Part shown: positions 1 to 64,000 of the stretch, one piece after another | Layout of the letters: each line of letters starts with the position of its first letter | How positions within the stretch are numbered: the stretch's first letter is position 1 | Origin: Candidatus Bathyarchaeia archaeon | GTDB lineage: Archaea; Thermoproteota; Bathyarchaeia; Bathyarchaeales; Bathycorpusculaceae | Direction of reading: 5' to 3' | Assembly (NCBI GenBank): GCA_049521795.1 | Contig: JBEKOM010000001.1 | Coordinates: 160,001-224,000, forward strand | DNA: 64,000 nucleotides | The notes under the pieces: generated by a model | Told to the model about the DNA's origin: nothing | The model's database searches: none | Seen by the model: the letters and a program-made list of their open reading frames with translations, nothing else | Translations under genes and position numbers: made by a program

Positions 1-945
1 GACCGCGAAGCTGTACCGTTTGATCAGCATTTCGTTGCAGTTTGGACAGTAGGTGTTCTCGTTTGGATGCCCTGGCACGTTTCCGATGTAAACGTAGTTT
101 AATCCAGCTTCTTTCGCTGTCATGTAGGCCTTCTCTAATGTTTCGATCGGTGTTGCAGGGATTGAGGTTAATTGATAGTCAGGATGAAAACGCAGCAGGT
201 GGAACGGTGTGTCCTTGCCGATTCCGTCTCTAATCCAGATTGCGAGCTCTTTTATTCTCTCTAGAGAATCTCCTGATTTCGGCACGATCAGGTTCGTGAT
301 TTCAAGGTGGATGTTGTTCCTTCTCATCTCTTTCAGAGCCTCGAAAATCGGGGCAACCGAAGGAACCGCTGAAAAAGTCTTGTAGAATTCCGGGTCTCCA
401 CCGCCTTTGAAGTCCACGGTTGCAGCGTCTAAATATGGTGCAATAGTCTTTACAGCCTCTGGCGTCATGTAACCGTTTGTCACAAACGTGTTGAAGAACC
501 CGACTTCGTGTGCCAGCCTGGACGTGTCGTAAGCGTACTCGAAGAATATCGTCGGCTCCGTGTAAGTGTAGCTTATTCCCTGACAGTCGTTCTCTCTGGC
601 AGTCTTAACAACCTCTTCAGGAGGAAGGCTGTTGCCCGCTATCTCCTTCTCTTGGCTGATCATCCAGTTGTCGCAGAACTGACAGCGGAAGTTGCAGCCC
701 ACCGTAGCGATGGACATAACCATGGCCCCGGGGTTAAAGTGTGCCAACGGCTTCTTCTCCACAGGGTCCACGCCGGCAGATATTGCCTTGGCATAGTTAA
801 GCGAAAAAAGAGTGCCGCTGTTGTTCTTTCTTACCAGACAGAAGCCTGCCCCTCCGTCATTTATGTGGCATCTTCTCGCACAAAGGTAGCAGTTGACTTT
901 CTTGTCCTCCAATTTCTGGTAAAGCATCGCTTCGTGAAGTGACAT
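1..945 (-). CDS. AmmeMemoRadiSam-type radical SAM enzyme (PFL-activase-like), 3' end runs off the window
   Basis: Manual minus-strand translation from ATG at 945: MSLHEAMLYQKLEDKKVNCYLCARRCHI...VDPVEKKPLAHFNPG...GCNFRCQFCDNWMISQ. Has the CxxxCxxC radical SAM motif and the N-terminal Cys cluster. Missing from the ORF track because it is open at the edge. Confidence 0.9.
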   Translation of the reverse strand, partial: MSLHEAMLYQKLEDKKVNCYLCARRCHINDGGAGFCLVRKNNSGTLFSLNYAKAISAGVDPVEKKPLAHFNPGAMVMSIATVGCNFRCQFCDNWMISQEKEIAGNSLPPEEVVKTARENDCQGISYTYTEPTIFFEYAYDTSRLAHEVGFFNTFVTNGYMTPEAVKTIAPYLDAATVDFKGGGDPEFYKTFSAVPSVAPIFEALKEMRRNNIHLEITNLIVPKSGDSLERIKELAIWIRDGIGKDTPFHLLRFHPDYQLTSIPATPIETLEKAYMTAKEAGLNYVYIGNVPGHPNENTYCPNCNEMLIKRYSFAV

Positions 946-1005
946 TTGATTGTCCTCTTGAGCCTTCATTCAAATATGGACTTATGAAGTATAACATCTA
1001 TTCGT

Positions 1006-1611
1006 TCATTTTGTGTCTTTTTCTATCATTTCGAAGACCAACGGGGAAGAAGTGGTTTTCACGTCTAATTCTACATCAAGCAAACCCTCCAGCAGGCCAG
1101 CCCAAATCTCAGATTCGCCTATGAAAGGCGTTTTTATAAGAAGGTACTTGTCCTTCAGGTAGAAATCACCAAAGCCCTGCACCCGCAAGCGCTTGAAAAC
1201 ATCCGACCATTTCTCCCTGTCCTCTGTTCGTAGTCCCAGTGTGGTTTCAATCGACACCTTTGTGGCTTCACCCATTCTTCTGCCGATTTCGCGCCATTTC
1301 TCCCGCGGAGTGTTTTGGATCAAGATGTTGAGCAGTTCAACGTTCACGAAGGCTACGCGGCTGATGCCGCAGTAGTACTCGCCTGGAAAACGCCAATCGT
1401 AAATCATCATGCTCCTGTAGACATCCAGCATCTTAGAAATGAGAGGCTTGATACCAGGCTCCTTCCCCTCACGGATCAAGGAGTCGATAAACTCTCTTTC
1501 ATCTTTCTCAAGGATTATTGTTGTTCTCTTGGCTGAACTTCCGCCTTTCTTAACCATTTCTTCAAGTTTTTTCTCTTTGTCGTTCTCCATAACCGGTATA
1601 TCTCGCAGCAT
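1006..1611 (-). CDS. Hypothetical protein, putative RHH-like N-terminus plus V4R/H-NOX-like C-terminal domain
   Basis: 201-aa ORF. KRTTIIL strand followed by helices (RHH-like); C-terminal IGRRMG...QGFGDF...GLLEGLL pattern resembles V4R-type folds. Confidence 0.55.
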   Translation of the reverse strand: MLRDIPVMENDKEKKLEEMVKKGGSSAKRTTIILEKDEREFIDSLIREGKEPGIKPLISKMLDVYRSMMIYDWRFPGEYYCGISRVAFVNVELLNILIQNTPREKWREIGRRMGEATKVSIETTLGLRTEDREKWSDVFKRLRVQGFGDFYLKDKYLLIKTPFIGESEIWAGLLEGLLDVELDVKTTSSPLVFEMIEKDTK

Positions 1612-1655
1612 ATTTTATATAATTTGCGTCCCTACAGAAGCATATTCAAACATAT

Positions 1656-2006
1656 TCACGCCCGAATCATCACCAAGAGCATCTTAAACCTTCGAGTCGC
1701 CCTCAACGCGTGCGGCTTATTTGCCGGCATCACAACCATTTCTCCTTCCTTCAGCGCAAAGGATTTGCCGGCCACGGTGACCTGCGCTTCTCCATCGACA
1801 ACGTAAATCAAAGCATCAAATGGAGGCTTATGCTCGCTCAGTCCTTCTTCCTTATCAAAAGCGAACAGCGTAACAGTCCCAGACTTCCTGTCGACAATTG
1901 CTCTACTCACAACGGAGCCTTTCTGATAAGTGATCAGATCAGCCATTCTTGTGGGCGCCATCAACCCAGCTTTCGAGACGTTCTTCCTGTTGTGCTGCAT
2001 TTCCAC
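1656..2006 (-). CDS. Cupin domain protein
   Basis: GSVVSRAI...VTLFAFDKEEGLSEH...GEMVVMPANKPHAL, a typical cupin_2 pattern. Confidence 0.9.
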   Translation of the reverse strand: MEMQHNRKNVSKAGLMAPTRMADLITYQKGSVVSRAIVDRKSGTVTLFAFDKEEGLSEHKPPFDALIYVVDGEAQVTVAGKSFALKEGEMVVMPANKPHALRATRRFKMLLVMIRA

Positions 2007-2198
2007 ACCTTTGTTCTACTCATGCAACAGTGTTCAATTGACGTAATTGTGGTTCGCGAAAGTATATGTCTTGCTTAACTTCCTTCGACCGAACCGTTTT
2101 TAACGGGCCTCAGGCACCTTTAGACCTGCCGATGACGAGCCTCATTGTCTGAAAAGGGTGATGTACTCTAGGGTATCTGAGGCAAAAACAGCCTGCGC

Positions 2199-2429
2199 TC
2201 AGGAAATGACTTTCTTCTTGATGAGGTACCACATCAACAATAGACCTAGAACCATGGCTCCTAACGCAAGCGCCGTCGAATAGAGAAAGCGCAACTTTGC
2301 AACAGAAATAAAAGCATAAGCCGCGTAAGGCGCTCCAAACAGCAAGAGGCCCATGACAAGCACGAGAAGCATTCTCCAGTACTTTGAGTTGAAGAATCCA
2401 GCTTTCGTTTTCTGCTTTTGTTCCGTCAA
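2199..2429 (-). CDS. Small two-TM membrane protein
   Basis: Probable TTG start at 2429 (MTEQKQKTKAGFFNSKYWRMLLVLVMG...), two hydrophobic segments. The longer track ORF overlaps the PAC2 gene. Confidence 0.6.
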   Translation of the reverse strand: MTEQKQKTKAGFFNSKYWRMLLVLVMGLLLFGAPYAAYAFISVAKLRFLYSTALALGAMVLGLLLMWYLIKKKVIS

Positions 2430-2473
2430 CCTTCGCTTTCGCCTCGATGAAAACTTAGAATCGATGTTTTCTC

Positions 2474-3118
2474 TTATAACCCTTCCTTTACCTCGTTGCC
2501 CAGAGCCTTCATCAGAAACTTGAACACGGTAAAACCTGCGCCTCGGTCTGCCTTGAAGCCCGTCGTTGCCCCCAGCAGGCACACACCTTCTAACCCCCGC
2601 TCCTTTGCAAGCCCCAACGTGAGACCCGTAGCCCCGACGACCCTGGCCTTGCTGTATATTACAGCGCCTTTCTCCATAAAATCCAGCGCAATTCTTGATG
2701 AAGTCGCCGCGACATACACCTGTGCCTTCTCGTCTTTGACGGGCGCTCCGCCCAGCGTTACAAGGAAGCTGCAGCCTCTCTTTTCGATGAAATCCAGCGT
2801 TTCACCGCAAAGAGCGTAATGCGCGACCACATCGTCGAAAGAGGGCTGCGTGTCACCTGTCATTATGATGAAATCGTTTTTTTCTGTAGGCGCGGCGTAG
2901 AACTCGTACCGCGGCAGATGACAGATCCCTTTTGAATTGATCGAGACATAGTCTGGGAAAGAGGGTGAATACAGCTCGGCAAAAAGCTTCGCTCCAGAGA
3001 ACTTCATCAACAGGTAAGCTGCAATCTTGCCAACGTTCCCGAACCCGGGAAGACCTTGCACAAAAATCGGATTCTTAAGGGTAGGACTTGTTGTCTGTCT
3101 GAGATAGGGTTTGTTCAA
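2474..3118 (-). CDS. PAC2-family proteasome assembly chaperone
   Basis: GLPGFGNVGKIAA, LYSPSFP, GDTQP, TLGG and GVCLLGAT motifs. Confidence 0.9.
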   Translation of the reverse strand: MNKPYLRQTTSPTLKNPIFVQGLPGFGNVGKIAAYLLMKFSGAKLFAELYSPSFPDYVSINSKGICHLPRYEFYAAPTEKNDFIIMTGDTQPSFDDVVAHYALCGETLDFIEKRGCSFLVTLGGAPVKDEKAQVYVAATSSRIALDFMEKGAVIYSKARVVGATGLTLGLAKERGLEGVCLLGATTGFKADRGAGFTVFKFLMKALGNEVKEGL

Positions 3119-3270
3119 GCCTCAATGCACCAAACTCAATAGGTAAACATTGCGAGTCTAAAACGTTTCCGTCTTTCAAGCAACTTCAAAGAGACCCGAA
3201 AACTCTGGTCGTAAGCCAAATCTTTTTGGTAAAAGATTTAAGAGAGCAACCCTTCAGCATAAAAGAAAGC

Positions 3271-3392
3271 AGCGGGGTGGGGTAGCCAGGATTAACCCGC
3301 TGGGCTCATAAGAGCTCGAATGCTCTGAGGGACCCAGAGATAGCAGCAAGATCAAGCTGCCTCTAGCGGTTGTTCAAATCAACCCCCCGCTA
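3271..3392 (+). tRNA. Initiator tRNA-Met(CAT) with two introns (3311-3331 at 37/38; 3342-3366 at 47/48)
   Basis: Spliced sequence AGCGGGGTGGGGTAGCCAGGATTAACCCGCTGGGCTCATAACCCAGAGATCGGTTGTTCAAATCAACCCCCCGCTA folds as a cloverleaf with A1-U72 and GGG/CCC in the anticodon stem. Both introns have bulge-helix-bulge motifs. Confidence 0.93.
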
Positions 3393-3476
3393 TCAAACAG
3401 ACCTGTTGAAGATTTTCGCCCAAGAAAAAGAAAGTTGAAACTGAAAGGTCAGCGCGTCTTCTCTATGAATGGAATT

Positions 3477-3683
3477 CTAGGCTTTTCCTTTCTCTTCCTT
3501 CCCGAAGTATGTTGTCCATTTGAGCTTTCGTGCGTCTCTTCCAAACAGCAAAGAACTCTTTCTACATTTGCTTGAGCAGAACCACAAGACTGACCCATCG
3601 TTCTTGACGAACATCATGCCCGTGCCCGCTGGGAAATCGTTACCGCAGAATGAGCATCTCCTAGGTCTCGGCATGATGGGCAT
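3477..3683 (-). CDS. rpl24e: 50S ribosomal protein L24e
   Basis: CSFCG...[21 protein letters not shown]...RKLKWT. Confidence 0.97.
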
Positions 3684-3704
3684 CCCCTGCGACCTGATTC
3701 AAAT

Positions 3705-3938
3705 TTATCTATTGATCTTCTTTGCTTCTCTCTCAGTTTCTCTGAGCATGAGAACGTCTTGAGCCCGAACTGGTCCCTTAACGTTCCGCGTTATGATGCG
3801 CCCTTTGTCTTTTCCTTCGAGAATTCTTATTCTGACCTGAGCGATTTCACCCGTCACACCTGTGCGCCCGATGACTTGAATTACCTCGGCCGGGGTAAGC
3901 TGCACATGCTCAGTCTCTCTTGCCTCTTTGCTCATCAC
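3705..3938 (-). CDS. rps28e: 30S ribosomal protein S28e
   Basis: [15 protein letters not shown]...RNVKGPVR...LRETEREA. Confidence 0.97.
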
Positions 3939-4315
3939 TTTGCCCCGCTTTTGGCCTGCTCGATTCTTTCAACTATCTCCTTGACCAGTCCCGTGGCGTC
4001 TCCTTCTTTGACGATGCTTGCGGCGCCAGCAGGAACATCAATGCCTATCGCGGCCCCTATCTTCTCCTTGCTCGGGACGAAGACGTAAGGAATCTTCCTT
4101 TCCTCACACAAAAGAGGCAAGTGCGCGACAACCTCCGGCGGCTGTACATCCTCTGCCACAACCACAAGCTTGGCCTGAGCTCTTTCAATAGCCTTCGTCG
4201 TTTCGTTCGTGCCTTTCCTCACAGAGCCTGTTCTTGCGGCTATTTGCAGGGCTTCATAGGCCGCATCTGCAAGTTCCTTCGAAACCTCAAACTTCACATA
4301 AAACGGTTTGGACAT
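3935..4315 (-). CDS. rpl7ae: 50S ribosomal protein L7Ae
   Basis: [11 protein letters not shown]...[13 protein letters not shown]...[19 protein letters not shown]. Start placed at ATG 4315, after a GGTGAGG RBS. Confidence 0.97.
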
Positions 4316-4707
4316 AGCCTCACCCTTCAAATGCACAGTCTAATCAACAGTCCTTATTTATGAAGGTTTCGACCTCTCGAAGTAACCTTCTGCCACGTCT
4401 TTTCATGATAAGCCCGACCCAGTCCGATACAGTGCGCTGAGAAAAAGTGTTTTGTCGTGCCAATGGACAAGGAGTCTTTCCCTTCAGGAAGGTTTTCACG
4501 CAAACCACACGCTTGGACAGTGAAAAGCTGACATCTGGAACGCGCAAGTCAAATTTCTGCCAAGATCACGATGATAACCAAGGTTAAAATCGGCTGTTGC
4601 AGGCCCGCTTTTAGAAAATGGCCGTGTTCCTAAAGTTTAGACGTAGAAAAGTTTAAATAGGCTGCTTGGCTGAAGCCTTTTGCTTTTCGTGAGGGGAAAA
4701 TTAAAAT

Positions 4708-4965
4708 TTGCAGAGACTAGGCCTAATCCTTCACATAAGCCCAAGTCGGAACATGATAGCGAAGGTTGAAAACATTCCGAGGATCGGCGAAACAGTCGTT
4801 GATGAAAACCTAAAACCCGTCGGAAAGGTTTTTGACATACTCGGTCCAGTGTCCTCGCCTTACGTTGCAATACGACCCACGGTGCATGGCCTTGAAAGAT
4901 TGATCAACAAACCGGTCTACGTGATCCCCTCAAGAAGGAGAAAGGAGAAAAACAAGTATGGATGA
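4708..4965 (+). CDS. gar1: H/ACA RNP protein Gar1/Naf1
   Basis: [32 protein letters not shown]; conserved position upstream of tfb. Confidence 0.9.
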
Positions 4966-5932
4966 TAGTGACGAAGCTCAGGCAAACCCAGATTCGTCCG
5001 CATCGCCGCAGAACCCTGAGCAAGTGAAGATCCAGACCTGTCCGGAATGCCACAGCACAAGGCTCATGCGCGATTATGAATGTGCAGAAATCGTTTGTAT
5101 GAACTGCGGTTTCGTCCTGGCTGCGAAGATAACTGACAGGGGACCAGAGTGGAGAGCTTTCGACGATGAACAAAGAGCCAAGAGAACTAGGGTAGGCGCA
5201 CCGTTGACCTACACTATTCACGACAAAGGCTTGTCAACAATGATTGACTGGCACGACAGAGACGTTTATGGGAAAAGCCTATCGCCAGGACAGAAGGCGC
5301 AGGTTTACAGGCTCAGAAAATGGCAGCGTCGCATAAGGGTTTCAGACGCAACGGAACGTAACCTTGCCTTCGCATTGTCCGAAATCACGAAGATTGCCAA
5401 CAACCTGAACCTTCCCAAGAGCATTCTTGAAACAGCTTCGGTCATCTACCGAAAGGCCGTCAAAGAGAGGCTCATAAGAGGAAGGTCCATTCAAGGCGTA
5501 ACCGCAGCAGCAATCTATTTGGCCTGCAGACAGTGTTCGCTGGCTAGAACATTGGAGGAGATAGCGCAAGCTTCGAGTGTGAACAAGAAGGAGGTCGGAC
5601 GGAGCTACCGCTTTCTAATCAAGGAACTGAACTATTCGATACCGCCCCTGAGACCAAGCCAGTACATCACAAAGTTCTCAAATCAACTAACGATGCAGGG
5701 AAAGGTAGAAGAGATCGCCCACAAAATCCTAGGAGCAGCAAAAGAACTCAAACTGACCTCAGGCCGAGGCCCCACGGGCATCGCAGCAGCAGCAAGTTAC
5801 ATTGCCTCTGTACTGACCGGCGAAAGAAAAACACAGAGAGAAATAGCCGAGATAGCGCAGGTAACCGAGGTCACCATTCGAAACAGGTACAAAGAACTTG
5901 TTGAACGACTAATGTTCCACATGACCATCTAA
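4958..5932 (+). CDS. tfb: Transcription initiation factor IIB
   Basis: Zn ribbon CPEC...CMNCG, GPEWRAF, two cyclin repeats, [13 protein letters not shown]. Confidence 0.98.
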
Positions 5933-6033
5933 CACCATCCCTCCCTTTTTTCTTAACATCAACAGCGCGTTTCATGCTTTTCTACGAAACAGATTTTAGA
6001 CGCAGCACGCGATAAATCATTCGGGGAATCTGC

Positions 6034-6459
6034 TTGGTCAACTGCCCAAAATGCGGCTGCGAAGTGGCCGCGCCTGTCAAAACTTGGCCGATTCCCTCTC
6101 GTGCACCCTTGAAAAAAGGTGAAAAAGTCAAACTTGCTGCCATATTTGAATGCCCCAGTTGCAAGGCCAGGTTCAGATCGGCCGTTGAACACGAAACGAA
6201 AATTCAACAGACAGCAAGTATTAAAAATATGGTGGGAAGAATTAAGGGCATCAAGGAAGAACTCATGCAGACACTCACGAATCTCCGCGAGAAGATAAAA
6301 ACTCTGGAGACAGAACGGGCAAACCTCATGGGCGAGATAGAAAACCTGAGAAAAGTTGCAGAGTCTAGAGCGGACGCCCTTGAAAACGAAGTGAGTGGGC
6401 TCAGAGAAGAAGTGAGATCTCTCAGAGACCTTTTGGGAAATTCGGAAAAAGAAAAATAG
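6034..6459 (+). CDS. Cren7-like zinc-ribbon domain fused to a coiled coil
   Basis: CPKCG..PVKTW....K.AAIFECPSCKARFR followed by about 80 aa of heptad repeats. Confidence 0.6.
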   Translation: MVNCPKCGCEVAAPVKTWPIPSRAPLKKGEKVKLAAIFECPSCKARFRSAVEHETKIQQTASIKNMVGRIKGIKEELMQTLTNLREKIKTLETERANLMGEIENLRKVAESRADALENEVSGLREEVRSLRDLLGNSEKEK

Positions 6460-6482
6460 AAAAACCGCTTCTCACGGTTTTT
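6460..6482. terminator. Bidirectional hairpin/U-tract terminator between convergent genes
   Basis: AAAAACCG-cttctca-CGGTTTTT inverted repeat between the stops at 6459 (+) and 6509 (-). Confidence 0.55.
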
Positions 6483-6508
6483 GACTTGAAGACCAGATAT
6501 TTCTGCGG

Positions 6509-6901
6509 CTAAGCCACCAGGACTTTCTTGTAGAATTCCTGCGCAACGGCCACCGCTTTCTCAGGGTTTTTCAATATCACGTATTGTCGACCTGTGACTC
6601 TTGCTGCATCAGTGTAATGTTCAACGACTTTCTTCACGTTTCCCTCGTAGATCGCTAGCCCCCCAGCGACCTCATACCACATCCCAGCCCTTGCCATGTC
6701 CCCGTCTTTTTCACTCTTCTTAGCGTTGTCAGCCGCCTGCTTCAAAGAAGTCTCGACCTTCCTAGGGTCGAGAAACATAGTTGAACATAGTGCTTCGTAG
6801 GTTTCCTTGTCGTTCCCAGTAAGCTGTTCAAGTTCCGAAACCTTCTTCTCATGTTCAACATCAGATTTCTTTTCTTCTCTTCTTCTTCTGAACCTTTGCA
6901 A
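6509..6901 (-). CDS. Hypothetical helical (TPR-like) protein
   Basis: 130-aa ORF filling the space between neighbours; alpha-helical repeat-like pattern (ARAGMWYEVAGGLAIYEG). Confidence 0.6.
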   Translation of the reverse strand: MQRFRRRREEKKSDVEHEKKVSELEQLTGNDKETYEALCSTMFLDPRKVETSLKQAADNAKKSEKDGDMARAGMWYEVAGGLAIYEGNVKKVVEHYTDAARVTGRQYVILKNPEKAVAVAQEFYKKVLVA

Positions 6902-6986
6902 GCTAAACCTCCGCTTGGAATACCTTCAATTTTGGACTAGTATACAATAGTTAATCTTAAAGGTTTGTCTCTCCACAAGCTATGGT

Positions 6987-7601
6987 ATGCCATACAAGTT
7001 CACGTTTGATCTTTCAAAAATCCCGCGTTTCTTCTTCACCGAGATAGCTAAGGCCAGCTATCAAAAGGGCATGAATAAACAGGTTAGCAAGACAGCACAA
7101 GAGATCATAAGAAAATTCAAGATAGAAGAGGCAACAGGCCTCAACTTGTACGACGCTGTAACCCTTCTAGAAGACTTGATGGATGCACAAGCAAGAAACC
7201 TCATCGAAAGAGAAAAATTCGTTCAAACAAAAAGGAGAGCCTTGTTCTTGCCTCACTGTTCCAGGAAGTTTATGGACAACAGATGCGGGGCGTCCTTCGA
7301 CCCGAGCATCCCCTCTTACGTATGCGTCCATTGCTCATCAGACTGCCCTGTAGGAAGAGCGGTTCTTTTCGGCCAGAAGAAAGGCTATGACGTGTACATC
7401 CTGCCAGGAGGTTCGTGCATTCCGAAGATTCTGAAGGCCAAGCAGTATGAAGGCGTCGTGGGAGTTGCTTGTGGCGAAGAAGTGAGACTCGGAGGAGACG
7501 TGTTGAAAGCCATGAACGTCGTTGGCCAGCACGTTCCACTGATAAAAAATGGATGCGCCAACACTGCTTTTAACATTGAAACGCTGTTCAACGTTCTGTA
7601 A
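6987..7601 (+). CDS. DUF116 domain protein (Cys-rich, metal-binding)
   Basis: LFLPHCSR..C...CVHCSSDC...YILPGGS...GVVGVAC...[10 protein letters not shown]. Confidence 0.85.
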
Positions 7602-7622
7602 GAGAACAGAAAACAGCGAAGA

Positions 7623-7784
7623 CTACTTCACGATTTCTCTTTTCTTCCACCGCAAGTTCTTTGCATGACACTTTCTGCACTTTGTGGCGGTTGCTGCGTT
7701 CCTTGCGCCGCAGTCACGGCATATTTTCATGTACAACCTGTGCTTCTGAGCCAGTGCCTTCTTCAGCGGATCCAATATTGGCAT
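7623..7784 (-). CDS. rpl40e: 50S ribosomal protein L40e
   Basis: MPILDP...[29 protein letters not shown]; start at ATG 7784. Confidence 0.95.
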
Positions 7785-7869
7785 TTTCTCGTCCCACTTT
7801 TCGGAGGCTAACACTCACACGGTTCAGTGTCAAATATACTTTTTGTTCCCCTCGACAACGTTGGCTACT

Positions 7870-8745
7870 CTATGATACCAACCTTTTTGCCAACAGTTCA
7901 GGTACGTCACCCGGTTTCTCAGCGACTGCAACGCCGGCTTCCTTGAAAGCTTCAATCTTGCTTTCAGCCGTTCCTGCTTTGCCCATAACTATCGCTCCTG
8001 CATGGCCCATGCGTTTTCCCGGCGGAGCCGAACGACCAGCCACGAATGCTACAACGGGTTTCGAGTATTTTTCCGTCGCAATGTACTTTGCCGCCAGCTC
8101 TTCAAGGTTGCCGCCGATCTCACCTATCAAAACCACAGCTCTTGTTTGAGGGTCCTTCGCGAACATCTTCAGGGCGTCTGTGAAGTTTAGCCCTGTTATT
8201 GGGTCTCCTCCAAGACCGAGACACGTCGACTGACCTAAGCCTTTCCTCGTCAAACCGGCAGCTATTTCATAAGTGAGGGTACCGCTCCTGGAAACCATGC
8301 CCACGCTGCCAGACGTGAAGATGTGTGAAGGCATGATGCCAAGCTTGCAGGCTCCAGGCGTTATTATGCCAGGAGTGTTCGGACCAATTATCCTTGCCTT
8401 CTTCTGACTCGCATAGGCCATGATTTCGATAGCGTCTCTTATCGGGATGTGTTCGGTTATTATCACGACCGTTCTTATGCCGTTGTCAAGCGCTTCAAGC
8501 GCTGCGTCTGCTGCAAACGGCGCCGGCACAAAGATTATCGAAGCGTTGGCACGACGTTTTTCCTGGGCTTCCTCAACGGTGTCGTAGACTGGAACGCCGT
8601 GCACTTCCAATCCTCCCTTCCCAGGCGAGGTGCCGCCAACTATTCTTGTTCCACAGTCGATCATGAGCTTAGTGTGGAAACTTCCTTGAGATCCGGTTAT
8701 ACCTTGAACGATTGCCCGTGTGTTCTTGCCAATTATTATTGCCAA
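7870..8745 (-). CDS. sucD: Succinate--CoA ligase alpha subunit
   Basis: [39 protein letters not shown] (phospho-His). Confidence 0.96.
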
Positions 8746-8759
8746 AGCCAGTTGCCTTC

Positions 8760-9896
8760 CTACTTGGACATTTCAACGACCCGCCGAGCGGCCTCCTCCA
8801 TGCTTTCTAGCACGTGGATCCCGGCTTCTTTCAGTATTCGCTTACCCTCCGCGTCGTTTGTGCCTACGAGTCTGATCACCATGGGTGTGGTTACTCCGAC
8901 CTTCTCTTTCGCCTCAAGTATACCTCGTGCAACTTCGTCACAGCGCGTGATCCCGCCTAGAATGTTTATGAAGAGTGTTTTTACTCGCGGGTCAGACAAC
9001 ACTATTTTCAGCGCCAGGGCCGTTTTTTCTGATGGCGCTCCGCCTCCGACATCTAAGAAGTTGGCTGGTTTTCCCCCGTAGTACTGGATCGTGTCCAGTG
9101 TCGCCATCACGAGGCCTGCTCCATTGCCGATCACACCTATGTTGCCTTCCAGTCTAACGTACGCTAGATCGTTGTTCATAGCTTCCAACTCCTGTGAACT
9201 AAGGTCGCTTTCGCCTTCCAGAAGCCTCTTCTTATAATCTTGATGCCTGAACAACGCGTTGTCATCGACGATAATCCTTGCGTCTGCTGCCACAAATCTC
9301 CCTTCCGCAGTTTCCACCAAAGGGTTCATCTCAATCAATTCAGCGTCATTTTCCAACGCAGCAACGTAGAGTCTTTCAAGGGTTTTTCCCAAGTCAGATA
9401 TCTGGTTGCCCCTGTAACCCATCTTCGTCGCAATTTCTTTGGTTTGAAAGGAGCGGAGACCGAGCTGGGGGTTTATGGAGGTTTTCACCACTTTTTCAGG
9501 CGTTCTTGAAGCTACTTCCTCGATGTCTACGCCGCCCAGTGAAGAAGCGACAGCAACATAGCATCGGTTAAGTCTGTCAGTTGTTATGCCAAAGTAAAGC
9601 TCTTTCTTTACCTGAATTTTCTCCTCGACCCAGACGCTCTTGACAGGTATCTCCTTTATCTTCATGCTCAGCAGCTTTTCTGCTGCTTTTTCAGCCTCCT
9701 CAGCCGACTGGGCAAAAAGTATGCCGCCTGCCTTTCCTCTTCCAGCGACCAACACTTGAGCCTTGACCACTACTGGCAGCCTGAGCCTAGCGGCGACTTC
9801 GCGAGCCTGGCCCGCACTCGTCGCCAATCCGCCTTGAGGCGTTGTGATCCCGTGTTTCCCAAGAATGTTTTTTGCTTCATACTCGTAAAGCTTCAA
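8760..9896 (-). CDS. sucC: Succinate--CoA ligase beta subunit (ADP-forming)
   Basis: [49 protein letters not shown]. Confidence 0.96.
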
Positions 9897-9908
9897 CCTC
9901 TCGCCCCC

Positions 9909-10367
9909 TCATCTTATGACTTCTATCGTGACGTAGGACTTTGTATCTTGTATACCGTCAACAGAAGACAGCTTTTTCAACACTTCGTCAAGCTTCTCCC
10001 TGTCAACCACGGCGAGTGCGTCAACGTCTCCTGCGATTCTAAACGCTCTTTGAACGGCAAGTTCCTTGACTTTCTCGTAAACGTAACTTCTCTTGAGAGG
10101 TGAAACCTTGATCAGTATGAAGGCAGGTGTTGAGGATATTCCAAGTGCGCTCAATCCCCGGTCTGTCACGTCTATGAAGCCTCTGCCGGTACGTATGTAG
10201 CGCAGGTCCCTGAGTTTTCTCAGATGTACGTTCAAGGCTTGTCTGCTTATGCCGAGCTGTTTTGCCAGTTCGTCTTGCTTCAAGCGAAGTGTGTAGGTGC
10301 TTGTGGCCTCGCCTCTTTCATAGAGCATTCGAAGCAGTTGCATTGAACGTCTTGTCAGCGCTTCCAA
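9909..10367 (-). CDS. Lrp/AsnC-type transcriptional regulator (HTH plus RAM domain)
   Basis: QDELAKQLGISRQALNVHLRKL HTH; C-terminal AFILIKV...IAGDVD...GIQDTKSYV RAM domain. Confidence 0.85.
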   Translation of the reverse strand: MEALTRRSMQLLRMLYERGEATSTYTLRLKQDELAKQLGISRQALNVHLRKLRDLRYIRTGRGFIDVTDRGLSALGISSTPAFILIKVSPLKRSYVYEKVKELAVQRAFRIAGDVDALAVVDREKLDEVLKKLSSVDGIQDTKSYVTIEVIR

Positions 10368-10473
10368 ACACCGTTCCTCATCGTTGTAGTTTGTTAAGTC
10401 AGAGTTTTACAATAGTAGCTCTCTTTTAAGTTTTTAGCAAGACAGAGGCAAATTGGATCAAACGCAACAGGAT

Positions 10474-10488
10474 TTGACGTTTTGTCAA
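10474..10488. promoter_or_regulatory. Palindrome TTGAC-N5-GTCAA in the divergent lrp/alba intergenic region
   Basis: Perfect 5-bp inverted repeat seen directly; function inferred. Confidence 0.35.
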
Positions 10489-10580
10489 CTGCGAATTGAA
10501 ACCGTAATGTATTTATTTGCCGAGAATGAAGGTTATCGAGCCTACAGAAAAAATAAAACCTAGGAGTAAGGCGGTACAAA

Positions 10581-10859
10581 ATGTCTGAAAGCAACGCAGT
10601 GCTGATCGGAAACAAGCCAGTAATGAACTATGTACTGGCATGCATAACCCTCTTTCACGGCGGAGCGAAGGAAGTGAACGTCAAGGCACGAGGGAGATCA
10701 ATAAGTCGAGCAGTCGACGTCGTCGAAGTCGTCAGACGCAGATTCCTGCCAGACGTAAAAGTCAAAAGTGTTGGCATTGGAACACAGCAGATGGCACCCA
10801 GAGAAGAGGGTGGCTCGCCTTCAAACGTGAGCACAATCGAGATCTCGCTTGCACGCTAA
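10581..10859 (+). CDS. albA: Chromatin protein Alba
   Basis: [14 protein letters not shown]...[16 protein letters not shown]...NVSTIEI. Confidence 0.97.
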
Positions 10860-10925
10860 GAATCGTTTATAGCTAGAATCAATGCTCCGCCGCCCCTCCT
10901 TAGTTCGCGGAGGGCGATTTTGTAG

Positions 10926-11435
10926 TTGAAGATGGGGCTTTGCAGCTTCTGTCTAAAGAGTGGTATGCTGTGCCAAAAGTGTTTAGCTAAAGTAGAGTCT
11001 GGAGAAATAAGCGAGCTTGACCTGAAAATCGCCCGAATACTGATGTCGTTAGAGGAAAAGTACCCCTCTCTTCAAAACCTATACTTTCACAAAGCAATCG
11101 ATGCCGACGGCACCTTGGCGATAGTGGTTGGCCCCGGAGATGTCCCACGCCTCCTGGGTTACGGAGGGAAGATTGTCAGAGCAATAGGCGACGAGACAGG
11201 CAAGAACGTGCGTGTTTTAGAGTACGGGGTTGATGACAGAAAATTTCTAGAAGACCTTTTTGCGCCTATCAGCATAATGACGATTAACACGATATGGTTG
11301 CCAGACGGAAGCATGGAAACTCGAGTTATTCTGCGAAGAAGACGTGTGACACACCCGTCTTTTGATGTAAAGGCTTTAAAGGAGATCGCCAGTAGAGTTC
11401 GCAACATAACGTTGCGAGTAGAGTTTGCGGACTAG
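10926..11435 (+). CDS. Archaeal NusA-like KH-domain protein with N-terminal Cys cluster
   Basis: CSFCLKSGMLCQKC, LLGYGGKIVR KH motif, INTIWLPDGS; conserved position next to aspS. Confidence 0.8.
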   Translation: MKMGLCSFCLKSGMLCQKCLAKVESGEISELDLKIARILMSLEEKYPSLQNLYFHKAIDADGTLAIVVGPGDVPRLLGYGGKIVRAIGDETGKNVRVLEYGVDDRKFLEDLFAPISIMTINTIWLPDGSMETRVILRRRRVTHPSFDVKALKEIASRVRNITLRVEFAD

Positions 11436-11456
11436 GCAGCACGGTGAAAGGCTCTC

Positions 11457-12776
11457 ATGAAACTGGATTCCATTGATGATTGGCGCAGAACGCACTATTC
11501 TGTTGACGTTAAACCTGACCTCGACGGCCAAGAGGTTACCCTTTTCGGTTGGGTCCAAGAAATAAGAGACCTGGGTGGAATTCGCTTCATAATATTGCAG
11601 GACAGGGAAGGCACGATTCAAGTCACCATCCTTCGAAAGAAGGCCCCCAGCGAAGTCATATCGAAGTCCGACGGACTGCAGAGACGCTACAGCATAGCCG
11701 TGAAAGGAACGGTGAAGAAGACTGACATGACGCAAAGAGGCGTCGAAGTCTTACCGAATGATATCAAGATTCTGAGCACAGCCACGCGAGAGTTGTCAAT
11801 AGACATTTGTGACAAGACCCCAGCAAGTATCGAAACGTGCTTGGAAGCACGAACACTGGACTTGTGTCGAGAAAAAAACATCGCAGTCTTCAAGGTCCAA
11901 CACACCGCGGTAGAAGCAATCAGAGGTTTCCTTTTCGAAAGAGGCTTCTTAGAGGTGCACACGCCTCGCATAATTGCCTCAGCGACAGAAGGAGGCTCTG
12001 CACTCTTTCAACTTGACTATTTTGACAGAAAAGCATACCTGGCTCAGAGCCCGCAGTTGTACAAAGAAGAGCTTGTCATGAGCCTGGAAAAGGTCTTCGA
12101 GATCGGACCCTTTTTCAGAGCTGAAGAGTCGCACACTCGGAGCCACCTGAGCGAGTTCGTGTCGATAGACATCGAACAGGCTTTCGCAACAGCTGAAGAT
12201 GTGATGCAGATACTTGAGCAGCTCATGCGACACGTTTGCAAGACCGTGGGTGAAAAACGTCAGAGGGAACTGAGGACGCTGAAATATAGCTTGAAGGTGC
12301 CGGATGTTCCTTTCAAACGACTAAAATACTCTGAGGTTCTCGAAGAACTGAACCGGGAGGGCATGGAGATTCCATGGGGACAGGACATACCGACACCAGC
12401 CTATAGGAAGCTGGGAAAGCTTCATCCGTCCTTCTATTTCATAGTTGATTGGCCAACGGAGACAAGAGCCTTCTACACAAAGCCGCGTGACGACTGCCCC
12501 GAAATCTCTGAAGGTTTCGACCTGATGTGGCGCTGGTTGGAGCTCGTTTCGGGCGGTACCAGAATAGCCTCGAAAGACCTGCTCATGAAGCGGCTTAGAG
12601 AGAAGGGTCTGAGCCCGGAAGCCTTCAAGCACCACCTTCAAGCTTTTGATTATGGAATGCCGCCGCATGCAGGTTGGGCAATCGGGTTGGAAAGGCTGAC
12701 GATGATGTTGACAGGTAAGAAGAACATAAGAGAGGTCACACTTTATCCTCGAGACAAGTTCAGACTGACCCCGTGA
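11457..12776 (+). CDS. aspS: Aspartate--tRNA ligase (archaeal type)
   Basis: GWVQEIRDLGG OB fold, LAQSPQLYK, FRAEES, GMPPHAG..IGLERL, PRD. Confidence 0.95.
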   Translation: MKLDSIDDWRRTHYSVDVKPDLDGQEVTLFGWVQEIRDLGGIRFIILQDREGTIQVTILRKKAPSEVISKSDGLQRRYSIAVKGTVKKTDMTQRGVEVLPNDIKILSTATRELSIDICDKTPASIETCLEARTLDLCREKNIAVFKVQHTAVEAIRGFLFERGFLEVHTPRIIASATEGGSALFQLDYFDRKAYLAQSPQLYKEELVMSLEKVFEIGPFFRAEESHTRSHLSEFVSIDIEQAFATAEDVMQILEQLMRHVCKTVGEKRQRELRTLKYSLKVPDVPFKRLKYSEVLEELNREGMEIPWGQDIPTPAYRKLGKLHPSFYFIVDWPTETRAFYTKPRDDCPEISEGFDLMWRWLELVSGGTRIASKDLLMKRLREKGLSPEAFKHHLQAFDYGMPPHAGWAIGLERLTMMLTGKKNIREVTLYPRDKFRLTP

Positions 12777-12871
12777 GGCTTCGATTAGCATTGTTCTTGT
12801 AAAAGTCGACATGGTATTTAGTTAAAAATGTGCTCAAAACTGATAAATAGCGGTTCCCTTACTGCCCAGTC

Positions 12872-14377
12872 ATGGGAGACCAGCCGAAGATCGCATGTGG
12901 AGTATTTGCAGCTGTAAACTACGATAAGCGGCCAGTGTTTCAAAACATTTATTGGGGTTTACGGGCTGAAAACCACAGGGGACATCAGTCTCATGGTTTC
13001 CTCACGTATTTTGACGGAAAGTTCCACGTTCACAGAAGCCTCGACCTCGTGCCGAAGATTAGAACGAGCGCAATTCAAGAATGGTTTGGCCGGTTGCCTG
13101 GAAATGTCGGCATTGGAAACGTGAGGTACACAACGTCCGGAAGATGCGACGAGAAATCGCTCGTGGAAGGCACGCAACCAGTGACAGCTTCAAAACAAGG
13201 CCATGGGCTCGCGATTTCCTACAACGGCAACGTGGTCAACACGTTCGAGCTTCGGAAAGAGATATCCAAGGAGTTTCCACAGTTTACCAGTGAATGCGAC
13301 GCAGACCTAATCTGCTATAAACTGCTGATCGAAGTCTTGAGAGGAAAAGATCTAACGTCCGCCGTTGGGACATGCATGGAAGAAATCGACGGAGCCTTTT
13401 CTGTGGCGTGCATTGACCAAGACGGCAATCTCTTCGCCTTCAAGGACCCACATGGAATAAGACCGTTGTGCGCAGGCCACAGCGAAGACCATTCAACGTA
13501 TGCATTCTCGTCTGAAACCGTCAGTTTAGACATAAACGGTTTCGTAAGAGATTTCGAGCTGTTGCCAGGAGAGCTGGTCACGGTTTCAAACAAGGGGTTT
13601 CAAAGACAGAAGCTCATAAAAGGGAAAGTAAAGGCTTTCTGCGCCTTTGAATTCGCATACTTTGCAAGGCCAGACTCACGGTTTGACAGCAAGTACGTCT
13701 ATGAGATTCGTGAAGAATTTGGAAGAAACCTTGTGAGAGAGAATCCGAAGGTTGTCAAGGACGCGGACATAATTCTTTCCGTGCCTGAAACAGGGGACGA
13801 CTCGGCCCTCGGCGTTCACGAAGCTTCTGGGTTGAGATGGGAGAGGGCTTCACGAAGACACCGCTACGTAACCGAGAGGGCATTCATCCTGCTTAGCAAA
13901 GACCGAAGCCCAACGATAGAGAGGAAAATCAACATCCTCGGTCCCAGAATCGAAGGAAAACGCATCATAATAACCGAAGACAGCATCGTCAGAGGAGACA
14001 CGACAAGGGTCATAATTGACAAACTGCGCAGGATGGGCGCCGAGAAAGTGTACGTTTTCGTCACTTTTCCACGGATAATCGGACCATGTCTGTACGGAAT
14101 AGACATGGCAACATACGGCCAACTCATAGGCTCAAGACACAGCACGGAAGAAATCGCAAAGATCATAGGGGCAGACGGCGTGTGCTACCAGTCACTCGAA
14201 GGCCTGGTACAAGCAACAGGGTTCAAGCAAGACGAGTTGTGCACGGGATGCATAACAGGCAAATATCCAACACCGCTGGCCCAAGCAATAGCCGATGAGA
14301 TGAAGAAACGGTTCTCGCAGGGTTTTGAAGAGAGAGAAAGACTGTACGAAATGGAAGAAGCTGTTCCTAGAGCCTAG
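12872..14377 (+). CDS. purF: Amidophosphoribosyltransferase
   Basis: Short propeptide then N-terminal Cys (CGVF), HRG, GNVRYTTSG, DPHGIRPL, CAFEFAYFARPDS, EDSIVRG, CTGCITGKYP. Confidence 0.93.
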   Translation: MGDQPKIACGVFAAVNYDKRPVFQNIYWGLRAENHRGHQSHGFLTYFDGKFHVHRSLDLVPKIRTSAIQEWFGRLPGNVGIGNVRYTTSGRCDEKSLVEGTQPVTASKQGHGLAISYNGNVVNTFELRKEISKEFPQFTSECDADLICYKLLIEVLRGKDLTSAVGTCMEEIDGAFSVACIDQDGNLFAFKDPHGIRPLCAGHSEDHSTYAFSSETVSLDINGFVRDFELLPGELVTVSNKGFQRQKLIKGKVKAFCAFEFAYFARPDSRFDSKYVYEIREEFGRNLVRENPKVVKDADIILSVPETGDDSALGVHEASGLRWERASRRHRYVTERAFILLSKDRSPTIERKINILGPRIEGKRIIITEDSIVRGDTTRVIIDKLRRMGAEKVYVFVTFPRIIGPCLYGIDMATYGQLIGSRHSTEEIAKIIGADGVCYQSLEGLVQATGFKQDELCTGCITGKYPTPLAQAIADEMKKRFSQGFEERERLYEMEEAVPRA

Positions 14378-14406
14378 CGCAAGAACTGGTCTTCACGGTC
14401 AATCCG

Positions 14407-15834
14407 ATGGCAGACGGGTTACTCATGGAAAAAGTGGGCGTGCTTGTCGTTTCTTATGGGTCAAGAGAAGTAGCCATGGTGGACGCTTTTGCCCGCAGCC
14501 GAAACTACAAAGTGGAGATCTACATTGCTGATAAGCAACGCAACCCCTTCAACGCGAAGAGGGCAGCCAAACACGTTGTAATACCTGACTTGAATGTTGA
14601 AGAAATCTGCAAATTCGCAGAGAGGAACAAGCCTGGAATTGACTTCGGTATCGTGGGCACTGAAAAACCGATAATCGAGGGAATTCGGGATCTCGTGGAG
14701 AAACGAACAGGAATACCCATGATCTGTCCAACAAAGCGATGTGCTATCGAGGGAAGCAAGGTTCAACAACGGCTCCTCTTCAAAAGAGTCGCCCCCGAAG
14801 TCAACCCGCGCTTTAAGATATTCAACCCAAAAGAGTACAAAACCGTTGCAGAAGTCAAGAAAGACGTTTACGATTGGCTCGACAAACTGGCTGACCAAGC
14901 TGTAGTTAAACCGGACAAGCCAGCAGCCGGAAAAGGCGTCGGCGTCTGGGGCGACCACTTCTCGAACCGAGAACAACTGTTCGAACACTTCCTCTCAAAC
15001 TACCAACACGGTTCAGTGATAATAGAAGAAAAAATCGAAGGAGAGGAATCAAGCTTTCAGGCGTTCTGCGACGGAAAACATCTTCTACCTCTGCCGGACA
15101 CCAGAGACTACAAACGGGCGTTCGACGAGGATAAGGGGCCGAACACGGGAGGAATGGGTTCGTACAAGGGCGTCGGAGACGTGTTGCCGTTTCTATCTGA
15201 TGCTGATCGTGCCAAAGAGCTGAACGTCGTCAACACGATCTTTCAAGGATGGAAAGGAGAAGACAGTTCAGCCCTTCGAGGCGTCCCTTTCTACGTTGCC
15301 TTCATGCACACGCGCAGAAAACTGAAGATTCTTGAGAACAACAGTCGACCGGGAGACCCCGAGATGATCAACATAATGCCCGTCTTGAAAGATGATTTCC
15401 TTGATGTATGTTACAAAATGTTGGAAGGAAACCTGACAAGGCTCCAATTAGAAAAAGCCGCGACAGTGGTAACCTACAAGGCTCCACCTTCCTACGGCGG
15501 ATACGCAGAAACCTTCCCAAGCCTTGTCAAAACAGACAGCGTTGACAGACCAGTCGACCTGGCGAGAGCTTATGAATTGAGCAAGAAATATGGTGACGAT
15601 ATTCGAATCTACCCCGCATCGATGGAAAAACGTGAAGGCAAGACCTTCGCCCTCAAATCCAGAGCCGTGTGCGCCGTGGGCATCAGCGAAAGCATAGAAA
15701 AAGCTCGGCAGATCTCACTTGAAGGCTTGAAGGCAATACGGGGTGGATCCCTCTGGAATCGAACCGACGTAGCCTCAGAAAACCACATAGAGAAAAGCGT
15801 AAAGCACATGGAGAAGCTGAGGCACAAGCCGTGA
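14407..15834 (+). CDS. purD: Phosphoribosylamine--glycine ligase (GAR synthetase)
   Basis: GSREVAM, IEGSK, VVKPDKPAAGKGV, DYKRAFDEDKGPNTGGMGS, ENNSRPGDPE. Start may be 14425. Confidence 0.93.
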   Translation: MADGLLMEKVGVLVVSYGSREVAMVDAFARSRNYKVEIYIADKQRNPFNAKRAAKHVVIPDLNVEEICKFAERNKPGIDFGIVGTEKPIIEGIRDLVEKRTGIPMICPTKRCAIEGSKVQQRLLFKRVAPEVNPRFKIFNPKEYKTVAEVKKDVYDWLDKLADQAVVKPDKPAAGKGVGVWGDHFSNREQLFEHFLSNYQHGSVIIEEKIEGEESSFQAFCDGKHLLPLPDTRDYKRAFDEDKGPNTGGMGSYKGVGDVLPFLSDADRAKELNVVNTIFQGWKGEDSSALRGVPFYVAFMHTRRKLKILENNSRPGDPEMINIMPVLKDDFLDVCYKMLEGNLTRLQLEKAATVVTYKAPPSYGGYAETFPSLVKTDSVDRPVDLARAYELSKKYGDDIRIYPASMEKREGKTFALKSRAVCAVGISESIEKARQISLEGLKAIRGGSLWNRTDVASENHIEKSVKHMEKLRHKP

Positions 15835-16913
15835 AGAGGCTTTTCATCACAGACTGCGAAGGACCCATTTCGAAGAACGACAACGCTCTCGAAACGCTGT
15901 CACATTTTGTCCCACAAGGCGACAGACTCTTCACCGTCGTAAGCAGGTATGACGATGTCCTTTCAGACGTGTTGAGAAGACCAGGATACCACGCAGGCGA
16001 CACGTTGAAGCTTGTGCTACCCTTCCTGAAGGCATACGACGTTACCGACGAAGAGAGTAGACAGTTTTCTGCCAGAAGCCTCGTCTTGATCGCACTCGCA
16101 GGGGACTCGCTTCGACACATGAGAAGCATTGCACCGGCATACATCGTCAGCACAAGCTACGAACACTACATCAGGGCCTTATGCAAGGCTCTTGAGTTTC
16201 CGTTTGAGAAAACCTATTGCACTAAGCTCAGCTTGGACGCGTACACCGTAACCTCAGAGGAGAAAGACGGCCTAAGAAAATTCGGCTGTGAAATCGCGCA
16301 GTTACCCATGTTCGAGAGTCCAGCAGAAACGAAGAGTCTAAAAGACCTTCCAGAAGAGGCTCAGACAACAATTCGAAGGCTGGATGAGATTTTCTGGAAA
16401 ACCATTGCTAAAATGCCGATCGGAAAAATCTATTCTGAAGTCAACCCTGTTGGAGGCAGAGAAAAAGCTGAAGTAATAAAGGACATAACAGGCAAGGAAT
16501 GCGTGGCTTTAAAGGACACGATGTACGTGGGTGACAGCATAACTGACGAGGAAGCCTTCAAGCTTGTGAAGGAAAACGGCGGTCTGACTGTTTCATTCAA
16601 CGGGAACCAATACGCTGTCAGAAACGCTGAAATCGCACTGCTCTCCGAGGACAGTTTGACGACGGCGGTGATCGCTGACGTTTTCATCAAGTTCGGAAAA
16701 ACGGAAACACTAAAACTAGTGGCGAAATGGAATAGCAGAACGCTAGAGAACAGTTCAATGAACGAGGACTTGCGAGAACAATTTCTCAAACTGCATCCTC
16801 GAGAACTGCCCAAAGCCAGAATAGTAACGAGGGAAAACATGAAAGACCTAGCGAAGGAGAGTAGCGAGTTTAGAAAGAAGATCAGAGGAAAAGCCATCGG
16901 CAGGTTAGGATAG
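15831..16913 (+). CDS. HAD-superfamily phosphohydrolase, EhaR-like
   Basis: [15 protein letters not shown] (motif I variant DxEG), IVSTSYEHY (motif II), K, YVGDSITD (motif IV), [12 protein letters not shown] overlap with purD. Confidence 0.85.
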
Positions 16914-16915
16914 GT

Positions 16916-17830
16916 TTGATCAAGAAAGACTTGATTGAAGACACGTATGCCGAAGCCTTTTCAGGATTATACTGCCGCGTCTTAGTGACCGCGGATGACG
17001 AAGAGACAGTTAAGAAGGCTGCTGACGATGCGACCGCAACGCCTTCAGGTGTTATAGGTAGACTTGACAGCGGAGTCGAAAGACTGCTGGGGAAGAGTGA
17101 AACGCCCGATGCTCGAAGAGGAGCAATCTTGCAGTTCTGGAAGGGCCTGGACAGAGGAAAACCTCTGGAAGGCATGCTTGACCGTTTTGAAAAGGAGCTT
17201 TCCTACCGAATTCGTCAAGACATCTTGGTGAAGCCTTTCACAGCGGTCTTCGACGCTTTGTCCGTGGAGCCTGAGGGGAAAATGGACATGATGGAAAGGG
17301 TTGGCCACTGCGGAGACGGGTATGAGTGGGAAGAGCAACTGTACGGAAAGAAAGTGATCGTCGTCCCAATCATGGTGCCTGACTTTCTCATAGAGCGTTT
17401 CATCGGCTACGCGAGAGGAATCGCTGGCGGCAACTTCTGGTACATGTGCAAAACGAAAAAACAAGTAGTTCTCGCCGGAAAGAAGGCGCTGGCAGCCATA
17501 CATCAGGTTGAGGGCGTAACAACGCCATTCGACGTCTGCTCAGCCGGGTCGAAGACTGAAACGCGCTTTCCCCTGATAGGGCCCACCACAAATCATCCGT
17601 ACTGCCCCTCCCTGAAGAGGAAGTTAAAGACCGAGTCCAAAGTGCCAGAAGGCGTCAACTACATCCCAGAAATAGTGATCAACGGCATCTCCATTGACGC
17701 AGTTAGAAAAGCAATGAAGGCCGGCATAGAAGCGGTTTTGAGCGTTGATGGCGTGGTGAGGGTTTCTGCGGGAAACTACGGTGGAAAGCTGGGTGAACAC
17801 AAGATAAATTTGAAAGAGCTGTTTCGATGA
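16916..17830 (+). CDS. Formylmethanofuran--H4MPT formyltransferase paralogue (EhaS/Ftr-II-like)
   Basis: [66 protein letters not shown]. Lacks the canonical TSVIxCxxEAG segment (has [12 protein letters not shown]). Confidence 0.88.
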
Positions 17831-18756
17831 GCAGGCTCGATGCTATAGGATTCGGCGCCCTCAACGTTGACAAGCTGTTTAAAGTGAACAGAATAGCCGC
17901 TGCTGAAGAAGAGAGCTTTGTAGCCTCTCACTCAGAGACTTGCGGCGGCTCAGCGGCAAACACCATGGTGGCCTTGGCAAGACTTGGCTGCAAAGTAGGC
18001 TTCATCGGCAAGATTGCCAGCGACGCTGAAGGAAGAATGCTGCTTCAAGATTTTCGAAAAGAAGGCGTTGATACAAGAGGCGTAACGGTTGCGACGACGG
18101 GAAGAAGCGGCAAAGTAATGGGTTTCGTGGGCAAAAGGGGAGAACGCGCATTGTACATAGACCCGGGCGTGAACGACGCAATAAAACTCGCCGAAATAGA
18201 CACTGAATATGCGTCAAACACTAAATTCTTGCATTTATCATCCTTCGTTGGAAGACAGTCGTTCGAAACACAGAAAAAACTCGTTAAAAAGCTGCCTGAA
18301 AAAGTCAAGGTGAGCTTCGACCCTGGAGCACTGTACGCGAGAATCGGATTTGCGAAGCTGAAGCCCGTCTTAGACAGGACCTCTGTGATGATGCCTAACG
18401 CGGGTGAACTGGCCTTACTGACGGGCAAGAGTGACTACAAAGCGGGCGCACGATTGCTAATTGACGAAGGGGTTGAAGCCTTAGCTGTGAAGCTGGGAAG
18501 CAAAGGATGCTACGTCATGGACAAAGAAGAAAGCTGCCTAGTGGAACCCTTCAAAGTCGAGGTTGTTGACACGACTGGAGCTGGCGACGCGTTCGACGCT
18601 GGCTTCATCTACGGACTACTCTCCGGCAAGAACATCAATGAAGCCGGAAAAATAGGCAATTTCATCGCCTCAAGGTCTATCACCGCTATGGGCGCCAGAG
18701 CTGGCCTGCCAACACTTGACGACTTGAAGAAATCTCTTGGCACAAGTCGAAATTAG
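17827..18756 (+). CDS. PfkB/ribokinase-family kinase (EhaT-like, putative nucleoside kinase)
   Basis: [44 protein letters not shown] overlap with the Ftr-like gene. Confidence 0.92.
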
Positions 18757-19198
18757 CACACGGCCATCCCTTAGGCTGCCAATCTATCAATCCTAAGAAA
18801 AGTGTGCTCAGCTACCAAGTGAAAGCCTGACCTCCATGGGAAATGATAGACGGTCAGCAACATGTGAGCGGGGCAGAAAAAAGAACTCCGCGTGATAGTG
18901 CCGTACATTGAAAAATCACAACCCTTGCCCAGACTCTCGGCAAGGTCCTCGGCACGCACTCGTCTGTAAGCCCGTACAAATCCACTAGGGCCTTCATTAA
19001 GGTCCACGTGCAGTACCAGTACCCTAGGGGGAGGGGGGTGCAATAGACGAGGCCAAAAGACGAATACAGGGATGTTAGGTTCTCTGTGGGCAAACCGTGA
19101 ACACGGCGACAAGAGCAATCATAACGTGCAGAGTTCTTTTCATCAAGCACGCAACCGTGCATGGAGATTTTCGAAGACAAGCTGCCCTAGAAGGAATG

Positions 19199-19275
19199 TG
19201 GTGCGGTCGCCGGGATTTGAACCCGGGTCGTCGGCGTGGGAGGCCGATGTCCTAGCCATGCTAGACTACGACCGC
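19199..19275 (-). tRNA. tRNA-Gly(CCC), intronless, CCA encoded
   Basis: Reverse complement GCGGTCGTAGTCTAGCATGGCTAGGACATCGGCCTCCCACGCCGACGACCCGGGTTCAAATCCCGGCGACCGCACCA; anticodon arm TCGGC-CT-CCC-AC-GCCGA. Confidence 0.96.
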
Positions 19276-19365
19276 ATTGTTTAGAAAATCTTGCACAGAA
19301 GAGACGACTAGCGTAGACTTTCAACCCTCGCCCCACGGCTCTTCAGCGATCGCACCTCGTCTCGT

Positions 19366-20934
19366 TTATCCCTCTTCTTCAACAACACGAGCTTTCGGCT
19401 TTTTGCTGCCATTAGCCCGCGTCGATAGGTATACCGTGGTTATCAAGAATGCTGCCGTTATTGCCCCAAAGACGTACGTGAGGTTGTGAATGTTTTGCAC
19501 GCTTTGAGATTGATCCATCAAGCTGCTCTGTAAAGACGAGTTCAACGCCAGATAGCTGCTCTGCAGTTGGCTGAGGTTTTGCAGCAAGAGGTCAAAGCTG
19601 CTCAGCAGAGCCTTATACGTGGAGCTCATGTTGTCGATCTCAGCCTGCAGGCTCGCGTTATAGTTGCTCAAAAGAGCTTGGTATGTCGCGTTCAAGCTGT
19701 TAAAGTCTGTTTGAAGCTTAGTATACTCGCTAAGCAATTCGCTCTGCAACTGTAGTACTTCTGAAGAGATCACAGTAATGCTCTGATCCCCGTGCGGGTA
19801 GCTGAAGTACAAATAAGTAGTTGCGTTATCAGAAGCGCTCAACAAAGAGGTTGCAACCTCTCCTTCACGATCTACGACGATCAAGGGGTACTCCATCAGC
19901 GACACCGGAATCGTCATCCTACAGAAACCAGATGTACCGTCCTTCCCGACTGCACTGAAGCTGACCATCTTGTAGCCCGTTTCTCTGCCAACTTCAAACT
20001 TGAAATCAGGGATTGTGGAGTTGCTGATAACGGTTATCTGAAATTTCTCATAGTTGTACATTATGTCGTACTCGGAAAAAGTTCCCACCAAGGGATAGTT
20101 ATCCTGGTTATTCTCATCTATGGTATAGTTCTCGTCTCCAATCCCGTTTGTGCTCGGTCCTGTGAAATTGTAGTCAGCGAAGTAATTCCCTTCACCGTCA
20201 CGACTCCAAACATTTGTTGACGGACTATTTACTTGAATTGGGTTTGCGTCCAAAAAGTTGTTATGGTAAAAGAAGTTCCTGTTGCTGTCCGCAGAAAGAA
20301 AAACATCAACGACATTATCTGAAAACGTGTTACCAGAAAACAGGTTGCTGTAAAGGTAACCATTAAAGACGACTCCGATTGAGTTACTTGAAAGAATGTT
20401 ATTCGAAAACACGTTGCCGCTTGAACCAGAGATCATGATTCCATTGGAGTTATTGACGATAGCGTCGTTCGAAAAGGCGCCGTTGCTGGACAAGTCAAGA
20501 GTCAGGCCAGTGTTAGTGTTCGTGATCTCAGTGTCACTTATGACGACTCCAGTGCTTCGTGACACATGTATCCCGACGCCGGAATGGCCTAAGATGGTAT
20601 TGGTGATGGTCAAACTTTCAATGGTCACGTTTCCACTGCTTATTGAAATCGCGTAGTCGCCACCATTGCCATCAATAATCGTTGTCGTTCTGTTTTCTCC
20701 GACAATAGACAGACTCTTTTTGATTGTGAGATTTTCATGGTAGGTGCCGGTGGCCACCAAGATCGTGTCGCCTGAACTTGCATTGTCAATGGCTGCCTGG
20801 ATCGTTCCAGTGGTTGAAACGTGGATAACGCCCGGACTTGCATAAACATACACTCTACATCTAACAAAGGAAAACATGAAGAGCAAAAATAACCCAATTA
20901 GCACAATCGAAACGACTTTCTTCAAATCAATCAC
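19366..20934 (-). CDS. Secreted, membrane-anchored NosD/pectin-lyase-like beta-helix surface protein with coiled-coil stalk
   Basis: Signal peptide, TIQAAIDNASSGDTILVATGTYHE, Asn-rich beta-helix repeats, FYHNNF, GNYF..DNYPL, coiled coil, C-terminal TM. Confidence 0.85.
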   Translation of the reverse strand: MIDLKKVVSIVLIGLFLLFMFSFVRCRVYVYASPGVIHVSTTGTIQAAIDNASSGDTILVATGTYHENLTIKKSLSIVGENRTTTIIDGNGGDYAISISSGNVTIESLTITNTILGHSGVGIHVSRSTGVVISDTEITNTNTGLTLDLSSNGAFSNDAIVNNSNGIMISGSSGNVFSNNILSSNSIGVVFNGYLYSNLFSGNTFSDNVVDVFLSADSNRNFFYHNNFLDANPIQVNSPSTNVWSRDGEGNYFADYNFTGPSTNGIGDENYTIDENNQDNYPLVGTFSEYDIMYNYEKFQITVISNSTIPDFKFEVGRETGYKMVSFSAVGKDGTSGFCRMTIPVSLMEYPLIVVDREGEVATSLLSASDNATTYLYFSYPHGDQSITVISSEVLQLQSELLSEYTKLQTDFNSLNATYQALLSNYNASLQAEIDNMSSTYKALLSSFDLLLQNLSQLQSSYLALNSSLQSSLMDQSQSVQNIHNLTYVFGAITAAFLITTVYLSTRANGSKKPKARVVEEEG

Positions 20935-20985
20935 ACATTCTTTTCTAGTCCACAGAATTATTAAACGTTAAGGTAACATCCAAAA

Positions 20986-21687
20986 TCATCTACGAGCAAG
21001 CATTTCTCCCAGTATCAAGGAGCAAATGACAGATACACACAGACCGGAAACAAAAAGAACCGTATTGATGACAGGCTGTACGAGTGCCCACAAAACTGCA
21101 GAATAGGAGGCTATTACAAAGAACATTAGTGCGACAGCCCTGAAATATCCTCTTCTACCTCTCTCTTGCTGGACCGAAGCAGAGCGGAGTAGGTCTTGCA
21201 TCTGTCTTATCTGCTCGTCAGTCGCCAGGACAACAAGGTTCTTGTCACTGTCTTGAAACTTGAAGCTTGAAAGCGCGTATCTCTGGAGTTGCCAAGGATT
21301 TCTCTTTGGCAAGATTCTGACAATGTGACTCTTCTCCATCTTCTTCAGTATCGTCTGAATCTTACGGACAAACTGGAGGTCAACCGTCTTTTCTTCTCCA
21401 TACAACCTTCTTATCAGGTCTTTGACGTCCGGAAACGTCAATTCCAACTGGAAGGACGCGATTGCCTTGACAAGATTGAACTGATATTCACCTTCTCGCA
21501 AACGCAAATTGCCAGTAACGCAGTCTGCACTCGCGGTTTCTTTAAGAAATTTTATCTCACTTGGCAACAAACGGTGCTCAGACACTGTTTTCCCTGAATC
21601 AATAGTTTCAATTGACCTATATAATAAATACTTCGTGCAGGAAATGTGCGAATTCAACTCTTTCAACTCATCTGTCTCCATTTTCAA
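20986..21687 (-). CDS. Hypothetical winged-helix protein with two C-terminal TM helices
   Basis: PDVKDLIRRLY...VRKIQTILKKMEKSHIVRILP..WQLQRYAL resembles a wHTH; two hydrophobic segments at the C-terminus. Confidence 0.6.
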   Translation of the reverse strand: MKMETDELKELNSHISCTKYLLYRSIETIDSGKTVSEHRLLPSEIKFLKETASADCVTGNLRLREGEYQFNLVKAIASFQLELTFPDVKDLIRRLYGEEKTVDLQFVRKIQTILKKMEKSHIVRILPKRNPWQLQRYALSSFKFQDSDKNLVVLATDEQIRQMQDLLRSASVQQERGRRGYFRAVALMFFVIASYSAVLWALVQPVINTVLFVSGLCVSVICSLILGEMLARR

Positions 21688-21735
21688 TAGCGTCTACAGA
21701 AAAATCCCTTAAGTGATTAAAACGAGTGTTAACAA

Positions 21736-22143
21736 ATGGGAGTGTTATATATGGAGAATTATGTCATTGACCGCAATTTGTCCTATTTACCTTTGCAAAA
21801 TAGATACCGTCTGTGCGGTTTCCCTCTGGGCAAGAAGTACAGAAGCCACTTCGAAATCATAGCTTTGATGGTTGAAGCTGTCAAGGATGGAGGACAGACG
21901 AGATTCTCCATAATGAAGCGCGCAGGCATCAACTGCGGCCAACTCAAGAGATTTCTTAGGTCTCTCATTGAGATGGGCTTCATCCAAGAATATGTGAAAG
22001 ATGGCAAGGTCGTGTTCAGAGCAAGTGAGAGAGGGCTTGGCTTTCTAAGGCAGTATTACGTGTTGCTGACCATGGTTTTGGCCGCTGAGAATGGAACTAG
22101 ACGGTCGACTATGGTGTATGAACCGCAACTGAGGCAGAGATGA
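21736..22143 (+). CDS. Small winged-helix regulator (HTH_45-like); true start may be downstream
   Basis: YRSHFEIIALMVEA...TRFSIMKRAGIN..QLKRFLRSLIEMGFI...FRASERG. Confidence 0.8.
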   Translation: MGVLYMENYVIDRNLSYLPLQNRYRLCGFPLGKKYRSHFEIIALMVEAVKDGGQTRFSIMKRAGINCGQLKRFLRSLIEMGFIQEYVKDGKVVFRASERGLGFLRQYYVLLTMVLAAENGTRRSTMVYEPQLRQR

Positions 22144-22327
22144 AGCTCTGGAAATGCCCTAATATCCTGCTAGACTCGAAACAGAATTCTCTTTTCCCAC
22201 ATTGACTGCAACGTAGTTCTGATCCACTGCTACCAAGAGCAGTTCATTGGCTCAATCTCTTTTGCAGGGAAGGAACGATGTTTTATAAATCAAGAACCAG
22301 ATAGACTTCAAACAAGAAGGCCTAGCA

Positions 22328-23404
22328 GTGACCCGAAAACTCACCTACTCCGACTCTGGAGTTGACAGAGACTTAAGAGCTGAGTCAAAAAAAGCGTTAC
22401 ACATATTGAAGCAGACTTACGAACATAGCCGATACGGTAAAGTTGTCGAGCTTCCATACGGAAACATTTTTCCATTTCACGACCGTTATCTGGACCTGAC
22501 TATTGAAGGAGTCGGGACAAAAGTGCTCATTGCCCAGCTAGCAGACAAATACGATACCATTGGAATTGACGGCGTGGCAATGGCAGTCAATGACGTCATA
22601 CGTTCTGGCGCGAGACCAATCGCAATCGCAGATAACATCCACGCACAGGTTTCCGACCCTTCTCTTGTCAAAGAATGGATGAGAGGCATTTCAAGAGCGG
22701 CAGCCGAGTCAGAATGCATCGTTCCCAGCGGCGAGATTGGCGACGTAGCCGATCTGATAAATGGTCTCCGGTCAGGCAAGGGGTTCGACATGATTTTCGC
22801 GGCAGTAGGTGAAGTCGCTAAAGAAGATGTGATTTCAGGAAGAAACATAGGCCCTGGGGACCCAATAATAGGCTTGAAGAGTTCAGGGCTTCACAGCAAC
22901 GGCATATCTCTCGCCAGAAAAGTTCTTTTCAGGCAATGGGGCGGGAAGTACGAGGCGGACGCTGTTCCTGACGGGTTTGAACAAGAGCTAGTCCGTGAAG
23001 TCTTGGAACCGACCAGAATATACGTCAAGCCATTTCTCAGACTGACAAAAAAACTTGAAGTCAAGGCTGCAGTGCACATCACTGGCGACGCATACCTCAA
23101 GTTTGGCCGCCTTGCAAAGCCTTCCCAAGCCATAGGCTTCGAATTTGACAACATCAAACAGCAGCCAATCTTCGACTTGGTCCAAAAAACCGCAAGCGAA
23201 CTGAAAAGCCCGATAACGGACAAGGAGATGTTCAAAACATTCAACATGGGGTGGGGATTCGCAGCCATAGTGGAAAAAGCCGAAGCAGACAAGGCCTTAG
23301 ACACTTTGAACAAAGCAGGAGTAGAATCAGAACAGATAGGCCACGTAACGAGCTCCAGAGGAATCAGAGTCCTGCACAAGGGTAAGAAAATCATTTTGGA
23401 TTAG
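22328..23404 (+). CDS. purM: Phosphoribosylformylglycinamidine cyclo-ligase (AIR synthetase)
   Basis: TYSDSGVD, EGVGTK, GIDGVAMAVND, SSGLHSNGISLARK, LEPTRIY, HITG, TFNMGWG. Confidence 0.95.
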   Translation: MTRKLTYSDSGVDRDLRAESKKALHILKQTYEHSRYGKVVELPYGNIFPFHDRYLDLTIEGVGTKVLIAQLADKYDTIGIDGVAMAVNDVIRSGARPIAIADNIHAQVSDPSLVKEWMRGISRAAAESECIVPSGEIGDVADLINGLRSGKGFDMIFAAVGEVAKEDVISGRNIGPGDPIIGLKSSGLHSNGISLARKVLFRQWGGKYEADAVPDGFEQELVREVLEPTRIYVKPFLRLTKKLEVKAAVHITGDAYLKFGRLAKPSQAIGFEFDNIKQQPIFDLVQKTASELKSPITDKEMFKTFNMGWGFAAIVEKAEADKALDTLNKAGVESEQIGHVTSSRGIRVLHKGKKIILD

Positions 23405-23461
23405 CAGTTTGCTCTGAGGGTGGCAAAAGCGTTTAAATCCATTTCGGTCCAAGCCTAGCCT

Positions 23462-23713
23462 ATGAAATACTGCCTGAGAATCGAGGTGAGCTTGAAGCCT
23501 GGGCACAGCGACCCTGAAGGCGAGACGACCGCACAGTTATTGAAAGAGCTTGGCTATGAAATTGAAGCTGCAAATGTCAGCAAAGTCTACACCGTAACTC
23601 TTGAAGCTGGGTCAAAGAAGGAAGCTAAAACGAAAGCTGAAGAGATGTGCAAGAGGCTTCTGGCAAATCCAACGAAGGATAATTACTCGGTCAAAATTGA
23701 GGAAAAGCGATGA
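23462..23713 (+). CDS. purS: FGAM synthase subunit PurS
   Basis: LKPGHSDPEG...EMCKRLLANP. Confidence 0.95.
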   Translation: MKYCLRIEVSLKPGHSDPEGETTAQLLKELGYEIEAANVSKVYTVTLEAGSKKEAKTKAEEMCKRLLANPTKDNYSVKIEEKR

Positions 23714-26091
23714 CTGCAAGCCTCTACATCCGCAGAGAAACCCCTTTTCCCCTCTTTGAAATCAATCTTCACGACGCAACAAACGAGCAGCTTGTTGAGA
23801 TAAGCCGTGAACTCGGCATCGGCCTGAACCTGGAAGAAATGAATCTTGCCAAACAGTATTTCGCCAAAAAAAGAGGGAATCCGACTGATGTGGAACTTCA
23901 GACAATAGGCCAGACGTGGTCAGAGCACTGTTTCCACAAGACTTTCAAGGGTAAGATAAGATTCGGCGGGAAGGAAATCGACAGCCTGTTCAAAAAGTAC
24001 ATCGGCAAAGTTGTAGAGAAAATCAACCCATCCTGGTGCTTCTCTGTTTTTGAAGATAATGCTGGTATAGTCGATTTCGACAAGGGCTACGGAGTGGCAA
24101 TCAAGGTTGAAACGCACAATCACCCATCTGCGGTAGAGCCCTTCGGAGGGGCAGCAACCGGAACAGGCGGCGTCATCCGGGACATTCTAGGCGTTTGGGC
24201 GGACCCGATCGCGTGCACCGATGTTTTGGGATTTGGACCGCTGGATTTTGATTATGCGAAACTCCCAGCCGGGGTTAAACATCCGAAATACGTGTACATG
24301 GGCGTCGTCGCTGGCATAGGAAGCTACGGTAACAATATGGGAATTCCAACGGTCAACGGCGCCATATACTTCGATGAAAGCTACGTTGGGAATGTTGTGG
24401 TCTACTGCGGATGCATTGGGCTCCTTCCACTCAACAAGTTTAGGAAAGACGCAAAAGCGAATGAAGTCATCGTTTTGGCCGGCGGAAAAACTGGCCGGGA
24501 CGGCATACACGGCGTTACCTTCGCCTCTGCCGAACTGACGGAAAAATCAGAGGAGATTTCTCGCCCAGCAGTTCAGATAGCCAACCCGATCGAGGAGGAA
24601 AAGCTCAAGAGGGCAATAATCAAAATTCGAGACCTCGAGTTGGCATCCGCGATCACAGACTTAGGCGGTGGTGGTCTATCCTCTGCCGTGGGCGAAACCG
24701 CGAAAAAGTTTAACTGCGGCGCAGCGGTGGAGCTTGGAAAAGTTCCTCTGAAACATGTGGACCTAGCCCCATGGGAAATCTACGTCTCAGAATCTCAAGA
24801 AAGAATGCTCCTAACAACGCCGCCTGAAAACCTGGACCGTTTGTTAGCTGTCTTTGAAGATGAAGACGTTGAAGCCACGGCTATCGGAAAGCTGACCTCA
24901 AACAAGACACTGCGACTAAGTTTTCACGGCCTAGAAGTTGCAGAAATGGACATCGCATTCCTGTTTGAGCCCCCTAGAATGACTAAGACGGCAAAATACA
25001 GAGTAGCAGACTTGGAAGAGCCGGAAATTGCCACACGAGAAGACCTCGCAGAAACGGTTTTGCAGCTTCTTTCTTCGCCCAACATTGCGAGCAAAGAGAG
25101 TGTCGTGCGAACGTACGATCATGAAGTGAAAGGGAACACGGTGCTGAAGCCGTTGCAGGGCAGGAACGGCGGTCCCAACGACGCTGCCGTGTTGAAACCT
25201 TTGGATGAATGCTGGAAGGGTGTAGCAATCTCGTGCGGCATGAACCCTAACTACGGAAAAATAGACACTTACTGGATGGCTGCTTCTGTCATAGATGAAG
25301 CGGTGCGAAACAACGTGGCTGTGGGCGGAAGACGAATAGCCCTTCTTGACAACTTTACATGGGGCAATCCTGAACGGCCAGAGAGGCTTGGAAGCTTGGT
25401 CAGAGCGTGCGAGGCATGTTATGACTTCGCATTTGGATACGGCACGCCGTTCATCTCGGGGAAGGACAGCCTGTACAACGAGTCACCCTTGGGCCCAGTG
25501 ACTCCGACGCTGTTGATAACGGCGCTAGGCATAGTTCCTGATGTTCGTTCCGCAGTGTCTGTGGACGTCAAGGCCCCAGGCGATTTGATCTACATCGTTG
25601 GAGGAACCTTCAAAGAGCTCGGCGGTTCAGAATACTACAGAATGAACGGCGCTCTCGGAAGAACCGTGCCCAAAGTGCGGAGGAACCAGGCTAAGAAGAC
25701 CTTTGACGCAGTGACCGAGGCGATTGATTCTGGACTGGTCAGAGCATGTCACGACCTTTCTGAAGGAGGTTTAGCTGTCAGCGCAGCGGAATTGGCTTTT
25801 GCAGGTGGGTACGGGATCGTGCTGGATCTGAGGAAGGTTCCTTCGCAGAAGTTGAACCGTGACGATTTTCTGCTGTTCTCGGAGTCGAACAGTCGTTTCC
25901 TCGTAGAAGTCTCTGCAGAGGCGAAGGAACGCTTTGAGACCATAATGCGAGGCAGGGTTTTTGCAGAGATTGGCAGCGTTACAAAGTCTCCCAAACTGTG
26001 TATCACAGGGTTAGCGGGCGAGGTCGTCGTGGACGTTTTGCTCAACGATCTGGCGGCGAGTTGGAAGCGAACGCTCAGCAAGAGGGTTTAG
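23710..26091 (+). CDS. purL: FGAM synthase subunit PurL
   Basis: QTWSEHCFHK, KVETHNHPSAVEPFGGAATG, TGRDGIHG, SESQERM, FISGKDSLYN, HDLSEGG. Confidence 0.97.
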   Translation: MTASLYIRRETPFPLFEINLHDATNEQLVEISRELGIGLNLEEMNLAKQYFAKKRGNPTDVELQTIGQTWSEHCFHKTFKGKIRFGGKEIDSLFKKYIGKVVEKINPSWCFSVFEDNAGIVDFDKGYGVAIKVETHNHPSAVEPFGGAATGTGGVIRDILGVWADPIACTDVLGFGPLDFDYAKLPAGVKHPKYVYMGVVAGIGSYGNNMGIPTVNGAIYFDESYVGNVVVYCGCIGLLPLNKFRKDAKANEVIVLAGGKTGRDGIHGVTFASAELTEKSEEISRPAVQIANPIEEEKLKRAIIKIRDLELASAITDLGGGGLSSAVGETAKKFNCGAAVELGKVPLKHVDLAPWEIYVSESQERMLLTTPPENLDRLLAVFEDEDVEATAIGKLTSNKTLRLSFHGLEVAEMDIAFLFEPPRMTKTAKYRVADLEEPEIATREDLAETVLQLLSSPNIASKESVVRTYDHEVKGNTVLKPLQGRNGGPNDAAVLKPLDECWKGVAISCGMNPNYGKIDTYWMAASVIDEAVRNNVAVGGRRIALLDNFTWGNPERPERLGSLVRACEACYDFAFGYGTPFISGKDSLYNESPLGPVTPTLLITALGIVPDVRSAVSVDVKAPGDLIYIVGGTFKELGGSEYYRMNGALGRTVPKVRRNQAKKTFDAVTEAIDSGLVRACHDLSEGGLAVSAAELAFAGGYGIVLDLRKVPSQKLNRDDFLLFSESNSRFLVEVSAEAKERFETIMRGRVFAEIGSVTKSPKLCITGLAGEVVVDVLLNDLAASWKRTLSKRV

Positions 26092-26094
26092 GCT

Positions 26095-26913
26095 GTGAAG
26101 CGAGAAGAGATCAGGATCTGTGTCTCGCGAGTAGGCGGAACGAACTGTGATGCTGAGACGAAACGGGCGTTCGAGGCGCTGGGCGTTCAAGCTGAAGTTG
26201 TGCATGCGAACGAGATGGTGAAGCGGCGAAGCATGTTGGACTATGATGCGCTGGTTTTTCCAGGCGGTTTCGCTTACGGCGACTATGTTAGAGCTGGAGC
26301 CATATGGGCGAAGTGGATAATGTCCAAGTTGGGCAAAGAGTTAAAAGTCTTTGTGGACGAAAACCGTCCGATCCTCGGCATCTGCAACGGGTTTCAGGTG
26401 CTCGTTGAGGCAGGGTTGCTTCCGGCTTTTGAAGGAATCAGCCTATATCCTGAGGCAGCGTTGGCCACTAATCTTCCGCCGGGGTACAACTGCAGATGGG
26501 TCAGCGTTAAGCATGAGAGCAGAGGAAAGTGCGTGTTCACGTCAAAGATTCCCCGCGGAAAGGTACTCCGCGTACCAGTCGCGCACAGTGAGGGCAGGTT
26601 CATGTTTGCAAGAGAAAAAGAGAGGCAGTGCTTGGAGAGGCTTTACGAGAACGATCAGCTTGTCTTTCGCTACTGCAACAGCAGCGGCGAGTACGCAGAA
26701 GGTGCTTATCCGACAAACCCAAACGGCTCGTTTCATGACATAGTGGGCGTTTGCAACCCTGAGGGAACAGTGTTCGGCCTAATGCCGCATCCTGAAAGAG
26801 CCTTCTACTGGTGGCAGCAGCCAGACTGGACCAGACAGAAACAGACATCCGAGTACGGAGACGGAAAACTGATCTTCGAGAGCCTGATAAGCCATTTGGA
26901 AAGAAAAGGTTAA
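26095..26913 (+). CDS. purQ: FGAM synthase glutaminase subunit PurQ
   Basis: GTNCD, PGGFAYGDY, LGICNGFQ, AHSEG, NPNGS, MPHPER. Confidence 0.97.
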   Translation: MKREEIRICVSRVGGTNCDAETKRAFEALGVQAEVVHANEMVKRRSMLDYDALVFPGGFAYGDYVRAGAIWAKWIMSKLGKELKVFVDENRPILGICNGFQVLVEAGLLPAFEGISLYPEAALATNLPPGYNCRWVSVKHESRGKCVFTSKIPRGKVLRVPVAHSEGRFMFAREKERQCLERLYENDQLVFRYCNSSGEYAEGAYPTNPNGSFHDIVGVCNPEGTVFGLMPHPERAFYWWQQPDWTRQKQTSEYGDGKLIFESLISHLERKG

Positions 26914-27048
26914 GACGCAGAACAAGACTGTTCGAAGTCGAGCACATACCCGAAAGCTTGGCAGAGGGTCTGGCAGGGTAGTAACTTTTCAATGTTCTGG
27001 AAGCGCTGGTGGCTAGCCTCTAAATTCGCCAAAAATTCGAAACTGAAA

Positions 27049-27101
27049 GCATATACAAAAAGCATATACATTTTGCATATACACTCAACATGCATTGTTG
27101 A
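27049..27101. repeat. Three GCATATACA direct repeats (13-nt period) followed by the palindrome TCAACA-N5-TGTTGA
   Basis: Copies at 27049-27057, 27062-27070 and 27075-27083; inverted repeat at 27085-27101. Confidence 0.8.
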
Positions 27102-27309
27102 AAACGGTGAGGCTGTTCAGACGGGCTGTGGAGCCGTGCCGGCTGTTCAAGAACGCACGTATAACAAGGAGACAAGACAACGCGCTAACTGTGAGCCCGA
27201 TTTCAAGTCTGACGCGTGCGTCTTGAGGTTTTCAGGTTTTCAGGGAGAACATGTTTAAGAATCCGGGTGGAAACAGAATCCCTGCGGGACCTTTGACCTG
27301 AAAGAGGGC

Positions 27310-28218
27310 ATGCAGATGGTATTCTTTTTCAAAGAGAAGTCTGTCTTGTGCCTCTTGCTATTAGCAGTCCTGCTTGTTGCTTGTGCCTCGTCAGCGGGGA
27401 CGTCGGCGCTGGTTCAGTCGTCCAATTCTATTCAGCTTGAAGAGTTTAGGTGGACCTGGACCAGATTTCCTCTGAGGGTTCTTGTTGAAATGAACCAGTG
27501 GAGTGTGCTAGACTACGCTGTTGCTGTCCGCGAAGCTTTGGACGATTGGATGAAAGGCATATGGAACTACACTCAAACGTTTAACGACACTTCGCTGCCG
27601 GCGGTGAGCTATGTTTTCTACGTTAGCAGCGTCAACGCGACGCAGGATTACGACGTGCTCGTGACGTTTACTCCAGACAGGATGCCGCCGGGTTCCAGCG
27701 TCGTCGGCCTGACGACTTATAATTATGAGCCGGCAACGCACGAGCCGATTCCCCCAATAACTATTAACGTTACAACCAGCTCCGCAAACGCGAACAGCCT
27801 GTTCGTGAAGGACGTTGTGATGCATGAGTTTGGACATGCGCTCGGTCTGGGGCATGCCGCTTCATCCAGCACGTTGAACGGGCCGGAGCTGATGTATTAC
27901 ACTTCGTCAAAGAACGAGGTTGTTTATCCTTCAACACTTGACGTTTACGGGCTCACGGAGCTCTACAGAGGAGTCTTCAGCCAGAGCGTTCAGCTACCGG
28001 TCGACGTGCCCTACGTGATGTTGACCGAAGGCACCGTTTCCCCTCCTACGGTTATTCCTCCAGCACTCAGTCTGTGGGAAGACTACAAACCATACTTGCC
28101 CATCATAGTTGTGCTTCTTTTGCTCATCGTCGTCGCCGTCGTCCTAGCACGGATCGGGAGAGAAAAGAGTCCTGAAGAACCGCCTCAGCCGCTTCCTCCG
28201 CCGCCACCAACTGTCTAG
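27310..28218 (+). CDS. Membrane-anchored matrixin/metzincin metalloprotease
   Basis: Signal peptide, HEFGHALGLGH, Met-turn (ELMYY), C-terminal TM and Pro-rich tail. Confidence 0.88.
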   Translation: MQMVFFFKEKSVLCLLLLAVLLVACASSAGTSALVQSSNSIQLEEFRWTWTRFPLRVLVEMNQWSVLDYAVAVREALDDWMKGIWNYTQTFNDTSLPAVSYVFYVSSVNATQDYDVLVTFTPDRMPPGSSVVGLTTYNYEPATHEPIPPITINVTTSSANANSLFVKDVVMHEFGHALGLGHAASSSTLNGPELMYYTSSKNEVVYPSTLDVYGLTELYRGVFSQSVQLPVDVPYVMLTEGTVSPPTVIPPALSLWEDYKPYLPIIVVLLLLIVVAVVLARIGREKSPEEPPQPLPPPPPTV

Positions 28219-28291
28219 ACAATGCTCAAAAGTGCATCGGGTCTTCCCGACGGTACGTAACCATAAGCACTACGGCTTGTGTTTTCATGTT

Positions 28292-28786
28292 TCAATTCTC
28301 AGTTGGAGCGCGCGCTTCAGCATGCAATTCTTGTCCTGGCGTTTCCGTCTGTTCTTCAGTGGGGATCTTATCCCTGTTCCTAAGCAAGTAAAAGACTAAG
28401 AGAACTTCCACAACGATGTTGCCCGCCACGAAAACCACCTCAGGCAGCGTGCCTGTGCCCAGCTGGACTGAGAAGATGTAGAAGATAAGAAGACCCAGCA
28501 GGGTCCAAACGAAAATGAAGTCTTTGGCTAAACTTCGTGCCGTTGCTTTCCATTGAGTTTTATACGTGCGCGCTTTGACTGAATGTTCATCATTCATCGC
28601 GCGTTTGCTTTCTTCCCATGTATCCTCTTTGCGCTTAGCTCTGCTGCTCCCATAGAGGTAAAAGCCGGCTACTATTAGAAAAGCAATGCTCCAGGAAATG
28701 CTGATGGCCCACCAAGCAAAAAGGTCAATAGTCGGCACAAATTTCGGCGCGCGCACCCACCAAGCGAAAAAGCCAACAGTCAGCAC
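28292..28786 (-). CDS. Hypothetical membrane protein directly downstream of mgtA
   Basis: GTG start at 28786 after an AAGGAGG RBS; about 3 TM segments. The longer track ORF overlaps mgtA. Confidence 0.6.
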   Translation of the reverse strand: MLTVGFFAWWVRAPKFVPTIDLFAWWAISISWSIAFLIVAGFYLYGSSRAKRKEDTWEESKRAMNDEHSVKARTYKTQWKATARSLAKDFIFVWTLLGLLIFYIFSVQLGTGTLPEVVFVAGNIVVEVLLVFYLLRNRDKIPTEEQTETPGQELHAEARAPTEN

Positions 28787-28797
28787 AATTTCCTCCT

Positions 28798-31344
28798 TCA
28801 AAACTTGCATATCTTGTAGAAGAACACTTTTCCGGCATCCACAAGAAACAGATAGGTAACTGTCATAAGTGCGACTACAACCCAGAATTCGGCTGGAAGC
28901 GGCACCATTCCCAGGAAACCGCCGAAAGGTGTGAATGGCAATATGGTTCCGAACGCGACGAACCCTATTATGAATCCTGCCAGCCACTTCCCTGGACGGC
29001 TTGTGAGGAACGGGATGCGCCTGGTCCTGATGACGAACATGATCAAGACTTCGGTCCAGAATGATTCTACGAACCATGCACTTTGGAACAGTGCTGCCAG
29101 GTGGTTACCAGGTGCAGCTGTTCCGGCCCAACATCCGAAGACGAAAAGCATGATGCCGTAGGTAAGAAAGTCATAGACTGAACTGAATGGCCCGAAGAAG
29201 ATTGTGTACTTGCGCACGAAGCCTATGTCCCACTTCCTTGGCGTTTTGGTGTACTCTTCATCAACGTTGTCAGTCGGTATCGTCATGTTCGACATGTCAT
29301 ACAGAAGGTTCATGAAGAGTATCTGAATCGGCAACATTGGGAGAAATGGAAGGAAGATAGAGGCTGCTGCGGCGCTGAACATGTTTCCAAAGTTCGAACT
29401 CGTTCCCATCAGAACATACTTTATCGTGTTACCGAAGATCTTTCTGCCCTCGTTAATACCGTCTACTAGCACTGGCAAATCCTTTTCCAGAAGCACAATG
29501 TCCGCCGCGTCTTTGGAGACATCAACCGCTGTGTCGACTGATATGCCCACGTCTGCTTCGTAGAGGGCTGGAGCATCATTCACTCCGTCGCCCATGAAGC
29601 CCACCACATGCTTGTTCTCCTTTAGGGCTTTGATAATGTCCAGCTTCTGTTCTGGGGTGATCCGAGCGAAAATTGTGGTCTCTTCTGCTACCTTTCTAAT
29701 TTCAGTCGAGCTCATCTGCGTCAATTCTGAGCCAGACACTATTTTTCTGCAGGGGACATCTACTTCCTCACATATTTTTCTCGCCACGAGCTCGTTGTCC
29801 CCTGTGAGTATCTTGACTTCAACTCCCATCTCCTTCAGCTTCGTGATCGCTTGATGGGCATCTTGCTTACCGGGGTCAGTGAATACGAGGAGGCCAAGAA
29901 ACGTCAAGTTCGCCTCGTCTTCAACCGTGTACGCTTTTTTCTGCTCTATGCTTCGACATGCAATTGCTAATACACGGTATCCCTGCATTGAAAGATCGGA
30001 GAACTTGGTGCGAATTGACTCTGAAACGTCGCGTATTGGTTCCTTCTTACCTAGAGTCTCAGAGTAGTCACATCTGGAGAGAACTGATTCTGGGGCACCC
30101 TTAGTGATGAGGATGAAATCGCTGTCCTTTCTAACTACCACCGACATCATTCTTCGTTGGTAGTCAAATGGGATCTCGCCCATCCTACAGTAGGATGTCA
30201 CACCTTCTTGCCCGCCATTCTTGATGGCGTACTCCCAGATCGCCACGTCCATTGGGTTGCCAGTGATCTTTTCCCCTAGGACCGCGGTGTTGCAGAGCAG
30301 CGAATAGGGGATGATCCTAGGATCTTTGTCTTCACTAGGCGAATAGTAGTCCTTTAAGGAGATCTTACCCTCCGTGAGCGTCCCAGTTTTGTCAGTGCAC
30401 AGGACATCCATGTTGCCGAAGTCCTCTATCGAAACTAGGCGTTTCACGATGACCTTCAGCTTCGACATATTCCTCGCCCCTTGAGAGAGGCTGATCGTCA
30501 CGATGGCAGGCATCAGCTCGGGTACGAGCCCCACGGCGACTGCCAGAGAGAAGAGCAGAGAATTGACCATGTTATGACCAAGGGCAGCGTTAATTGCGAA
30601 TATTCCCAATACGAGCGCAAGGGTAAGCGTAAGAAGCATGTTTCCATAACCCCTCACGCCCTTTTGAAATGGTGTTTCAGGGTGGGTTCGGATTAGGCTC
30701 CTGGATATGGCTCCGAACTCCGAGTTTTTTCCGGTCGACGTGACGATGCCTCGACCGCTCCCGTTTGCCACCACGCTGCCCATGAACATGCAGTTTGTCA
30801 ACTGCTGAGGCGTGGGGTGCTGAACATCGAGGCTTTCAGAGGTCTTTTCAACAGGAAAAGATTCTCCAGTGAGTGTTGCCTCATTCACGTGAAGGTCTGT
30901 GGATTCCACTATCCTGATGTCAGCTGGGACGATGTCTCCCACGTAGAATGAGACAAGGTCACCCGGAACAAGAAGCCTCGATTCAATTTCGGAAGGCTTA
31001 CCGTCTCTTATGACGACAGCCCTGATAGATACACGCTTCTGAAGGGCACGAACGGTCTTCTCAGCTCTGTACTCGTTGACGAAGCCCAAGACCACGGCTA
31101 TAACAATCATCAAAAGTATTGATATTGCCTGATCAATAGTGGCGAAGAGCCATGATACAGCGGCACATGCGATTAGAATAACGAATATTGGATTCCTGAA
31201 TTGTCTAATAAGAATCGGAGCCCAGCCGAATTTCGATCTTTCCAGCTCGTTGTATCCGTATGTCTCCAGACGCCGTTGAGCTTCTTGTTCAGACAGACCC
31301 TTTTCATTGGTTTCAAGGGAATGGTAGGCATCCGCAGGGGACAT
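28798..31344 (-). CDS. mgtA: Magnesium-translocating P-type ATPase
   Basis: [59 protein letters not shown]. Confidence 0.92.
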   Translation of the reverse strand: MSPADAYHSLETNEKGLSEQEAQRRLETYGYNELERSKFGWAPILIRQFRNPIFVILIACAAVSWLFATIDQAISILLMIVIAVVLGFVNEYRAEKTVRALQKRVSIRAVVIRDGKPSEIESRLLVPGDLVSFYVGDIVPADIRIVESTDLHVNEATLTGESFPVEKTSESLDVQHPTPQQLTNCMFMGSVVANGSGRGIVTSTGKNSEFGAISRSLIRTHPETPFQKGVRGYGNMLLTLTLALVLGIFAINAALGHNMVNSLLFSLAVAVGLVPELMPAIVTISLSQGARNMSKLKVIVKRLVSIEDFGNMDVLCTDKTGTLTEGKISLKDYYSPSEDKDPRIIPYSLLCNTAVLGEKITGNPMDVAIWEYAIKNGGQEGVTSYCRMGEIPFDYQRRMMSVVVRKDSDFILITKGAPESVLSRCDYSETLGKKEPIRDVSESIRTKFSDLSMQGYRVLAIACRSIEQKKAYTVEDEANLTFLGLLVFTDPGKQDAHQAITKLKEMGVEVKILTGDNELVARKICEEVDVPCRKIVSGSELTQMSSTEIRKVAEETTIFARITPEQKLDIIKALKENKHVVGFMGDGVNDAPALYEADVGISVDTAVDVSKDAADIVLLEKDLPVLVDGINEGRKIFGNTIKYVLMGTSSNFGNMFSAAAASIFLPFLPMLPIQILFMNLLYDMSNMTIPTDNVDEEYTKTPRKWDIGFVRKYTIFFGPFSSVYDFLTYGIMLFVFGCWAGTAAPGNHLAALFQSAWFVESFWTEVLIMFVIRTRRIPFLTSRPGKWLAGFIIGFVAFGTILPFTPFGGFLGMVPLPAEFWVVVALMTVTYLFLVDAGKVFFYKICKF

Positions 31345-31552
31345 GGACCAGCAGTCTTTCCGTGCATCGATTGTTTTCTCATTTGCCGTATTATTGAATC
31401 CGCCTCGACCATGACCACCTATCGCGCATAATGGGGTTTGTAGCTTCCATTACCACTAGAGACAGATATAGGCATTTCGCAACCGCGGGTACTGGTGCGT
31501 TATTGGGCGACCAAAAGCTATTTGACCAGAAGGACTAGTTTGTCGTAAGGAA

Positions 31553-31870
31553 GTGTGGACCTTGAAGACGGAGACCGTAAGAGGAACATCGACGAATGCC
31601 GTGCCTTGTGGACCTGTACGAAGGGGACGCCAAGACATTATCATGGGCATCCTGAGGATGGCGGAGTATGGAAGCACGAGAGCCAAGATGATTGACAAGT
31701 TAAAATTGAGTTCCGCTCAATGCAACAGATATCTCGTTGACCTGAAGGAAGCAGGCTACGTTGCTGAAGTCGGCCGCCTATGGGAAACAACCGACAAGGG
31801 GCGGCAAATTGTTGATGCGTGCAGGATCTGTCACAATCTTATGAGTCTGACAGCACTGCCTACGCGTTAA
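31553..31870 (+). CDS. Small winged-helix regulator (HTH_45-like), divergent from mgtA
   Basis: RRGRQDIIMGIL...TRAKMIDKLKLS..QCNRYLVDLKEAGYV...WETTDKG. Confidence 0.75.
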   Translation: MWTLKTETVRGTSTNAVPCGPVRRGRQDIIMGILRMAEYGSTRAKMIDKLKLSSAQCNRYLVDLKEAGYVAEVGRLWETTDKGRQIVDACRICHNLMSLTALPTR

Positions 31871-32637
31871 GCCGGCTCTTCATGGACGTCTATCCTGGTT
31901 ATCTTAGGGTAAGCAGTTCTGAGTGCTTTCTCAAGCTTGCTGGAGATTTCATGCGCTTTTTTTATGCCAAGTTCAGGCTCGAAACGACACTGAAGAGTCA
32001 AGTGTATGCCCTCGCCAGCTTTGCGGACTCTGATTCCCGAGACACTCCGGATTTCTGGAAATTGCTTCGCGACATGCGTAATGTATGATTCCAGCTCGGT
32101 TTCGACCCCTGCCAACTCTCTTGAGATGCGGTCTGATGCCGATTCGATGTGAACTGTTACTTCTGATATTTCCGGCTTCGTTATCCGTATCTTGCCCTCG
32201 ACTTGTTCAGCAACATCGTGCGCCTCTTTCACTGTCATGTTCGCGCTTACCTCCAGATGAAGGTCGACGTACAGTTTTCCGTCAATTCTTTGAATGTGAA
32301 TGTTGTGAACTCCCCTTGAACCCGGTGCATCTTCCGCCGCATCCTTCACGGCCTTCCAGACACCATTTTGGCCTGGTCCAATAGGTTCCGTGTCGACTGA
32401 AACCCGCGCATTGGGATACTCGTTTCTCACAACTCTTTCGATGTCAAGAGCAACCCCGTGCATATCCTCGCTTTTGAGGTCATTATCCAAGAACGCGTGA
32501 ACATCCACGTCAAGTCTTTTCCCACTTATTCGAACATCGAGGTGGCGAATCCCTCTGACCCGGTTTATAGCTTCAACTTTCTTTCGAATAACTTTGGCAA
32601 TCTCTTCCTTAGATCGCTCAACCAGTGGAAGGGGCAA
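31867..32637 (-). CDS. Soluble protein of three tandem CDF cytoplasmic (ZT_dimer) domains, no TM domain
   Basis: Three repeats of the GV.gvH.lrvR..G..lyVDlH...AH.ia..ie..i.....v.VH.EP pattern. Confidence 0.8.
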   Translation of the reverse strand: MPLPLVERSKEEIAKVIRKKVEAINRVRGIRHLDVRISGKRLDVDVHAFLDNDLKSEDMHGVALDIERVVRNEYPNARVSVDTEPIGPGQNGVWKAVKDAAEDAPGSRGVHNIHIQRIDGKLYVDLHLEVSANMTVKEAHDVAEQVEGKIRITKPEISEVTVHIESASDRISRELAGVETELESYITHVAKQFPEIRSVSGIRVRKAGEGIHLTLQCRFEPELGIKKAHEISSKLEKALRTAYPKITRIDVHEEPA

Positions 32638-32804
32638 AGTTGAACCTCACTAGGATTCTTAGACTCTGAAATATATAGCTGTTCACAGCGGGCGGCCCTT
32701 CAGACTACGCGATGGTTTGCGTTTCCGGCTCAACGCCGTTTCCACATGCAAGTGAAGATGTCTCGAGGGAATTCTTGCTTAGCGCTCCCGTTCGCTTTAA
32801 GGTT

Positions 32805-33182
32805 CTAGAAGAGTTCGATCCAGATTCCGTCTGGGTCTTCTATGTAGGCCCATCGGCTACCGTCTGCTTTGATTTCTAGGATAGTCTTATACCCTGCTCT
32901 TTTCGCTTCTTCCAAGGCCTTGTCTAGATTGTCCACGTTGAAGGCAAGATGGTCTAACCCTTCTCCCACAACGTATTTCGCGTTAAACGGGCTGTCTTTT
33001 TCGTAGTAGTTGAGTTCCAGGGTAAAACCGTCTTTCTCGCTTTCGAGGCCGACGGTTTCGCCTTTGGTTTGGTCAATCTTGCCCCGACCTTTAACCTTCA
33101 TGCCAAGCACTTTCGTGTAAAAATCAATGGACATTTCCAGATTCGTTACTCTTATTCCGGCGTATGTGAATTTGGACTTCAT
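32805..33182 (-). CDS. VOC/glyoxalase-family protein
   Basis: GIRVTNLEMSIDFYTKVLGM...LELNYY...LDHLAF...EDPDGIWIEL. Confidence 0.92.
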   Translation of the reverse strand: MKSKFTYAGIRVTNLEMSIDFYTKVLGMKVKGRGKIDQTKGETVGLESEKDGFTLELNYYEKDSPFNAKYVVGEGLDHLAFNVDNLDKALEEAKRAGYKTILEIKADGSRWAYIEDPDGIWIELF

Positions 33183-33376
33183 AGGGATCGCTTATTCGTG
33201 TGGCAGAGCTTTCATATATCATTACCTGATAGGCTCAATCACGACTTTCACAACCAATGACATCTGCCAAACAGCTGGAACTAAGGGGTTTTTGACATGG
33301 TATTTTTGCCTTGACACACAGCTAATTAACCAGTGCGCTGACTTTGATGCGGACAAGAAACCCTTGGAGGTAAGGA

Positions 33377-33796
33377 ATGGCACTGAGCGCCTTTGACGAC
33401 AAGTCGAGACAGCCACGGGATCGTGATTTAGCGGCAACGCTTGGGAGTACGTTCGTCTTTTGGAGCGAGTTGAAAAGCCTCATGGCTTCGAGGTTTGCCC
33501 CTCTGTCGATAGAATGGGGATTCGCAAGTAAAAAAACGGGGTGGGGATTACGGCTCAAGCGAGAGAAGCGAACCATTCTCTACATGACACCCTGCAAAGG
33601 TTACTTCGTTGCCTCCTTCGCCTTAGGTGAGAAGGCCGTGAAGGCAGCACGTGAGAGCGATTTGCCTGTTTCGGTTCTGGAGATCATCGACAACGCAAAG
33701 AAGTACGCTGAGGGCAGAGGTGTGAGACTTGCAGTCAGAAGCGCCGAGGATGTTCGCAACGTTGAAAAGCTTGCGGTCATCAAAATGGCGAACTAA
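33377..33796 (+). CDS. DUF3788-like protein
   Basis: EWGFASKKTGWGLRLK...RTILYMTP...YAEGRG...KLAVIK. Confidence 0.75.
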   Translation: MALSAFDDKSRQPRDRDLAATLGSTFVFWSELKSLMASRFAPLSIEWGFASKKTGWGLRLKREKRTILYMTPCKGYFVASFALGEKAVKAARESDLPVSVLEIIDNAKKYAEGRGVRLAVRSAEDVRNVEKLAVIKMAN

Positions 33797-33889
33797 CCTT
33801 AGCTTCAACGGACATCACACGTTTGGTCATGAGAGCGCGATAGCGCGCGATGAAACCATATTATCAATAGTTGAAGAATAGCGAATTGA

Positions 33890-34267
33890 ATGAAAGGTAG
33901 GTCGATAACTTCGAAACCGGAACATTACAGAGTAATGAGAGCGTACAAATCTCCGTATCCTGATCCGATAATTTTCCGAAAAGGAGAAAAAGTCACAGTT
34001 GGTCAAGAATTCAAGGGAGATCCTGATTGGATAAATTGGGTTTGGTGCGAAGGAAACAGCAAGAAGGCTTGGGTTCCAAGGCAATATATCACTATCGATG
34101 GCGCGAATGGAGTGTTCAAGAAAGACTACAATGCCATGGAGTTAAGTGTCAAGGTTGGAGAAGAATTGGTTGTTCATGAAGTTGTCAATGGCTTTGGAAT
34201 GGCAGAAAAACTAGACGGAACAAAAGGCTGGGTGCCAATGAGAAATCTGGAGATTGAGGAACAGTAG
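33890..34267 (+). CDS. Tandem SH3-like domain protein
   Basis: YKSPYPDPIIFRKGEKV...WVWC....AWVPRQY and DYNAMELSVKVGEEL...GWVPMRNL. Confidence 0.8.
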   Translation: MKGRSITSKPEHYRVMRAYKSPYPDPIIFRKGEKVTVGQEFKGDPDWINWVWCEGNSKKAWVPRQYITIDGANGVFKKDYNAMELSVKVGEELVVHEVVNGFGMAEKLDGTKGWVPMRNLEIEEQ

Positions 34268-34503
34268 GCATCCTAGCACACGCTATTTCATGAGAAATGG
34301 TTGAGCAGTACTTGAAAAACGCTAAGAAGTGTCAATTGTAGCAAATTGAAAGGCGTGCGCTGTCTGGTTAATCAACTGATCAATTAATGCCGTTCTTAGC
34401 GAAATATCAGGTATATTGTGAAAACCCAGAACTGAAAAATTGTACTCCGGCAATCTCCTTTTCGTCTCTGGCCAGTGCAGGAGCCAGCGTTGCGCGTGCT
34501 TGG

Positions 34504-35430
34504 TCATTCTTTTGTCAGCGCCTTTGCTGGAATGAGCAGCAGGTTTTGCGCGATGAGGTTTGCAATTAGTGGTGGGAGTATCTGCGGGCCAAATGCCGTA
34601 AGGCCCACAACTAGGGAGAGGGCTGCGTTTTTCACTGTCGTCGCGATCTCAATTGATACTGCTTTCTTGTGGCCGAAGCTCCTAGTGAGAAAATGGGTTA
34701 ACGTCCAAGCAAGCGCAAGGATTCCAAGCATGAAAGCGTTCAAGAGTACAAACTCAGCAACGTTATCTCTTACGTACTCTACTCCTGGCGCTACGGACCC
34801 CCAAACTAAGAGAGCGAGTATGCACAGTTCCGCTTTAGAGCTGAAATGGTCGACTCTGTTCCAGTCAAGGTGGACAAATCTCCTCACTAGGAAGGAGGCG
34901 ATCAATGGAACCAGGATTATTTCTGCCAGATTCAACATCATGCTTGCAACGTCAATGTTGACGAATGTGCCGATAGCAATCAGCATTGTTGCAGGCACCG
35001 TGATTATCGAAAGCAGGTTTGTGGTTATGCTCATGACTAGGGCGGTGGCGACGTCTCCTTTGAAAGCCTTGGCCCAGAAAGCAGAAACGATCGCAGATGG
35101 GCAGCAGAGTGCGAGGATGATCCCGGCGAAAACGATGGATGAGGTAAAGGGTTTTGCGGAAAGCGCCAGCAGAGGCATTAGGACGAACACTGCGAACAAG
35201 CCCGTAACTATGACTGGATAATTCCTCATTGCATGTGCGATTTCGTTCGGTTCTATGCTTAGCGTGACGAAGAACATCAAAAACATCAGCAAGACAGACA
35301 GGTACGGTTTCCAAATCACTCCGATCTGCGGAAGAGAGAAGCCCAACGCTATGCTTAGAACTATAATTGACAGCGCCGAGTATCTGCTGATGAGAGCGCT
35401 CATGTGATTGAGGCTTCCAAGAGAGGTCAA
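34504..35430 (-). CDS. Bile acid:sodium symporter family transporter
   Basis: About 9-10 TM segments; ALCCPSAIVS, GDVATALVMS, SIEIATTVKNAALS. Confidence 0.85.
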   Translation of the reverse strand: MTSLGSLNHMSALISRYSALSIIVLSIALGFSLPQIGVIWKPYLSVLLMFLMFFVTLSIEPNEIAHAMRNYPVIVTGLFAVFVLMPLLALSAKPFTSSIVFAGIILALCCPSAIVSAFWAKAFKGDVATALVMSITTNLLSIITVPATMLIAIGTFVNIDVASMMLNLAEIILVPLIASFLVRRFVHLDWNRVDHFSSKAELCILALLVWGSVAPGVEYVRDNVAEFVLLNAFMLGILALAWTLTHFLTRSFGHKKAVSIEIATTVKNAALSLVVGLTAFGPQILPPLIANLIAQNLLLIPAKALTKE

Positions 35431-35596
35431 TATAGCCTTCTCAGAGGTAATTAAAGTTTAATAGCTGAACATTTTCAATCAAGAGCTAATAATGTGCGGT
35501 GAGAAGGGAGATGGGTTAGAGTGCCTCAGCATATCCGAGTGATATCTCGTATTTCATTAAATTCACCATCGTGTATAGTCTCGGGGAGGCCTTACT

Positions 35597-36997
35597 GTGG
35601 ATAAGAACTCTTCTGACCAGGCAAAGGAACTGTCAGTCAAGGCAGTTGAGGCGATAGGAAAAGACGTTGAATACGCGGACGTACTCTGTGAAAAAGCTGA
35701 AGGTGTCTCTGTGGCTAAAGATAATGCTGAGGAACGCGTTTCGACGCCTGCGGCTTTTCAGGGCGTTGTCCTCAGAGCTTACAAACTGGGACAATGGAGA
35801 GAGACAAGCACTTACGATCTTTCTGCAGCAAACGTGGTGAAAATGGCGAGGAAACTTGCCCGGTTCGAACCGCTGTCTAGGAATTCCGTCAAACTGCAGG
35901 AACTCAGGCCTTGGAAACTGGATGAAGAGTTGAACGTAAAGATCAGCCCTTCTGAAGTGGATGTTGAAGAGAAGCTCAAGCACGTTCGAAGGCTTCACTG
36001 TGAGGTCGTGAGCCACGACAAGAGGGTCGTTAACGCAAGAGTCCACTACTCGGACACCGTGTTGGAGAGGGTTTTTGCAAACACCGAAGGCAGCTTGTTG
36101 CGGCAGGTCGTTCCGCGGATATCTCTTCAAATCTTACCGATCGTCAGAGAATCGGGCAAGATGGATTATGATTATCTGTCCTGTGGAGGAACTGCGGGGT
36201 TTGAAACTGTGAAGGACTTGGAAGAAAAGTCTGTGAAGGAAACTGTGGACAGTTCGATCAGCCTCTTGAAGGCTTCCGCTCCGCCCTCAGGACATTTCAA
36301 GGTGATTCTTGACCCAGGGATGACGGGGACGTTTGCGCACGAATCCTTTGGACATGGTTGTGAAGCTGATCAAATTGTTAGGAAAAGGTCGTATCTGGTG
36401 CCGTATTTTGGTAAGCGCCTCGGATTCGAGAAACTGAACATCTGTGATGATGGAACGCTTCCGGGCGGAAACGGCTCCTTCCTTTTTGACGATGAAGGGG
36501 TGAGAAGCAAGAAGAACTACATCTTGAAGAGCGGCATTCTCAAGGGTTTTCTGCACGAGAGATACTCAGCATCGTTGATGAAGGCTGAGCCAACGGGGAA
36601 CGGAAGAAGAGAAAGCTTTCTCCGCAAACTCTTTGTTCGCATGACTAACACGTACGTTGAGCCAGGCGACTACAGCCTTGACGAGATGGTAGAAGAGATC
36701 GACCACGGCGTTATGTTCGCGCACTCTTTTTCAGGAATGGAGGACCCGCTTGCAGGCGGAATGGAGCTGAAGTCCAAAAAAGGCTACGTGATAGAAAAAG
36801 GAAGAGTGAGCAGAGTTCTTTCAATGCTTACGCTGACCGAAAACGTTCCTGATTTCATCGCGTCAATAGACGCCGTAGGAAAGAAGGAACAGTTTGACAT
36901 GGAGCAGGGAACCTGCGGCAAAGGTTACGAAGATATGGTACCGGTCGGAGACGGCGGCGTTTACATCAGAGCCGAAGCAGTGGTGGGCCAAGGATGA
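35597..36997 (+). CDS. tldD: TldD metalloprotease subunit
   Basis: FAHESFGHGCEAD, FDDEG, TGNGRRES, RMTNTY, GTCGKG. Confidence 0.92.
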   Translation: MDKNSSDQAKELSVKAVEAIGKDVEYADVLCEKAEGVSVAKDNAEERVSTPAAFQGVVLRAYKLGQWRETSTYDLSAANVVKMARKLARFEPLSRNSVKLQELRPWKLDEELNVKISPSEVDVEEKLKHVRRLHCEVVSHDKRVVNARVHYSDTVLERVFANTEGSLLRQVVPRISLQILPIVRESGKMDYDYLSCGGTAGFETVKDLEEKSVKETVDSSISLLKASAPPSGHFKVILDPGMTGTFAHESFGHGCEADQIVRKRSYLVPYFGKRLGFEKLNICDDGTLPGGNGSFLFDDEGVRSKKNYILKSGILKGFLHERYSASLMKAEPTGNGRRESFLRKLFVRMTNTYVEPGDYSLDEMVEEIDHGVMFAHSFSGMEDPLAGGMELKSKKGYVIEKGRVSRVLSMLTLTENVPDFIASIDAVGKKEQFDMEQGTCGKGYEDMVPVGDGGVYIRAEAVVGQG

Positions 36998-38391
36998 GCG
37001 AAATCAACTCGATCCAGAAAATTCTGAGAGAAGAACGCATAGACCAATGGGACATCTACGTTGAAACCGCCGAAGAATACGATGTTCAACTCCGCAACTT
37101 CGACGTCGAAACTGTAAGGGGTCCGATAACAAACTCGGGCTACGCTGTCAGAGTAATAAAACCAAAGGGCAAGAAAGTCGGAATCGGTATCGGAAGTGGA
37201 AATTCCCTGCGACCCGCGCACATAAAGAGATGTCTAGAGACTGCTTCCATCGGAGCCAGAATCACTGAATACCCAGGTTACACACTGCCAAAACCTGCAA
37301 AGTATCCGACAGCGAAGGTCGCTGATCCCAGGATTACTGCAGACGCCGAGACAGTCGTCAAAGACAAGACTGAGGAGCTGATTTCACTCCTAAGAAAGTC
37401 AAAAACGGTTCTGCCAACGTTCGGGAAGGTTCGAACCTACAACGTGTCAACCGTGATCCGCAACAGCGAGGGAGTGCACGCGGAGAAAAGAGAAACCTTC
37501 TTCTACATCGAGCTAGCGCTGAAAGCGGAACACGAAGGAAAGCTTGCAGAATATTGGCCAATGCATATTGTCAGAAAAGCGGACGACTTGCACCTGAGCG
37601 AGGAGATTCCAAAATGGGTGAAGCTTGCTGAAGACGCCCTGAAGGCGAAGGTTCCAAAAACCTTGAAGACAGCAGTTATCTTTCATCCTCAAATCCTCGG
37701 AAACATACTCCCTAGCACCGTGGGCTTTCACTGTCTCGGATCCTCCGTTTTCAGAGGAATCTCCAGGTTCAAAAAAGGAGAACAAGTAGGCTCTAAGGAA
37801 CTCACCGTCCACGATGATGGAGTCTTCGATTACGCCCTTGGGTCCTCGAACTTCGACGACGAGGGAACACCCCAATCAAGAACGACCCTCATCGAAAAGG
37901 GAATACACAACAGTTTTCTCTACGACGCAATGTATGCGGCCGTTTTTAACGTTAACTCAACTGGGAACGGCCAAAAGCTCCCAGCGTTTTCACTTGCATT
38001 CACAAGAGTTGACCTCAAGTACGCAATGCTACCTTCTGTGCAGCCGACGAATATTCGCGTCGAACCCGGAGACATGAGTTTAGACGAGATGATCGAAACG
38101 ACGAAGGAAGGGATCTACCTGGAACAACTGTCCAGTGGTGGTTCCGATTCTGTCACCACCTCTTTCGGTTCGGAGATTAGAAACGCGTACCTCATCAAGA
38201 AAGGAGAACTCGCAACACCGCTGAAAGGCGGCCAGATCAACGGATTCCTCCTCGACAGCCAAGACACGAAAGGTCACAAAACAAGCGGTCTGTTCAATCA
38301 AATCTCCGGCATCTCCGACAAAGCCCAAATCTCCGGCAGATGCATAACACCTCACATCAGATTTGAAGATGTCCAAATAGCCGGCAAATAG
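36994..38391 (+). CDS. pmbA: TldE/PmbA subunit
   Basis: NSEGV, FDDEGTP, STGNG, TNIRVEPGD; lacks HExxxH; ATGA overlap with tldD. Confidence 0.88.
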   Translation: MSEINSIQKILREERIDQWDIYVETAEEYDVQLRNFDVETVRGPITNSGYAVRVIKPKGKKVGIGIGSGNSLRPAHIKRCLETASIGARITEYPGYTLPKPAKYPTAKVADPRITADAETVVKDKTEELISLLRKSKTVLPTFGKVRTYNVSTVIRNSEGVHAEKRETFFYIELALKAEHEGKLAEYWPMHIVRKADDLHLSEEIPKWVKLAEDALKAKVPKTLKTAVIFHPQILGNILPSTVGFHCLGSSVFRGISRFKKGEQVGSKELTVHDDGVFDYALGSSNFDDEGTPQSRTTLIEKGIHNSFLYDAMYAAVFNVNSTGNGQKLPAFSLAFTRVDLKYAMLPSVQPTNIRVEPGDMSLDEMIETTKEGIYLEQLSSGGSDSVTTSFGSEIRNAYLIKKGELATPLKGGQINGFLLDSQDTKGHKTSGLFNQISGISDKAQISGRCITPHIRFEDVQIAGK

Positions 38392-38614
38392 CCAATCCTT
38401 ATCAACCGGTGAGAATTGGCCGCCATGTGGACGCTTCTCCCGCAATTCATCTATCGTCCCCGTTTCAGCAAAGCCTAGTGAGGCGCTCTGGGGAAAGGTA
38501 CGAAACGGTGCAGTAGTGTTCTTAGGTGACTGCGCAGCTGAGCATTGTCACGGTAGCTATTTATTTTGGGCCTCTGCTTGTTCAGCTTCTGCTCAATGGA
38601 ATTGGGTGGGTCGT

Positions 38615-39613
38615 GTGAAAAAGCTGCACATTTTACCGCATAGAGTGTGCGAATCCACGTGCTATGTTAACGGGTTGGAAGATCTCGTTTCCTGGAGGGG
38701 AGCGCACTATGCTGATTTCTTGCTTTCTGTTGTTGGTGGTATGGCGGGTTTTACGTATCTTCGCTTCAAGAGGGCTGACCCGCCCTGCCTGGTGTTTTGG
38801 GGTGCCAACCCCAGATACTTGATGAAAGATCTCGCCAGAATTATTGGCTTCGAGGAGACTGTCATCGAAGGGAAGACGTTCAGGAACACGTTTACGAAGC
38901 TGAAGGAGTTCATTGACGGTGGGCAGCCCGTTGTGGTCGGAGCTCTTGACATGTACTATCTGCATTATTACCCAGATCTGTACAAGAAGCTACACGTTCC
39001 TATTCATTATGTTCTCGTCGTTGGATACGATGATGAGGAACGCGTCGTCTTCGTGCATGATTGTAGCCGTGAAGGTGTCCAGCGGGTACCATACGATGAG
39101 TTTGAGACGTCTTTGGACGTCAATGTTCCTGGGATGAGTAAGAGAAACACGATAAGGAAGTTTGACTTGCCTGAAAGATTGCCGTCTGAGTTCGAAGTTG
39201 CCGAGAAGGGTTTCTGCTACAAGGCTGAACGGTTCTTGAACCCACCTGTGAAGCTGTTTGGCATTCCTGCAATGCGCAAGCTTGCCGATGAGATTCTTGA
39301 ATGGGATAACAAGAAGTGCTTTGAGCATATGGCCACTTATGCGACAACCCCTCCGATGCTGCCTAAGACTTTCGAAAACAGTCATGGAATGCGGTTCTGG
39401 CAAGTAGACGTGCTCAACGTTCTAGGAGCCAAGTACAGCGTAGACGTTTGGACTGAGGCATCGGCTCTCTTCAGACGATCCGGACAGAAGATTCAAAAAC
39501 TTTGTGAGGCAGCTCTGAAGCAGAACAGGCAGGAAGCATCGAACAGTCTGGTGGAAATAGCCGAGATTGAGGAACAAGCATACAGACTGCTCAAAACCGC
39601 TCCTAATGAATAG
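38615..39613 (+). CDS. BtrH_N / papain-like (C39-like) domain protein
   Basis: Probable GTG start at 38615; HRVCESTC (Cys), LDMYYLHYY, HYVLVVGYDD (His). Confidence 0.75.
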   Translation: MKKLHILPHRVCESTCYVNGLEDLVSWRGAHYADFLLSVVGGMAGFTYLRFKRADPPCLVFWGANPRYLMKDLARIIGFEETVIEGKTFRNTFTKLKEFIDGGQPVVVGALDMYYLHYYPDLYKKLHVPIHYVLVVGYDDEERVVFVHDCSREGVQRVPYDEFETSLDVNVPGMSKRNTIRKFDLPERLPSEFEVAEKGFCYKAERFLNPPVKLFGIPAMRKLADEILEWDNKKCFEHMATYATTPPMLPKTFENSHGMRFWQVDVLNVLGAKYSVDVWTEASALFRRSGQKIQKLCEAALKQNRQEASNSLVEIAEIEEQAYRLLKTAPNE

Positions 39614-39651
39614 GTTACTTTGTCCCCCCGTTCTGAGTACACAGGATAGCG

Positions 39652-41772
39652 TTGACGATGACCACTGGAAACGATTCAACGTCTAACAGGCTGATCTTTG
39701 AGAAGAGCCCTTACCTTTTGCAGCATGCCCACAATCCGGTGGATTGGTATCCTTGGGGTGCTGAAGCCTTTCAAAAGGCCAGCGCAGAAGACAAACCGGT
39801 CTTCTTGTCCATCGGCTACTCAGCATGCCACTGGTGCCACGTGATGGAGAAAGAATCATTTGAAGACCCAGAAGTCGCCAGAATGCTCAACGACACTTTT
39901 GTGTGCATAAAAGTGGACCGCGAAGAAAGACCAGACTTGGACGCTGCCTACATGAAAGTTTGCCAAGCGATCACGGGAACAGGCGGATGGCCTCTGCACA
40001 TAATCATGACCGCGGACAAGAAGCCGTTCTTCGCAGCGACATACATCCCCAAAGAAAACAGGTTCGGGCAGTTCGGAATGAAACAACTTGTACCGCAGAT
40101 CAAGCAACTCTGGGCGACGAAAAGAAACGAACTCATCGACTCTGCAGAGAAGATCACAACGCTTCTCAAAGGCAGAGAAAATGAATCAAGAAGCCTGCAG
40201 CCAACTGAAGAACTCGCTGAATCTACCCTGGACGAAGCATACTTGCACCTTGCAGAGAACTTTGACGAAAGCAACGGCGGCTTCGGGACCGCACCGAAAT
40301 TTCCTTCACCACACAACCTGAGCTTCCTTCTAAGATACTGGAAGCGAACTCGACACGACAAAGCCCTGCAAATCGTTGAGAAAACCCTCGACGCCATGCG
40401 GCGGGGAGGCATCTACGACCACTTAGGCTTTGGCTTTCACCGCTATTCCACAGATGCGAAATGGCTTGTCCCCCACTTTGAGAAAATGCTCTACGACCAA
40501 GCGATGCTCGTTATAGCTTACACTGAAGCTTATCAGGCAACAGGAAAAGAAGATTACAGACAGACAGCTAGCGAAGTAATCGCATACGTCCTGCGTAACC
40601 TGACCGACCCAAGCGGCGGCTTCTATTCGGCTGAAGATGCTGACAGCGAAGGTGAGGAGGGAAAATTCTACGTTTGGACTGAACGAGAAATCAGGCAAGC
40701 GTTGTCTGAAGACGAATCGGAACTCGTCAAAAAGGTCTTCGGCATGGAAGAAGAAGGCAACTTTGTTGAAGCGACAACTGGCAAGAAGACTGGAAAGAAT
40801 GTTCTCTACATGAGAAAACCGCCTGCTGAACTAGCAGTAGACTTGCACTTTTCGCCAGAAAAGCTTCAGAAACTAATCGAAGAGGCCCGGCGGAAGCTTC
40901 TTGCCGTTCGCCAGAAACGCGTTCATCCAAGCAAAGACGACAAGATTCTCACCGACTGGAACGGCTTAATGATCGTGGCTTTGGCAAAGGCTAGCCAGGT
41001 TTTCGACGAGCCCGAATACTCGGCAGCAGCGAGAAAGGCCGCTAACTTCATAATCGGAAACTTATGCGACGCAGAGGGCAAGCTCCTTCACCGTTACCGA
41101 GAAGGAGAAACAAGTATAGACGGTTTCTTGGACGATTATGCTTTCTTTACTTGGGGGCTCATAGAACTTTACGAAGCGGTCTTTGAAACGAAATACCTCC
41201 GGTACGCCATCAACCTTGCAGACAAAATGCTTGCGCACTTCTGGGACAAAGAACGTGGAGGCTTCTACCAGACTGCCGACTATTCGGAGGCAGCTCTTTT
41301 GAGAAGCAAAGGGATCTATGATGGCGCTTATCCATCAGGCAATTCTGCTGCAGCCTTGGATTTGATCTACCTAGCGCGAATGACGGGCGAAACACGGTTT
41401 GAAGAGAAAGCAGCACAGTTAATGCGTACCTTCTCAACGGAGGTGATAAGGGATCCCTCTGCGCATACGCAACTAATGAGCGTTCTTGATTTCGCACTGG
41501 GGCCCTCAAGTGAAGTAGTAGTTGTGGGGGATCCGAAGAAAGACGACACGGCTAGGATGCTGCAAACTCTTCGGAGCAAGTTTCTTCCCAGAAAAGTCGT
41601 GATACTCCGCTCCTCAGCCGAGAAGTCTCAAGAAATAACTGACATTGCCAAATTCACAGAGAGCCTGCACGGTCAAGGAGACAAGGCAACGGCGTTTGTC
41701 TGCCGAAGCCACGTCTGCTACCTCCCAACGATAGATGTTCGCGCCATGCTGGAACTGCTGAATGGGCAATAA
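39652..41772 (+). CDS. YyaL/SPATA20-like thioredoxin plus six-hairpin glycosidase-like protein
   Basis: [59 protein letters not shown]. Confidence 0.93.
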
Positions 41773-41920
41773 CAGGTGCGGCTTATCCGTCTAGAGACTG
41801 GTGCCACAGTTTGGGTGAAGGACAAATCACGTTGCAGGAATACTGACTCGAAAGTAGCTATGGAACGTTGTTTTTTCGAAGTGGGCAGAGAAGTAACTGA
41901 AATCTAAACACTAATGCAAC

Positions 41921-41945
41921 AAAAAAGAGCCCTGTGCATGGGCTC
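41921..41945 (-). terminator. Hairpin plus U-tract terminator downstream of the DUF5752 gene
   Basis: Minus strand reads GAGCCC-atgcaca-GGGCTC-TTTTTT, about 20 nt after the stop at 41966. Confidence 0.55.
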
Positions 41946-41965
41946 GATATAGAAAATGGCAAATT

Positions 41966-42400
41966 CTAAGGGTAAGGCAGAAGGACAGCGGAGTTCTCGA
42001 CAACCGAGATCTCTGCAGATGATTCTCTTAGTTCTCTCACGCGATTCTCGACGGTTTCATGAATCTTCCCTCGGATGTCATTGCTGTTTGAAGGAGAGAT
42101 CCTTCCTAGTTCCTCGGCAAGTTTGGAGTCGCCGAGAATTTTCTCGACCCAGTTTTGAAAGTCTCTTCTCTGAAGATGGAACATAAGACTCTCTGACTTG
42201 ACGGACTTGACCCTGTCGAGAAAATCAGAGAGGTTTCTTGCAACTTCGCCTGTTGGTTTTCCAACAGCTTCGTAGAAATAGAAGGCTTCTTGAGGCCCTA
42301 CTGTTCTCAGAACTTTTACAGCTTCTGTGAGAACCCGTGGATTCTGCGTGTCCCCGCCTTTTTGCTTCTTCTTGTTTCTTGAAGGCATGGTTTTCTTCAT
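41966..42400 (-). CDS. DUF5752 family protein
   Basis: LRTVGPQEAFYFYEAVGKPTG..ARNLSDF...SLMFHLQRRDFQNWV..ILGD..LA. Confidence 0.8.
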   Translation of the reverse strand: MKKTMPSRNKKKQKGGDTQNPRVLTEAVKVLRTVGPQEAFYFYEAVGKPTGEVARNLSDFLDRVKSVKSESLMFHLQRRDFQNWVEKILGDSKLAEELGRISPSNSNDIRGKIHETVENRVRELRESSAEISVVENSAVLLPYP

Positions 42401-42642
42401 TCTTGTTTCACCGTTAAACCTTGCCCGTGACGTGTATCTTGCGACTTAATAAACATTCCCTAACAAGTGTAGAACTCAAACACTCATCCACGTTTCATAC
42501 GCCGATGCGACAGAAAAAAGAACAGTAAGGGCGTAGGTTTTGCCAATCGCAAGAGTTAACTTCACGTTCTCAAGCGGCAAGAGGTTCGACGAAGTAGTTA
42601 GAGGAGTATTTGAACCACTGATCCAGCGCTTCCATTTTAGAA

Positions 42643-43332
42643 TTAGTAATATCTCTTCAACGGGTTTCGCTGATCTGTTGCCAATTTCACTTGTCGCGGA
42701 ACAGATATGCCTGGCCAATCCAGTCTAGCGGTGCTCTTTCTGCTGCTTTCAATACTGATACTGTGCACATGAAGCGCGTAGGCCATTGCACGGTCTTGAG
42801 GGTTCTCGATCTGAAGCATCTGTTTTAAGCTTAGGTGCTCGAAGACTCGACGAATTGGGCGCAGAGAGTTACCGTGACATGAGATTGCCACGTTACCAGG
42901 GTTCTGTCGGAGCCATTCTTCAAGCTGCAATAAGAAGGGCAACGTTCGATTTTCAACCATCTTCAGACTTTCTCCCTCTGGCGGTGGAAAATCGTAGCCC
43001 CTGTGAATTTGAGCAAACCATTCAGGCCTTTCCAGGGCAACCTTTCTCTTGCTCTTGCCCTGAAGCAGGCCGTAGCAACGTTCGATGAGGCGGTCATCCG
43101 TAAAAACAGGAATAGCAGGATGCTTTTCAAGGACTATTTCAAGAGTTTTTCGAGCTCTTTTGAGGTGTGAGGTAAACGCATAGTCAATCCTGTCTCTCCC
43201 AAGCTGCTCTGCAATCTCTCGTGCCTGCGAAAACCCTTTCAAAGTGAGCACTGGGTCGCGCCAGCCCGAGAATATTCCACGGCTATTGTCAGTCGTTTCT
43301 GCATGTCTAAAGACAAACAGATTGCAGATCAT
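42643..43332 (-). CDS. Histidine phosphatase family, cofactor-dependent phosphoglycerate mutase-like
   Basis: RHAET...FSGWRD...LIERCYGLLQG...PPPEGESL...CHGNSLR. Confidence 0.85.
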   Translation of the reverse strand: MICNLFVFRHAETTDNSRGIFSGWRDPVLTLKGFSQAREIAEQLGRDRIDYAFTSHLKRARKTLEIVLEKHPAIPVFTDDRLIERCYGLLQGKSKRKVALERPEWFAQIHRGYDFPPPEGESLKMVENRTLPFLLQLEEWLRQNPGNVAISCHGNSLRPIRRVFEHLSLKQMLQIENPQDRAMAYALHVHSISIESSRKSTARLDWPGISVPRQVKLATDQRNPLKRYY

Positions 43333-43443
43333 CTGAGGCTTCCTCCATACGAGCTAATACAATCTTCTAAATAGAACTTACCGCTCTTGTTCATTGTGAA
43401 ATTCGCAGCGGTCCCCTTGAACTGGACATGGGAGAATGAGTAA

Positions 43444-44817
43444 GTGAAGAAAACCAAGATCATCTGCACGATCGGTCCAGCTAGCATTTCGCGAGATACG
43501 CTCAGGAGAATGTACCGTGCAGGAATGAACGGTGCTAGAATAAACACGGCTTATGGGACACTTGAGCAATACGGCATAATGGTTAGCCGTCTGCGAGAAG
43601 TAGCAGACATTCCCACAATTGTCGACTTAAAAGGGCCTGAGATAAGGCTCAGAGCGAAGGTTAAGAAAATCGTCAATGCGGGAGACGTTTTCGAACTGGG
43701 CAAGGGTAAGAGGATAGGCTTCAACAGCGACATCTATGAGGATGTAGATGTCGGAGACACTGTTCTTGTGGACAACGGTAGGCTGAGAACGCAGGTCGTG
43801 GAAAAACACGGAGAAGTCTTGAAGCTGCTTGCAAAAACAAGCGGCGAAATAGATGATGGAAAGGGAGTCAACATCCCGAACAAGAAGCTCGCAGTCCCAA
43901 CTCTCTCAAAAAAAGACTTACAAATAATAGATTTTGCAAAAGAGAACGATGTCGAATTCATTGCTCTCTCGTTCACAAGAAGTGCCCAAGACATCACTAA
44001 CCTGAAGAAAGAGGCCAACGGTTTTAAGGATGCAATCATCGCCAAGATCGAGAATTCTGAAGGTGTCGACAAATTCAATGAGATCCTTGACGCCTCAGAC
44101 GGAATCATGGTGGCAAGAGGCGACCTAGGCGTTGAAATAGAACCTGAAAAGGTCCCGCACGTTCAGAAATCAATAATCAGAAAATGCAATCAGAGAGGAA
44201 AAATCGTCGTAACAGCGACGGAAATGCTAGAATCCATGACGCACCAGCCGATCCCAACCAGAGCCGAAGTCAGCGATGTCGCCAACGCAATACTTGATGG
44301 GACAGAGGTAACGATGCTTTCAGGAGAGACAGCGGTGGGGCAGTACCCTGTGGAATCTGTCCTGATGATGTCCAGAATAGCGAAAGAAACTGAAAAAGCA
44401 GTCAAAAGTCACGTCGAAGACGAGGGGTTCATCAACATCTCGGACACTGTAAGCAAGGCGGTTCAAAGGATATGCCAAGAAATGCCTGTGCACAAAGTCG
44501 TCACGCTGACTAGGTCAGGCTACACTGCTCGAATGATCTCAAGGTTTAAGATCCCACAACAAATCGTCGCCGTCACGCCTGACAACCGCGTCAAGAAACA
44601 ACTTGAACTCTCCTACGGCGTCTACCCAGTGCACTTTGACTACCTCAAAGAAGACGACCGAATTCTGGCCGCAGCAAACAAGCTTCAAACAATGGGCCTT
44701 GTCCGCGACCAAGACACAGTTGTTTTCACTGCAGCCTTCAGAACCTCCAACCCGCATTCGAGCAATCTGATCGAGATACATAACATCAAAGAACTTGTAC
44801 AGCTGACCGATACATAA
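43444..44817 (+). CDS. pyk: Pyruvate kinase
   Basis: KTKIICTIGPAS, DLKGPEIR, AKIEN, IMVARGDLGVE, TRAEVSDVANA, MLSGETA. Confidence 0.97.
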   Translation: MKKTKIICTIGPASISRDTLRRMYRAGMNGARINTAYGTLEQYGIMVSRLREVADIPTIVDLKGPEIRLRAKVKKIVNAGDVFELGKGKRIGFNSDIYEDVDVGDTVLVDNGRLRTQVVEKHGEVLKLLAKTSGEIDDGKGVNIPNKKLAVPTLSKKDLQIIDFAKENDVEFIALSFTRSAQDITNLKKEANGFKDAIIAKIENSEGVDKFNEILDASDGIMVARGDLGVEIEPEKVPHVQKSIIRKCNQRGKIVVTATEMLESMTHQPIPTRAEVSDVANAILDGTEVTMLSGETAVGQYPVESVLMMSRIAKETEKAVKSHVEDEGFINISDTVSKAVQRICQEMPVHKVVTLTRSGYTARMISRFKIPQQIVAVTPDNRVKKQLELSYGVYPVHFDYLKEDDRILAAANKLQTMGLVRDQDTVVFTAAFRTSNPHSSNLIEIHNIKELVQLTDT

Positions 44818-44866
44818 CAAACTGCTTTTCTCTCTATGGCGTCGCGCGCATGACAGGAGGGCTAGT

Positions 44867-46117
44867 CTAGCTCTTGTTACCAATAACCGACTTGTATATG
44901 TCGATCGTTTGTTCTGCAACCTTTCTCCAAGTGAAGAATTCAAGAACTCTCTTACGTCCATTCCGGCCCCATGTTTTTGCTCTCTGTGGGTCCTCCAGCG
45001 TCTCTTTTATTCCCCAAGCTATGTCGGTTGGCTCTTCACCGTTTACGTGCATTCCAGTTTGATTGGGACCAGAAGGGATGACCTGTTCTCTGAACCCCAC
45101 CACCCCGTGCGCGCCGACCACTATGGGTTTCTCCATGGCCATGGCTTCAAGGCTCACGATGCCGAACGGTTCGTACACGGAGGGAAAAACGCAGAGGTCG
45201 GCAGCTGCATAGTGCAGTATTCTTTCATCTTCTGGAACAAATTCGAAGCGGCAGATAACGTTCTCTCCGATTCCAAGCCTGGCCGCCATCTCCAGTATGT
45301 CCTTTTGTTCCTCCCCTCTGCCCAAGATGACAAGCTTGGTTTTCGGGTACTCGTTCAGAACCATCGGAATAGCCTGCACTAAGTTCCTGACGCTTTTGAC
45401 CCATGTGAGTCTGCCGACGAACAGCAGCAGGTTCCAATCCTTTGGAACTCCATACTTTTCTCTTAACCCATCGATTGCTTCTTGACTGCAGTTTTTGGGC
45501 TTGTAGCGTTCTTCGTCGACACCGTTCCAGACAACGCTGATCTTGGGTTCGTTCCAACCGTGGCGAGTAAGGTCGTCGTGCATCGCGTAGCTTACGGTTA
45601 TTATGTGATCGGCCAGTTGTGCCGTTGCCTGCTCAAAGTGAGAGACCACTTCAGAGCCCTGTCCTCCGCTTCTTCCCCATTCGGTGCTGTGGACATGAAA
45701 GACCACGGGGATTTTCGTTTCATTCTTGGTTATTATGCCAGCGATGCTGCTCAGCCAGTCGTGAACGCACACGATGTCGAATTTGCTACCTTCTTTCTTA
45801 ATGAGTCCATTGATGAATTTCGTGGCGCTCAGAACGTTGTACATGAAGATGTCGCTGAAAAACCGGATATTGGTTCCCCATTTCACCAAGTCATTCGTGA
45901 CGAACATCGGGAAGACGTTGCTTGCGTCGGCAATCATGGGACGATGAACTTCTACCCCTTTCATGATCTCACGTGTCTTCAATTCTCCCGTGTTTAGAGT
46001 GAAAACGGCCACATCATGGCCCATTTCAATAAACTCATGAGTTATGTACTCAGCATAAGTTCCAAGCCCGCCTACGAGCTGTGGCGGATACTCATAGACA
46101 AAGAAGCCAATCTTCAA
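44867..46117 (-). CDS. GT4 glycosyltransferase (glycogen synthase-like)
   Basis: EYPPQLVGGLG, HDWLS, HSTEWGR, NGVD, FVGRL, YEPFGIVSLEAMA. Confidence 0.9.
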   Translation of the reverse strand: MKIGFFVYEYPPQLVGGLGTYAEYITHEFIEMGHDVAVFTLNTGELKTREIMKGVEVHRPMIADASNVFPMFVTNDLVKWGTNIRFFSDIFMYNVLSATKFINGLIKKEGSKFDIVCVHDWLSSIAGIITKNETKIPVVFHVHSTEWGRSGGQGSEVVSHFEQATAQLADHIITVSYAMHDDLTRHGWNEPKISVVWNGVDEERYKPKNCSQEAIDGLREKYGVPKDWNLLLFVGRLTWVKSVRNLVQAIPMVLNEYPKTKLVILGRGEEQKDILEMAARLGIGENVICRFEFVPEDERILHYAAADLCVFPSVYEPFGIVSLEAMAMEKPIVVGAHGVVGFREQVIPSGPNQTGMHVNGEEPTDIAWGIKETLEDPQRAKTWGRNGRKRVLEFFTWRKVAEQTIDIYKSVIGNKS

Positions 46118-46358
46118 CGGGTGCCCTCCACGCGCAACAACTTGCGCGCTTGTTCCTAATTAAGCAGTTCCCTTTAAAGAAGGAGCGGTTTAGCAAACTT
46201 CCATCAATCGAATGCGTCAACCAAGAAGGAAAGAGCCGAAGGAATTAGCAACAGGCTGACGACGAGATGTTCACTGCGTGCGCTGCGATGAGAAGAGTAT
46301 ATGTTTACTAACTTGTTTTAGTGAGGTAAATGTGATAAACTAACATGCAGTCTCTGCT

Positions 46359-47159
46359 TTGGCCAAAGGGATGCCGTTGACGTCACGACAATGTCTTCAA
46401 AGATTAAGAAGAAAAGCACCGCAGCTGTTGATTCTAGCAATAGTCGCTGTGTTGGTTCTAATCGTTCTGCTGGGTACTCTTGAAGATACCTTAATCGAAG
46501 GCGGCCCGTTCACGGGCACACCGCTCGATTTACTGTTGAGAGCCCTCGTCACGCTCACTCAAGACGCCACTTCCACCGTCTCTTCGTGGGGTTATGCCGG
46601 AATCTTCTTGTTGATGTTACTCGAGGCCAGTTCTCTGCCTATTCCAAGCGAAGTGATACTTCCATTCGCGGGTTACCTTGTTTCCTTGGGCCAGCTCAAC
46701 CTGTGGATAACTATCCTGATATCAACTCTTGCAGGAATTATGGGTTCGCTGGTTGACTACTACATCGGAATGAAAGGAATAAACCTGTTGACGCAACGGA
46801 GAATGCTGGACAGGGTCTTTTTTAGCACGGCACGCTTAGAGACTGTTGAGAAGTGGTTCAACAAGTATGGCTCGCTCGTTGTGTTTCTGGGCCGCATGAT
46901 CCCCGGGTTCAGAACCCTAGTGTCATTTCCAGCAGGAGCAGTGAAGATGCAGCTTCGCAAGTTTGTCGCATACACAGCATGTGGGTGCCTAGTCTGGGAC
47001 GCCTTTCTAATCTACATTGGCATATACGTAGGCGCAAATTGGCGAGAGGTTGCCGGTGTGTCGCATTACCTGATCCTCGGGGTCTTGGCCGCGATCCTCG
47101 TGGCAATCGTGGCGTTGCTTATCAAGAGAAAGAAAGGCCAGCAAGGTTCACAGCACTAA
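46359..47159 (+). CDS. DedA family membrane protein
   Basis: LEASSLPIPSEVILPFAG, GRMIPGFRTLVSFPAG. Confidence 0.92.
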   Translation: MAKGMPLTSRQCLQRLRRKAPQLLILAIVAVLVLIVLLGTLEDTLIEGGPFTGTPLDLLLRALVTLTQDATSTVSSWGYAGIFLLMLLEASSLPIPSEVILPFAGYLVSLGQLNLWITILISTLAGIMGSLVDYYIGMKGINLLTQRRMLDRVFFSTARLETVEKWFNKYGSLVVFLGRMIPGFRTLVSFPAGAVKMQLRKFVAYTACGCLVWDAFLIYIGIYVGANWREVAGVSHYLILGVLAAILVAIVALLIKRKKGQQGSQH

Positions 47160-47207
47160 GAGCGCGCGCTGCTGAAACGCTTATATTCATTCACGCTTGT
47201 CAAGGTC

Positions 47208-47756
47208 ATGAGCCTAATGTCCGACTCTGGTTTCAAGGCTATGGCTTTCACTTTCAGGATACGGGATTTCCTGAGACCGCGCAGCGACATTGTGAAGGAA
47301 GCAGGGATAAGAGAAGGCTTTCGCGTGCTTGATTATGGTTGTGGACCAGGCAGCTATGTGAAAGCTGTTTCTGAGATTGTTCGAGAGTCCGGAAAGGTTT
47401 ATGCTTTGGACATTCACCGGCTTGCGGTTGAGAGCGTTAAGAAAATTTCGGAAAAGAACGGCCTCAAAAACATAGAAACGATTCTCTCCGACCGCAAGAC
47501 TGGGTTGCCAGACGGGAGCATAGAGGTGGTTTTGCTGTATGATACGTTTCACGACTTAGTGGATCCGAATGGCGTGTTGGAAGAACTCAGCCGTGTGTTG
47601 AAGCCAGATGGAATTCTGTCGTTCAGCGACCATCACATGATAGAGGACGAGATAATTTCGAAAATCACGAATAGAGAACTGTTTAGATTGTTGAGAAAAG
47701 GAGAAAAAACGTACAGCTTCGTGAAAGAAGCATTTCCTTCAAAGGGCACCTTCTAA
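47208..47756 (+). CDS. Class I SAM-dependent methyltransferase
   Basis: VLDYGCGPGS, VYALDI, RVLKPDG. Confidence 0.9.
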   Translation: MSLMSDSGFKAMAFTFRIRDFLRPRSDIVKEAGIREGFRVLDYGCGPGSYVKAVSEIVRESGKVYALDIHRLAVESVKKISEKNGLKNIETILSDRKTGLPDGSIEVVLLYDTFHDLVDPNGVLEELSRVLKPDGILSFSDHHMIEDEIISKITNRELFRLLRKGEKTYSFVKEAFPSKGTF

Positions 47757-47781
47757 GCAACCCGAGTTTGGCAGAGCTTTT

Positions 47782-48504
47782 TCAGGAGCGCATTTTTCCC
47801 AGAATCAGGAAATTGCTGAACTTCTTTAACCGGTTTTCAGCATCATCCAAGAGCTTCTTGAGCTCTGAACCGTCGACCTCGTATGGATCAGCGCTGTTCG
47901 GGAACTTCCAGATTTGAACCTTGCCATCTTCGTCTGCTCCGATCGAATCGTCTATTTTGCACTCGTCTATCAGGCGAATGATAAACGTGACGATAACTGC
48001 CATGTCGTTCATAGCTGATTTGTTGGAATAGGATGGTTTGATGAAAACGTAGGCGTATTGTGCCCCAGTTCCTATGACCTTGTAGTCGTTAACCCTGCTT
48101 GATGTTCCCACTGCATCGACGCAGTACAAGAACGGCTGAGCCAACTTGGGCTTATGACACACAAGGGCTTCAAAAGCCTCAGACTCGTAGTCAAACCCCT
48201 CAGCCTTGTAGCGAGGACCGTAGATCTCGTATATTCTGTGAGCAACATCCTCAGTCAGCCCAACGAATCCTCTTGACGGGTCTTTCTTGACCAAACCCTT
48301 TTTCTCTAGGAGGTGCAAGTTTCTTATGTCTTGGACAAACTTCTCACGTATATCCAAGAACCCAGCAGCGGCCACCACCAGGTTCTCATACTTCTCAACC
48401 GAGATTATCTTATCCTCATAGTAAGTCATCTCGCCAGCCTTCACCTTCTTGTCACCAACTATCACTATCCCGTCTTTGCAGACTACTCCAACAATGCAAG
48501 TCAT
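47782..48504 (-). CDS. Proteasome-beta-like Ntn hydrolase without propeptide
   Basis: M-T-CIVGVVCKDGIVIVGDKK (Thr1, Asp17-like), EDKI (Lys33-like), AAAG, IGTGAQYA. Confidence 0.75.
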   Translation of the reverse strand: MTCIVGVVCKDGIVIVGDKKVKAGEMTYYEDKIISVEKYENLVVAAAGFLDIREKFVQDIRNLHLLEKKGLVKKDPSRGFVGLTEDVAHRIYEIYGPRYKAEGFDYESEAFEALVCHKPKLAQPFLYCVDAVGTSSRVNDYKVIGTGAQYAYVFIKPSYSNKSAMNDMAVIVTFIIRLIDECKIDDSIGADEDGKVQIWKFPNSADPYEVDGSELKKLLDDAENRLKKFSNFLILGKMRS

Positions 48505-48590
48505 AACAGAAACCCCATTTTACGCTTGGATGGTTTAATCATTATATAAGGTGTTCGATCTCGAGCGCGCGCTCTACACTGCGGCTATAA

Positions 48591-48998
48591 CTATAAGGAC
48601 ATGAACATGGCTTTGACCTGCTGAATGCCGCGCATTCCTCTTACTCTTCCGATCAGGTCAAGTATTCTCTCGTTTTTCCCTTGCGCTATGAAGATTTCTA
48701 GGCAATATTTGTCGTCGATGTGTCTGTGGACGTTTTCCACCACTACGTCGTCAAATTCATGTCTGACTTCAGTCATTCTTAGGTCAACATCTCTTCTCGC
48801 GTAGTCAGAGGTGATCATTATCGTTGCAGCCACAGCGCCGGTTTCCACTCTTGCAATGTCAGCCTCAGCAATCAAGTTTCTCACGGCGTCTCGAAAGGCT
48901 TCTGACCGACTGTAGTAACCTCGCGCCTTCATGAAGTCGTCGAACCTGATGAGAAGGTCGTTTGGAAGCGTAATGCTGATCACGGTCATGTTTTTCAC
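48591..48998 (-). CDS. nikR: NikR-like nickel-responsive regulator
   Basis: ISITLP...GYYSRSEAFRDAVR RHH domain; metal site RHEF...HRHIDDKYCLE. Confidence 0.85.
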   Translation of the reverse strand: MKNMTVISITLPNDLLIRFDDFMKARGYYSRSEAFRDAVRNLIAEADIARVETGAVAATIMITSDYARRDVDLRMTEVRHEFDDVVVENVHRHIDDKYCLEIFIAQGKNERILDLIGRVRGMRGIQQVKAMFMSL

Positions 48999-49114
48999 GC
49001 CTGCAATATTAACTTAGCATCATGAGACTATTGCCTTATTAATATTTCGCTCGTATTTGTCAGCACTAGATTAATATCGCAAACTGCGCATTCATGACTT
49101 AAGGCTGACAGCAT

Positions 49115-51061
49115 ATGGCTTGCAGGGACGAAGAGCAGACAGAGGCTTACAAAGGAACGAACAGACAGAAGTGGATGTTGCTCGCTGTAGCCTTGGGTCT
49201 GACTATGCTAGCAACGACTTTGCTTGATCTCTTGTTTCATGGAATTCCGTTGGGCTTCAGCTTGCCTTTGCTCAACGAGCCTGCAACGATGTCAAGGATA
49301 ACGTACTATTTGGCAATCATTAGCGCAGGCGTGTTCGTAGGGCTCTTAGCGTTAAAAGAGCTGGTTGCCGAGAAGAGGTTCTCGGTCGAGTTTCTAATGT
49401 CAGCAGCCGCGTTTGGCGCTGCTTATCTGGGTTTTCTCTTCGAAGCTGTGACAGTGCTTTTTCTTTACGCGTTAGCCGAATATTTTGAGGGTTTTATCGA
49501 GGACAGGGCTCGAAAAACGATTGAGAGGCTTTCGCAGTTTATGCCGGATAAGGCAACAGTGCTAGTCGGTGGCGCTGAGACGAGCGTCGGCGTGAAGGAA
49601 GTTCAGCCAGGTATGATTGTCCTTCTGAAGCCCGGCGAGAGGATCCCCCTCGACGGGGTTGTGGTTGATGGCAACTCTTCTGTTGATCAGTCGCTCATCA
49701 CAGGGGAATCAGTTCCCATGACAAAGGCGGCCAATGATTGCGTCTACGCGGGCACGTTGAACTTGAGCGGTGTTCTTAAGGTCCTTGTAAAGACTGGGTC
49801 TCAAGACACTTTGGCTTCAAGGATTGGCAAGCTTGTTATCGAATCTAGGAAAAGAAAGGCATCCGTCGAAAAACTAGTTGACAAGTTTGCCCGCATCTAC
49901 ATCCCGATAGTCATATCCTTAGCTGTCCTGACGGCGCTGGTGTTTCCCAGAGTTTTTGGCGGGCCATTCGAAACCTGGCTCTACAGATCCTTAACGCTTC
50001 TGGTGATCTCATGCCCGAGCGCATTCATAATCTCGGTTCCAGCAACCATTTTCACGGCAGTAACGATTGCCGCGAGAAAAGGAGTGATCGTCAAGGGCGG
50101 CGTCTACATCGAAAAATTGGCCAAGGTCAAGTCGGTTGTTTTCGACAAGACTGGAACGCTGACCTTCGGCGAGCCCACAGTGCACAACGTGAACGACGTT
50201 GAGCATGCAGGGTCGCGTGCCCTGATGTACGCTGCTGCCCTCGAACAGTATTCTCACCATCCTCTTGCTCGGACCATCGTGAGAAAAGCAGCTGAGCGCA
50301 ACCTGGATTTAAGTAAACTGGAAGTTAGGGAAGTGAAGGAGGTTCCAGGCAAGGGGCTCATCGGCTACGTTGGTGATGCTCACGTGGCCGTCGGAAACAT
50401 GGAACTGATGGAAGAAAACGTCTGCAACTGTGACCAGATAACTGAGCTCTACGAGAACGATAAACACACGTTCATGTGCGTATCGATTGACAGGTCTGCC
50501 GTGGCAACCATCTGCGTGACTGATGAAGTTCGAAACGATGCTGTTGAAACAGTAGAAGCTTTGAAGAGAGCTGGTATCCACACGGCGATGCTGACTGGAG
50601 ACAAGACCGAGATCGCCAATGAAATCTCTGCGAGACTTGGAATGAATGAGGTCCATGCAGAGCTTCTTCCAGAAGACAAGCTAAGAGTTCTGAGTCAGAT
50701 AAGAGCCAAGCATGGACAGGTGGCAATGGTGGGCGACGGGGTTAATGATGCTCCGGCGCTGGCAGCCGCTGACGTGGGCATTGCAATGGGAGGCAGGGGA
50801 GTCGATGTTGCTCTGGAGTCTGCTGACGTTGTTCTCGTCAAAGACAAGCTGAGCCAGATTCCATACATGATAAAGTTAAGCGATAAGACCGTCAAGATCG
50901 CAAAACAGAACATTGCTGCGTCCATTGCCGTTAAGGTGGTCTTGGGTGCGCTGGGACTGATCGGCTTGACTCCGTTGTGGTTTGCAGTAGCCTCAGGCGA
51001 CGACGGTTTAACACTCTTAGTGCTTCTGAACACCTTACGCCTGAAGCGCGTAAATGTCTAG
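49115..51061 (+). CDS. Heavy-metal P1B-type ATPase (CPS variant, no N-terminal HMA domain)
   Basis: [40 protein letters not shown]. Confidence 0.92.
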
Positions 51062-51134
51062 CACAAGCAAGTCCTCCTTTCTTCGCGGTGTCCGGCGCAA
51101 GTTGTCGTGGCAACGCTAGTTAGGTTGAGGCAAA

Positions 51135-51881
51135 TCAGTTTGCGAGTTCCACGATTTTCATCAAGTAATCGGTCAGGTTTTCCTCAAATTCTTTCTCCGT
51201 CGGATTTTCTTTTAGATTCGTCATGAAGTCTTTGAGGTAGGCGAATCCTTCTTTCATCCGCGAGTTCGTTTGAGATAGGAATTTTTGAGCCTTGTTTTCT
51301 GCTTGGTCGTTAACGTCTGGTACGCCGTGCCTTATCATGTTGCTCAGAGCAAAACAGTTGTCCACCAGTATGCCTATGTTCAGCCACACACTCTTGACGC
51401 TTCTGGAGTCTAAGGGTTTGTCATTTATCCAGGTCAAAAAGAAATTGAAAGCTTCGTCAAGAGTAAATGACCCACTAAGGCTGAAAGCTCGAAAGGCCAC
51501 ATCGTCAGCGTACAAGTCTTGCACATGATTGATTGCCTGTTGAATGACTGCGATCTGATAGTCTTTGGTCAAATGGCTTTTCTCCAAAACGGACTTTTCA
51601 ACCCTGTTCAACAATTCATGATTGTGAGATGGATGGTTCGTGTTGATTCTGTAGATATGAGACATTTCATGTACTAGCAGTCCCTCAACCACGCTGGACG
51701 CTAACGCTCTACCTGAAATCACAATGACGTCGCCGCCGTCTCTCTTCGTTGAGTACCCCATGAATGACAACTTGGGATCGACAAAGACTTTTAGGCTATC
51801 CGAAATCTCGAAACCCGCATCCTTCATAATCTTCAACGCGCGGCGTATCGCCTTATTTGGGACAACCTTTTCGGAAGACAA
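51135..51881 (-). CDS. HExxH zincin-like protein (DUF5781-like)
   Basis: LLVHEMSHIYR...HPSH...DLYADD. Confidence 0.7.
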   Translation of the reverse strand: MSSEKVVPNKAIRRALKIMKDAGFEISDSLKVFVDPKLSFMGYSTKRDGGDVIVISGRALASSVVEGLLVHEMSHIYRINTNHPSHNHELLNRVEKSVLEKSHLTKDYQIAVIQQAINHVQDLYADDVAFRAFSLSGSFTLDEAFNFFLTWINDKPLDSRSVKSVWLNIGILVDNCFALSNMIRHGVPDVNDQAENKAQKFLSQTNSRMKEGFAYLKDFMTNLKENPTEKEFEENLTDYLMKIVELAN

Positions 51882-52213
51882 CCTTCAGATCACTGAACCT
51901 GTGGTCCGCGCTTCTACGGACTCGTGTTCTGCACTCTCTGAATTTATAATGATTCTTACAAAAAAAGGATGCGTGCACAGACGCGGGATTTTGGCTCGAA
52001 ATGATGGAAATATCCTGTGCAATTCTTTCTGTTAGCAGACCTCGCAGGTTCGTCTTCTGCTAGTTCCAGTGTTCTCGCAGGAGTATGCGGAAGGAAAGTT
52101 GCGAAGTTGAGCTGGCGCTAATATGTGGTAGCGGGGAGGGAAAAGGACGGAGCGGTCTGGGCGGTGGAAGATGTGAGGGTTCCAGTTCGGTCTCCGAATT
52201 CATTGAGAACCTC

Positions 52214-53143
52214 TCACTCATCTTCTTCACCCCCAGCAGTGCTTGGAATCACGGTGAGCTCCATCAGTTTCTCTCCGCGGAGGATCGAGAGTTTCGTCTT
52301 TTTTCCGATTACATTTTCGGTCAGAAGTGTCGGAAGGTCGTAGAAGTTTGTCACGGGACTTTCGTTGAACTTCAGTATCACGTCGCCCATTGCTAGACCG
52401 GCCTTTTTCGCTGGTGTACCCTGCTCGACTGAGAAAACCATGACTCCTGCATTCTGGTTGATACCTGATTGACTCGCGATTTCCTGCGGGATTGAAACAG
52501 TGTTTGACACTATGCCCAAGTATGCTCTTTTGATCTTTCCTCCGGTCATAAGCCTGTCGACGGTGCCTTTCACCTTGTTGACTGGAATCGCAATGCCACG
52601 AGACCAGATGAAGGCTGTGTTGAGACCTATCATTTTGCCGGAAACGTCGACCAGCGGTCCGCCTGAAAAGCCTGGATTGAGTCTAGCATCGGTGGCTATC
52701 ACATCCTCCATCGCTGTTCCTCTCCACCCTCTGAGCGTGCTACCCACGTTTGTGATTATGCCGGTGGTTGCGCTTGGCTGTCTGTTGAACGGGTTGGCTA
52801 GGGCCAGAACGAACTGGCCTGTGCTCAGTCTTTCGGAATCGCCGAGTTCTATCGGTTTGAAGACTGACTGTTCTGCCTTGAGCAGTGCTATGTCGGAATA
52901 GGGGTCAACGCCTACTGTCTTGGCTTCAAAGATTCTTTCTCCAGAGCCGATTCTGACGGACGCGCTTCTTCCGAGAACATGGTTGCACGTCACTATATAG
53001 CCCTCTGAACCGAAGACGACGCCTGTGCCTCTTGTCATCGTCGTGTTCACGCTGACCAAGGAAGGCGTGAGTTTACGCACGAGTTCAGTAGTAGCGTCAG
53101 AAAGCGACTTCAACACCTGCAAAGGATTAATTGACTGACTCAT
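52214..53143 (-). CDS. HtrA/DegP-type S1C serine protease with PDZ domain, no signal peptide
   Basis: IVTCNHV (His), SDIALL (Asp), NPGFSGGPL (Ser), AYLGI...PAKKAGL PDZ. Confidence 0.92.
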   Translation of the reverse strand: MSQSINPLQVLKSLSDATTELVRKLTPSLVSVNTTMTRGTGVVFGSEGYIVTCNHVLGRSASVRIGSGERIFEAKTVGVDPYSDIALLKAEQSVFKPIELGDSERLSTGQFVLALANPFNRQPSATTGIITNVGSTLRGWRGTAMEDVIATDARLNPGFSGGPLVDVSGKMIGLNTAFIWSRGIAIPVNKVKGTVDRLMTGGKIKRAYLGIVSNTVSIPQEIASQSGINQNAGVMVFSVEQGTPAKKAGLAMGDVILKFNESPVTNFYDLPTLLTENVIGKKTKLSILRGEKLMELTVIPSTAGGEEDE

Positions 53144-53213
53144 ACTTTTTCACCTCAAAGATGAGAAGCCAGCGTCGTATTTGTTGACTAAGGAAAGCAG
53201 AAAGTCGGTCACA

Positions 53214-53855
53214 CTACGCTGGCGTCAGATGCACGTCGAAATCGCCAAAATAAGCTACGCGTCTGATCAACCGCGAGCTTGAACAGAGTTTACCTATGTA
53301 AGTCACAAGCTGATAAGAGGCTCTCAAAGCCATGTTCAAGTCCTTATCATGCAAGAACTTGGCCTCAATCGTGAGCGCTCTATCCGATATGTTAGCGTCA
53401 ACTTGAATGCCGCCATCTTCTGTGATCCACTTCAAAATGACCTCTTCGCGGCCTTTCTTTTCTGAGCTGCCTAACCAACGAAGCAAACCGAACCATCTTC
53501 CCATCAGTTGCGAGGCCAGATTTTGAACTGACATGTCGGAAGGCAGAAATGTCTGAAGCAGAGGGACACGAGACTGATCGCTGCAGACCGGATGTGGTCC
53601 TAGAAGTTCATCAATCTTCGGCGTAACCCTGTAACCTCCCTGCCCCTTCTCCACTATGCCTCCCTGCTCTAACCTGCTAAGGATTCTGGAAAGTGTCTCA
53701 GGATGCAGACCCATTCTTCTCTTAAGCCCATCGAACGTAAACAGGGCCAAGTCCTCTTCGCTTATCAAGTTAAGAACGTCGGCGTCTCGTTCACTGAACG
53801 AAGACTCATCGATGTCGTGCCAGTCAGCATTCAAGGTTGGCGTTGCCACCTTCAT
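53214..53855 (-). CDS. Winged-helix domain protein
   Basis: FTFDGLKRRMGLHPETLSRILSRLEQGGIVEK..GYRV. Confidence 0.7.
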   Translation of the reverse strand: MKVATPTLNADWHDIDESSFSERDADVLNLISEEDLALFTFDGLKRRMGLHPETLSRILSRLEQGGIVEKGQGGYRVTPKIDELLGPHPVCSDQSRVPLLQTFLPSDMSVQNLASQLMGRWFGLLRWLGSSEKKGREEVILKWITEDGGIQVDANISDRALTIEAKFLHDKDLNMALRASYQLVTYIGKLCSSSRLIRRVAYFGDFDVHLTPA

Positions 53856-53899
53856 GAGTTAATTCATAGGAAATTTCCAATCAGACTTCTCCATTACGA

Positions 53900-55006
53900 T
53901 TATGCGATACCTATAGTGTTGCCTACGCCGACGACGATGACCGTGTCTCCTTCCTTGGTTCGTTCTTGGATAATGCTTCCGAGTCTCGAAATCACGCTGT
54001 CAGCGGCGTGAGAGACTTTCTCTGTGATCGGTGCTAACACTTCTTTCAGCGATTCCTTGATGACTATGGCGTAGATCGGGATCTTGCACTTGGTGGCTAC
54101 TTCTTCTATCTTGTACTTGTCAACGCCGATCCCGCCTATTGCGGCCCCTACGCCCTCTGCGATGTCCCCTGAGTCTTCACCCTCCAGTTTGAGACCAGCG
54201 TCAATCATTACGATCAGGGACACCTTTTCGTTGTTTGCCTCAATCAGACTGCTCACGGCGTCTCCTGACTTTCCGACGGTTCCACCAGGACCTTTAGCCT
54301 TTGTGACAATGACTCGTCTGCCGTCAAGTGTTGTTTCTGCCGCTATCATGTCTTTGGCCGCTTCAAACTTTTCGTGATCAGCCATGAGTTTTGATGCTGT
54401 CAAGGCGCCTATGCCGTCGCCGACCGGTGTGCCCTGTTTGAAAGCGTCCAGAAAAGAGATGTATGCTTCGGCTTCTTCCATGATCGTCGGCAGTTGCATT
54501 TGAATTTGCAAATTGCTGTAGAGTGTCCCGTCCTTTTTTCCTAGCAGGTAGTAATGGCGCACGACGCGATACATGTTGTTCAAAGCCTGTGTAGCTTCTA
54601 CGAGGTTCTGCAGATTCTCAAGTTGAACTTCGTCAGCGTGCGGCGCGATTGCTTTTACCTCGTTTTTGATTCGGATGTCTGCGGTGTCAAGAACGTGTTC
54701 GAGTCTATGGACAACTCCAGATGGGTCCATGCTGACAGGTTCAACGGTGAAGAACTGAAGGAGCGATTCCAGCCGGGGCGTTGGGTCCTTTTCAGGGCTG
54801 CCCACTTCGCTGATCGCCGAGATCACTGTTTGTTTAGCTTTGTCTCTCATGTTCCTTAGCTTGATCAGAGCTCTAGATATCTGACGCGACATTAGACCGG
54901 CTTGTATCCTTTGAGAGAAAAACAAGAAGATAAAGAACGTAAGCAGAGAAACCACGTTCACTATTGCGCCGATGAAGCTTGAATCTGGAATCAAGGACAC
55001 CTTCAC
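53900..55006 (-). CDS. DUF1512 family membrane protein
   Basis: N-terminal TM; PVSMDPSG, VVRHYY, PVGDGIG, GPGGTVG, IDAGLKLEGE, GVGNTIG. Confidence 0.85.
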   Translation of the reverse strand: MKVSLIPDSSFIGAIVNVVSLLTFFIFLFFSQRIQAGLMSRQISRALIKLRNMRDKAKQTVISAISEVGSPEKDPTPRLESLLQFFTVEPVSMDPSGVVHRLEHVLDTADIRIKNEVKAIAPHADEVQLENLQNLVEATQALNNMYRVVRHYYLLGKKDGTLYSNLQIQMQLPTIMEEAEAYISFLDAFKQGTPVGDGIGALTASKLMADHEKFEAAKDMIAAETTLDGRRVIVTKAKGPGGTVGKSGDAVSSLIEANNEKVSLIVMIDAGLKLEGEDSGDIAEGVGAAIGGIGVDKYKIEEVATKCKIPIYAIVIKESLKEVLAPITEKVSHAADSVISRLGSIIQERTKEGDTVIVVGVGNTIGIA

Positions 55007-55611
55007 CGCCTCCTTCCATGAACAGCCTTGCCCATTGCTTCTGTTCTCTTCGGCTCCTCTAGCTGCGTCAGTCTTCTGTTGATTGCCCCAAGCTCTTTTT
55101 GCAGCTCCTTCATCATACCTTCAATCTGTGCTCGCTTGCCCTCTAACACGCTGGTCGTATCTTCAGGTTTTCTCTTCCTCTCTTCAAGAAAGACTGAGAA
55201 AAAGTTCGGTATCCTCGGCACTGGAATCGGGTTCATTCGTATGTCCAACACGTCTTTCATAAAGTCTCTGAACAAGTCGCTCATGCTGTTGGCGATCTGA
55301 CTCTCTTTGCCAAGGGCTCGCTGGAGAACCAGCTCGCCCGTCCCCGTGACCTTGTACGTTTTTCGTCTTCTCTTCTTTTGAACATCCCATTCTCCCTCTA
55401 TGTACCGGGACTTTTCCAAGTTTTGAAGTATGGGATAGATGCCGCCAGCCGTCGGTCTCCAGAAGCCCCCGGTCCTCTCTTTGATCTCTCTCATTATTTC
55501 GTAGCCGTGATATGGCTTCTTGCTTAGAAGAATCAGAACCGCAATTCGGATGTAGCCCTTCTGGGTTTCCTTAAGCCAATGCGCAGCCGTTTTCTCTTCT
55601 TCCGAGATCAT
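55003..55611 (-). CDS. PadR family transcriptional regulator with C-terminal coiled coil
   Basis: KGYIRIAVLILL..PYHGYEIM...PTAGGIYPIL...RKTYKVT. Confidence 0.9.
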   Translation of the reverse strand: MISEEEKTAAHWLKETQKGYIRIAVLILLSKKPYHGYEIMREIKERTGGFWRPTAGGIYPILQNLEKSRYIEGEWDVQKKRRRKTYKVTGTGELVLQRALGKESQIANSMSDLFRDFMKDVLDIRMNPIPVPRIPNFFSVFLEERKRKPEDTTSVLEGKRAQIEGMMKELQKELGAINRRLTQLEEPKRTEAMGKAVHGRRR

Positions 55612-55716
55612 CGTCTTTCAGCCATACTGCATGTAATCGGAATATTTATATTTTACTTCGATATATTGCGTTCCGTAATATATGAACATCATTTCACACT
55701 GAGGAGGATGCATGAA

Positions 55717-58134
55717 ATGGTAAACGAGCTGTCTGCAGAAAGGCTGAGAAGAGAATGCGACCCTAATCTTTTGCATTGTGAGACGACGCAGGAGCTAGTC
55801 CCCCTTCAAGAAATTATTGGCCAGGAAAGGGCTGTCAGAGCGCTCAAGTTCGGGTTAGGAATCAGGGAACGCGGATTTAACATCTATGTTGCGGGCCTCC
55901 CCGGAACAGGAAAGAAAACGGCCGTTAGAAACTTCTTGGAAGAAACGGCTCAAACCAAGCCGGTGCCCTCAGACTGGTGTTACGTGTACAACTTTCGCAA
56001 CCCGTACGAGCCTAAAGCCATGAGGCTCCCTCCGGGCAAAGGGAAACACTTTCGAGACGACATGACCACCTTCATCAATGAAGCATTGAGAATTCTGCCA
56101 AAATCCTTTGAAAGCGAGGATTACGGCGTAAGAAGAGCGAATACCGTTAAGACTGTTGAGGAGGAAAGGCAGAAACTCATCGGACAGCTTACGAAACGGG
56201 CCCAAGAGGAAGGTTTCATCCTTCAAGCGTCACCTGTGGGTTGGCTCATGATTCCAGTAATCAAAGGAAAACCTGTGAATGACGAAGAATTCATGAAATT
56301 AGACCAGAAAACTCGAGAGGGAATCGAGAAGAAGAGAGAACAGCTGAGCGAGCAATTCCTGAACGCCATGAGACAACTCAGAGAACTGGAGGGGAAAGCC
56401 GACGCAGAGCTCAAGAAATTAAACCACGAGGTTGCCCTCTTCGCCATCGGACACATAGTGACTGATTTGAAAGAAGAATTCAAGGATTTCCCTGATGTCG
56501 TCTCTCACGTAGAAAACGTACAGAATGACATCCTCGATAACCTATCCCGGTTCATAAAGGGTCCGGAAGAGCAACCGCAGACTCCTTTCCCAGTTCCTTG
56601 GATGAGAGAGACTCCATTCAGAAAGTACGAGGTAAACCTTCTCGTTGATAACTCGGATGTTAAGGGAGCTCCTGTGATAATGGAATCTAACCCCACTTAT
56701 CAGAACCTTTTTGGTCGAGTGGAAAAGGAGGCTCAGCTTGGAGCGCTTGTGACGGACTTCACCATGATCCGTGGGGGTTCCATACACAAGGCCAATGGCG
56801 GCTATCTGATTCTTCCAGTTGAAGAGCTATTGCGCAACCTTTTTTCATATGACAGCTTGAAAAGAGCGCTCAAGAACGAGCATATTGTCATCGAAGAGGC
56901 GGAAGAGCGTCTAGGCTTCATGAGCACTAAGAGCTTGAAACCTGAGCCCATTTCCTTGGATGTCAAGGTGATTCTCATTGGAGACCCCTACCTTTACCAA
57001 GAATTGTACATCTTGGACACGGAGTTTAACCAGCTCTTCAAGGTTAAGGCAGACTTTGATACGACGATGGATCGGACAGAAGAGAACATACAGCAATATG
57101 CAGCTTTTGTGTGCACGCTATGCCAGAAGGAGAATCTGAAACACCTCGATGGCTCAGCCCTAGCCAAATTGGTCGAACACAGCTCAAGATTGGCTGAAGA
57201 CCAGCAAAAACTCTCCACCAGGTTCGCTGAGGTCGCTGACATCATTCGCGAAGCCAACTTCTACGCGACACAAGATAACTCGGATTTCATGACTGGAACT
57301 CACGTGAAAAAAGCTATCGAAGAAAAGGTCTACCGTTCAAAATTGATTCAAGAGAAGATTCAAGAGATGATCAAGAGAGGGTTCCTCCTCATCGATACGG
57401 ACGCAGAGAATGTGGGTCAAGTCAATGGCCTTTCCGTGATAGGTCTGGGTGACTTCGACTTTGGCACTCCTTCGCGAGTAACGACCAGCGTGGGTCTGGG
57501 TCGAGAAGGCGTTATCGACATTGAAAGGGAGGCTAAGATGGGAGGACCGATCCACACAAAAGGGGTCCTTATTCTAAGCGGCTACCTCAATGAGAAGTAC
57601 GCGCAGGACAAGCCTCTCAGTCTCTCAGCCCGCCTTGTTTTTGAGCAGAACTATGAGGGAGTTGAGGGTGACAGCGCTTCAAGCACCGAACTCTACGCTA
57701 TACTTTCGGCCCTGTCTAACCTGCCTATAAAACAAAACATAGCCGTCACTGGCTCAGTGAACCAGAAGGGCGAGGTTCAAGCCATCGGCGGAGTGAACGA
57801 AAAAATCGAAGGCTTCTTCGAAGTCTGCAAGGCCAAAGGATTCACCGGCAAACAGGGAGTGATGATACCAGAGAGCAACGTGCAGAACCTGATGCTTAAA
57901 GAGGAAGTGGTGCAGGCAGCTCAACAAGGAAAATTCCACGTATACCCCGTCAAAAGCATCGATGAAGGAATAGAAATTTTGACAGGGGTCAAAGCCGGCC
58001 AAAGGCAAGAAGATGGATCTTTCGAGAAAGAAACTGTTAACTACAGAGTGGACAAACGACTCAGAGAAATGGCCGAAAAACTCAGAGAATTTCCACAGTA
58101 TTTCACTGAAGAAAAGAAGAAAACTGAGAGTTAG
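55717..58134 (+). CDS. Soluble Lon-like protease (LonC / AAA_32 type)
   Basis: Start probably ATG 55717 after GAGGAGG. IIGQERA, GLPGTGKKT, DWCYVYNF, HKANGGYL, EGDSAS (Ser), GGVNEKIEGFF (Lys); no TM insert. Confidence 0.9.
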   Translation: MVNELSAERLRRECDPNLLHCETTQELVPLQEIIGQERAVRALKFGLGIRERGFNIYVAGLPGTGKKTAVRNFLEETAQTKPVPSDWCYVYNFRNPYEPKAMRLPPGKGKHFRDDMTTFINEALRILPKSFESEDYGVRRANTVKTVEEERQKLIGQLTKRAQEEGFILQASPVGWLMIPVIKGKPVNDEEFMKLDQKTREGIEKKREQLSEQFLNAMRQLRELEGKADAELKKLNHEVALFAIGHIVTDLKEEFKDFPDVVSHVENVQNDILDNLSRFIKGPEEQPQTPFPVPWMRETPFRKYEVNLLVDNSDVKGAPVIMESNPTYQNLFGRVEKEAQLGALVTDFTMIRGGSIHKANGGYLILPVEELLRNLFSYDSLKRALKNEHIVIEEAEERLGFMSTKSLKPEPISLDVKVILIGDPYLYQELYILDTEFNQLFKVKADFDTTMDRTEENIQQYAAFVCTLCQKENLKHLDGSALAKLVEHSSRLAEDQQKLSTRFAEVADIIREANFYATQDNSDFMTGTHVKKAIEEKVYRSKLIQEKIQEMIKRGFLLIDTDAENVGQVNGLSVIGLGDFDFGTPSRVTTSVGLGREGVIDIEREAKMGGPIHTKGVLILSGYLNEKYAQDKPLSLSARLVFEQNYEGVEGDSASSTELYAILSALSNLPIKQNIAVTGSVNQKGEVQAIGGVNEKIEGFFEVCKAKGFTGKQGVMIPESNVQNLMLKEEVVQAAQQGKFHVYPVKSIDEGIEILTGVKAGQRQEDGSFEKETVNYRVDKRLREMAEKLREFPQYFTEEKKKTES

Positions 58135-58246
58135 CCACAGAAAAAAAATCGCGCCCGCCGAAGATTGTTGTTCGCTAGCAAAGGCTAGAATGACAAAAAC
58201 CGACGTCTCTGCCGCTAGTTCGGAAAATCTCCAAAAACCGCCGTGG

Positions 58247-58699
58247 CTATTCTATCTCTCTCGTTTTTGGAAAAGTCGCCTTCATTTTCTTAATGAATTT
58301 GTTTTCGAAATCAAGGGCTTCCATCGTGTCGGTAATCTCTTCCACATCCTCGTCAGAGGCGTATTCAACGGGTTTTCCGGTCAGTTCGTCGAGTGCGAGC
58401 CCGCACGAGTATATGATGATCCCTTCTTCTGATGGCGAGATCACTACGTGCACGCCTGACCTCTGCGCCGCTTTAATGTACTGTTGCAGACTGAATGGAT
58501 ACAGCAGGGTTCTCAGTGTCAGCGGCACCAGCGCGCCTTCCCGAGCCAGCAGGGTTTCGCTGGCTTCTTTGGTTTTCTCTTCTTTCATCACCTTTAAGCC
58601 CATTTCTTTGAAGGCTTTTCGACAGGCCAAAGCCACATCGTCGACCTTGGCTTCTGGAATTAACAGCTTTCTTTCCAAACACACAGCATCATGTGCCAT
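58247..58699 (-). CDS. Hypothetical protein
   Basis: 150-aa ORF preceded by a GTGAGG RBS, with natural composition; no recognised motif. Confidence 0.55.
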   Translation of the reverse strand: MAHDAVCLERKLLIPEAKVDDVALACRKAFKEMGLKVMKEEKTKEASETLLAREGALVPLTLRTLLYPFSLQQYIKAAQRSGVHVVISPSEEGIIIYSCGLALDELTGKPVEYASDEDVEEITDTMEALDFENKFIKKMKATFPKTREIE

Positions 58700-58887
58700 T
58701 CGAGGACCTCACAGCCAATGACTTCTCGCTTTCTTATTACGCTTTCCGGGCGTGAGGAATTATTAGATGAGTACACCTAGTTCAGGTTCCCAGTTCGTGC
58801 AATTGCGAGTGGCTCAAGATCAAAGCTTCTTTGGAACCGAGGAATGTAATTCGATAACCGAAGTTGGCAAACGATGATCAAGCAACA

Positions 58888-58986
58888 TTGGCATTAGTCT
58901 TCGACGTAAGGGTCAGCGCAATCTTTGCACTTTACGCAGCTTGGCGTGCTTCAATGCTTAAACCAGTAGAAACCCTAAGATACAAG
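58888..58986 (+). pseudogene. Remnant of the C-terminus of a MacB/FtsX-type ABC permease
   Basis: Translates LALVFDVRVSAIFALYAAWRASMLKPVETLRYK, matching the conserved ...FALYPAWRASxLxPVEALRYE permease end. No full-length ORF is present. Confidence 0.6.
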
Positions 58987-59023
58987 TACGACATGACCAA
59001 ACCGATCTAAGCACGCACAAAGG

Positions 59024-59974
59024 TTGCTGGCAATGCCTGAAATAGAGAACACCGATGGTTCCTTGAAAACATCTGACGAAATGGACCAAAGCGGAGTTTC
59101 GGAAAGCGTGGGCAGCAACGGCAAACGCGGGCCTAGGGGAAAGAAGTTTTACGTTCTCGGGCTCGTCATAGTGTTCGTGGCGGTGTACTCTCAATATCTG
59201 TTTCAATACTGGGGGGTTCATCTCGGCCTGATTTCCGGGTCTCTACTTGTTTATGGAGTCCCAGTACTGGCTATTACCTTGCTTTTGGGAACAGCGACAA
59301 TCAGGAGATTCTTCAAGAACACTTATTCCGGGTTAAAGCTCGGTTTAGGATTATTCGGGGCTTTCACAGTCTTAGGAATAGTTTTGGCTGCGGTGATTCT
59401 TATTTTCTTGGCTGCGCTTGACCCTTCCACCATAAAACTGCTGGATAACCCTAATCCTGTGCTGCAAGTTTCTCCTGATTTTGCTTGGATCATGGTGGGC
59501 GTCTCCTTTCTGGTGACGGGGCCAGCTGAAGAGTACATCTTCAGAGGTTTTATGTTCGGGGGATTACTTGGCATCTTCAAAAATCGCCACTGGTTGATCC
59601 TCGCCTTCGTTTCCTCTCTTCTGTTCAGTGCCACGCATCTCTACTATGCTTTCGCGTATGGACCAGCCTCGTTGGTTCAATTCGCCGATCTAGTTACTTT
59701 CGGGATGGCTATGGCTGGAACTTACTATTTCTCAGGCGGCAATCTGTTTGCCCCAGCGCTGATCCACGGCGCCTTTGATGCGACGGCATTCGTCGGAGTA
59801 GCGACTTCTACAATTGTCGGCACAGGCCTCAGAGCATTCATGATACTGCTAGGAATAACAGTTGCATTCTTGCTGTACATTCAGAGAGGAAGCAGAAGAA
59901 ATCAAATTCCAAGCAACCTGCCTCAGGAAAACACACGCGCGACGGGGTTCCTCGGCGGAGCAGACCAGATTTAG
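59024..59974 (+). CDS. CPBP (Abi/CAAX) intramembrane metalloprotease
   Basis: GPAEEYIFRG, LFSATH, LIHGAFD motifs; multiple TM segments. Confidence 0.9.
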   Translation: MLAMPEIENTDGSLKTSDEMDQSGVSESVGSNGKRGPRGKKFYVLGLVIVFVAVYSQYLFQYWGVHLGLISGSLLVYGVPVLAITLLLGTATIRRFFKNTYSGLKLGLGLFGAFTVLGIVLAAVILIFLAALDPSTIKLLDNPNPVLQVSPDFAWIMVGVSFLVTGPAEEYIFRGFMFGGLLGIFKNRHWLILAFVSSLLFSATHLYYAFAYGPASLVQFADLVTFGMAMAGTYYFSGGNLFAPALIHGAFDATAFVGVATSTIVGTGLRAFMILLGITVAFLLYIQRGSRRNQIPSNLPQENTRATGFLGGADQI

Positions 59975-60083
59975 AAATGCACCGGCTCACGACGTTTCCC
60001 GTAGGCTCCCTCTTCTTTTTCAGCCGCATTTAATGGCAAAGGTCATTAAAGCATATTAGCGTCCTCTGGTAATAGGCCACTTC

Positions 60084-60887
60084 ATGAACTACACAGAAAG
60101 ACAGGAGATAATCGCTCGGTCGCCTATTTCTTTTGCCTATCTGAAGCGGTTCAATGCTGCTGCAGGTGTTTTGCACCTGATTCAAGGAATCTTAATGTTG
60201 AGTTTGGGCTTCGTATTGAATTGGCCCATAAGCGTGTACACGTTCTACCTGAAAGCCGGCAGTTTACCGTGGATGCCTAACCCTCAGATCATCTTCACGT
60301 TCAACAATCTAGGAGTCATACTAGCGACTTTCCCTCTGATTTCTGCGATAGCGCATTTTACAATTGCTTATCCGAAGAACAAAAGCTACGATGAGAATCT
60401 GAAGAAGGGCATGAACCCTTATCGCTGGTACGAGTATGCCTTCTCAAGCTCCATAATGATAGCGCTGATAGCAACCTTTGTCGGCATCTGGGATTTCTGG
60501 TCCCTCTCAATGATTTTTGTGTTGAACGCGATGATGATAATGTTCGGATACCTGATGGAACTGGTGAATCAGAAGACAGAGAAGACGAACTGGTCCGCAT
60601 TCAGCCTTGGCTGCATCTCTGGCGGCCTCCCATGGGTCGTGATTTTCGCCTACTTCGTAGCCGCCGTCAACTCCTCAACCGCTGGTCCGCCTACGTTCGT
60701 GTACTTCATACTCTTCACTTACTTCGCTCTCTTCATGGTCTTCGCAGTCAACATGGTTCTGCAGTACAGGGGCGTCGGACGCTGGAAAGACTATCTTTAC
60801 GGCGAAAGAGCCTACATAATCCTCAGTTTCGTAGCGAAAACACTCCTAGCCTGGCTAGTGTTCGCCGGAGTATTCATGCCACATTAA
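60084..60887 (+). CDS. Heliorhodopsin
   Basis: LKRFN...LHLIQG, AIAHF, NPYRWYEYAFSSSIM, MIMFGYLME, FAVNMVLQY..GRWKDYLYGERAYIILSFVAKTLLAW (SxxxK retinal lysine). Confidence 0.95.
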   Translation: MNYTERQEIIARSPISFAYLKRFNAAAGVLHLIQGILMLSLGFVLNWPISVYTFYLKAGSLPWMPNPQIIFTFNNLGVILATFPLISAIAHFTIAYPKNKSYDENLKKGMNPYRWYEYAFSSSIMIALIATFVGIWDFWSLSMIFVLNAMMIMFGYLMELVNQKTEKTNWSAFSLGCISGGLPWVVIFAYFVAAVNSSTAGPPTFVYFILFTYFALFMVFAVNMVLQYRGVGRWKDYLYGERAYIILSFVAKTLLAWLVFAGVFMPH

Positions 60888-60963
60888 ACATTCAAGAACA
60901 AATCGCTCTTAGGATGCACCAAGTAATCTGGAGGCAGCTGCAAAAACCCAAAAACATTTCTTG

Positions 60964-61644
60964 TCAGAGCATTCGCATTAGTTCCGCAGTCGACTTGACC
61001 TTCAAGAACACGTCTTTTGCTAGCTTTACTACTGCATCATGATTTTCTTTGGTGGTTCCAGTGCATGCGTCCTCAATTAAGAGAACGTCGTACCCTATGT
61101 CTCCGCCGCAGATTGCGGTTGCGAGAACGCATTGATCAGTTAGGAACCCCGTTACGATGATACTGTCAATATCCATGTTCCTCAGAACGAAGTCCAGATT
61201 GGTCCCCGTAAACGCTCCCCCATTTGTCTTTGGGAAAATCAACTCTCCTTTCGCTGGTTTCACTTCATCCAAGAACCTGCCTTTTTCCGCGTCCATAGGC
61301 ACAATGAAGTCAGCTTTTCTGTTTATCTTGGCTGTATGCCTGGGGTTGCTTGTCTGTGCCCCTAGCTTAATGTGCACTATGTCGTAGCCTTTCTTCCTGC
61401 AGACTTGCAGTATTCTACGGGCGTTTTTCACTGCTTTCTTGACCCTTTCATCATATTCTCGCAGAGCTTCTCTCACTTCTCTTTCAGGCAGCCCTGCCCC
61501 CAGTGCTTCTTGTAGCAATGGTTTTGAGCTAACGAGGTTTTGAATGTCAATCAGAAGTAACGCAGTCTTTCCAGGCTTTATTTCGAAGTCAGGAAGCGGC
61601 TTCGCCAAGGCTTTAAAGACATCGTCCATACTTAATTTTCCCAT
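60964..61644 (-). CDS. Isochorismatase-family cysteine hydrolase
   Basis: TALLLIDIQN, FPKTNGGAFTGT.LD..LR, GFLTDQCVLATA (Asp-Lys-Cys triad). Confidence 0.9.
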   Translation of the reverse strand: MGKLSMDDVFKALAKPLPDFEIKPGKTALLLIDIQNLVSSKPLLQEALGAGLPEREVREALREYDERVKKAVKNARRILQVCRKKGYDIVHIKLGAQTSNPRHTAKINRKADFIVPMDAEKGRFLDEVKPAKGELIFPKTNGGAFTGTNLDFVLRNMDIDSIIVTGFLTDQCVLATAICGGDIGYDVLLIEDACTGTTKENHDAVVKLAKDVFLKVKSTAELMRML

Positions 61645-61777
61645 TGGACAACCTCACAACCATTTTTGGCTCTACGACTAAGAGATAATTGCAATTACGC
61701 GCAGCGCATATTTATAATTTGAAGACTTGCACATGCCTCGAAGTTCTATTCGTGTTCAGAGTCGGTTGTGATTATCT

Positions 61778-62338
61778 TCACCGACTCTCTGGCATTGACT
61801 CCTTCAGGAAGTTTGTTATGATTTCTGGGTTAAGGACTTCAGGATGGAACAGACATCCGTAGAATCTTCTATGTTTGTGCTTGACTATGCACTTCAAGTT
61901 GCCAGATTCGCCGAGTGTCTCAAAGCCTTCGCTCGGTTCCACCGCCTTAGAATTCAAGAAATAGGAATAGAATTCATCCTTGGACGCCACACCACTTTTT
62001 CTGATAATCTTCACCTTGTATCTGCCGATTTTCGTTCTTTCAATGATGTGGCCATTGAAGAGTTTCGCAAGGATCTGCATTCCCGCGCAAATGCCAAGGA
62101 TCGGTTTCCGCGATTCATTTATCCACGTGAATTTTCTTGTGCTATCCAGATATTTGAAATCCTTCAAGGCTGTTCCGCATATGATCACTTTTTCTGCTCG
62201 GCTGATGTCACGGTGATTCAGACTCAGGAAGTGCCTTGTGAAGAATTCTGCTCCAACTTTTTCTAGAATGTCTTCGACAGGTTTGACAAACTCCAGATAG
62301 CTGAGCTTGTCTGAACACACGTTTACTATCAGAATCAT
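61778..62338 (-). CDS. Stand-alone class I glutamine amidotransferase
   Basis: KPILGICAGMQ (Cys) and LFHPE (His-Glu); ATGA overlap with the dph6-like gene. Confidence 0.85.
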   Translation of the reverse strand: MILIVNVCSDKLSYLEFVKPVEDILEKVGAEFFTRHFLSLNHRDISRAEKVIICGTALKDFKYLDSTRKFTWINESRKPILGICAGMQILAKLFNGHIIERTKIGRYKVKIIRKSGVASKDEFYSYFLNSKAVEPSEGFETLGESGNLKCIVKHKHRRFYGCLFHPEVLNPEIITNFLKESMPESR

Positions 62339-63015
62339 TTGTCGATTAACCTCAGACTTTTTATCCTGAACATGCCGGAGTAATTCTTGTAAGAGACCTC
62401 ATAGTCTAGGATTTCTAGCCTTTTCTTGAAAAAAGGGGCGTCTGTCACGGTTGTTTCTATTTCCCCACCTTCTCCAGCGGGGCTTAAACCATACTCTTCC
62501 TTCAACCTTGCTAGCTTCTGAATCAGTTCGTCATCCAAGCTTTTTCCCAAGAATTCTCTGTCCAAGGGAAAAGCGAACACGCCAGATATGATAACTTCAT
62601 ATTTACTTTTGACAACTTCGTTCAGAAGCTCTATTTCATCCTTTAGCCATAAGGGGTTGAAGCACCACAAACCGAGCTGTTTACAGATTCTTTGTACGCG
62701 TGTTGACTGATAGATTGATCTTACTGCGCCTGTCACTATTCCTTCCAAGTCGAAGTCGGCCTTGGCCGCACAGATAGCTCTTTTCAGGTCTTCGAGTTCC
62801 TTCTCTTTCTTGCCTTCCGTTCTTCTCTGAACCAGCGGCAACCCGATAGCTTCAGCCTGTTTACCAGTCAATTCTATGTTGGGAACATGAAACATGTAGC
62901 TCTCCTCACTTTCAGAGATCAAGCTTATCAGACAAACCACATCATGAAAACTCTGAGATTTGCACAACGCCAAACACGAGTCTTTTCCGCCTGAGAAAAG
63001 CACTCCGACTCTCAT
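62335..63015 (-). CDS. dph6: Diphthine--ammonia ligase (Dph6 / PP-loop ATP pyrophosphatase)
   Basis: LFSGGKDS, SYMFHVPN, GAVRSIYQ, PLW, AGEGGEIETTV.DAPFF. Confidence 0.88.
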   Translation of the reverse strand: MRVGVLFSGGKDSCLALCKSQSFHDVVCLISLISESEESYMFHVPNIELTGKQAEAIGLPLVQRRTEGKKEKELEDLKRAICAAKADFDLEGIVTGAVRSIYQSTRVQRICKQLGLWCFNPLWLKDEIELLNEVVKSKYEVIISGVFAFPLDREFLGKSLDDELIQKLARLKEEYGLSPAGEGGEIETTVTDAPFFKKRLEILDYEVSYKNYSGMFRIKSLRLIDK

Positions 63016-63388
63016 GACAGGTGACTGAAACGCCTTGTTTTATAAAGGCATCCTCCTCGTCAAGACTCAACGCGATCTTCAGGGTCTTCTTCAGGAAGTC
63101 AGCTGAGTTTGGCGCGCGCAATCAGGGTGCACGCGCGCTTGTTCTTAGATTCTGCTGAAAAGAGAGCATTGCGTTTTCTCATGGTCGATGGTTACTGTCA
63201 CGGTTCGAGCGGTGTTCTCTTGCTCTCACACCCTCCCCCCGGTATCCTATATGACCCAAATATGACCGAAGAGCAAAATGGGCAGCACAAGCTACTTTCA
63301 AAGAGAATTTAGGAACACGCTAGAACGCTTCTTCTTCGTTCTAAGCGCTTTCGACTACGGTTCATGTCAGAATTGATTGCAGGATTTC

Positions 63389-63652
63389 TCAAAGGGAGAT
63401 TTTTCGTCCTCGACAAGCGCGGGCGACGATGGAGCTTACAGTGCTCTTAACACCTTTGATCTTCATAACCCTGTTCTTGAGAATGTCCCTGAACTCCTCA
63501 ATGTCAGACGCTGAAAACAGAGTCACAATATCAAACTCGCCCGTTACCTCGTACAACTCCTCGAGATTGTCAAGTTTTGACAGTGCCGCTACTACGTTGT
63601 CCATTTCTGGTGACTCCACGAAGATGTCGACGAACGCTAGTAGGCGGGACAT
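63389..63652 (-). CDS. Stand-alone Lrp/AsnC ligand-binding (RAM) domain
   Basis: LAFVDIFV...LYEVTGEFDIV...IKGVKSTVSSIV. Confidence 0.88.
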   Translation of the reverse strand: MSRLLAFVDIFVESPEMDNVVAALSKLDNLEELYEVTGEFDIVTLFSASDIEEFRDILKNRVMKIKGVKSTVSSIVARACRGRKISL

Positions 63653-63806
63653 GTATGATCATCTTTCTCACAGGGACACGGGCCGTGTCCCTTTAAACCT
63701 TTCGGTAAACAGGACTGGTGGGACGCTGATTGCAGGCGGAGATGAAATTTGCGTCTGTTGGAAAAGGATGTTGCCGAAGGCTCTGTGGCTTCAATGGGAT
63801 TCTGGT

Positions 63807-64000
63807 TCAGTGGAAGTCCTTGTAGCAAGAAGCATTTGTATTTATCAGCGCTAGATTGACTCGTAGCACGTTCACGTAGGGGCTGCCAAAAACCCACAGT
63901 GTGCCTTCTTGATTCTGATTCACTATATTTCTTAACAAATCGGCAGGAATTCCAGTTGCATCGCTTATGCCAGGTATCTGGGAATATGCTTCCTGAAGCG
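63807..64000 (-). CDS. kdpC: K+-transporting ATPase subunit C, 3' end only
   Basis: Manual translation LQEAYSQIPGISDATGIPADLLRNIVNQNQEGTLWVFGSPYVNVLRVNLAL...*, matching the KdpC C-terminal A..QI.R.....FG.P.VNVL.LNLAL pattern. Confidence 0.8.
   Translation of the reverse strand, partial: LQEAYSQIPGISDATGIPADLLRNIVNQNQEGTLWVFGSPYVNVLRVNLALINTNASCYKDFH

Follow-up and report, generated by a model that had tools for sequence, protein, structure and literature searches.

We identified a cassette of three genes, lying between purD and purQ/purM in a Bathyarchaeia genome, that probably supplies step 3 of purine synthesis, the conversion of GAR to FGAR. Its products are an EhaR-like protein of the HAD fold, a paralogue of Ftr (Ftr2) and a PfkB-family kinase, and on balance we favour the explanation that HAD protein, formyltransferase and kinase constitute a third step-3 system, independent of PurN and PurT. 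Genes in the window, the whole analysed stretch of 64,000 nucleotides, were called from open reading frames and family-profile scans, and all nine pur and cassette genes are on the + strand:

12872..14377, + strand: purF, amidophosphoribosyltransferase, step 1 (TIGR01134, 311.9 bits; GATase_6/7 domains)
14407..15834, + strand: purD, GAR synthetase, step 2 (GARS_N/A/C; TIGR00877, 244.6 bits, cut-off of 288 not reached)
15831..16913, + strand: EhaR-like HAD-fold protein P0001, predicted phosphatase (360 aa; HAD motifs; name from JGI)
16916..17830, + strand: Ftr2, Ftr paralogue, proposed formyltransferase (FTR and FTR_C; TIGR03119, 245.5 bits)
17827..18756, + strand: PfkB-family kinase P0296, EhaT-like (PfkB domain, 187 bits)
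22328..23404, + strand: purM, step 5 (TIGR00878, 253.6 bits, exceeds cut-off)
23462..23713, + strand: purS (PF02700, 75.9 bits)
23710..26091, + strand: purL, FGAM synthase II, step 4, consumer of FGAR (TIGR01736, 671.2 bits, exceeds cut-off)
26095..26913, + strand: purQ (GATase_5, 222 bits)

The first-pass annotation had described the five genes from purF to pfkB as one tight run, and re-reading the sequence gave the same junctions: the purD stop and ehaR start overlap in GTGA, a 2-nt gap separates the HAD gene from ftr2 (TAG-gt-TTG), and ftr2 and pfkB overlap in ATGA. The purM-S-L-Q block, said to follow 3.6 kb further on, begins 3.57 kb after pfkB, and profile matches to PurF, PurD, PurL/S/Q and PurM agree with the claim that steps 1, 2, 4 and 5 are present. 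The reported lack of purN and purT extends from the window to the whole assembly (98.75% complete, 69 contigs), where profile searches for PurN (TIGR00639), for the Formyl_trans_N domain (PF00551, E ≤ 0.1) and for PurT and other ATP-grasps of the PurT/PurK kind (TIGR01142, E ≤ 0.01) gave no match. The step-3 gap in the purine pathway of this genome is real. PurH, FolD and Fhs were likewise not found in the whole-genome search, and PurE, PurC, PurP, Mch and the canonical Ftr1 are all encoded.

For the Euryarchaeota, the distribution of Ftr2, PurN and PurT was taken from the relevant passages of published papers. Brown 2011 (PMC3261824) there reports purN and purT as absent from two Archaeoglobi, four Methanobacteriales species (printed in that passage as "Methanomicrobiales") and M. 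kandleri, which matches the earlier statement that several archaea using H4MPT lack a recognisable GAR transformylase. The section of Chadwick 2022 (PMC9012536) on Ftr2 places its clade in exactly these taxa (Archaeoglobales, M. kandleri and Methanothermobacter) and in ANME-1, where PurN and PurT are likewise absent, and gives ANME-2a and -2b both Ftr2 and PurN. We found no link of the EhaR, EhaS or EhaT genes to purine synthesis in print.

The same cassette order recurs across diverse families of the class Bathyarchaeia, and the purD-ehaR-ftr2-pfkB arrangement is not chance. Of 80 named Bathyarchaeia loci, 78 have PurD upstream of EhaR at a distance of at most 150 bp, 77 have Ftr2 downstream of EhaR (73 within 150 bp and 4 at 1–2 kb) and 72 have PfkB immediately after Ftr2, while purF precedes purD-ehaR in 73, the remaining 7 being cut off by contig ends. 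Three genomes have ftr2-pfkB away from ehaR, and there the pair adjoins purQ instead; in most related loci purQ is convergent with pfkB and abuts it. JGI labels relatives of the HAD protein "energy-converting hydrogenase A subunit R", an Atlas cluster from Methanobacteriota bears the EhaR name, and Kaster 2011 (PMC3087415), in the part dealing with these genes, gives Methanothermobacter EhaS and EhaT as annotated Ftr and ribokinase, co-transcribed with eha. The trio was thus rightly assigned to the three families of the ehaR-ehaS-ehaT tail, with the shared order R (HAD), S (Ftr), T (kinase). That these proteins are true subunits of an Eha-type energy-converting hydrogenase, or factors in its maturation, is nevertheless very hard to credit: it would explain their co-transcription with ehaA-R in M. 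thermautotrophicus and their listing as Eha subunits in that part of Kaster 2011 (PMC3087415), but the Eha marker EhaA (PF17367) has no match in this whole genome, A. fulgidus is described in published excerpts as having AF1437 and ftr-2 with neither Eha nor Ech, and at 80 of the 80 loci examined the trio lies within a pur operon. Eha itself, in the literature excerpts at hand, replenishes C1 intermediates withdrawn for biosynthesis.

In Bathyarchaeia the cassette and the PurN-like and PurT genes have complementary distributions, and the cassette is lost along with PurD. We sampled 121 genomes of this one class, each at least 85% complete, of which 106 are PurD-positive: 47 have the EhaR cassette but lack both PF00551 and PurT genes, in 4 the cassette itself contains a PurN-like gene together with EhaR, one (G344) pairs the cassette with a PurN-like gene located elsewhere, 41 have only a PurN-like gene, 10 only PurT, and 3 none of these. 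PurT calls were checked against PurK models for two of the 10 (G022 and G249); the PurT-model match of G267 is PurK (466 bits), and that genome was counted as cassette-only. Among the 15 PurD-negative genomes, 11 lack cassette, PurN-like and PurT genes alike, EhaR turns up on fragmentary contigs in 3, and 1 carries a PurN-like gene. Single families (f12, f57) contain all three solutions. The anticorrelation that the first-pass annotation expected across archaea is seen within this one class, with 47 cassette-only genomes and 1 separate-gene overlap. Two cases count against exclusivity, G344 and, in the published section on them, ANME-2a/-2b.

Other components follow the cassette as well. Most cassette genomes encode Ftr1 and Ftr2, and the others mostly Ftr1 alone; orthologues of the PfkB kinase (at least 45% identity, 286–446 bits) are found exclusively in the EhaR-positive genomes of the class sample, the best match in EhaR-negative genomes reaching just 27–36% identity, and they adjoin the module at every locus read. 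PurD next to EhaR mostly scores about 220–280 bits against TIGR00877, compared with 300–505 bits in the PurN/PurT genomes of the sample, and the purD here is of a divergent subtype travelling with the cassette; family f51 has the cassette-type PurD without EhaR. These patterns bear on the improbable reading that the trio acts outside step 3, in nucleoside or ribose salvage to PRPP, in serine, glycine or C1 supply, or in H4MPT or methanofuran cofactor metabolism, and is merely co-regulated with pur while another enzyme performs step 3. The PfkB protein has ribokinase as its best family (TIGR02152, 171 bits, short of the 299.65-bit cut-off), the next-nearest solved relatives of EhaR after AF1437 are phosphoserine phosphatases (E about 1e-7), the Methanothermobacter trio is described as lying in a hydrogenase operon rather than a pur operon, and one fusion locus has no pur genes nearby, all of which fit such a role. 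It leaves unexplained, however, the complementarity with PurN/PurT, the joint loss with PurD and the absence of the PfkB orthologue from PurN/PurT-type relatives, and the genome offers no alternative step-3 candidate, PurP being carried by a single ORF.

The formyltransferase slot argues further for step 3. In four genomes (G281, G285, G056 and G088) a PurN-like formyltransferase with the N-x-H and D motifs occupies the place of Ftr2, EhaR and PfkB are retained, and folD lies directly 3' of pfkB; the order is purF-purD-purN-like-ehaR-pfkB-folD in G281 and G285, and ehaR-pfkB-folD stands apart from purF-purD-purN-like in G088 and G056. Moreover, EhaR is fused with a PurN-like domain in P0171 and with a remote PurT-like ATP-grasp in P0193 and P0201; the locus of the one ATP-grasp fusion whose context was obtained (L093) is the one without pur genes. 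The replacement and the fusions show that the formyltransferase is interchangeable and that EhaR and PfkB form the constant core, and a role outside step 3 accounts for neither the PurN-like gene with adjacent FolD nor the fusions. The proposal that EhaRST make up a step-3 purine module thus gains from linkage, complementarity and the slot swap, with the modification that the HAD protein and the kinase, rather than the Ftr paralogue, are what stays constant.

The reactions that we infer for the cassette go beyond the observed gene content, linkage, complementarity, interchangeability and motif conservation. Ftr2 scores below the TIGR03119 equivalog cut-off of 292.6 bits, is 38% identical to the Ftr1 of the same genome (382.6 bits) and is about 40% identical to the solved Ftr structures 1M5S, 1M5H and 1FTR. 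The Glu of its EIVING motif, invariant across 26 Ftr2 sequences, is equated by us with the Glu that stabilises the oxyanion in FhcD and Ftr according to the relevant part of PMC6926001. In this genome Ftr2 would be the formyltransferase, with the H4MPT/methanofuran C1 pool as the most likely source of its formyl group, N5-formyl-H4MPT as the favoured donor and the primary amine of the glycinamide in the role of the methanofuran amine. Counting against the donor, the relevant passage of Brown 2011 (PMC3261824) states that N10-formyl-H4MPT is not considered to donate formyl groups and describes inconsistent labelling in Methanobacteriales, C8 deriving from acetate C2 in M. stadtmanae.

EhaR and PfkB would work on the acceptor rather than the donor. 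The EhaR-like protein has no Pfam match and weak NCBIfam matches to HAD-IB/IIB, and its homologue of known structure is AF1437 of A. fulgidus (PDB 1Y8A, E 2.5e-70). It conserves the HAD motifs D8-x-E10-G-P, S107-T-S, K212 and G-D235-S-I-T-D239, whose catalytic residues are kept in 52–63 of 63 diverse EhaR-like proteins; the nucleophile is missing in 11 of the 63, Methanomethylophilaceae among them, and phosphatase activity is therefore not family-wide. The kinase keeps N-x-D and DTTGAGD, which we take to be the PfkB catalytic motifs. In the mechanism that we tentatively prefer, EhaR may strip the 5'-phosphate from GAR, the formyltransferase would formylate the resulting glycinamide riboside, and PfkB would phosphorylate the product back to FGAR, which canonical PurL/S/Q would then use. 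Such a shunt spends one ATP, is not known from purine synthesis and seems needless with an N10-formyl-folate donor, all of which count against it. The riboflavin-to-FMN pathway, in which a HAD phosphatase takes off a phosphate and a kinase subsequently puts it back, may serve as an analogy.

It is rather unlikely that Ftr2 or its PurN-like counterpart formylates GAR directly, EhaR and PfkB then being accessory (as scaffold or channelling partner to the formyltransferase and PurD, through a regulatory substrate cycle, or in the repair or salvage of dephosphorylated intermediates) or acting in the reverse order, with a transient phosphate added by the kinase and later removed by EhaR. The chemistry would be the simplest, and EhaR as a structural partner would fit the purD-ehaR translational coupling, the cassette-specific PurD, the formyltransferase fusions and the missing nucleophiles. 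Yet the main EhaR family retains all four HAD motifs, PfkB has an intact catalytic motif and occurs strictly with the module, both persist even beside PurN-like and FolD, and there are related families in which PurN-like proteins carry out step 3 with neither EhaR nor PfkB. The PurN-like partners, in addition, have SGRD in place of the canonical SGxGSN loop, which presumably binds the GAR phosphate in PurN. Energetically, moving the formyl group of formyl-H4MPT onto a primary amine lies close to equilibrium (+4.4 kJ/mol in the relevant part of PMC6926001), and direct formylation could be pulled by the ATP-dependent PurL. Against the three-part system that we favour overall count the f51 PurD without EhaR, L093 and the 11 nucleophile losses.

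Compared with known systems, the cassette would share with PurN (EC 2.1.2.2) the net reaction by a pterin-carried formyl group and the place in pathway and operon, a place that a PurN-like protein takes in the four relatives. Ftr2, however, has the unrelated FTR/FTR_C fold in a genome without Formyl_trans_N, FolD and Fhs, and the HAD protein and PfkB kinase are obligatory in the cassette, whereas canonical PurN needs neither. Like PurT, the cassette does not depend on folate and, should the shunt be correct, would spend one ATP per formylation, and the PurT-like ATP-grasp is fused to EhaR elsewhere; this genome lacks such an ATP-grasp, and the formyl group would be carrier-borne rather than free formate. 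Ftr2 resembles Ftr and FhcD in its domains and EIVING Glu but is sub-cut-off, diverged from its own Ftr1, invariably linked to pur rather than C1 genes and confined to genomes with the cassette, and the difference from the Methanothermobacter tail is the pur setting without an Eha hydrogenase. PurP and PurO are archaeal replacements of folate-dependent purine steps by unrelated enzymes, and thus a precedent, PurP being present here. If our reading is true, the cassette would fill the long-missing step 3 of archaeal purine synthesis.

Pfam and NCBIfam scans of the window's ORFs place purF, purD and three further genes in one co-directional run, in agreement with the first-pass annotation, and the remaining early purine genes follow after a gap:

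12872-14377, plus strand: purF (Pfam and NCBIfam scans)
14407-15834, plus strand: purD (Pfam and NCBIfam scans)
15831-16913, plus strand: EhaR-like HAD protein P0001, 360 aa (ORF; homology to PDB 1Y8A)
16916-17830, plus strand: Ftr2, an Ftr paralogue (Pfam and NCBIfam scans)
17827-18756, plus strand: PfkB kinase (Pfam and NCBIfam scans)
22328-26913: purM, purS, purL and purQ, after a 3.57-kb gap from pfkB

The junctions are likewise as described, with a GTGA overlap between purD and the HAD gene, a 2-nt gap between the HAD and Ftr genes and an ATGA overlap between the Ftr and PfkB genes. Between pfkB and purM, the minus strand encodes a NosD-like beta-helix protein at 19366-20934 and, at 20986-21687, a 233-aa ORF without family assignment, and the plus strand encodes a small winged-helix protein at 21736-22143. 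This insertion and the inverted orientation of purMSLQ are common only to the closest relatives, loci L013 and L014; in most relatives, purQ is convergent with pfkB and abuts it. No hydrogenase genes were found among the ORFs scanned, at about 11.4-41.8 kb, and the earlier statement that the window has none stands for that part.

Whole-genome family searches, each positive in named control genomes (the PurN control in 12 of 14 reference genomes), were made on the 2.44-Mb assembly, which is 98.75% complete. They extend to the genome the absence of both known enzymes for the step from GAR to FGAR. PurN is a Formyl_trans_N protein with an N-x-H...D motif, and the genome has no match to PurN (TIGR00639) anywhere and none to PF00551 even at E≤0.1; PurT combines an ATP-grasp with a PurT_C domain, and no PurT- or PurK-like ATP-grasp was found with TIGR01142 at E≤0.01. 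The same searches gave no match for PurH, FolD, formate-THF ligase or the hydrogenase marker EhaA (PF17367). PurP (one ORF), PurC, PurE and Mch are present, as is a second, canonical Ftr, Ftr1, on contig C5 (382.6 bits on TIGR03119, above the cut-off of 292.6). The purE, purC and purP genes, the last on the minus strand, are clustered on another contig (G000:C7:23672-25971). Among the enzymes covered by this inventory, the purine pathway is therefore folate-independent and lacks only a recognisable step 3, and the H4MPT C1 pathway is present.

In the word-indexed collection, 3643 proteins are related to P0001, and JGI names many of them 'energy-converting hydrogenase A subunit R'. It matches no Pfam family at E≤0.001, and its NCBIfam matches to HAD-IB and HAD-IIB lie below their cut-offs; the HAD fold is supported by the family's homology to PDB 1Y8A ('hypothetical protein AF1437' of Archaeoglobus fulgidus; E 2.5e-70). 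HAD motifs I-IV can be read as D8-C-E10-G-P, S107-T-S, K212 and G-D235-S-I-T-D239, and they are invariant in 20 of 20 close relatives. Among 63 diverse EhaR-like representatives, D8 is kept in 52, E10 in 56, K212 in 61, D235 in 52 and D239 in all 63. A conserved C-terminal tail follows the pattern S344..R348..R352-G..G-x-L-G (F-R-K-x-V-R-G..G-x-L-G). The nucleophile Asp is lost in 11 of the 63 (P0194, P0231, P0232, P0235, P0244, P0249, P0250, P0252, P0256, P0270 and P0167), which have also lost the first Asp of motif IV and, in most cases, the tail; these look like pseudo-enzymes or proteins of different function, and the cluster of P0249 is named Methanomethylophilaceae. Protein-language-model neighbours of EhaR include Atlas clusters with a mainly bacterial label (Thermodesulfobacteriota 0.97, Spirochaetota 0.90) and others labelled Thermoplasmatota, a first hint that the module or its HAD component may occur outside H4MPT-using archaea.

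Ftr2 carries both Ftr domains above the gathering score (PF01913, FTR, 145.7 bits; PF02741, FTR_C, 194.9 bits) and exceeds the cut-off of subfamily NF002554 (348 against 297 bits). It shares both Pfam domains and a glutamate with Ftr, yet it reaches only 245.5 bits on the equivalog TIGR03119, below the cut-off that Ftr1 passes, and is 38% identical to Ftr1 of the same genome. The glutamate is E252 in the motif EIVING, invariant in 26 of 26 Ftr2 sequences and aligned with YEIVING of structures 1M5S and 1M5H. FhcD and Ftr use an oxyanion-stabilising active-site Glu (PMC6926001), and E252 is the probable counterpart. In the part of Chadwick 2022 (PMC9012536) available to us, only Ftr1 versions are described as biochemically characterised. 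A complex prediction for Ftr2 and EhaR (score 0.00, mark 0.32) speaks neither for nor against binding.

The kinase carries the PF00294 domain (187.4 bits) and has the N-x-D and DTTGAGD motifs; by these signatures it is a PfkB family member, and its 171.1 bits on the ribokinase model TIGR02152 (cut-off 299.65) leave ribokinase identity only putative. Orthologues of the cassette PfkB (at least 45% identity, 286-446 bits) are confined to the EhaR-positive genomes of the class sample; EhaR-negative genomes have at best paralogues of 27-36% identity, or nothing at 1e-30. The kinase is therefore unlikely to be a housekeeping ribokinase. PurD, too, is a distinct subtype beside EhaR, scoring mostly about 220-280 bits on TIGR00877 (cut-off 288) in the class sample, against 300-505 bits for the canonical PurD of relatives with PurN or PurT, a difference seen even inside one family (f12). 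The genes purD-ehaR-ftr2-pfkB seem to be inherited as one unit; an exception is genome G280, where a canonical PurD (397 bits) adjoins EhaR-Ftr2-PfkB.

Linkage was counted in 80 named Bathyarchaeia loci from GTDB species representatives, these being the best 80 matches of a contig scan, all of them Bathyarchaeia. In 78 of the 80, EhaR has PurD no more than 150 bp upstream; of the two exceptions, one is cut by a contig end and one has a matched PurD stretch that ends 187 bp upstream. Ftr2 is found within 150 bp downstream of EhaR in 73 loci, 1-2 kb downstream in 4 and not at all in 3, and in the last three genomes ftr2-pfkB sits elsewhere, directly beside purQ. PfkB directly follows Ftr2 in 72 loci, purF is upstream in 73 (the other 7 being cut by contig starts), and purL, purQ or purM falls within the locus in 69. 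Regions fetched from 24 more distant genomes of the class show the same block wherever EhaR is present.

Across a phylum-wide sample of 251 genomes, EhaR occurs in 34, all from the window's class (0 of 213 from other classes). We then profiled a fixed sample of 121 class genomes, at least 85% complete, with five queries: EhaR alignment A1 (1e-10), PF00551 (1e-5), TIGR01142 (1e-20), TIGR00877 (1e-30) and PF01913. PurD was found in 106 genomes. EhaR alone accounts for 46 of these and, with one genome whose PurT-model match is PurK by NCBIfam (466 bits), 47 are cassette-only; 5 have EhaR and a PF00551 match, 41 only a PF00551 match, 10 only a PurT-like match and 3 none of the three. Two PurT-like cases were checked individually, G249 (463 bits, above the cut-off) and G022 (257 bits, PurT being the best model, with a PurT_C domain). 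Both (L104 and L102) have two tandem purF paralogues upstream of purD. The 15 PurD-negative genomes comprise 11 with none of the three, 3 with EhaR on fragmentary contigs and 1 with a PF00551 match; G040, one of the 11 and from the window's own order, has kept Ftr1. The expected anticorrelation of EhaR with PurN and PurT was thus recovered as complementarity within these 121 Bathyarchaeia genomes, five holding both EhaR and PF00551; the genomes are related, and the class-level counts are not independent observations. All three solutions occur within single families, f12 having 2 cassette genomes, 6 with PurT, 1 with PurN and 1 with none, and f57 having 3 Ftr2-type cassettes and 1 of PurN-like type; the pattern therefore reflects several switches and not one split.

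Two PF01913 matches are usual in cassette genomes: Ftr1 scores about 170-200 bits, and the Ftr2 next to EhaR scores about 140-158 bits. Most non-cassette genomes of the class sample have one. A third, lower-scoring copy (about 128-137 bits) accompanies Ftr1 and Ftr2 in family f55 (G312, G316, G318, G320 and G344), and a copy in the same range stands beside Ftr1 in three f64 genomes without EhaR (G324, G334 and G347). In G324 (L105:6186-7806), a tandem pair of PurN-like genes, scoring 81 and 151 bits on TIGR00639, comes after purF-purD.

Four of the five genomes with EhaR and PF00551 (G281, G285, G056 and G088) lack Ftr2 and have, after purD, a 280-aa PurN-like protein. The gene order is purF-purD-purN-like-ehaR-pfkB in G281 and G285, and the block lies in two separate pieces in G088 and G056. 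The protein keeps the N-x-H and D motifs of PurN (NLHPA, LDEGPP), and its best NCBIfam model is PurN, at 74.5 bits, below the cut-off. FolD immediately follows pfkB in all four. As the window's genome has no FolD, the formyltransferase appears to follow the C1-carrier system, EhaR and PfkB remaining constant. In the fifth genome, G344, whose assembly has 370 contigs and 4% contamination, a PurN-like gene (108 bits) exists separately from the cassette; taken at face value, this counts against the cassette as the step 3 enzyme, as does family f51, which has a cassette-type PurD (63% identical to the window's) without EhaR and a stand-alone 315-aa PurN-like gene.

Fusions extend the association. 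An exhaustive search of representatives found P0171 (599 aa), in which a PurN-like N-terminus (PF00551 6.6e-12; TIGR00639 2.4e-14), 46-53% identical to the 280-aa proteins, is fused to EhaR. In P0193 and P0201 (899 and 961 aa), EhaR follows an N-terminal ATP-grasp whose only family matches are PurT models over a short motif and which resembles PurT more than PurK, PurD or PurP (about 25% identity across 200 residues). The EhaR-like domain of the 900-960-aa fusions appears catalytically intact. A word-index search at longer lengths, with an index insensitive at 35% identity, gave no fused forms. On this comparison, three unrelated formyl-transfer chemistries appear to associate with one HAD protein. 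The one ATP-grasp-EhaR fusion locus obtained, on a metagenome contig (L093:10001-12895), has no pur genes nearby, its neighbours being an RM methylase, a UvrD-like helicase, a SIR2 protein and AcnX. A role for EhaR as a phosphoserine phosphatase supplying serine and glycine was also considered; the fusions, together with the replacement of the formyltransferase, speak against it as the principal reading, and it was set aside.

Complementarity, linkage, displacement by PurN-like protein with FolD, and the fusions together support the earlier proposal that the trio fills the gap, and we consider it quite probable that the cassette supplies step 3. Our reading goes further in that the formyltransferase would be interchangeable and the phosphatase and kinase the constant pair. 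Being indifferent to the donor, EhaR and PfkB would act on the acceptor side: EhaR would dephosphorylate GAR to glycinamide riboside, Ftr2 or the PurN-like enzyme would formylate the riboside, and PfkB would re-phosphorylate formylglycinamide riboside to FGAR, which the canonical PurL (671 bits) would then consume. For Ftr2, the favoured donor would be N5-formyl-H4MPT, with the glycinamide amine taking the place of the methanofuran amine; the analogous reaction with methylofuran as acceptor lies near equilibrium (+4.4 kJ/mol; PMC6926001). Against an H4MPT donor, Brown 2011 (PMC3261824), in the portion available, notes that N10-formyl-H4MPT is not regarded as a donor and that the labelling data are inconsistent.

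The alternative is that Ftr2 or the PurN-like enzyme formylates GAR directly, and with formyl-folate as donor a riboside shunt indeed seems unnecessary. The thermodynamic rationale, that ATP drives transfer from the weak donor formyl-H4MPT, is likewise weakened, EhaR and PfkB persisting with FolD and the PurN-like protein. In E. coli PurN, the 5'-phosphate of GAR is bound by the N-terminal SGxGSN loop. EhaR-free relatives keep this loop in their PurN-like proteins, as does G344 in its separate PurN-like gene; in the PurN-like partners of EhaR it is replaced by SGRD[A/R][A/D], a change that fits an acceptor lacking the phosphate. PurT binds the GAR phosphate through Lys355, Arg362 and Arg363 (PMC2978367); at the likely site, aligned by eye, P0193 has RR and P0201 GR. 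The riboside shunt is the simplest scheme that gives essential roles to an active HAD phosphatase and a ribofuranosyl-type kinase, but we infer all its steps and place it somewhat short of an even chance. Tentatively, and with a shade less assurance still, EhaR in many archaea may dephosphorylate GAR for a carrier-matched formyltransferase (Ftr2 with formyl-H4MPT, the PurN-like protein with formyl-folate from the adjacent FolD, or the fused ATP-grasp with formate), PfkB then yielding FGAR, and EhaR/S/T of methanogens may be the same module.

That EhaR/S/T of the eha operon belong to the same three families, as stated earlier, agrees with the JGI and Atlas cluster names for EhaR and with the description of EhaS as Ftr-like and EhaT as ribokinase-like (Kaster 2011, in the part seen), a likeness of names and published descriptions. 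The authors of that study dismissed metabolic roles for them. EhaR/S/T are linked to and co-transcribed with the eha hydrogenase; the window's cassette, in contrast, has no hydrogenase nearby, and EhaA was not found in the genome. The co-transcription could be explained if Eha had to make good every formyl group drawn from the Wolfe cycle. The lack of GAR transformylase noted earlier for H4MPT-using archaea agrees with the available text of Brown 2011 (PMC3261824), according to which two Archaeoglobi, four Methanobacteriales (printed 'Methanomicrobiales') and M. kandleri have neither purN nor purT; since M. thermautotrophicus is a purine prototroph, an unknown enzyme must, according to that paper, exist. 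The sections of Chadwick 2022 (PMC9012536) available to us place ANME-1, ANME-2a, -2b, Archaeoglobales, M. kandleri and M. marburgensis in the Ftr2 clade and separately report ANME-1 to be without PurN and PurT, the two not being connected there; ANME-2a and -2b have both Ftr2 and PurN, a further point against the cassette as step 3. A. fulgidus has ftr-1 and ftr-2 and lacks Eha and Ech (Hocking 2014, PMC3949148, as excerpted). The excerpts of Borrel 2014 (PMC4153887) contain nothing on step 3, and the main texts of open-access papers and bioRxiv yielded no link of EhaR/S/T or Ftr2 to purine synthesis.

By 2011 at the latest (Brown 2011), the GAR formyltransferase was recognised explicitly as a 'missing gene' in Archaeoglobi, Methanobacteriales, Methanopyrus and ANME-1, and the gap was pointed out again in 2022 (Chadwick 2022; both as far as the available text goes). 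The Eha operon, for its part, has carried EhaR/S/T without an explanation for them ever since it was described. The cassette is possibly a third, non-homologous system for a known pathway step, and the interchangeable formyltransferase beside a constant phosphatase and kinase may point to a new kind of intermediate. Three soluble proteins would suffice for a direct test. If the cassette performs step 3, the last gap in archaeal de novo purine synthesis would be closed and co-transcription with an anaplerotic hydrogenase explained. The annotations 'energy-converting hydrogenase A subunit R', 'Ftr' and 'ribokinase' would be corrected for thousands of genes (EhaR alone having the 3643 relatives), metabolic models of methanogens and Bathyarchaeia would improve, and the H4MPT Wood-Ljungdahl C1 pool would be tied directly to nucleotide synthesis.

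Follow-up and report, generated by a model that had tools for sequence, protein, structure and literature searches.

Three genes at the end of the eha operon of Methanothermobacter, ehaR, ehaS and ehaT, belong to the same three families as the genes described here, a likeness that is drawn from names and annotations. In PMC3087415, EhaS and EhaT are described as first annotated as a formyltransferase (Ftr) and a ribokinase and as cotranscribed with eha, and from that cotranscription it is judged unlikely that they activate sugars or transfer formyl groups in methanogenesis. Paralogues of the formyltransferase, here called Ftr2, are placed in ANME-1, Archaeoglobales, Methanopyrus and Methanothermobacter in PMC9012536, and PMC3261824 gives PurN and PurT as missing from Archaeoglobi, Methanobacteriales and Methanopyrus.

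The window is a stretch of 64,000 nucleotides from the genome of an uncultured archaeon of the Bathyarchaeia (98.75% complete). At 15831-18756 it carries three co-directional ORFs on the + strand that encode a HAD protein, Ftr2 and a PfkB kinase, and the first-pass annotation had correctly read this order as a HAD protein with DCEG and GDSITD motifs, an Ftr paralogue and a PfkB kinase. The trio is flanked on one side by purF (amidophosphoribosyltransferase; 12872-14377, +; TIGR01134, 9.5e-93, 311.9 bits, below the cut-off of 350; GATase_7), which is the first gene of the operon, and by a divergent subtype of purD (GAR synthetase; 14407-15834, +; GARS_A, GARS_N and GARS_C; TIGR00877, 244.6 bits, cut-off 288). 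On the other side lie purM (22328-23404, +; TIGR00878, 253.6 bits, exceeding the cut-off), purS (23462-23713, +; TIGR00302, 5.5e-21), purL (23710-26091, +; TIGR01736, 671 bits) and purQ (26095-26913, +; NF002252, 311.5 bits). purD, the HAD gene, ftr2 and pfkB are translationally coupled: the purD stop and the HAD gene start overlap in GTGA (15831-15834), a gap of 2 nt separates the HAD gene from ftr2, and ftr2 and pfkB overlap in ATGA. Within this 98.75% complete genome, no PF00551 match indicative of PurN and no PurT match were found; PurH is absent, PurP is present and FwdA scores 811 bits.

The trio is not a chance arrangement, because ehaR, ftr2 and pfkB are adjacent in 73 of 80 related genome loci; of the other seven, four end at a contig end and three keep the ftr2-pfkB pair elsewhere in the genome. 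purD lies directly upstream of ehaR in 76 of the 80 loci, the remaining four beginning less than ~510 nt upstream of ehaR. Across 151 Bathyarchaeia genomes, which form one class of related genomes so that counts are not independent events, the module is almost complementary to PurN/PurT. Specifically, the 134 purD-positive genomes comprise 67 with EhaR, 55 with only PF00551, nine with only a PurT-like gene and three with none, and of the 17 purD-negative genomes a single one, itself a fragment, has the module. EhaR and a PurT-like gene occur together in none of the 151 genomes, and EhaR and PF00551 in five; in genomes G217 and G213 the module itself contains the PF00551 gene, and in G068 this gene comes after purF-purD at a separate locus, ~12 kb from ehaR. 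Additionally, two module-free loci (L176 and L177) have a canonical purN in the same slot, in the order purF-purD-purN. What the data show for this module is its gene content and coupling, the conservation of catalytic residues, its joint inheritance and its complementarity to PurN/PurT. Taken together, we consider it likely that the conserved module of HAD protein, Ftr2 and kinase supplies GAR formylation, the GAR-to-FGAR step, and the trio, whose formyltransferase was taken over from methane metabolism, probably replaces a purine-synthesis enzyme missing from many archaea. This much of the first-pass reading is upheld by the lack of PurN and PurT, the complementarity and the purN slot; the two arguments it had offered in support are not, for reasons given with the sister loci below.

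The same data bear on whether the trio might act outside GAR formylation, as components or accessory proteins of an energy-converting hydrogenase or in methanofuran/methanopterin metabolism, with the pur location being incidental. Cotranscription of the Methanothermobacter homologues with eha and the JGI family name EhaR speak for such a role, and the biosynthesis of H4MPT includes ribosyl-phosphate intermediates. However, profile searches found no hydrogenase gene in the trio-bearing gene cluster of the window, and the position of purD at 76 of 80 loci, the complementarity among purD-positive genomes and the single fragment among purD-negative ones all argue against it. So does a bacterial version with a folate-type formyltransferase, a contig carrying PurN-like-ehaR-pfkB beside trigger factor, ClpP and EF-P, and we regard a function outside GAR formylation as very improbable.

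The first gene of the trio encodes an EhaR/AF1437-type, HAD-fold phosphatase-like protein of 360 aa (15831-16913, +). It has no Pfam match at E<=1e-3 and only weak matches to HAD-IIB/IB in NCBIfam, under the cut-offs; JGI names its homologues 'energy-converting hydrogenase A subunit R', and an Atlas cluster auto-named EhaR (Methanobacteriota) is among its nearest. An AlphaFold2 model built with 59 homologues (pLDDT 97.2) retrieved 1Y8A at the top of a Foldseek search and, in the next ranks, phosphoserine phosphatases as well as ThrH and MtnX, which makes this a HAD-fold protein. 1Y8A is the structural-genomics protein AF1437 of Archaeoglobus fulgidus, the nearest solved structure (sequence E 3.5e-29; Foldseek E 7e-20, TM 0.80/0.91; ~25% identity), and the two proteins have a DxEGP motif I in common, DWEGP in AF1437 and DCEGP in the window. 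SerB, ThrH and MtnX, which belong to HAD subfamily I with a helical cap, are the next structural matches. The window protein resembles them in having all four HAD motifs, whereas it is only 11-16% identical, is much larger, carrying additional helical segments and a conserved tail at the C terminus, and has DxE in motif I where they have DxD.

Residue conservation was assessed in two sets, 59 diverse family representatives and 37 EhaR members with resolved context. The motif I variant D8-C9-E10-G11 (15852-15863, +), with the nucleophile Asp and a Glu at +2, falls within the N-terminal 12 residues; D8, E10, G11 and P12 are identical in 37/37 context-resolved members, and among the diverse representatives 49 retain D8 and 53 retain E10. 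Ser107 of motif II (STSY; 16149-16151, +) is Ser/Thr in 59/59 and 37/37, Lys212 of motif III (16464-16466, +) is Lys in 57/59 and 37/37, and motif IV, G234-D-S-I-T-D239 within YVGDSITD (16530-16547, +), keeps D235 in 49/59 and D239 in 59/59, with both in 37/37. The full catalytic set (D8, E10, S/T107, K212, D235 and D239) is therefore present in all 37 context-resolved members, which also share a 14-residue C-terminal tail with an invariant Leu-Gly end (16869-16910, +). The nucleophile Asp and a motif IV Asp are missing in ~10 of the 59 diverse representatives, and such degenerate members lack the tail; should these members nevertheless co-occur with Ftr2 and the kinase, hydrolysis would be dispensable.

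A different role for this protein would be that of a phosphotransferase- or mutase-like holder, or a GAR-binding scaffold, that keeps the phosphate on its Asp during formylation while the kinase primes or rescues. ThrH, a phosphoserine:homoserine phosphotransferase, is among the closest folds, the motif I Glu replaces the usual second Asp, fusions of EhaR to formyltransferases (below) argue for physical coupling, and the invariant Leu-Gly tail suggests docking. Yet a DxE motif I is also found in the active enolase-phosphatase MtnC and is compatible with hydrolysis, we know of no precedent for the holder mechanism, and a dedicated, strictly co-inherited kinase exceeds the need of a rescue function. 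A holder of this kind appears improbable to us.

The middle gene encodes Ftr2, an EhaS-type formyltransferase of 304 aa (16916-17830, +), in which both Ftr lobes are matched (PF01913, 1.2e-42; PF02741, 9.6e-58). Ftr2 scores 348 bits against NF002554 (cut-off 297), matches the PDB Ftr structures 1M5S/1M5H at ~3e-56, and belongs to the two-lobe fold family of Ftr (EC 2.3.1.101; PDB 1FTR, 1M5H, 1M5S) and FhcD (6S6Y). The ORF is a paralogue, since the genome encodes a second, canonical Ftr (Ftr1) on contig C5. Unlike Ftr, Ftr2 remains under the Ftr equivalog cut-off (TIGR03119, 245.5 bits against 292.6), and it has 107 of 304 aligned positions in common with Ftr1. Its Glu252 in the EIVING motif (17669-17671, +) is the probable oxyanion-stabilising catalytic Glu: it is invariant in 33 Ftr2 sequences and conserved in Ftr, including the genome's own Ftr1, the motif aligns with the same motif of M. 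barkeri Ftr, and Glu252 of FhcD is given this role in PMC6926001. Among 43 invariant positions of Ftr2, 29 are common with Ftr1 and 14 differ, the GHCGDGYEW motif being among the latter. The formyl acceptor is H4MPT for Ftr, and a glycinamide amine is proposed for Ftr2.

The last gene encodes a module-specific, EhaT-type kinase of the PfkB family with 309 aa (17827-18756, +; PF00294, 5.2e-55). The invariants of 21 module kinases include NxD, GGS, N45 and GAGD. N13 and D15 lie in N13-V-D15 (17863-17871, +), which we take to be the motif near the N terminus with which ribofuranose kinases bind sugar hydroxyls, and G251-A-G-D254 (18577-18588, +) provides the PfkB anion hole and catalytic Asp. R107 and R291 are also invariant, so the substrate could be anionic rather than a neutral riboside. 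The PfkB fold and the NxD, GG and GAGD motifs are common to this kinase, ribokinase and nucleoside kinases, from which it differs in falling under all NCBIfam equivalog cut-offs (ribokinase, ribose-1-phosphate kinase and nucleoside kinase; 171 bits against 299.65 for the ribokinase equivalog TIGR02152) and in forming an orthologue group of its own. Orthologues of the module type, defined by at least 379 bits, are confined to EhaR-positive genomes, 61 of 68 as against 0 of 83 EhaR-negative ones. With the HAD catalytic residues and the kinase catalytic motifs retained, both proteins are predicted to be active, one as a genuine phosphatase and the other as a genuine kinase.

Ribosides of purine intermediates are known to be salvaged by PfkB kinases; in Salmonella, the aminoimidazole riboside kinase of this family converts such a riboside to the nucleotide, and adenosine kinase acts on AICA riboside. 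Housekeeping and repair roles are common among HAD phosphatases, and the pairing with pur genes would fit a salvage or metabolite-repair pair for such ribosides, with formylation being separate: the kinase would recover stray-dephosphorylated GAR, FGAR or AICA ribosides, and the HAD protein would clear a damaged or excess phosphorylated intermediate. Such a pair would, however, not be expected solely where PurN and PurT are absent, nor fused to formyltransferase domains, and if one operon supplied both a phosphatase and a kinase for the same scaffold, the two would work futilely against each other in the absence of an intervening step. Salvage or repair as the purpose of the pair is, in our judgement, quite unlikely.

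What is new here is that the HAD-kinase pair is constant and the formyltransferase is variable, being Ftr2, a divergent PurN-like enzyme or a fusion with EhaR. G217 and G213 have the order purF-purD-PurN-like-ehaR-pfkB, and in these two genomes as well as in G068 and G036 Ftr2 is missing and the only Ftr, 39-41% identical to P0002, is of the Ftr1 type. A metagenome scan placed a PurN-like gene immediately upstream of ehaR in 13 loci, with pfkB visible in six; in six of the seven others, the contig ends within ~0.4 kb of ehaR. EhaR is fused to a PurN-like domain in P0173 and to a PurT-like ATP-grasp domain in P0195 and P0203, and at the ATP-grasp fusion loci (L094 and L096-L099) neither a kinase nor pur context was seen. 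Mapped on the EhaR tree, the type of partner has changed repeatedly, with four changes for the Ftr label and three for PurN-like. Elsewhere, L107-L112 have ehaR-ftr2 but, over a distance of 10 kb, no PfkB match; L113, L114, L116 and L118 have purF-purD-ehaR with a convergent pfkB and no recognisable formyltransferase nearby, and L100-L105 have ehaR alone. Gene order thus varies (HAD-Ftr2-kinase, PurN-like-HAD-kinase, convergent kinase, split loci) and carries no information. The first-pass claim that gene order matches reaction order fails accordingly, as sister modules run PurN-like, HAD, kinase and at other loci the kinase is convergent or located elsewhere, and an Ftr pocket that refuses the 5'-phosphate cannot be the general reason either, because the same HAD protein and kinase also go with a partner of the PurN family. 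The module PurN-like enzyme keeps the Asn-His-Asp triad and has S(S/T)GRDxAA in place of the canonical N-terminal SGRGSN loop, which, going by E. coli PurN structures, presumably holds the 5'-phosphate of GAR; no statement on phosphate binding by this loop was found in the literature searched. Loss of the loop and gain of the Asp fit a phosphate-free acceptor.

These exchanges also weigh on a simpler scheme, in which Ftr2 is a third GAR formyltransferase that acts on phosphorylated GAR itself, the main flux does not pass via ribosides, and the HAD protein and kinase are accessory, for example in setting GAR/FGAR pool sizes or in a GAR-presenting complex. Its chemistry is simpler, the pathway is already irreversible through PurL, and it agrees with Ftr2 in the purN slot of a genome without PurN and PurT, with the kept catalytic Glu and the 29 of 43 invariant positions common with Ftr1, and with loci such as L107-L112, where the kinase is not nearby. 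It leaves unexplained, however, the co-inherited intact phosphatase (37/37) and dedicated kinase (61/68 versus 0/83), the persistence of the HAD-kinase pair after Ftr2 gave way to a PurN-like enzyme, the EhaR fusions to two other formyltransferase kinds and the loss of the SGxGSN loop in the PurN-like partner. Direct formylation of GAR is thus a serious proposal, if a rather unlikely one.

We tentatively propose instead a three-step riboside route of dephosphorylation, formylation and rephosphorylation, which fits better than any rival framed here, although we stop somewhat short of calling it probable. The HAD enzyme would remove the 5'-phosphate of GAR to give glycinamide riboside, Ftr2 would formylate the free glycinamide amine from formyl-methanofuran or N5-formyl-H4MPT, and the kinase would use ATP to convert formylglycinamide riboside to FGAR. 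The formyltransferase would then be an exchangeable part, and the phosphatase and kinase would define the route. We infer all substrates, the step order, the identity of the formyl donor and the energetic argument from the anatomy of the module, of which this route seems the most economical reading. Both donors would be available, since FwdA and a canonical Ftr are encoded in the genome. For the exchange of a formyl group between H4MPT and the furan amine, PMC6926001 gives a near-equilibrium value of 4.4 kJ/mol. The low formyl-transfer potential of both donors would likewise place formyl transfer to GAR near equilibrium, and phosphate cycling may act as an ATP-driven trap at the cost of one ATP. 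On the other hand, ATP is already consumed by a PurT-like partner, and an added phosphate cycle would bring the cost to two; nor is an extra trap obviously required, as PurL already draws FGAR onward at the expense of ATP. No published proposal of this module was found in the literature.

The module of the window is of the same kind as the EhaR-EhaS-EhaT genes of methanogens, from which it differs in being placed in a purine operon, without hydrogenase genes, in a non-methanogen class. With PurN (folate-dependent) and PurT (formate/ATP-dependent) it has the post-purD slot and, as proposed, the net reaction in common; the proposed cost of one ATP matches that of PurT, and divergent PurN-like and PurT-like domains are EhaR partners elsewhere. 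In contrast, the fold of Ftr2 is unrelated to those of PurN and PurT, the module has two extra enzymes, its acceptor would be a riboside, and its ATP would be invested in the phosphate of the substrate rather than in a formyl phosphate.

The trio lies on contig C1 of a 2.44-Mb genome that is 98.75% complete, and the closest relatives of the window are, every one, labelled Bathyarchaeia. It forms part of a co-directional cluster (10581-26913, forward strand apart from two interrupting genes) that starts with genes for Alba, a NusA-like KH protein and a non-discriminating AspRS, followed by purF (12872-14377, +) and purD (14407-15834, +). The genes for a 360-aa HAD-like protein (ehaR, 15831-16913, +), the Ftr paralogue Ftr2 (ftr2, 16916-17830, +) and a kinase (pfkB, 17827-18756, +) come next and are tightly packed: purD and ehaR overlap by a GTGA, ehaR and ftr2 are spaced by 2 nt, and ftr2 and pfkB overlap by an ATGA. 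The remaining genes purM, purS, purL and purQ (to 26913, +) are set off by genes for a NosD-like beta-helix protein (19366-20934, −), a 233-aa protein without assignment (20986-21687, −) and an Sso10a-like winged-helix protein (21736-22143, +). These three interrupting genes travel together beside purM in many relatives (e.g. L008, L012, L017, L018, L035, L061 and L075), and the Sso10a-like protein could be a regulator of the pur cluster. Domain and family profile searches detected no hydrogenase genes in the cluster; rather than standing in an eha operon, ehaR has purF, purD, ftr2, pfkB, purM, purS, purL and purQ as its neighbours. The first-pass annotation had described the trio as a HAD protein with DCEG and GDSITD motifs, an Ftr paralogue and a PfkB kinase, a description that motifs, profiles and structure matches bear out.

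The HAD-like protein carries FITDCEGP in its N-terminal region and YVGDSITD further on, is unrecognised by Pfam and gives only weak, sub-threshold HAD matches in NCBIfam. It matches the structural-genomics protein AF1437 (PDB 1Y8A) with an E value of 3.5e-29 and resembles AF1437 and EhaR-named proteins over its full length, and its homologues bear the JGI label ‘energy-converting hydrogenase A subunit R’. An AlphaFold2 model based on an alignment of 59 diverse homologues (pLDDT 97.2) adopts a Rossmannoid HAD core with a cap, for which 1Y8A is the top Foldseek match, ahead of phosphoserine phosphatases (SerB), ThrH and MtnX, with haloacid dehalogenases also matched. Motif I reads D8-C-E10, with the nucleophile Asp in place and Glu instead of Asp as the +2 acid. 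Because MtnC, an active enolase-phosphatase of the HAD type, has the same Asp/Glu arrangement, the DxE motif is no argument against hydrolysis. Among the 59 diverse representatives, D8 is kept in 49, E10 in 53, S/T107 in 59, K212 in 57, D235 in 49 and D239 in 59, and all six are kept in 37 of 37 EhaR members with visible gene context, which span five context types including a bacterial one and in which motif I is invariably D-x-E-G-P. With this intact catalytic set, the protein looks active as a predicted phosphatase. About 10 of the 59 representatives lack the nucleophile together with the C-terminal tail and the first Asp of motif IV, one such cluster being labelled Methanomethylophilaceae. 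The tail is a basic element (R..(V/I)RG...G.LG; window 16869-16910) with an invariant terminal Leu-Gly, found in all 37 context-resolved members, archaeal and bacterial, and it may serve as a docking or lid element. A role of the terminal Gly as a carrier for glycine chemistry was rejected, as its amino group sits in a peptide bond and is not formylatable.

Ftr2 contains both Ftr lobes above the gathering score (PF01913, 145.7 bits; PF02741, 194.9 bits), passes the subfamily model NF002554 (348 versus 297), misses the equivalog TIGR03119 (245.5 bits versus a cut-off of 292.6) and aligns with known Ftr structures (E about 3e-56). It is a paralogue of a second, canonical Ftr (Ftr1) on contig C5, with which it has 107 of 304 positions in common. 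E252, the Glu of the EIVING motif, is invariant among 33 Ftr2 sequences and common to Ftr1; according to excerpts of PMC6926001, a Glu stabilises the oxyanion in FhcD/Ftr, and E252, placed by motif alignment, is the putative counterpart of this catalytic residue. Fourteen positions that are invariant in the 33 Ftr2 sequences differ from Ftr1 (locus L001, 1516-2394), including D124, G130, C132 and E137 in the stretch GHCGDGYEW, where Methanosarcina barkeri Ftr has KFFADGMES, and these constitute a possible acceptor-site signature.

The kinase matches PF00294 at 5.2e-55 and misses the ribokinase equivalogs TIGR02152 (171.1 versus 299.65) and NF008353 (133.3 versus 341). Residues common to 21 module kinases are N13, D15, G40-G41-S42, N45, R107, N116, D248, G251-A-G-D254 and a GAR sequence motif at 289-291, the invariant G40-G41 and G251-A-G-D254 being those expected of a PfkB protein. 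Judged from these residues, the enzyme is predicted to be an intact kinase of the ribofuranose-5-kinase kind. A profile built from the 21 kinases was run on a class sample of 151 genomes and scored at least 379 bits in 61 of them, all within the 68 genomes that carry the HAD family, and the top score across the 83 HAD-negative genomes was 263 bits. Seven HAD-positive genomes have no high-scoring kinase (G092, G107, G172, G205, G251, G291 and G307); in G307 the ehaR match is only partial, in G251 ehaR begins near a contig end, and in G205 a more divergent PfkB lies about 1.9 kb from ehaR. The host genome has one other PfkB gene, parted from the module kinases by a very long branch in the tree. 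That the kinase is the general ribokinase of the cell was rejected, since its orthologues are confined to module genomes and stand far from this other PfkB. A search for longer proteins with Ftr2 as query retrieved only one fused form, an Amidohydro_3-Ftr protein; because the same approach with the HAD protein missed fusions that do exist, the lack of an Ftr2-kinase fusion is weak evidence.

In whole-genome searches of the host, no match to PF00551 (PurN-type) and no PurT or PurH were found, and PurP and formylmethanofuran dehydrogenase subunit A (FwdA, 811 bits) were. With PurP and FwdA present and PurN and PurT missing, an enzyme is in place for the second formylation of purine synthesis, only the formylation of GAR to FGAR is left without an assigned enzyme, and formyl-methanofuran can be made. 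The trio recurs as a unit. In the best 80 genome loci retrieved with a narrow alignment of the HAD protein, all from Bathyarchaeia, ehaR, ftr2 and pfkB are adjacent in 73 and the locus ends at a contig edge in four; L039, L046 and L060 have purF-purD-ehaR with an ftr2-pfkB pair elsewhere in the genome (69-72% and 66% identity). At 76 of these loci ehaR directly follows purD, and the other four loci start less than about 510 nt before ehaR. In the module-free relatives L176 and L177, the order is purF-purD-purN, with a canonical purN in the slot that the trio fills here.

In a phylum sample of 201 genomes, the HAD family occurs in 26, all within the 29 members of the class, and in none of the 172 others. 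The class sample of 151 genomes was requested at 90% completeness or more (122 reach this with at most 5% contamination) and comprises related genomes whose counts are not independent events; 68 of them carry the HAD family, 61 PF00551, nine a PurT-like ATP-grasp (E ≤ 1e-30; 224-303 bits, below the PurT cut-off) and 134 purD (GARS_A). Among the 134 purD-positive genomes, 67 have the HAD family, 55 PF00551 only, nine the PurT-like gene only and three (G219, G222 and G244) none of these. Of the 17 without purD, 15 lack all three, and the other two have, respectively, PF00551 and a fragmentary HAD match at a contig edge. No genome combines the HAD family with a PurT-like gene, and five combine it with PF00551 (G217, G213, G068, G036 and G261); in the first four of these the PF00551 gene is of a divergent, PurN-like type, tied to the module in the first three. 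This is the pattern predicted by functional substitution. Taken together, these findings make it likely, in our judgement strongly so, that the trio takes over the GAR formylation otherwise done by PurN or PurT.

Two further observations concern the module's range and its neighbour purD. A 3.6-kb contig in a record labelled Candidatus Thorarchaeota (L048) carries ehaR-ftr2-pfkB with 58-70% identity to the Bathyarchaeia genes and probably reflects the wrong binning of a Bathyarchaeia contig, not a module of Asgard archaea. The window PurD scores 244.6 bits versus an NCBIfam equivalog cut-off of 288; in most module genomes the GARS_A match begins at model position 18-40 with about 100-130 bits, and in most PurN- or PurT-bearing genomes at position 1-2 with 145-240 bits, with exceptions in both directions (e.g. 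G212, G204 and G224). PurD and the module may have diverged together.

Within the module, the formyltransferase is exchangeable and the HAD-kinase pair is not. The genomes G217 and G213 have the operon order purF-purD-PurN-like-ehaR-pfkB (L088 and L089), and in G068 the parts are spread over two loci (L090 and L091). These three genomes and G036 keep FwdA and have no Ftr2; their one Ftr, 39-41% identical to Ftr2, is of the Ftr1 type. A metagenome scan placed a PurN-like gene directly upstream of ehaR at 13 loci, with pfkB downstream at six; of the remaining seven contigs, six stop within about 0.4 kb of ehaR and the seventh (L171) runs on for about 2 kb without a kinase match. A PurN-like-ehaR-pfkB trio (L149), which presumably draws on formyl-tetrahydrofolate, is bacterial by its neighbours, which encode trigger factor, ClpP, EF-P, an AspRS with a GAD domain and topoisomerase I. 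Fusions were found among 633 representative homologues, joining EhaR to a PurN-like domain in P0173 and to an ATP-grasp domain in P0195 and P0203. The only detectable relatives of this ATP-grasp domain are PurT proteins, in an NE(I)S.RP.D.G stretch, and it fails the PurT equivalogs (about 33 bits versus cut-offs of 339 and 502). In a tree of 37 EhaR proteins, the partner changes type several times, with four changes required for the Ftr label and three for the PurN-like label, and the archaeal PurN-associated EhaRs are nested in the Bathyarchaeia clade associated with Ftr2.

The PurN-like partner is itself altered. It fails TIGR00639 (53-75 bits versus a cut-off of 150) and keeps the Asn-His-Asp triad, and its N-terminal SGRGSN loop, which is intact in ordinary PurN of the same class, reads S(S/T)GRDxAA. 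With 24-31% identity to the canonical PurN of the class and the signature loop missing, it was rejected as an ordinary PurN. In E. coli PurN structures, this loop probably holds the GAR phosphate, and the literature searched yielded nothing usable on the PurN residues that bind it. Two other kinds of locus may be noted here. The PurT-like ATP-grasp-EhaR fusions are 899-964 aa long with a very divergent ATP-grasp domain (L094, 10001-12895; L096-L099); at L097 the two parts are adjacent ORFs preceded by ThiF and multiubiquitin genes, and no purine genes or kinase were found within the available flanks of these loci. A 226-aa ORF (L113, 12220-12900, −; also at L114, L116 and L118) that matches nothing in Pfam or NCBIfam closely precedes the kinase on its strand and might encode a further partner enzyme.

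How the three proteins would act together is less certain. The substrate and the product of the replaced enzyme both bear a 5'-phosphate. In the route put forward in the first-pass annotation, GAR would lose its 5'-phosphate to the HAD protein, the resulting riboside would receive the formyl group, and the formylated product would be rephosphorylated by the kinase. We favour this route because it uses every part, namely the predicted phosphatase, the ribofuranose-type kinase and a formyltransferase of any of three folds, and the loop change in the PurN-like partner points toward it, provided that this loop does hold the phosphate. Judged from the sequences, no other single reading accounts as well for the three parts together as removing the phosphate, formylating and restoring the phosphate, a route that we hold tentatively and at somewhat less than an even chance. 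Two arguments first offered for it fall away. Gene order does not follow reaction order, as elsewhere the arrangement is PurN-like-HAD-kinase and at other loci the kinase is convergent or distant; and an Ftr pocket without room for a 5'-phosphate does not explain the pair, as the pair also accompanies a PurN-family enzyme.

The energetics offer a rationale for such a cycle. Excerpts of PMC6926001 put the exchange of a formyl group between H4MPT and a furan amine close to equilibrium (4.4 kJ/mol), and by analogy the same should hold when formyl-methanofuran passes its formyl group to a different primary amine. With a kinase that specifically accepts the formylated riboside, the step would become irreversible for one ATP, a price equal to that of PurT. 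Against this stands the fact that FGAR is already drawn onward by PurL, and a PurT-like partner would itself already consume ATP. Several loci also sit uneasily with an obligatory three-enzyme cycle: ehaR-ftr2 stands beside canonical purD with no kinase within 10 kb at L107-L112, purF-purD-ehaR occurs with a convergent kinase and no recognisable formyltransferase nearby at L113, L114, L116 and L118, ehaR is alone at L100-L105, and the ATP-grasp fusion loci have no purine context. Additionally, the two invariant Arg residues of the kinase could be compatible with an anionic substrate, and the degenerate EhaR members might show that hydrolysis is unneeded. A broader proposal is slightly less likely than the three-step route: that glycinamide riboside and formylglycinamide riboside are obligatory intermediates when these archaea and some bacteria make purines de novo, that an ATP-driven phosphate trap, formed by a dedicated phosphatase and kinase around an interchangeable Ftr-, PurN- or PurT-like enzyme, allows formyl-methanofuran and other formyl donors of low potential to power the third step, and that EhaR, EhaS and EhaT are an anabolic outlet for formyl-methanofuran.

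If the three-step route is real, it would be a rare case of a core biosynthetic pathway that purposely leaves the nucleotide level, and a new coupling of ATP to group transfer through cycling of the substrate's own phosphate. At the level of the module, what is new here is a known reaction probably carried out by a three-enzyme system, and three proteins suffice for testing it. The genes are currently annotated as Ftr, ribokinase, HAD hydrolase or hydrogenase subunit, and in genome-scale models a gap reaction stands in for GAR formylation. Excerpts of the 2011 curation by Brown et al. (PMC3261824) list Archaeoglobi, Methanobacteriales and Methanopyrus as without PurN and PurT, and the GAR formylation enzyme of these groups has been missing since. 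According to excerpts of Chadwick et al. 2022 (PMC9012536), ANME-1, ANME-2a, ANME-2b, Archaeoglobales, Methanopyrus and Methanothermobacter have divergent Ftr2 paralogues, only Ftr1 among the Ftr paralogues is characterised, and ANME-1 is without PurN and PurT. In a literature search outside which most subscription journals lay, we found no paper that proposes the module or joins the facts on Ftr2, EhaR/S/T and the missing PurN and PurT, and nothing relevant on AF1437, 1Y8A or MTH402-404.

The closest described system to the trio is EhaR-EhaS-EhaT of Methanothermobacter, the HAD-like, Ftr-like and ribokinase-like genes of its eha operon; the tie draws on the literature and on the names given to JGI homologues and to Atlas clusters. 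Eha is thought to provide reduced ferredoxin for formyl-methanofuran synthesis. The module is thus a candidate both for the missing GAR formylation enzyme and for the function of EhaR/S/T, which are the final genes of methanogen eha operons according to excerpts of PMC3087415, and the three-step route would, by analogy, account for their place at the end of these operons.

Follow-up and report, generated by a model that had tools for sequence, protein, structure and literature searches.

The gene considered here lies at positions 16916..17830 (+) of the window, by which we mean the whole 64,000-nucleotide stretch of DNA that was analyzed. In the ORF listing it has a TTG start and a product of 304 aa, which we refer to as Ftr2. 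It belongs to a cluster with the order purF-purD-HAD-Ftr2-pfkB, in which purF is encoded first and all genes are on the + strand. The features of the locus are as follows:

11457-12776, + strand: aspS, the first gene of a co-directional run that includes purF, purD, the HAD gene, Ftr2 and pfkB
12872..14377, + strand: purF, amidophosphoribosyltransferase, 501 aa; Pfam GATase_7 and GATase_6; TIGR01134 at 311.9 bits, below the cut-off of 350
14407..15834, + strand: purD, GAR synthetase, 475 aa; Pfam GARS_N, GARS_A and GARS_C; TIGR00877 at 244.6 bits, below the cut-off of 288
15831..16913, + strand: HAD-superfamily protein, EhaR-like, 360 aa; no Pfam match; weak HAD-IIB, HAD-IB and trehalose-phosphatase matches
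16916..17830, + strand: Ftr2, EhaS-like, candidate GAR formyltransferase, 304 aa; Pfam FTR and FTR_C
17827..18756, + strand: PfkB-family kinase, EhaT-like, 309 aa; Pfam PfkB at 187.4 bits; best NCBIfam match ribokinase at 171 bits, far below the cut-off of 299.65
22328..23404, + strand: purM, AIR synthetase, 358 aa; TIGR00878 at 253.6 bits, above the cut-off of 236.35

The purD stop overlaps the start of the HAD gene, 2 bases separate the HAD stop from the TTG start of Ftr2, and the Ftr2 stop overlaps the start of pfkB. Between pfkB and purM are a tRNA-Gly and three other genes. A scan of the operon for promoters and terminators found sites that were no more numerous than in shuffled sequence. 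PurD, encoded two genes upstream of Ftr2, is the maker of GAR, which we propose as the formyl acceptor of Ftr2.

Ftr2 as a paralogue in the Ftr family

Ftr2 matched the Pfam families FTR (145.7 bits, cut-off 27) and FTR_C (194.9 bits, cut-off 25) and no other domain families. It also passed the cut-off of the NCBIfam Ftr subfamily NF002554 (348 bits, cut-off 297), and its score with the FhcD equivalog was 245.5 bits, under the cut-off of 292.6. The AlphaFold model had a pLDDT of 91.4 and superposed on the solved archaeal Ftr structures 1M5S, 1FTR and 1M5H with TM values of 0.88-0.91. Its least confident loops were at residues 41-50 (pLDDT 66) and 211-230 (pLDDT 72-80). The initial annotation had described a protein that keeps the Ftr hallmarks, and every motif that it quoted was found in the 304-aa product. 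These motifs are EDTYAEAF (8-15), GGNF (171-174), GSK (211-213), TTNHPYCP (224-231), EIVING (252-257) and AGNYGGKLG (285-293). The altered 15-residue segment lies at 39-53.

The initial annotation had also called the protein an Ftr paralogue and raised the matter of a separate canonical ftr. Such a gene is present. Two genes of the Ftr family are present in the source genome (2.44 Mb, 98.75% complete), which the names given to homologues place in Bathyarchaeia. The second, located on contig 5, encodes a protein with 38% identity to Ftr2 and with the canonical ATGLATSVI...AEAG segment. Two trees were built, both by quick searches with SH-aLRT support only and with rows that include no biochemically characterized protein. 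In the tree of 61 representatives, a branch with 99% support parts Ftr2 from a 42-row group holding the genome's other copy. The second tree was built with named loci and had 81 rows; its Ftr1 side received 100% SH-aLRT, and the window protein was on the opposite side. On the Ftr1 side of this tree are Bathyarchaeia Ftr1, Hadarchaeota, Methanolliviera, Hydrothermarchaeota and Planctomycetota Fhc-type copies, and a single change on the tree accounts for the label Ftr2. Among the members listed for the clusters of 20 representatives, there were no names from Methanobacteriales or Archaeoglobus. The Ftr1 side was identified through the genome's other copy, the Planctomycetota Fhc-type copies and the profile score. 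The window protein is an Ftr paralogue that does not cluster with, and is distinct from, the canonical Ftr/FhcD clade.

Genomes were typed as Ftr2 or Ftr1 by the bimodal score gaps of a profile (A1) built from 12 Ftr2 sequences. The Ftr2-type proteins scored 339-472 bits in Thermoproteota and 380-452 bits in Halobacteriota, compared to at most 276 and 296 bits, respectively, for the Ftr1-type proteins.

Next, the residues of the two clades were compared with 53 non-redundant Ftr2-type and 48 non-redundant Ftr1-type sequences. E252 of the EIVING motif, G211-S-K213, C230-P231 and N287/G289/G290 are common to both, with E252 kept at 85% or more in each clade. We take E252 of Ftr2, by its motif, to be the equivalent of the catalytic Glu252 of FhcD, and the counterpart in M. 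kandleri Ftr is presumably the residue numbered Glu245. The conserved glutamate of FhcD (Glu252, FhcD numbering) has been described as catalytic (PMC6926001).

Fifteen positions are strictly specific to one clade or the other. The residues found only in Ftr2 are P43, V46, G48, W75, E94, R100, G130, C132, I148, C178, E215, P219 and I221-G222-P223, and the Ftr1 counterparts are G41, F132, W/Y148, G215 and A223. Within the altered segment, 100% of the Ftr1 sequences have G at position 41, where Ftr2 has A/S. The Ftr2 sequences have P at position 43 in 98% of cases (A/G in Ftr1), V at position 46 in 100% (mostly I in Ftr1) and G at position 48 in 92% (mostly C/S in Ftr1). Thus, the N-terminal alteration that had been flagged is real and clade-wide, and it is a clade signature rather than a product of chance. 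It is one of several changed patches, since equally strict changes (R100, C132, I148, E215 and I221-G222-P223), which the initial annotation had missed, lie outside it. The Ftr2 clade has gained an invariant R100, and the aromatic residues F132 and W/Y148 of Ftr1 have been replaced by C132 and I148.

Canonical Ftr (1FTR, 1M5S, 1M5H) has the same two Pfam domains and fold as Ftr2, is 35-40% identical to it and shares E252, GSK and GNYGG. Ftr2 differs from it in forming a separate clade with the 15 strict changes, in its purine rather than fwd/C1 context and in persisting without Ftr1 and FwdA. FhcD of methylotrophic bacteria (6S6Y chain D) also has the same fold (TM 0.87-0.88). Unlike Ftr2, however, FhcD groups with Ftr1 in the trees, acts on methylofuran and is incorporated in, or fused to, Fhc/Fwd subunits (P0152, P0164). 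The long representatives of the Ftr family were canonical-type FwdA-Ftr and Ftr-FwdC fusions or had no other domain. No longer (fused) relatives of Ftr2 were found at E <= 1e-20, which is weak evidence.

Gene neighborhood and the gap in purine synthesis

Among 52 Ftr2-type loci from named genomes, the HAD gene was a neighbor at 43, the kinase gene at 43, both at 41, purD at 38 and purF at 31, and purM was within 10 kb of Ftr2 at 25. At 7 of the 52, there was no HAD, kinase, purD or purF neighbor, and several of the loci are truncated at the end of a contig. None of these four genes was a neighbor at any of the 28 Ftr1-type loci. The purF-purD-HAD-Ftr2-pfkB order recurs in the Asgard archaeon Borrarchaeum (L053), where the proteins are only 28-43% identical, and in a Bathyarchaeia genome from another family (L133). 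Three small Halobacteriota genomes (G377, G393 and G333) have the order HAD-pfkB-Ftr2. In the complete genome G316 (L126), mch and purM are followed by an opposite-strand HIT gene and then by Ftr2, with mch, purM and Ftr2 on one strand. In G351, a ThyA-like gene adjoins Ftr2 in divergent orientation.

In ten Halobacteriota genomes, Ftr2 shares 67-70% identity with the window copy. These copies are nested within those of Bathyarchaeia in the tree, as checked for two of them, and short remnants of HAD and/or kinase genes were detected beside Ftr2 in 4 of the 10 genomes. From these sequences, we read the Bathyarchaeia-like Ftr2 of the ten genomes as a probable case of horizontal transfer.

The source genome, at 98.75% completeness, had no match to PF00551 (PurN-type), TIGR01142 (PurT) or PurH. 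It does have purD, purF, purM and a PurP-type gene (DUF1297). Therefore, GAR formylation is the sole formylation step of purine synthesis without a candidate gene.

The distribution of Ftr2 was then compared to that of PurN and PurT. The genome counts are samples in which related genomes are not independent, and "PurT-like" refers to our own threshold of E <= 1e-60, which takes in matches of 206-330 bits that are far under the 502-bit cut-off and uncertain in function. The Thermoproteota sample held 301 genomes at least 80% complete, 209 of them with purD. Ftr2 was found in none of the 166 purD-bearing genomes with a PurN-type or PurT-like gene and in 39 (one partial) of the 43 without PurN and PurT; the remaining 4 lack Ftr2 as well. 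The sole Thermoproteota genome with Ftr2 and no purD match is a 300-contig assembly; a close relative of it lacks Ftr2, PurN, PurT and also purD. The switch can be seen within single families. In f7, Ftr2 is present in G028 and a PurT-like gene in G002 and G116; in f29, Ftr2 is present in G271 and G295 and PurT in four genomes.

In the sample of 191 Halobacteriota genomes, 77 have Ftr2, and 72 of these have neither a PurN-type nor a PurT-like gene. The other five (G301, G312, G334, G377 and G393) have Ftr2 together with a PurN-type gene; none of the overlap came from PurT-like matches. Of the 114 Halobacteriota without Ftr2, 108 have a PurN-type or PurT-like gene and 6 have neither. All six carry the HAD type, so some of them may merely be incomplete. 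Five further Ftr2 genomes came from other lineages, and four of them (Borrarchaeum, Hadarchaeota, Hydrothermarchaeota and a Promethearchaeota MAG) lack PurN and PurT, while the fifth, Methanolliviera, has a PurN-type gene. Across the 492 genomes of the two phyla, Ftr2 and PurN/PurT show almost complementary distributions.

The initial annotation had suggested GAR as the acceptor in place of methanofuran. The purine operon, the lack of PurN and PurT matches in the genome and the phyletic complementarity all support GAR as the candidate acceptor. We consider it likely, from gene context and distribution, that the Ftr2 module carries out GAR formylation. Ftr2 has probably been co-opted for purine synthesis, where it would be a third type of GAR formyltransferase in place of PurN and PurT. 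The coexistence of Ftr2 and PurN in the five Halobacteriota genomes is evidence against the GAR reading, as are the 4 purD-bearing Thermoproteota and 6 Halobacteriota genomes without Ftr2, PurN and PurT; Chadwick 2022 (PMC9012536) also reports PurN together with Ftr2 in ANME-2a/2b.

The HAD and PfkB partners, the formyl donor and competing explanations

The initial annotation did not include the HAD-like and PfkB proteins, which are conserved neighbors of Ftr2. The one relative of the HAD protein with a solved structure is the uncharacterized AF1437 of A. fulgidus (PDB 1Y8A, 183.7 bits). All four HAD motifs (D8-x-E10-G-P, S107-T-S, K212 and G234-D-S-I-T-D239) were invariant in 9 sequences, with motif I being D-x-E and not D-x-D. 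The kinase scored above the cut-off of no NCBIfam equivalog. It keeps the GAGD motif of the ribokinase family and the N-x-D and GGS-x-x-N elements, and N13, D15, G40-G41-S42, N45 and D248-x-x-G251-A-G-D254 were invariant in 12 sequences. The HAD type occurs in 73 of the 77 Halobacteriota genomes with Ftr2 compared to 13 of the 114 others. Of 5 genomes tested, 4 have the kinase orthologue (35-49% identical) immediately next to the HAD gene and Ftr2 at another site. Ftr2 and the co-translated HAD-like (EhaR-type) and PfkB (EhaT-type) proteins make up a single module. We had entertained the idea that Ftr2 works alone, with copies that have no such neighbors (L011, L015 and L083-L092), and dropped it because the HAD type is found elsewhere in those genomes. 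A complex prediction with Ftr2, HAD and PfkB, run with no controls alongside, scored 0.00, a value that speaks neither for nor against their association.

Of the 120 HAD homologues listed, JGI labels 28 as "energy-converting hydrogenase A subunit R". According to the account in Kaster 2011 (PMC3087415), the first annotations of Methanothermobacter EhaS and EhaT were formyltransferase and ribokinase, respectively. Since ehaS and ehaT are co-transcribed with ehaA-R, the same account sets these roles aside and keeps both proteins as hydrogenase subunits. These names and this annotation history, rather than direct alignment, suggest that the HAD-Ftr2-PfkB triad corresponds to EhaR-S-T. EhaR, EhaS and EhaT are encoded by the last genes of the Methanothermobacter eha operon and are the same three protein types side by side as here; the window triad, however, is attached to purF-purD and that of Methanothermobacter to hydrogenase genes.

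We infer the acceptor, donor and chemistry of the Ftr2 reaction as follows. Mch would make N5-formyl-H4MPT from methenyl-H4MPT, and the primary amine of GAR, supplied by PurD, would attack its formyl carbon. The products would be FGAR and H4MPT. GAR would take methanofuran's place in a reverse Ftr reaction, which would proceed on the retained Ftr scaffold with its catalytic glutamate. The proposed net reaction is that of PurN, in which a reduced pterin likewise donates the formyl group to the GAR amine. The two are not homologous, as Ftr2 has no PF00551 match, and the cofactor is folate for PurN and proposed to be H4MPT for Ftr2. PurT serves the same pathway step in folate-free archaea, with a distribution complementary to that of Ftr2. 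PurT, however, belongs to the ATP-grasp enzymes and works with free formate, whereas Ftr2 lacks an ATP-binding fold and could use ATP only through the PfkB partner.

H4MPT as the donor seems somewhat less certain to us than GAR formylation by the module. The source genome has both Mch and FwdA, the latter together with Ftr1, so formyl-H4MPT and formyl-methanofuran should both be available. FwdA was absent from all 5 Halobacteriota genomes with Ftr2 and without Ftr1, and one of these Ftr2-only genomes, G316, links mch and purM to Ftr2. In the portion of the Methanonatronarchaeum proteome study concerned (PMC5852551), Mer, Mtd, Mch and an Ftr that may be of either type were expressed without Fwd or Mtr, and their connection was called unknown. 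Together, these observations favor N5-formyl-H4MPT as the donor with GAR replacing methanofuran, so this part of the initial annotation also gains support. FhcD works in the proposed direction, with formyl-H4MPT as the formyl donor and a primary amine as the acceptor (PMC6926001). Against H4MPT as the donor, a statement in Brown 2011 (PMC3261824), citing other work, holds that formyl-H4MPT (the N10 form) is not believed to be a functional donor, and formate or a non-methanopterin formyl source was expected there.

A simple one-enzyme transfer does not account for the HAD and kinase genes that travel with Ftr2. One possible explanation, which we regard as unlikely, is a by-pass in which the three enzymes act on a dephosphorylated GAR intermediate. 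The EhaR-type HAD phosphatase would strip the 5'-phosphate from GAR, Ftr2 would formylate the neutral glycinamide riboside in a methanofuran-like pocket with N5-formyl-H4MPT, and the EhaT-type PfkB kinase would re-phosphorylate the product to FGAR. One ATP would be spent per turn, as with PurT, and this would make the step irreversible despite a weak formyl donor. The intact catalytic motifs of the HAD protein and the kinase, their co-occurrence with Ftr2 and the HAD-kinase pairing in 4 of 5 genomes fit this route, as do N13, D15 and N45 of the kinase, which we take to be furanose-binding residues. The invariant R100 specific to Ftr2, which could bind phosphate, argues against it. The HAD and kinase genes that pair away from Ftr2 in 4 of the 5 genomes tested also suit the idea that the triad formylates another acceptor, such as AICAR, glycine (with PurD then ligating N-formylglycine) or a sugar/cofactor intermediate. 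The acceptor of Ftr2 is itself something that we infer, the PurD of these operons is divergent (244.6 bits with a cut-off of 288) and G351 has the ThyA-like gene beside Ftr2. We find this idea rather improbable, since the source genome already has PurP for AICAR formylation, the complementarity is specifically with the two GAR formyltransferases and GAR formylation is the only pathway step searched that has no candidate gene.

It is also quite improbable, in our judgment, that Ftr2 simply adds another isoenzyme to the canonical formyl-methanofuran:H4MPT formyltransferase (one with an anabolic role or its own regulation, for instance), its anticorrelation with PurN/PurT arising from lineage and cofactor usage. 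Ftr2 does pass the NF002554 cut-off (348 compared to 297) and keeps the fold, the catalytic Glu and the shared motifs. Most genomes with Ftr2 use H4MPT and have no folate enzymes, which would alone explain the lack of PurN. PurT needs no folate, however, so cofactor usage does not explain why it is absent too. In addition, all 5 Ftr2-only genomes lack FwdA and, therefore, a formyl-methanofuran dehydrogenase for such an isoenzyme to pair with. Purine neighbors were seen at 0 of 28 Ftr1 loci, whereas purD was seen at 38 of 52 Ftr2 loci, and the 15 strictly clade-specific positions include the loss of two aromatics. Last, the EhaR/S/T-type proteins could be accessory subunits of an energy-converting hydrogenase whose position in a purine operon is incidental, and the co-transcription of ehaS and ehaT with ehaA-R, as given in the relevant part of Kaster 2011 (PMC3087415), is in line with this. 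We hold it to be highly improbable. The triad adjoins purD without hydrogenase genes here and in 37 of the 52 loci, and elsewhere its genes are found as HAD-pfkB-Ftr2 (G377, G393 and G333) or dispersed. All catalytic motifs of the HAD protein and the kinase are kept, which points to working enzymes and not to structural subunits.

A candidate for the missing GAR formyltransferase

Two halves of the argument for GAR formylation by Ftr2 were already in print. A passage in Brown 2011 (PMC3261824) names Archaeoglobi, M. kandleri and four Methanobacteriales species (printed as "Methanomicrobiales") as being without purN and purT. The sections of Chadwick 2022 (PMC9012536) on these genes describe a divergent Ftr2 without an assigned function in Archaeoglobales, M. 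kandleri, M. marburgensis and ANME-1; they also note that ANME-1 lack PurN and PurT, and the two observations are not connected there. Brown 2011 thus documents that the enzyme is missing, and Chadwick 2022 supplies Ftr2 and the absence of PurN and PurT. In the full-text literature searched, a scope outside of which most subscription journals lie, we did not find a published link of Ftr paralogues or EhaS to GAR formylation. The sole mention of GAR transformylase in PMC11915815 is an entry in its reference list.

As judged from the same passage (PMC3261824), it has been apparent since at least 2011 that Archaeoglobi, Methanobacteriales and Methanopyrus make purines without a recognizable GAR formyltransferase. 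Ftr2 is a concrete and testable candidate for this pathway hole. If the assignment is true, Ftr2 would be a third, non-homologous class of GAR formyltransferase, and the H4MPT C1 pool would feed purine synthesis directly. This would also explain the "orphan" Mer/Mtd/Mch/Ftr set of Methanonatronarchaeia, which is described as lacking Fwd and Mtr in the part of PMC5852551 cited above. EhaR, EhaS and EhaT would be re-assigned from hydrogenase subunits to nucleotide metabolism, and if the dephospho by-pass were true, they would not be hydrogenase subunits at all. The assignment would correct a widespread annotation, as these proteins go by the names canonical Ftr, HAD hydrolase/EhaR and ribokinase in hundreds of genomes.

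Bathyarchaeia-like Ftr2 in Halobacteriota

Copies of Ftr2, the divergent Ftr paralogue and candidate GAR formyltransferase, that resemble those of Bathyarchaeia were found at ten loci in Halobacteriota, as listed here.

L083-L092: Ftr2 loci of Halobacteriota genomes G408, G368, G321, G352, G343, G310, G360, G415, G384 and G332

The Ftr2 of the window is 67-70% identical to the copies at these loci and at loci L011 and L015. At 4 of the 10 listed loci, Ftr2 has short HAD and/or kinase gene remnants beside it, and in the tree the copies of L083 and L088, the only two of the set included, were placed within those of Bathyarchaeia. The Ftr2 of L083-L092, L011 and L015 looks like the result of horizontal transfer with Bathyarchaeia as the source. 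A separate HAD-type gene, located away from Ftr2, was retained in all ten listed genomes (those of L083-L092).

The Halobacteriota sample gave 77 Ftr2-type matches, 11 of which were flagged as carrying a single in-frame stop (for example, in genomes G472, G477, G452, G347 and G417). The stop codons were mixed, being TGA, TAA or TAG, and the flags probably reflect a profile match that overruns the gene start by a few codons.

PurD of the operon and the downstream region

The purD gene of the window operon is located as follows.

14407-15834: operon purD, PurD

PurD scored 244.6, under the NCBIfam purD cut-off of 288, and its GARS_C domain did not reach the Pfam cut-off. In the Thermoproteota sample, purD E-values were 1e-61 to 1e-81 in Ftr2-bearing Bathyarchaeia and 1e-111 to 1e-113 in Bathyarchaeia of family f7 with a PurT-like protein. 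However, genomes of family f29 with Ftr2 in the same sample showed purD E-values of 1e-100 to 1e-115. PurD may co-travel with the operon.

A tRNA gene lies shortly downstream of the operon, and three genes separate the operon from purM.

19199-19275 (-): tRNA-Gly (CCC)
19366-20934 (-): 522-aa protein, repeat-rich with hydrophobic ends
20986-21687 (-): 233-aa protein, no match in a Pfam search
21736-22143 (+): winged-helix HTH_45 protein

Ftr fusions and neighbours of Ftr2

In P0152 and P0164, two long Ftr-family representatives, a canonical-type Ftr is fused to an amidohydrolase (FwdA/FhcA-like) domain or to a GXGXG (FwdC/FhcC-like) domain, the latter a weak match under the cut-off. A search for longer Ftr2 relatives (E <= 1e-20) found no Ftr2 fusions of these kinds, which is weak evidence.

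Neighbours of Ftr2 in three other genomes were as follows.

L045, 9235-9966 (+): classical 243-aa HAD hydrolase with Pfam Hydrolase and HAD matches
L131 (G271:C6; Thermoproteota, family f29), 7992-8912 (+) and 8964-9950 (-): Ftr2 and Ftr1 pair
L119 (G351:C1), 6218-7558 (-): 446-aa thymidylate-synthase-domain protein

The L045 hydrolase, from a MAG labelled Promethearchaeota, is immediately upstream of Ftr2 and gave no BLAST match to the 360-aa EhaR type. At L131, Ftr1, the canonical type, adjoins Ftr2 in a convergent (tail to tail) arrangement. The L119 gene is next to Ftr2 in divergent orientation, and its product is a further user of anabolic C1 units.
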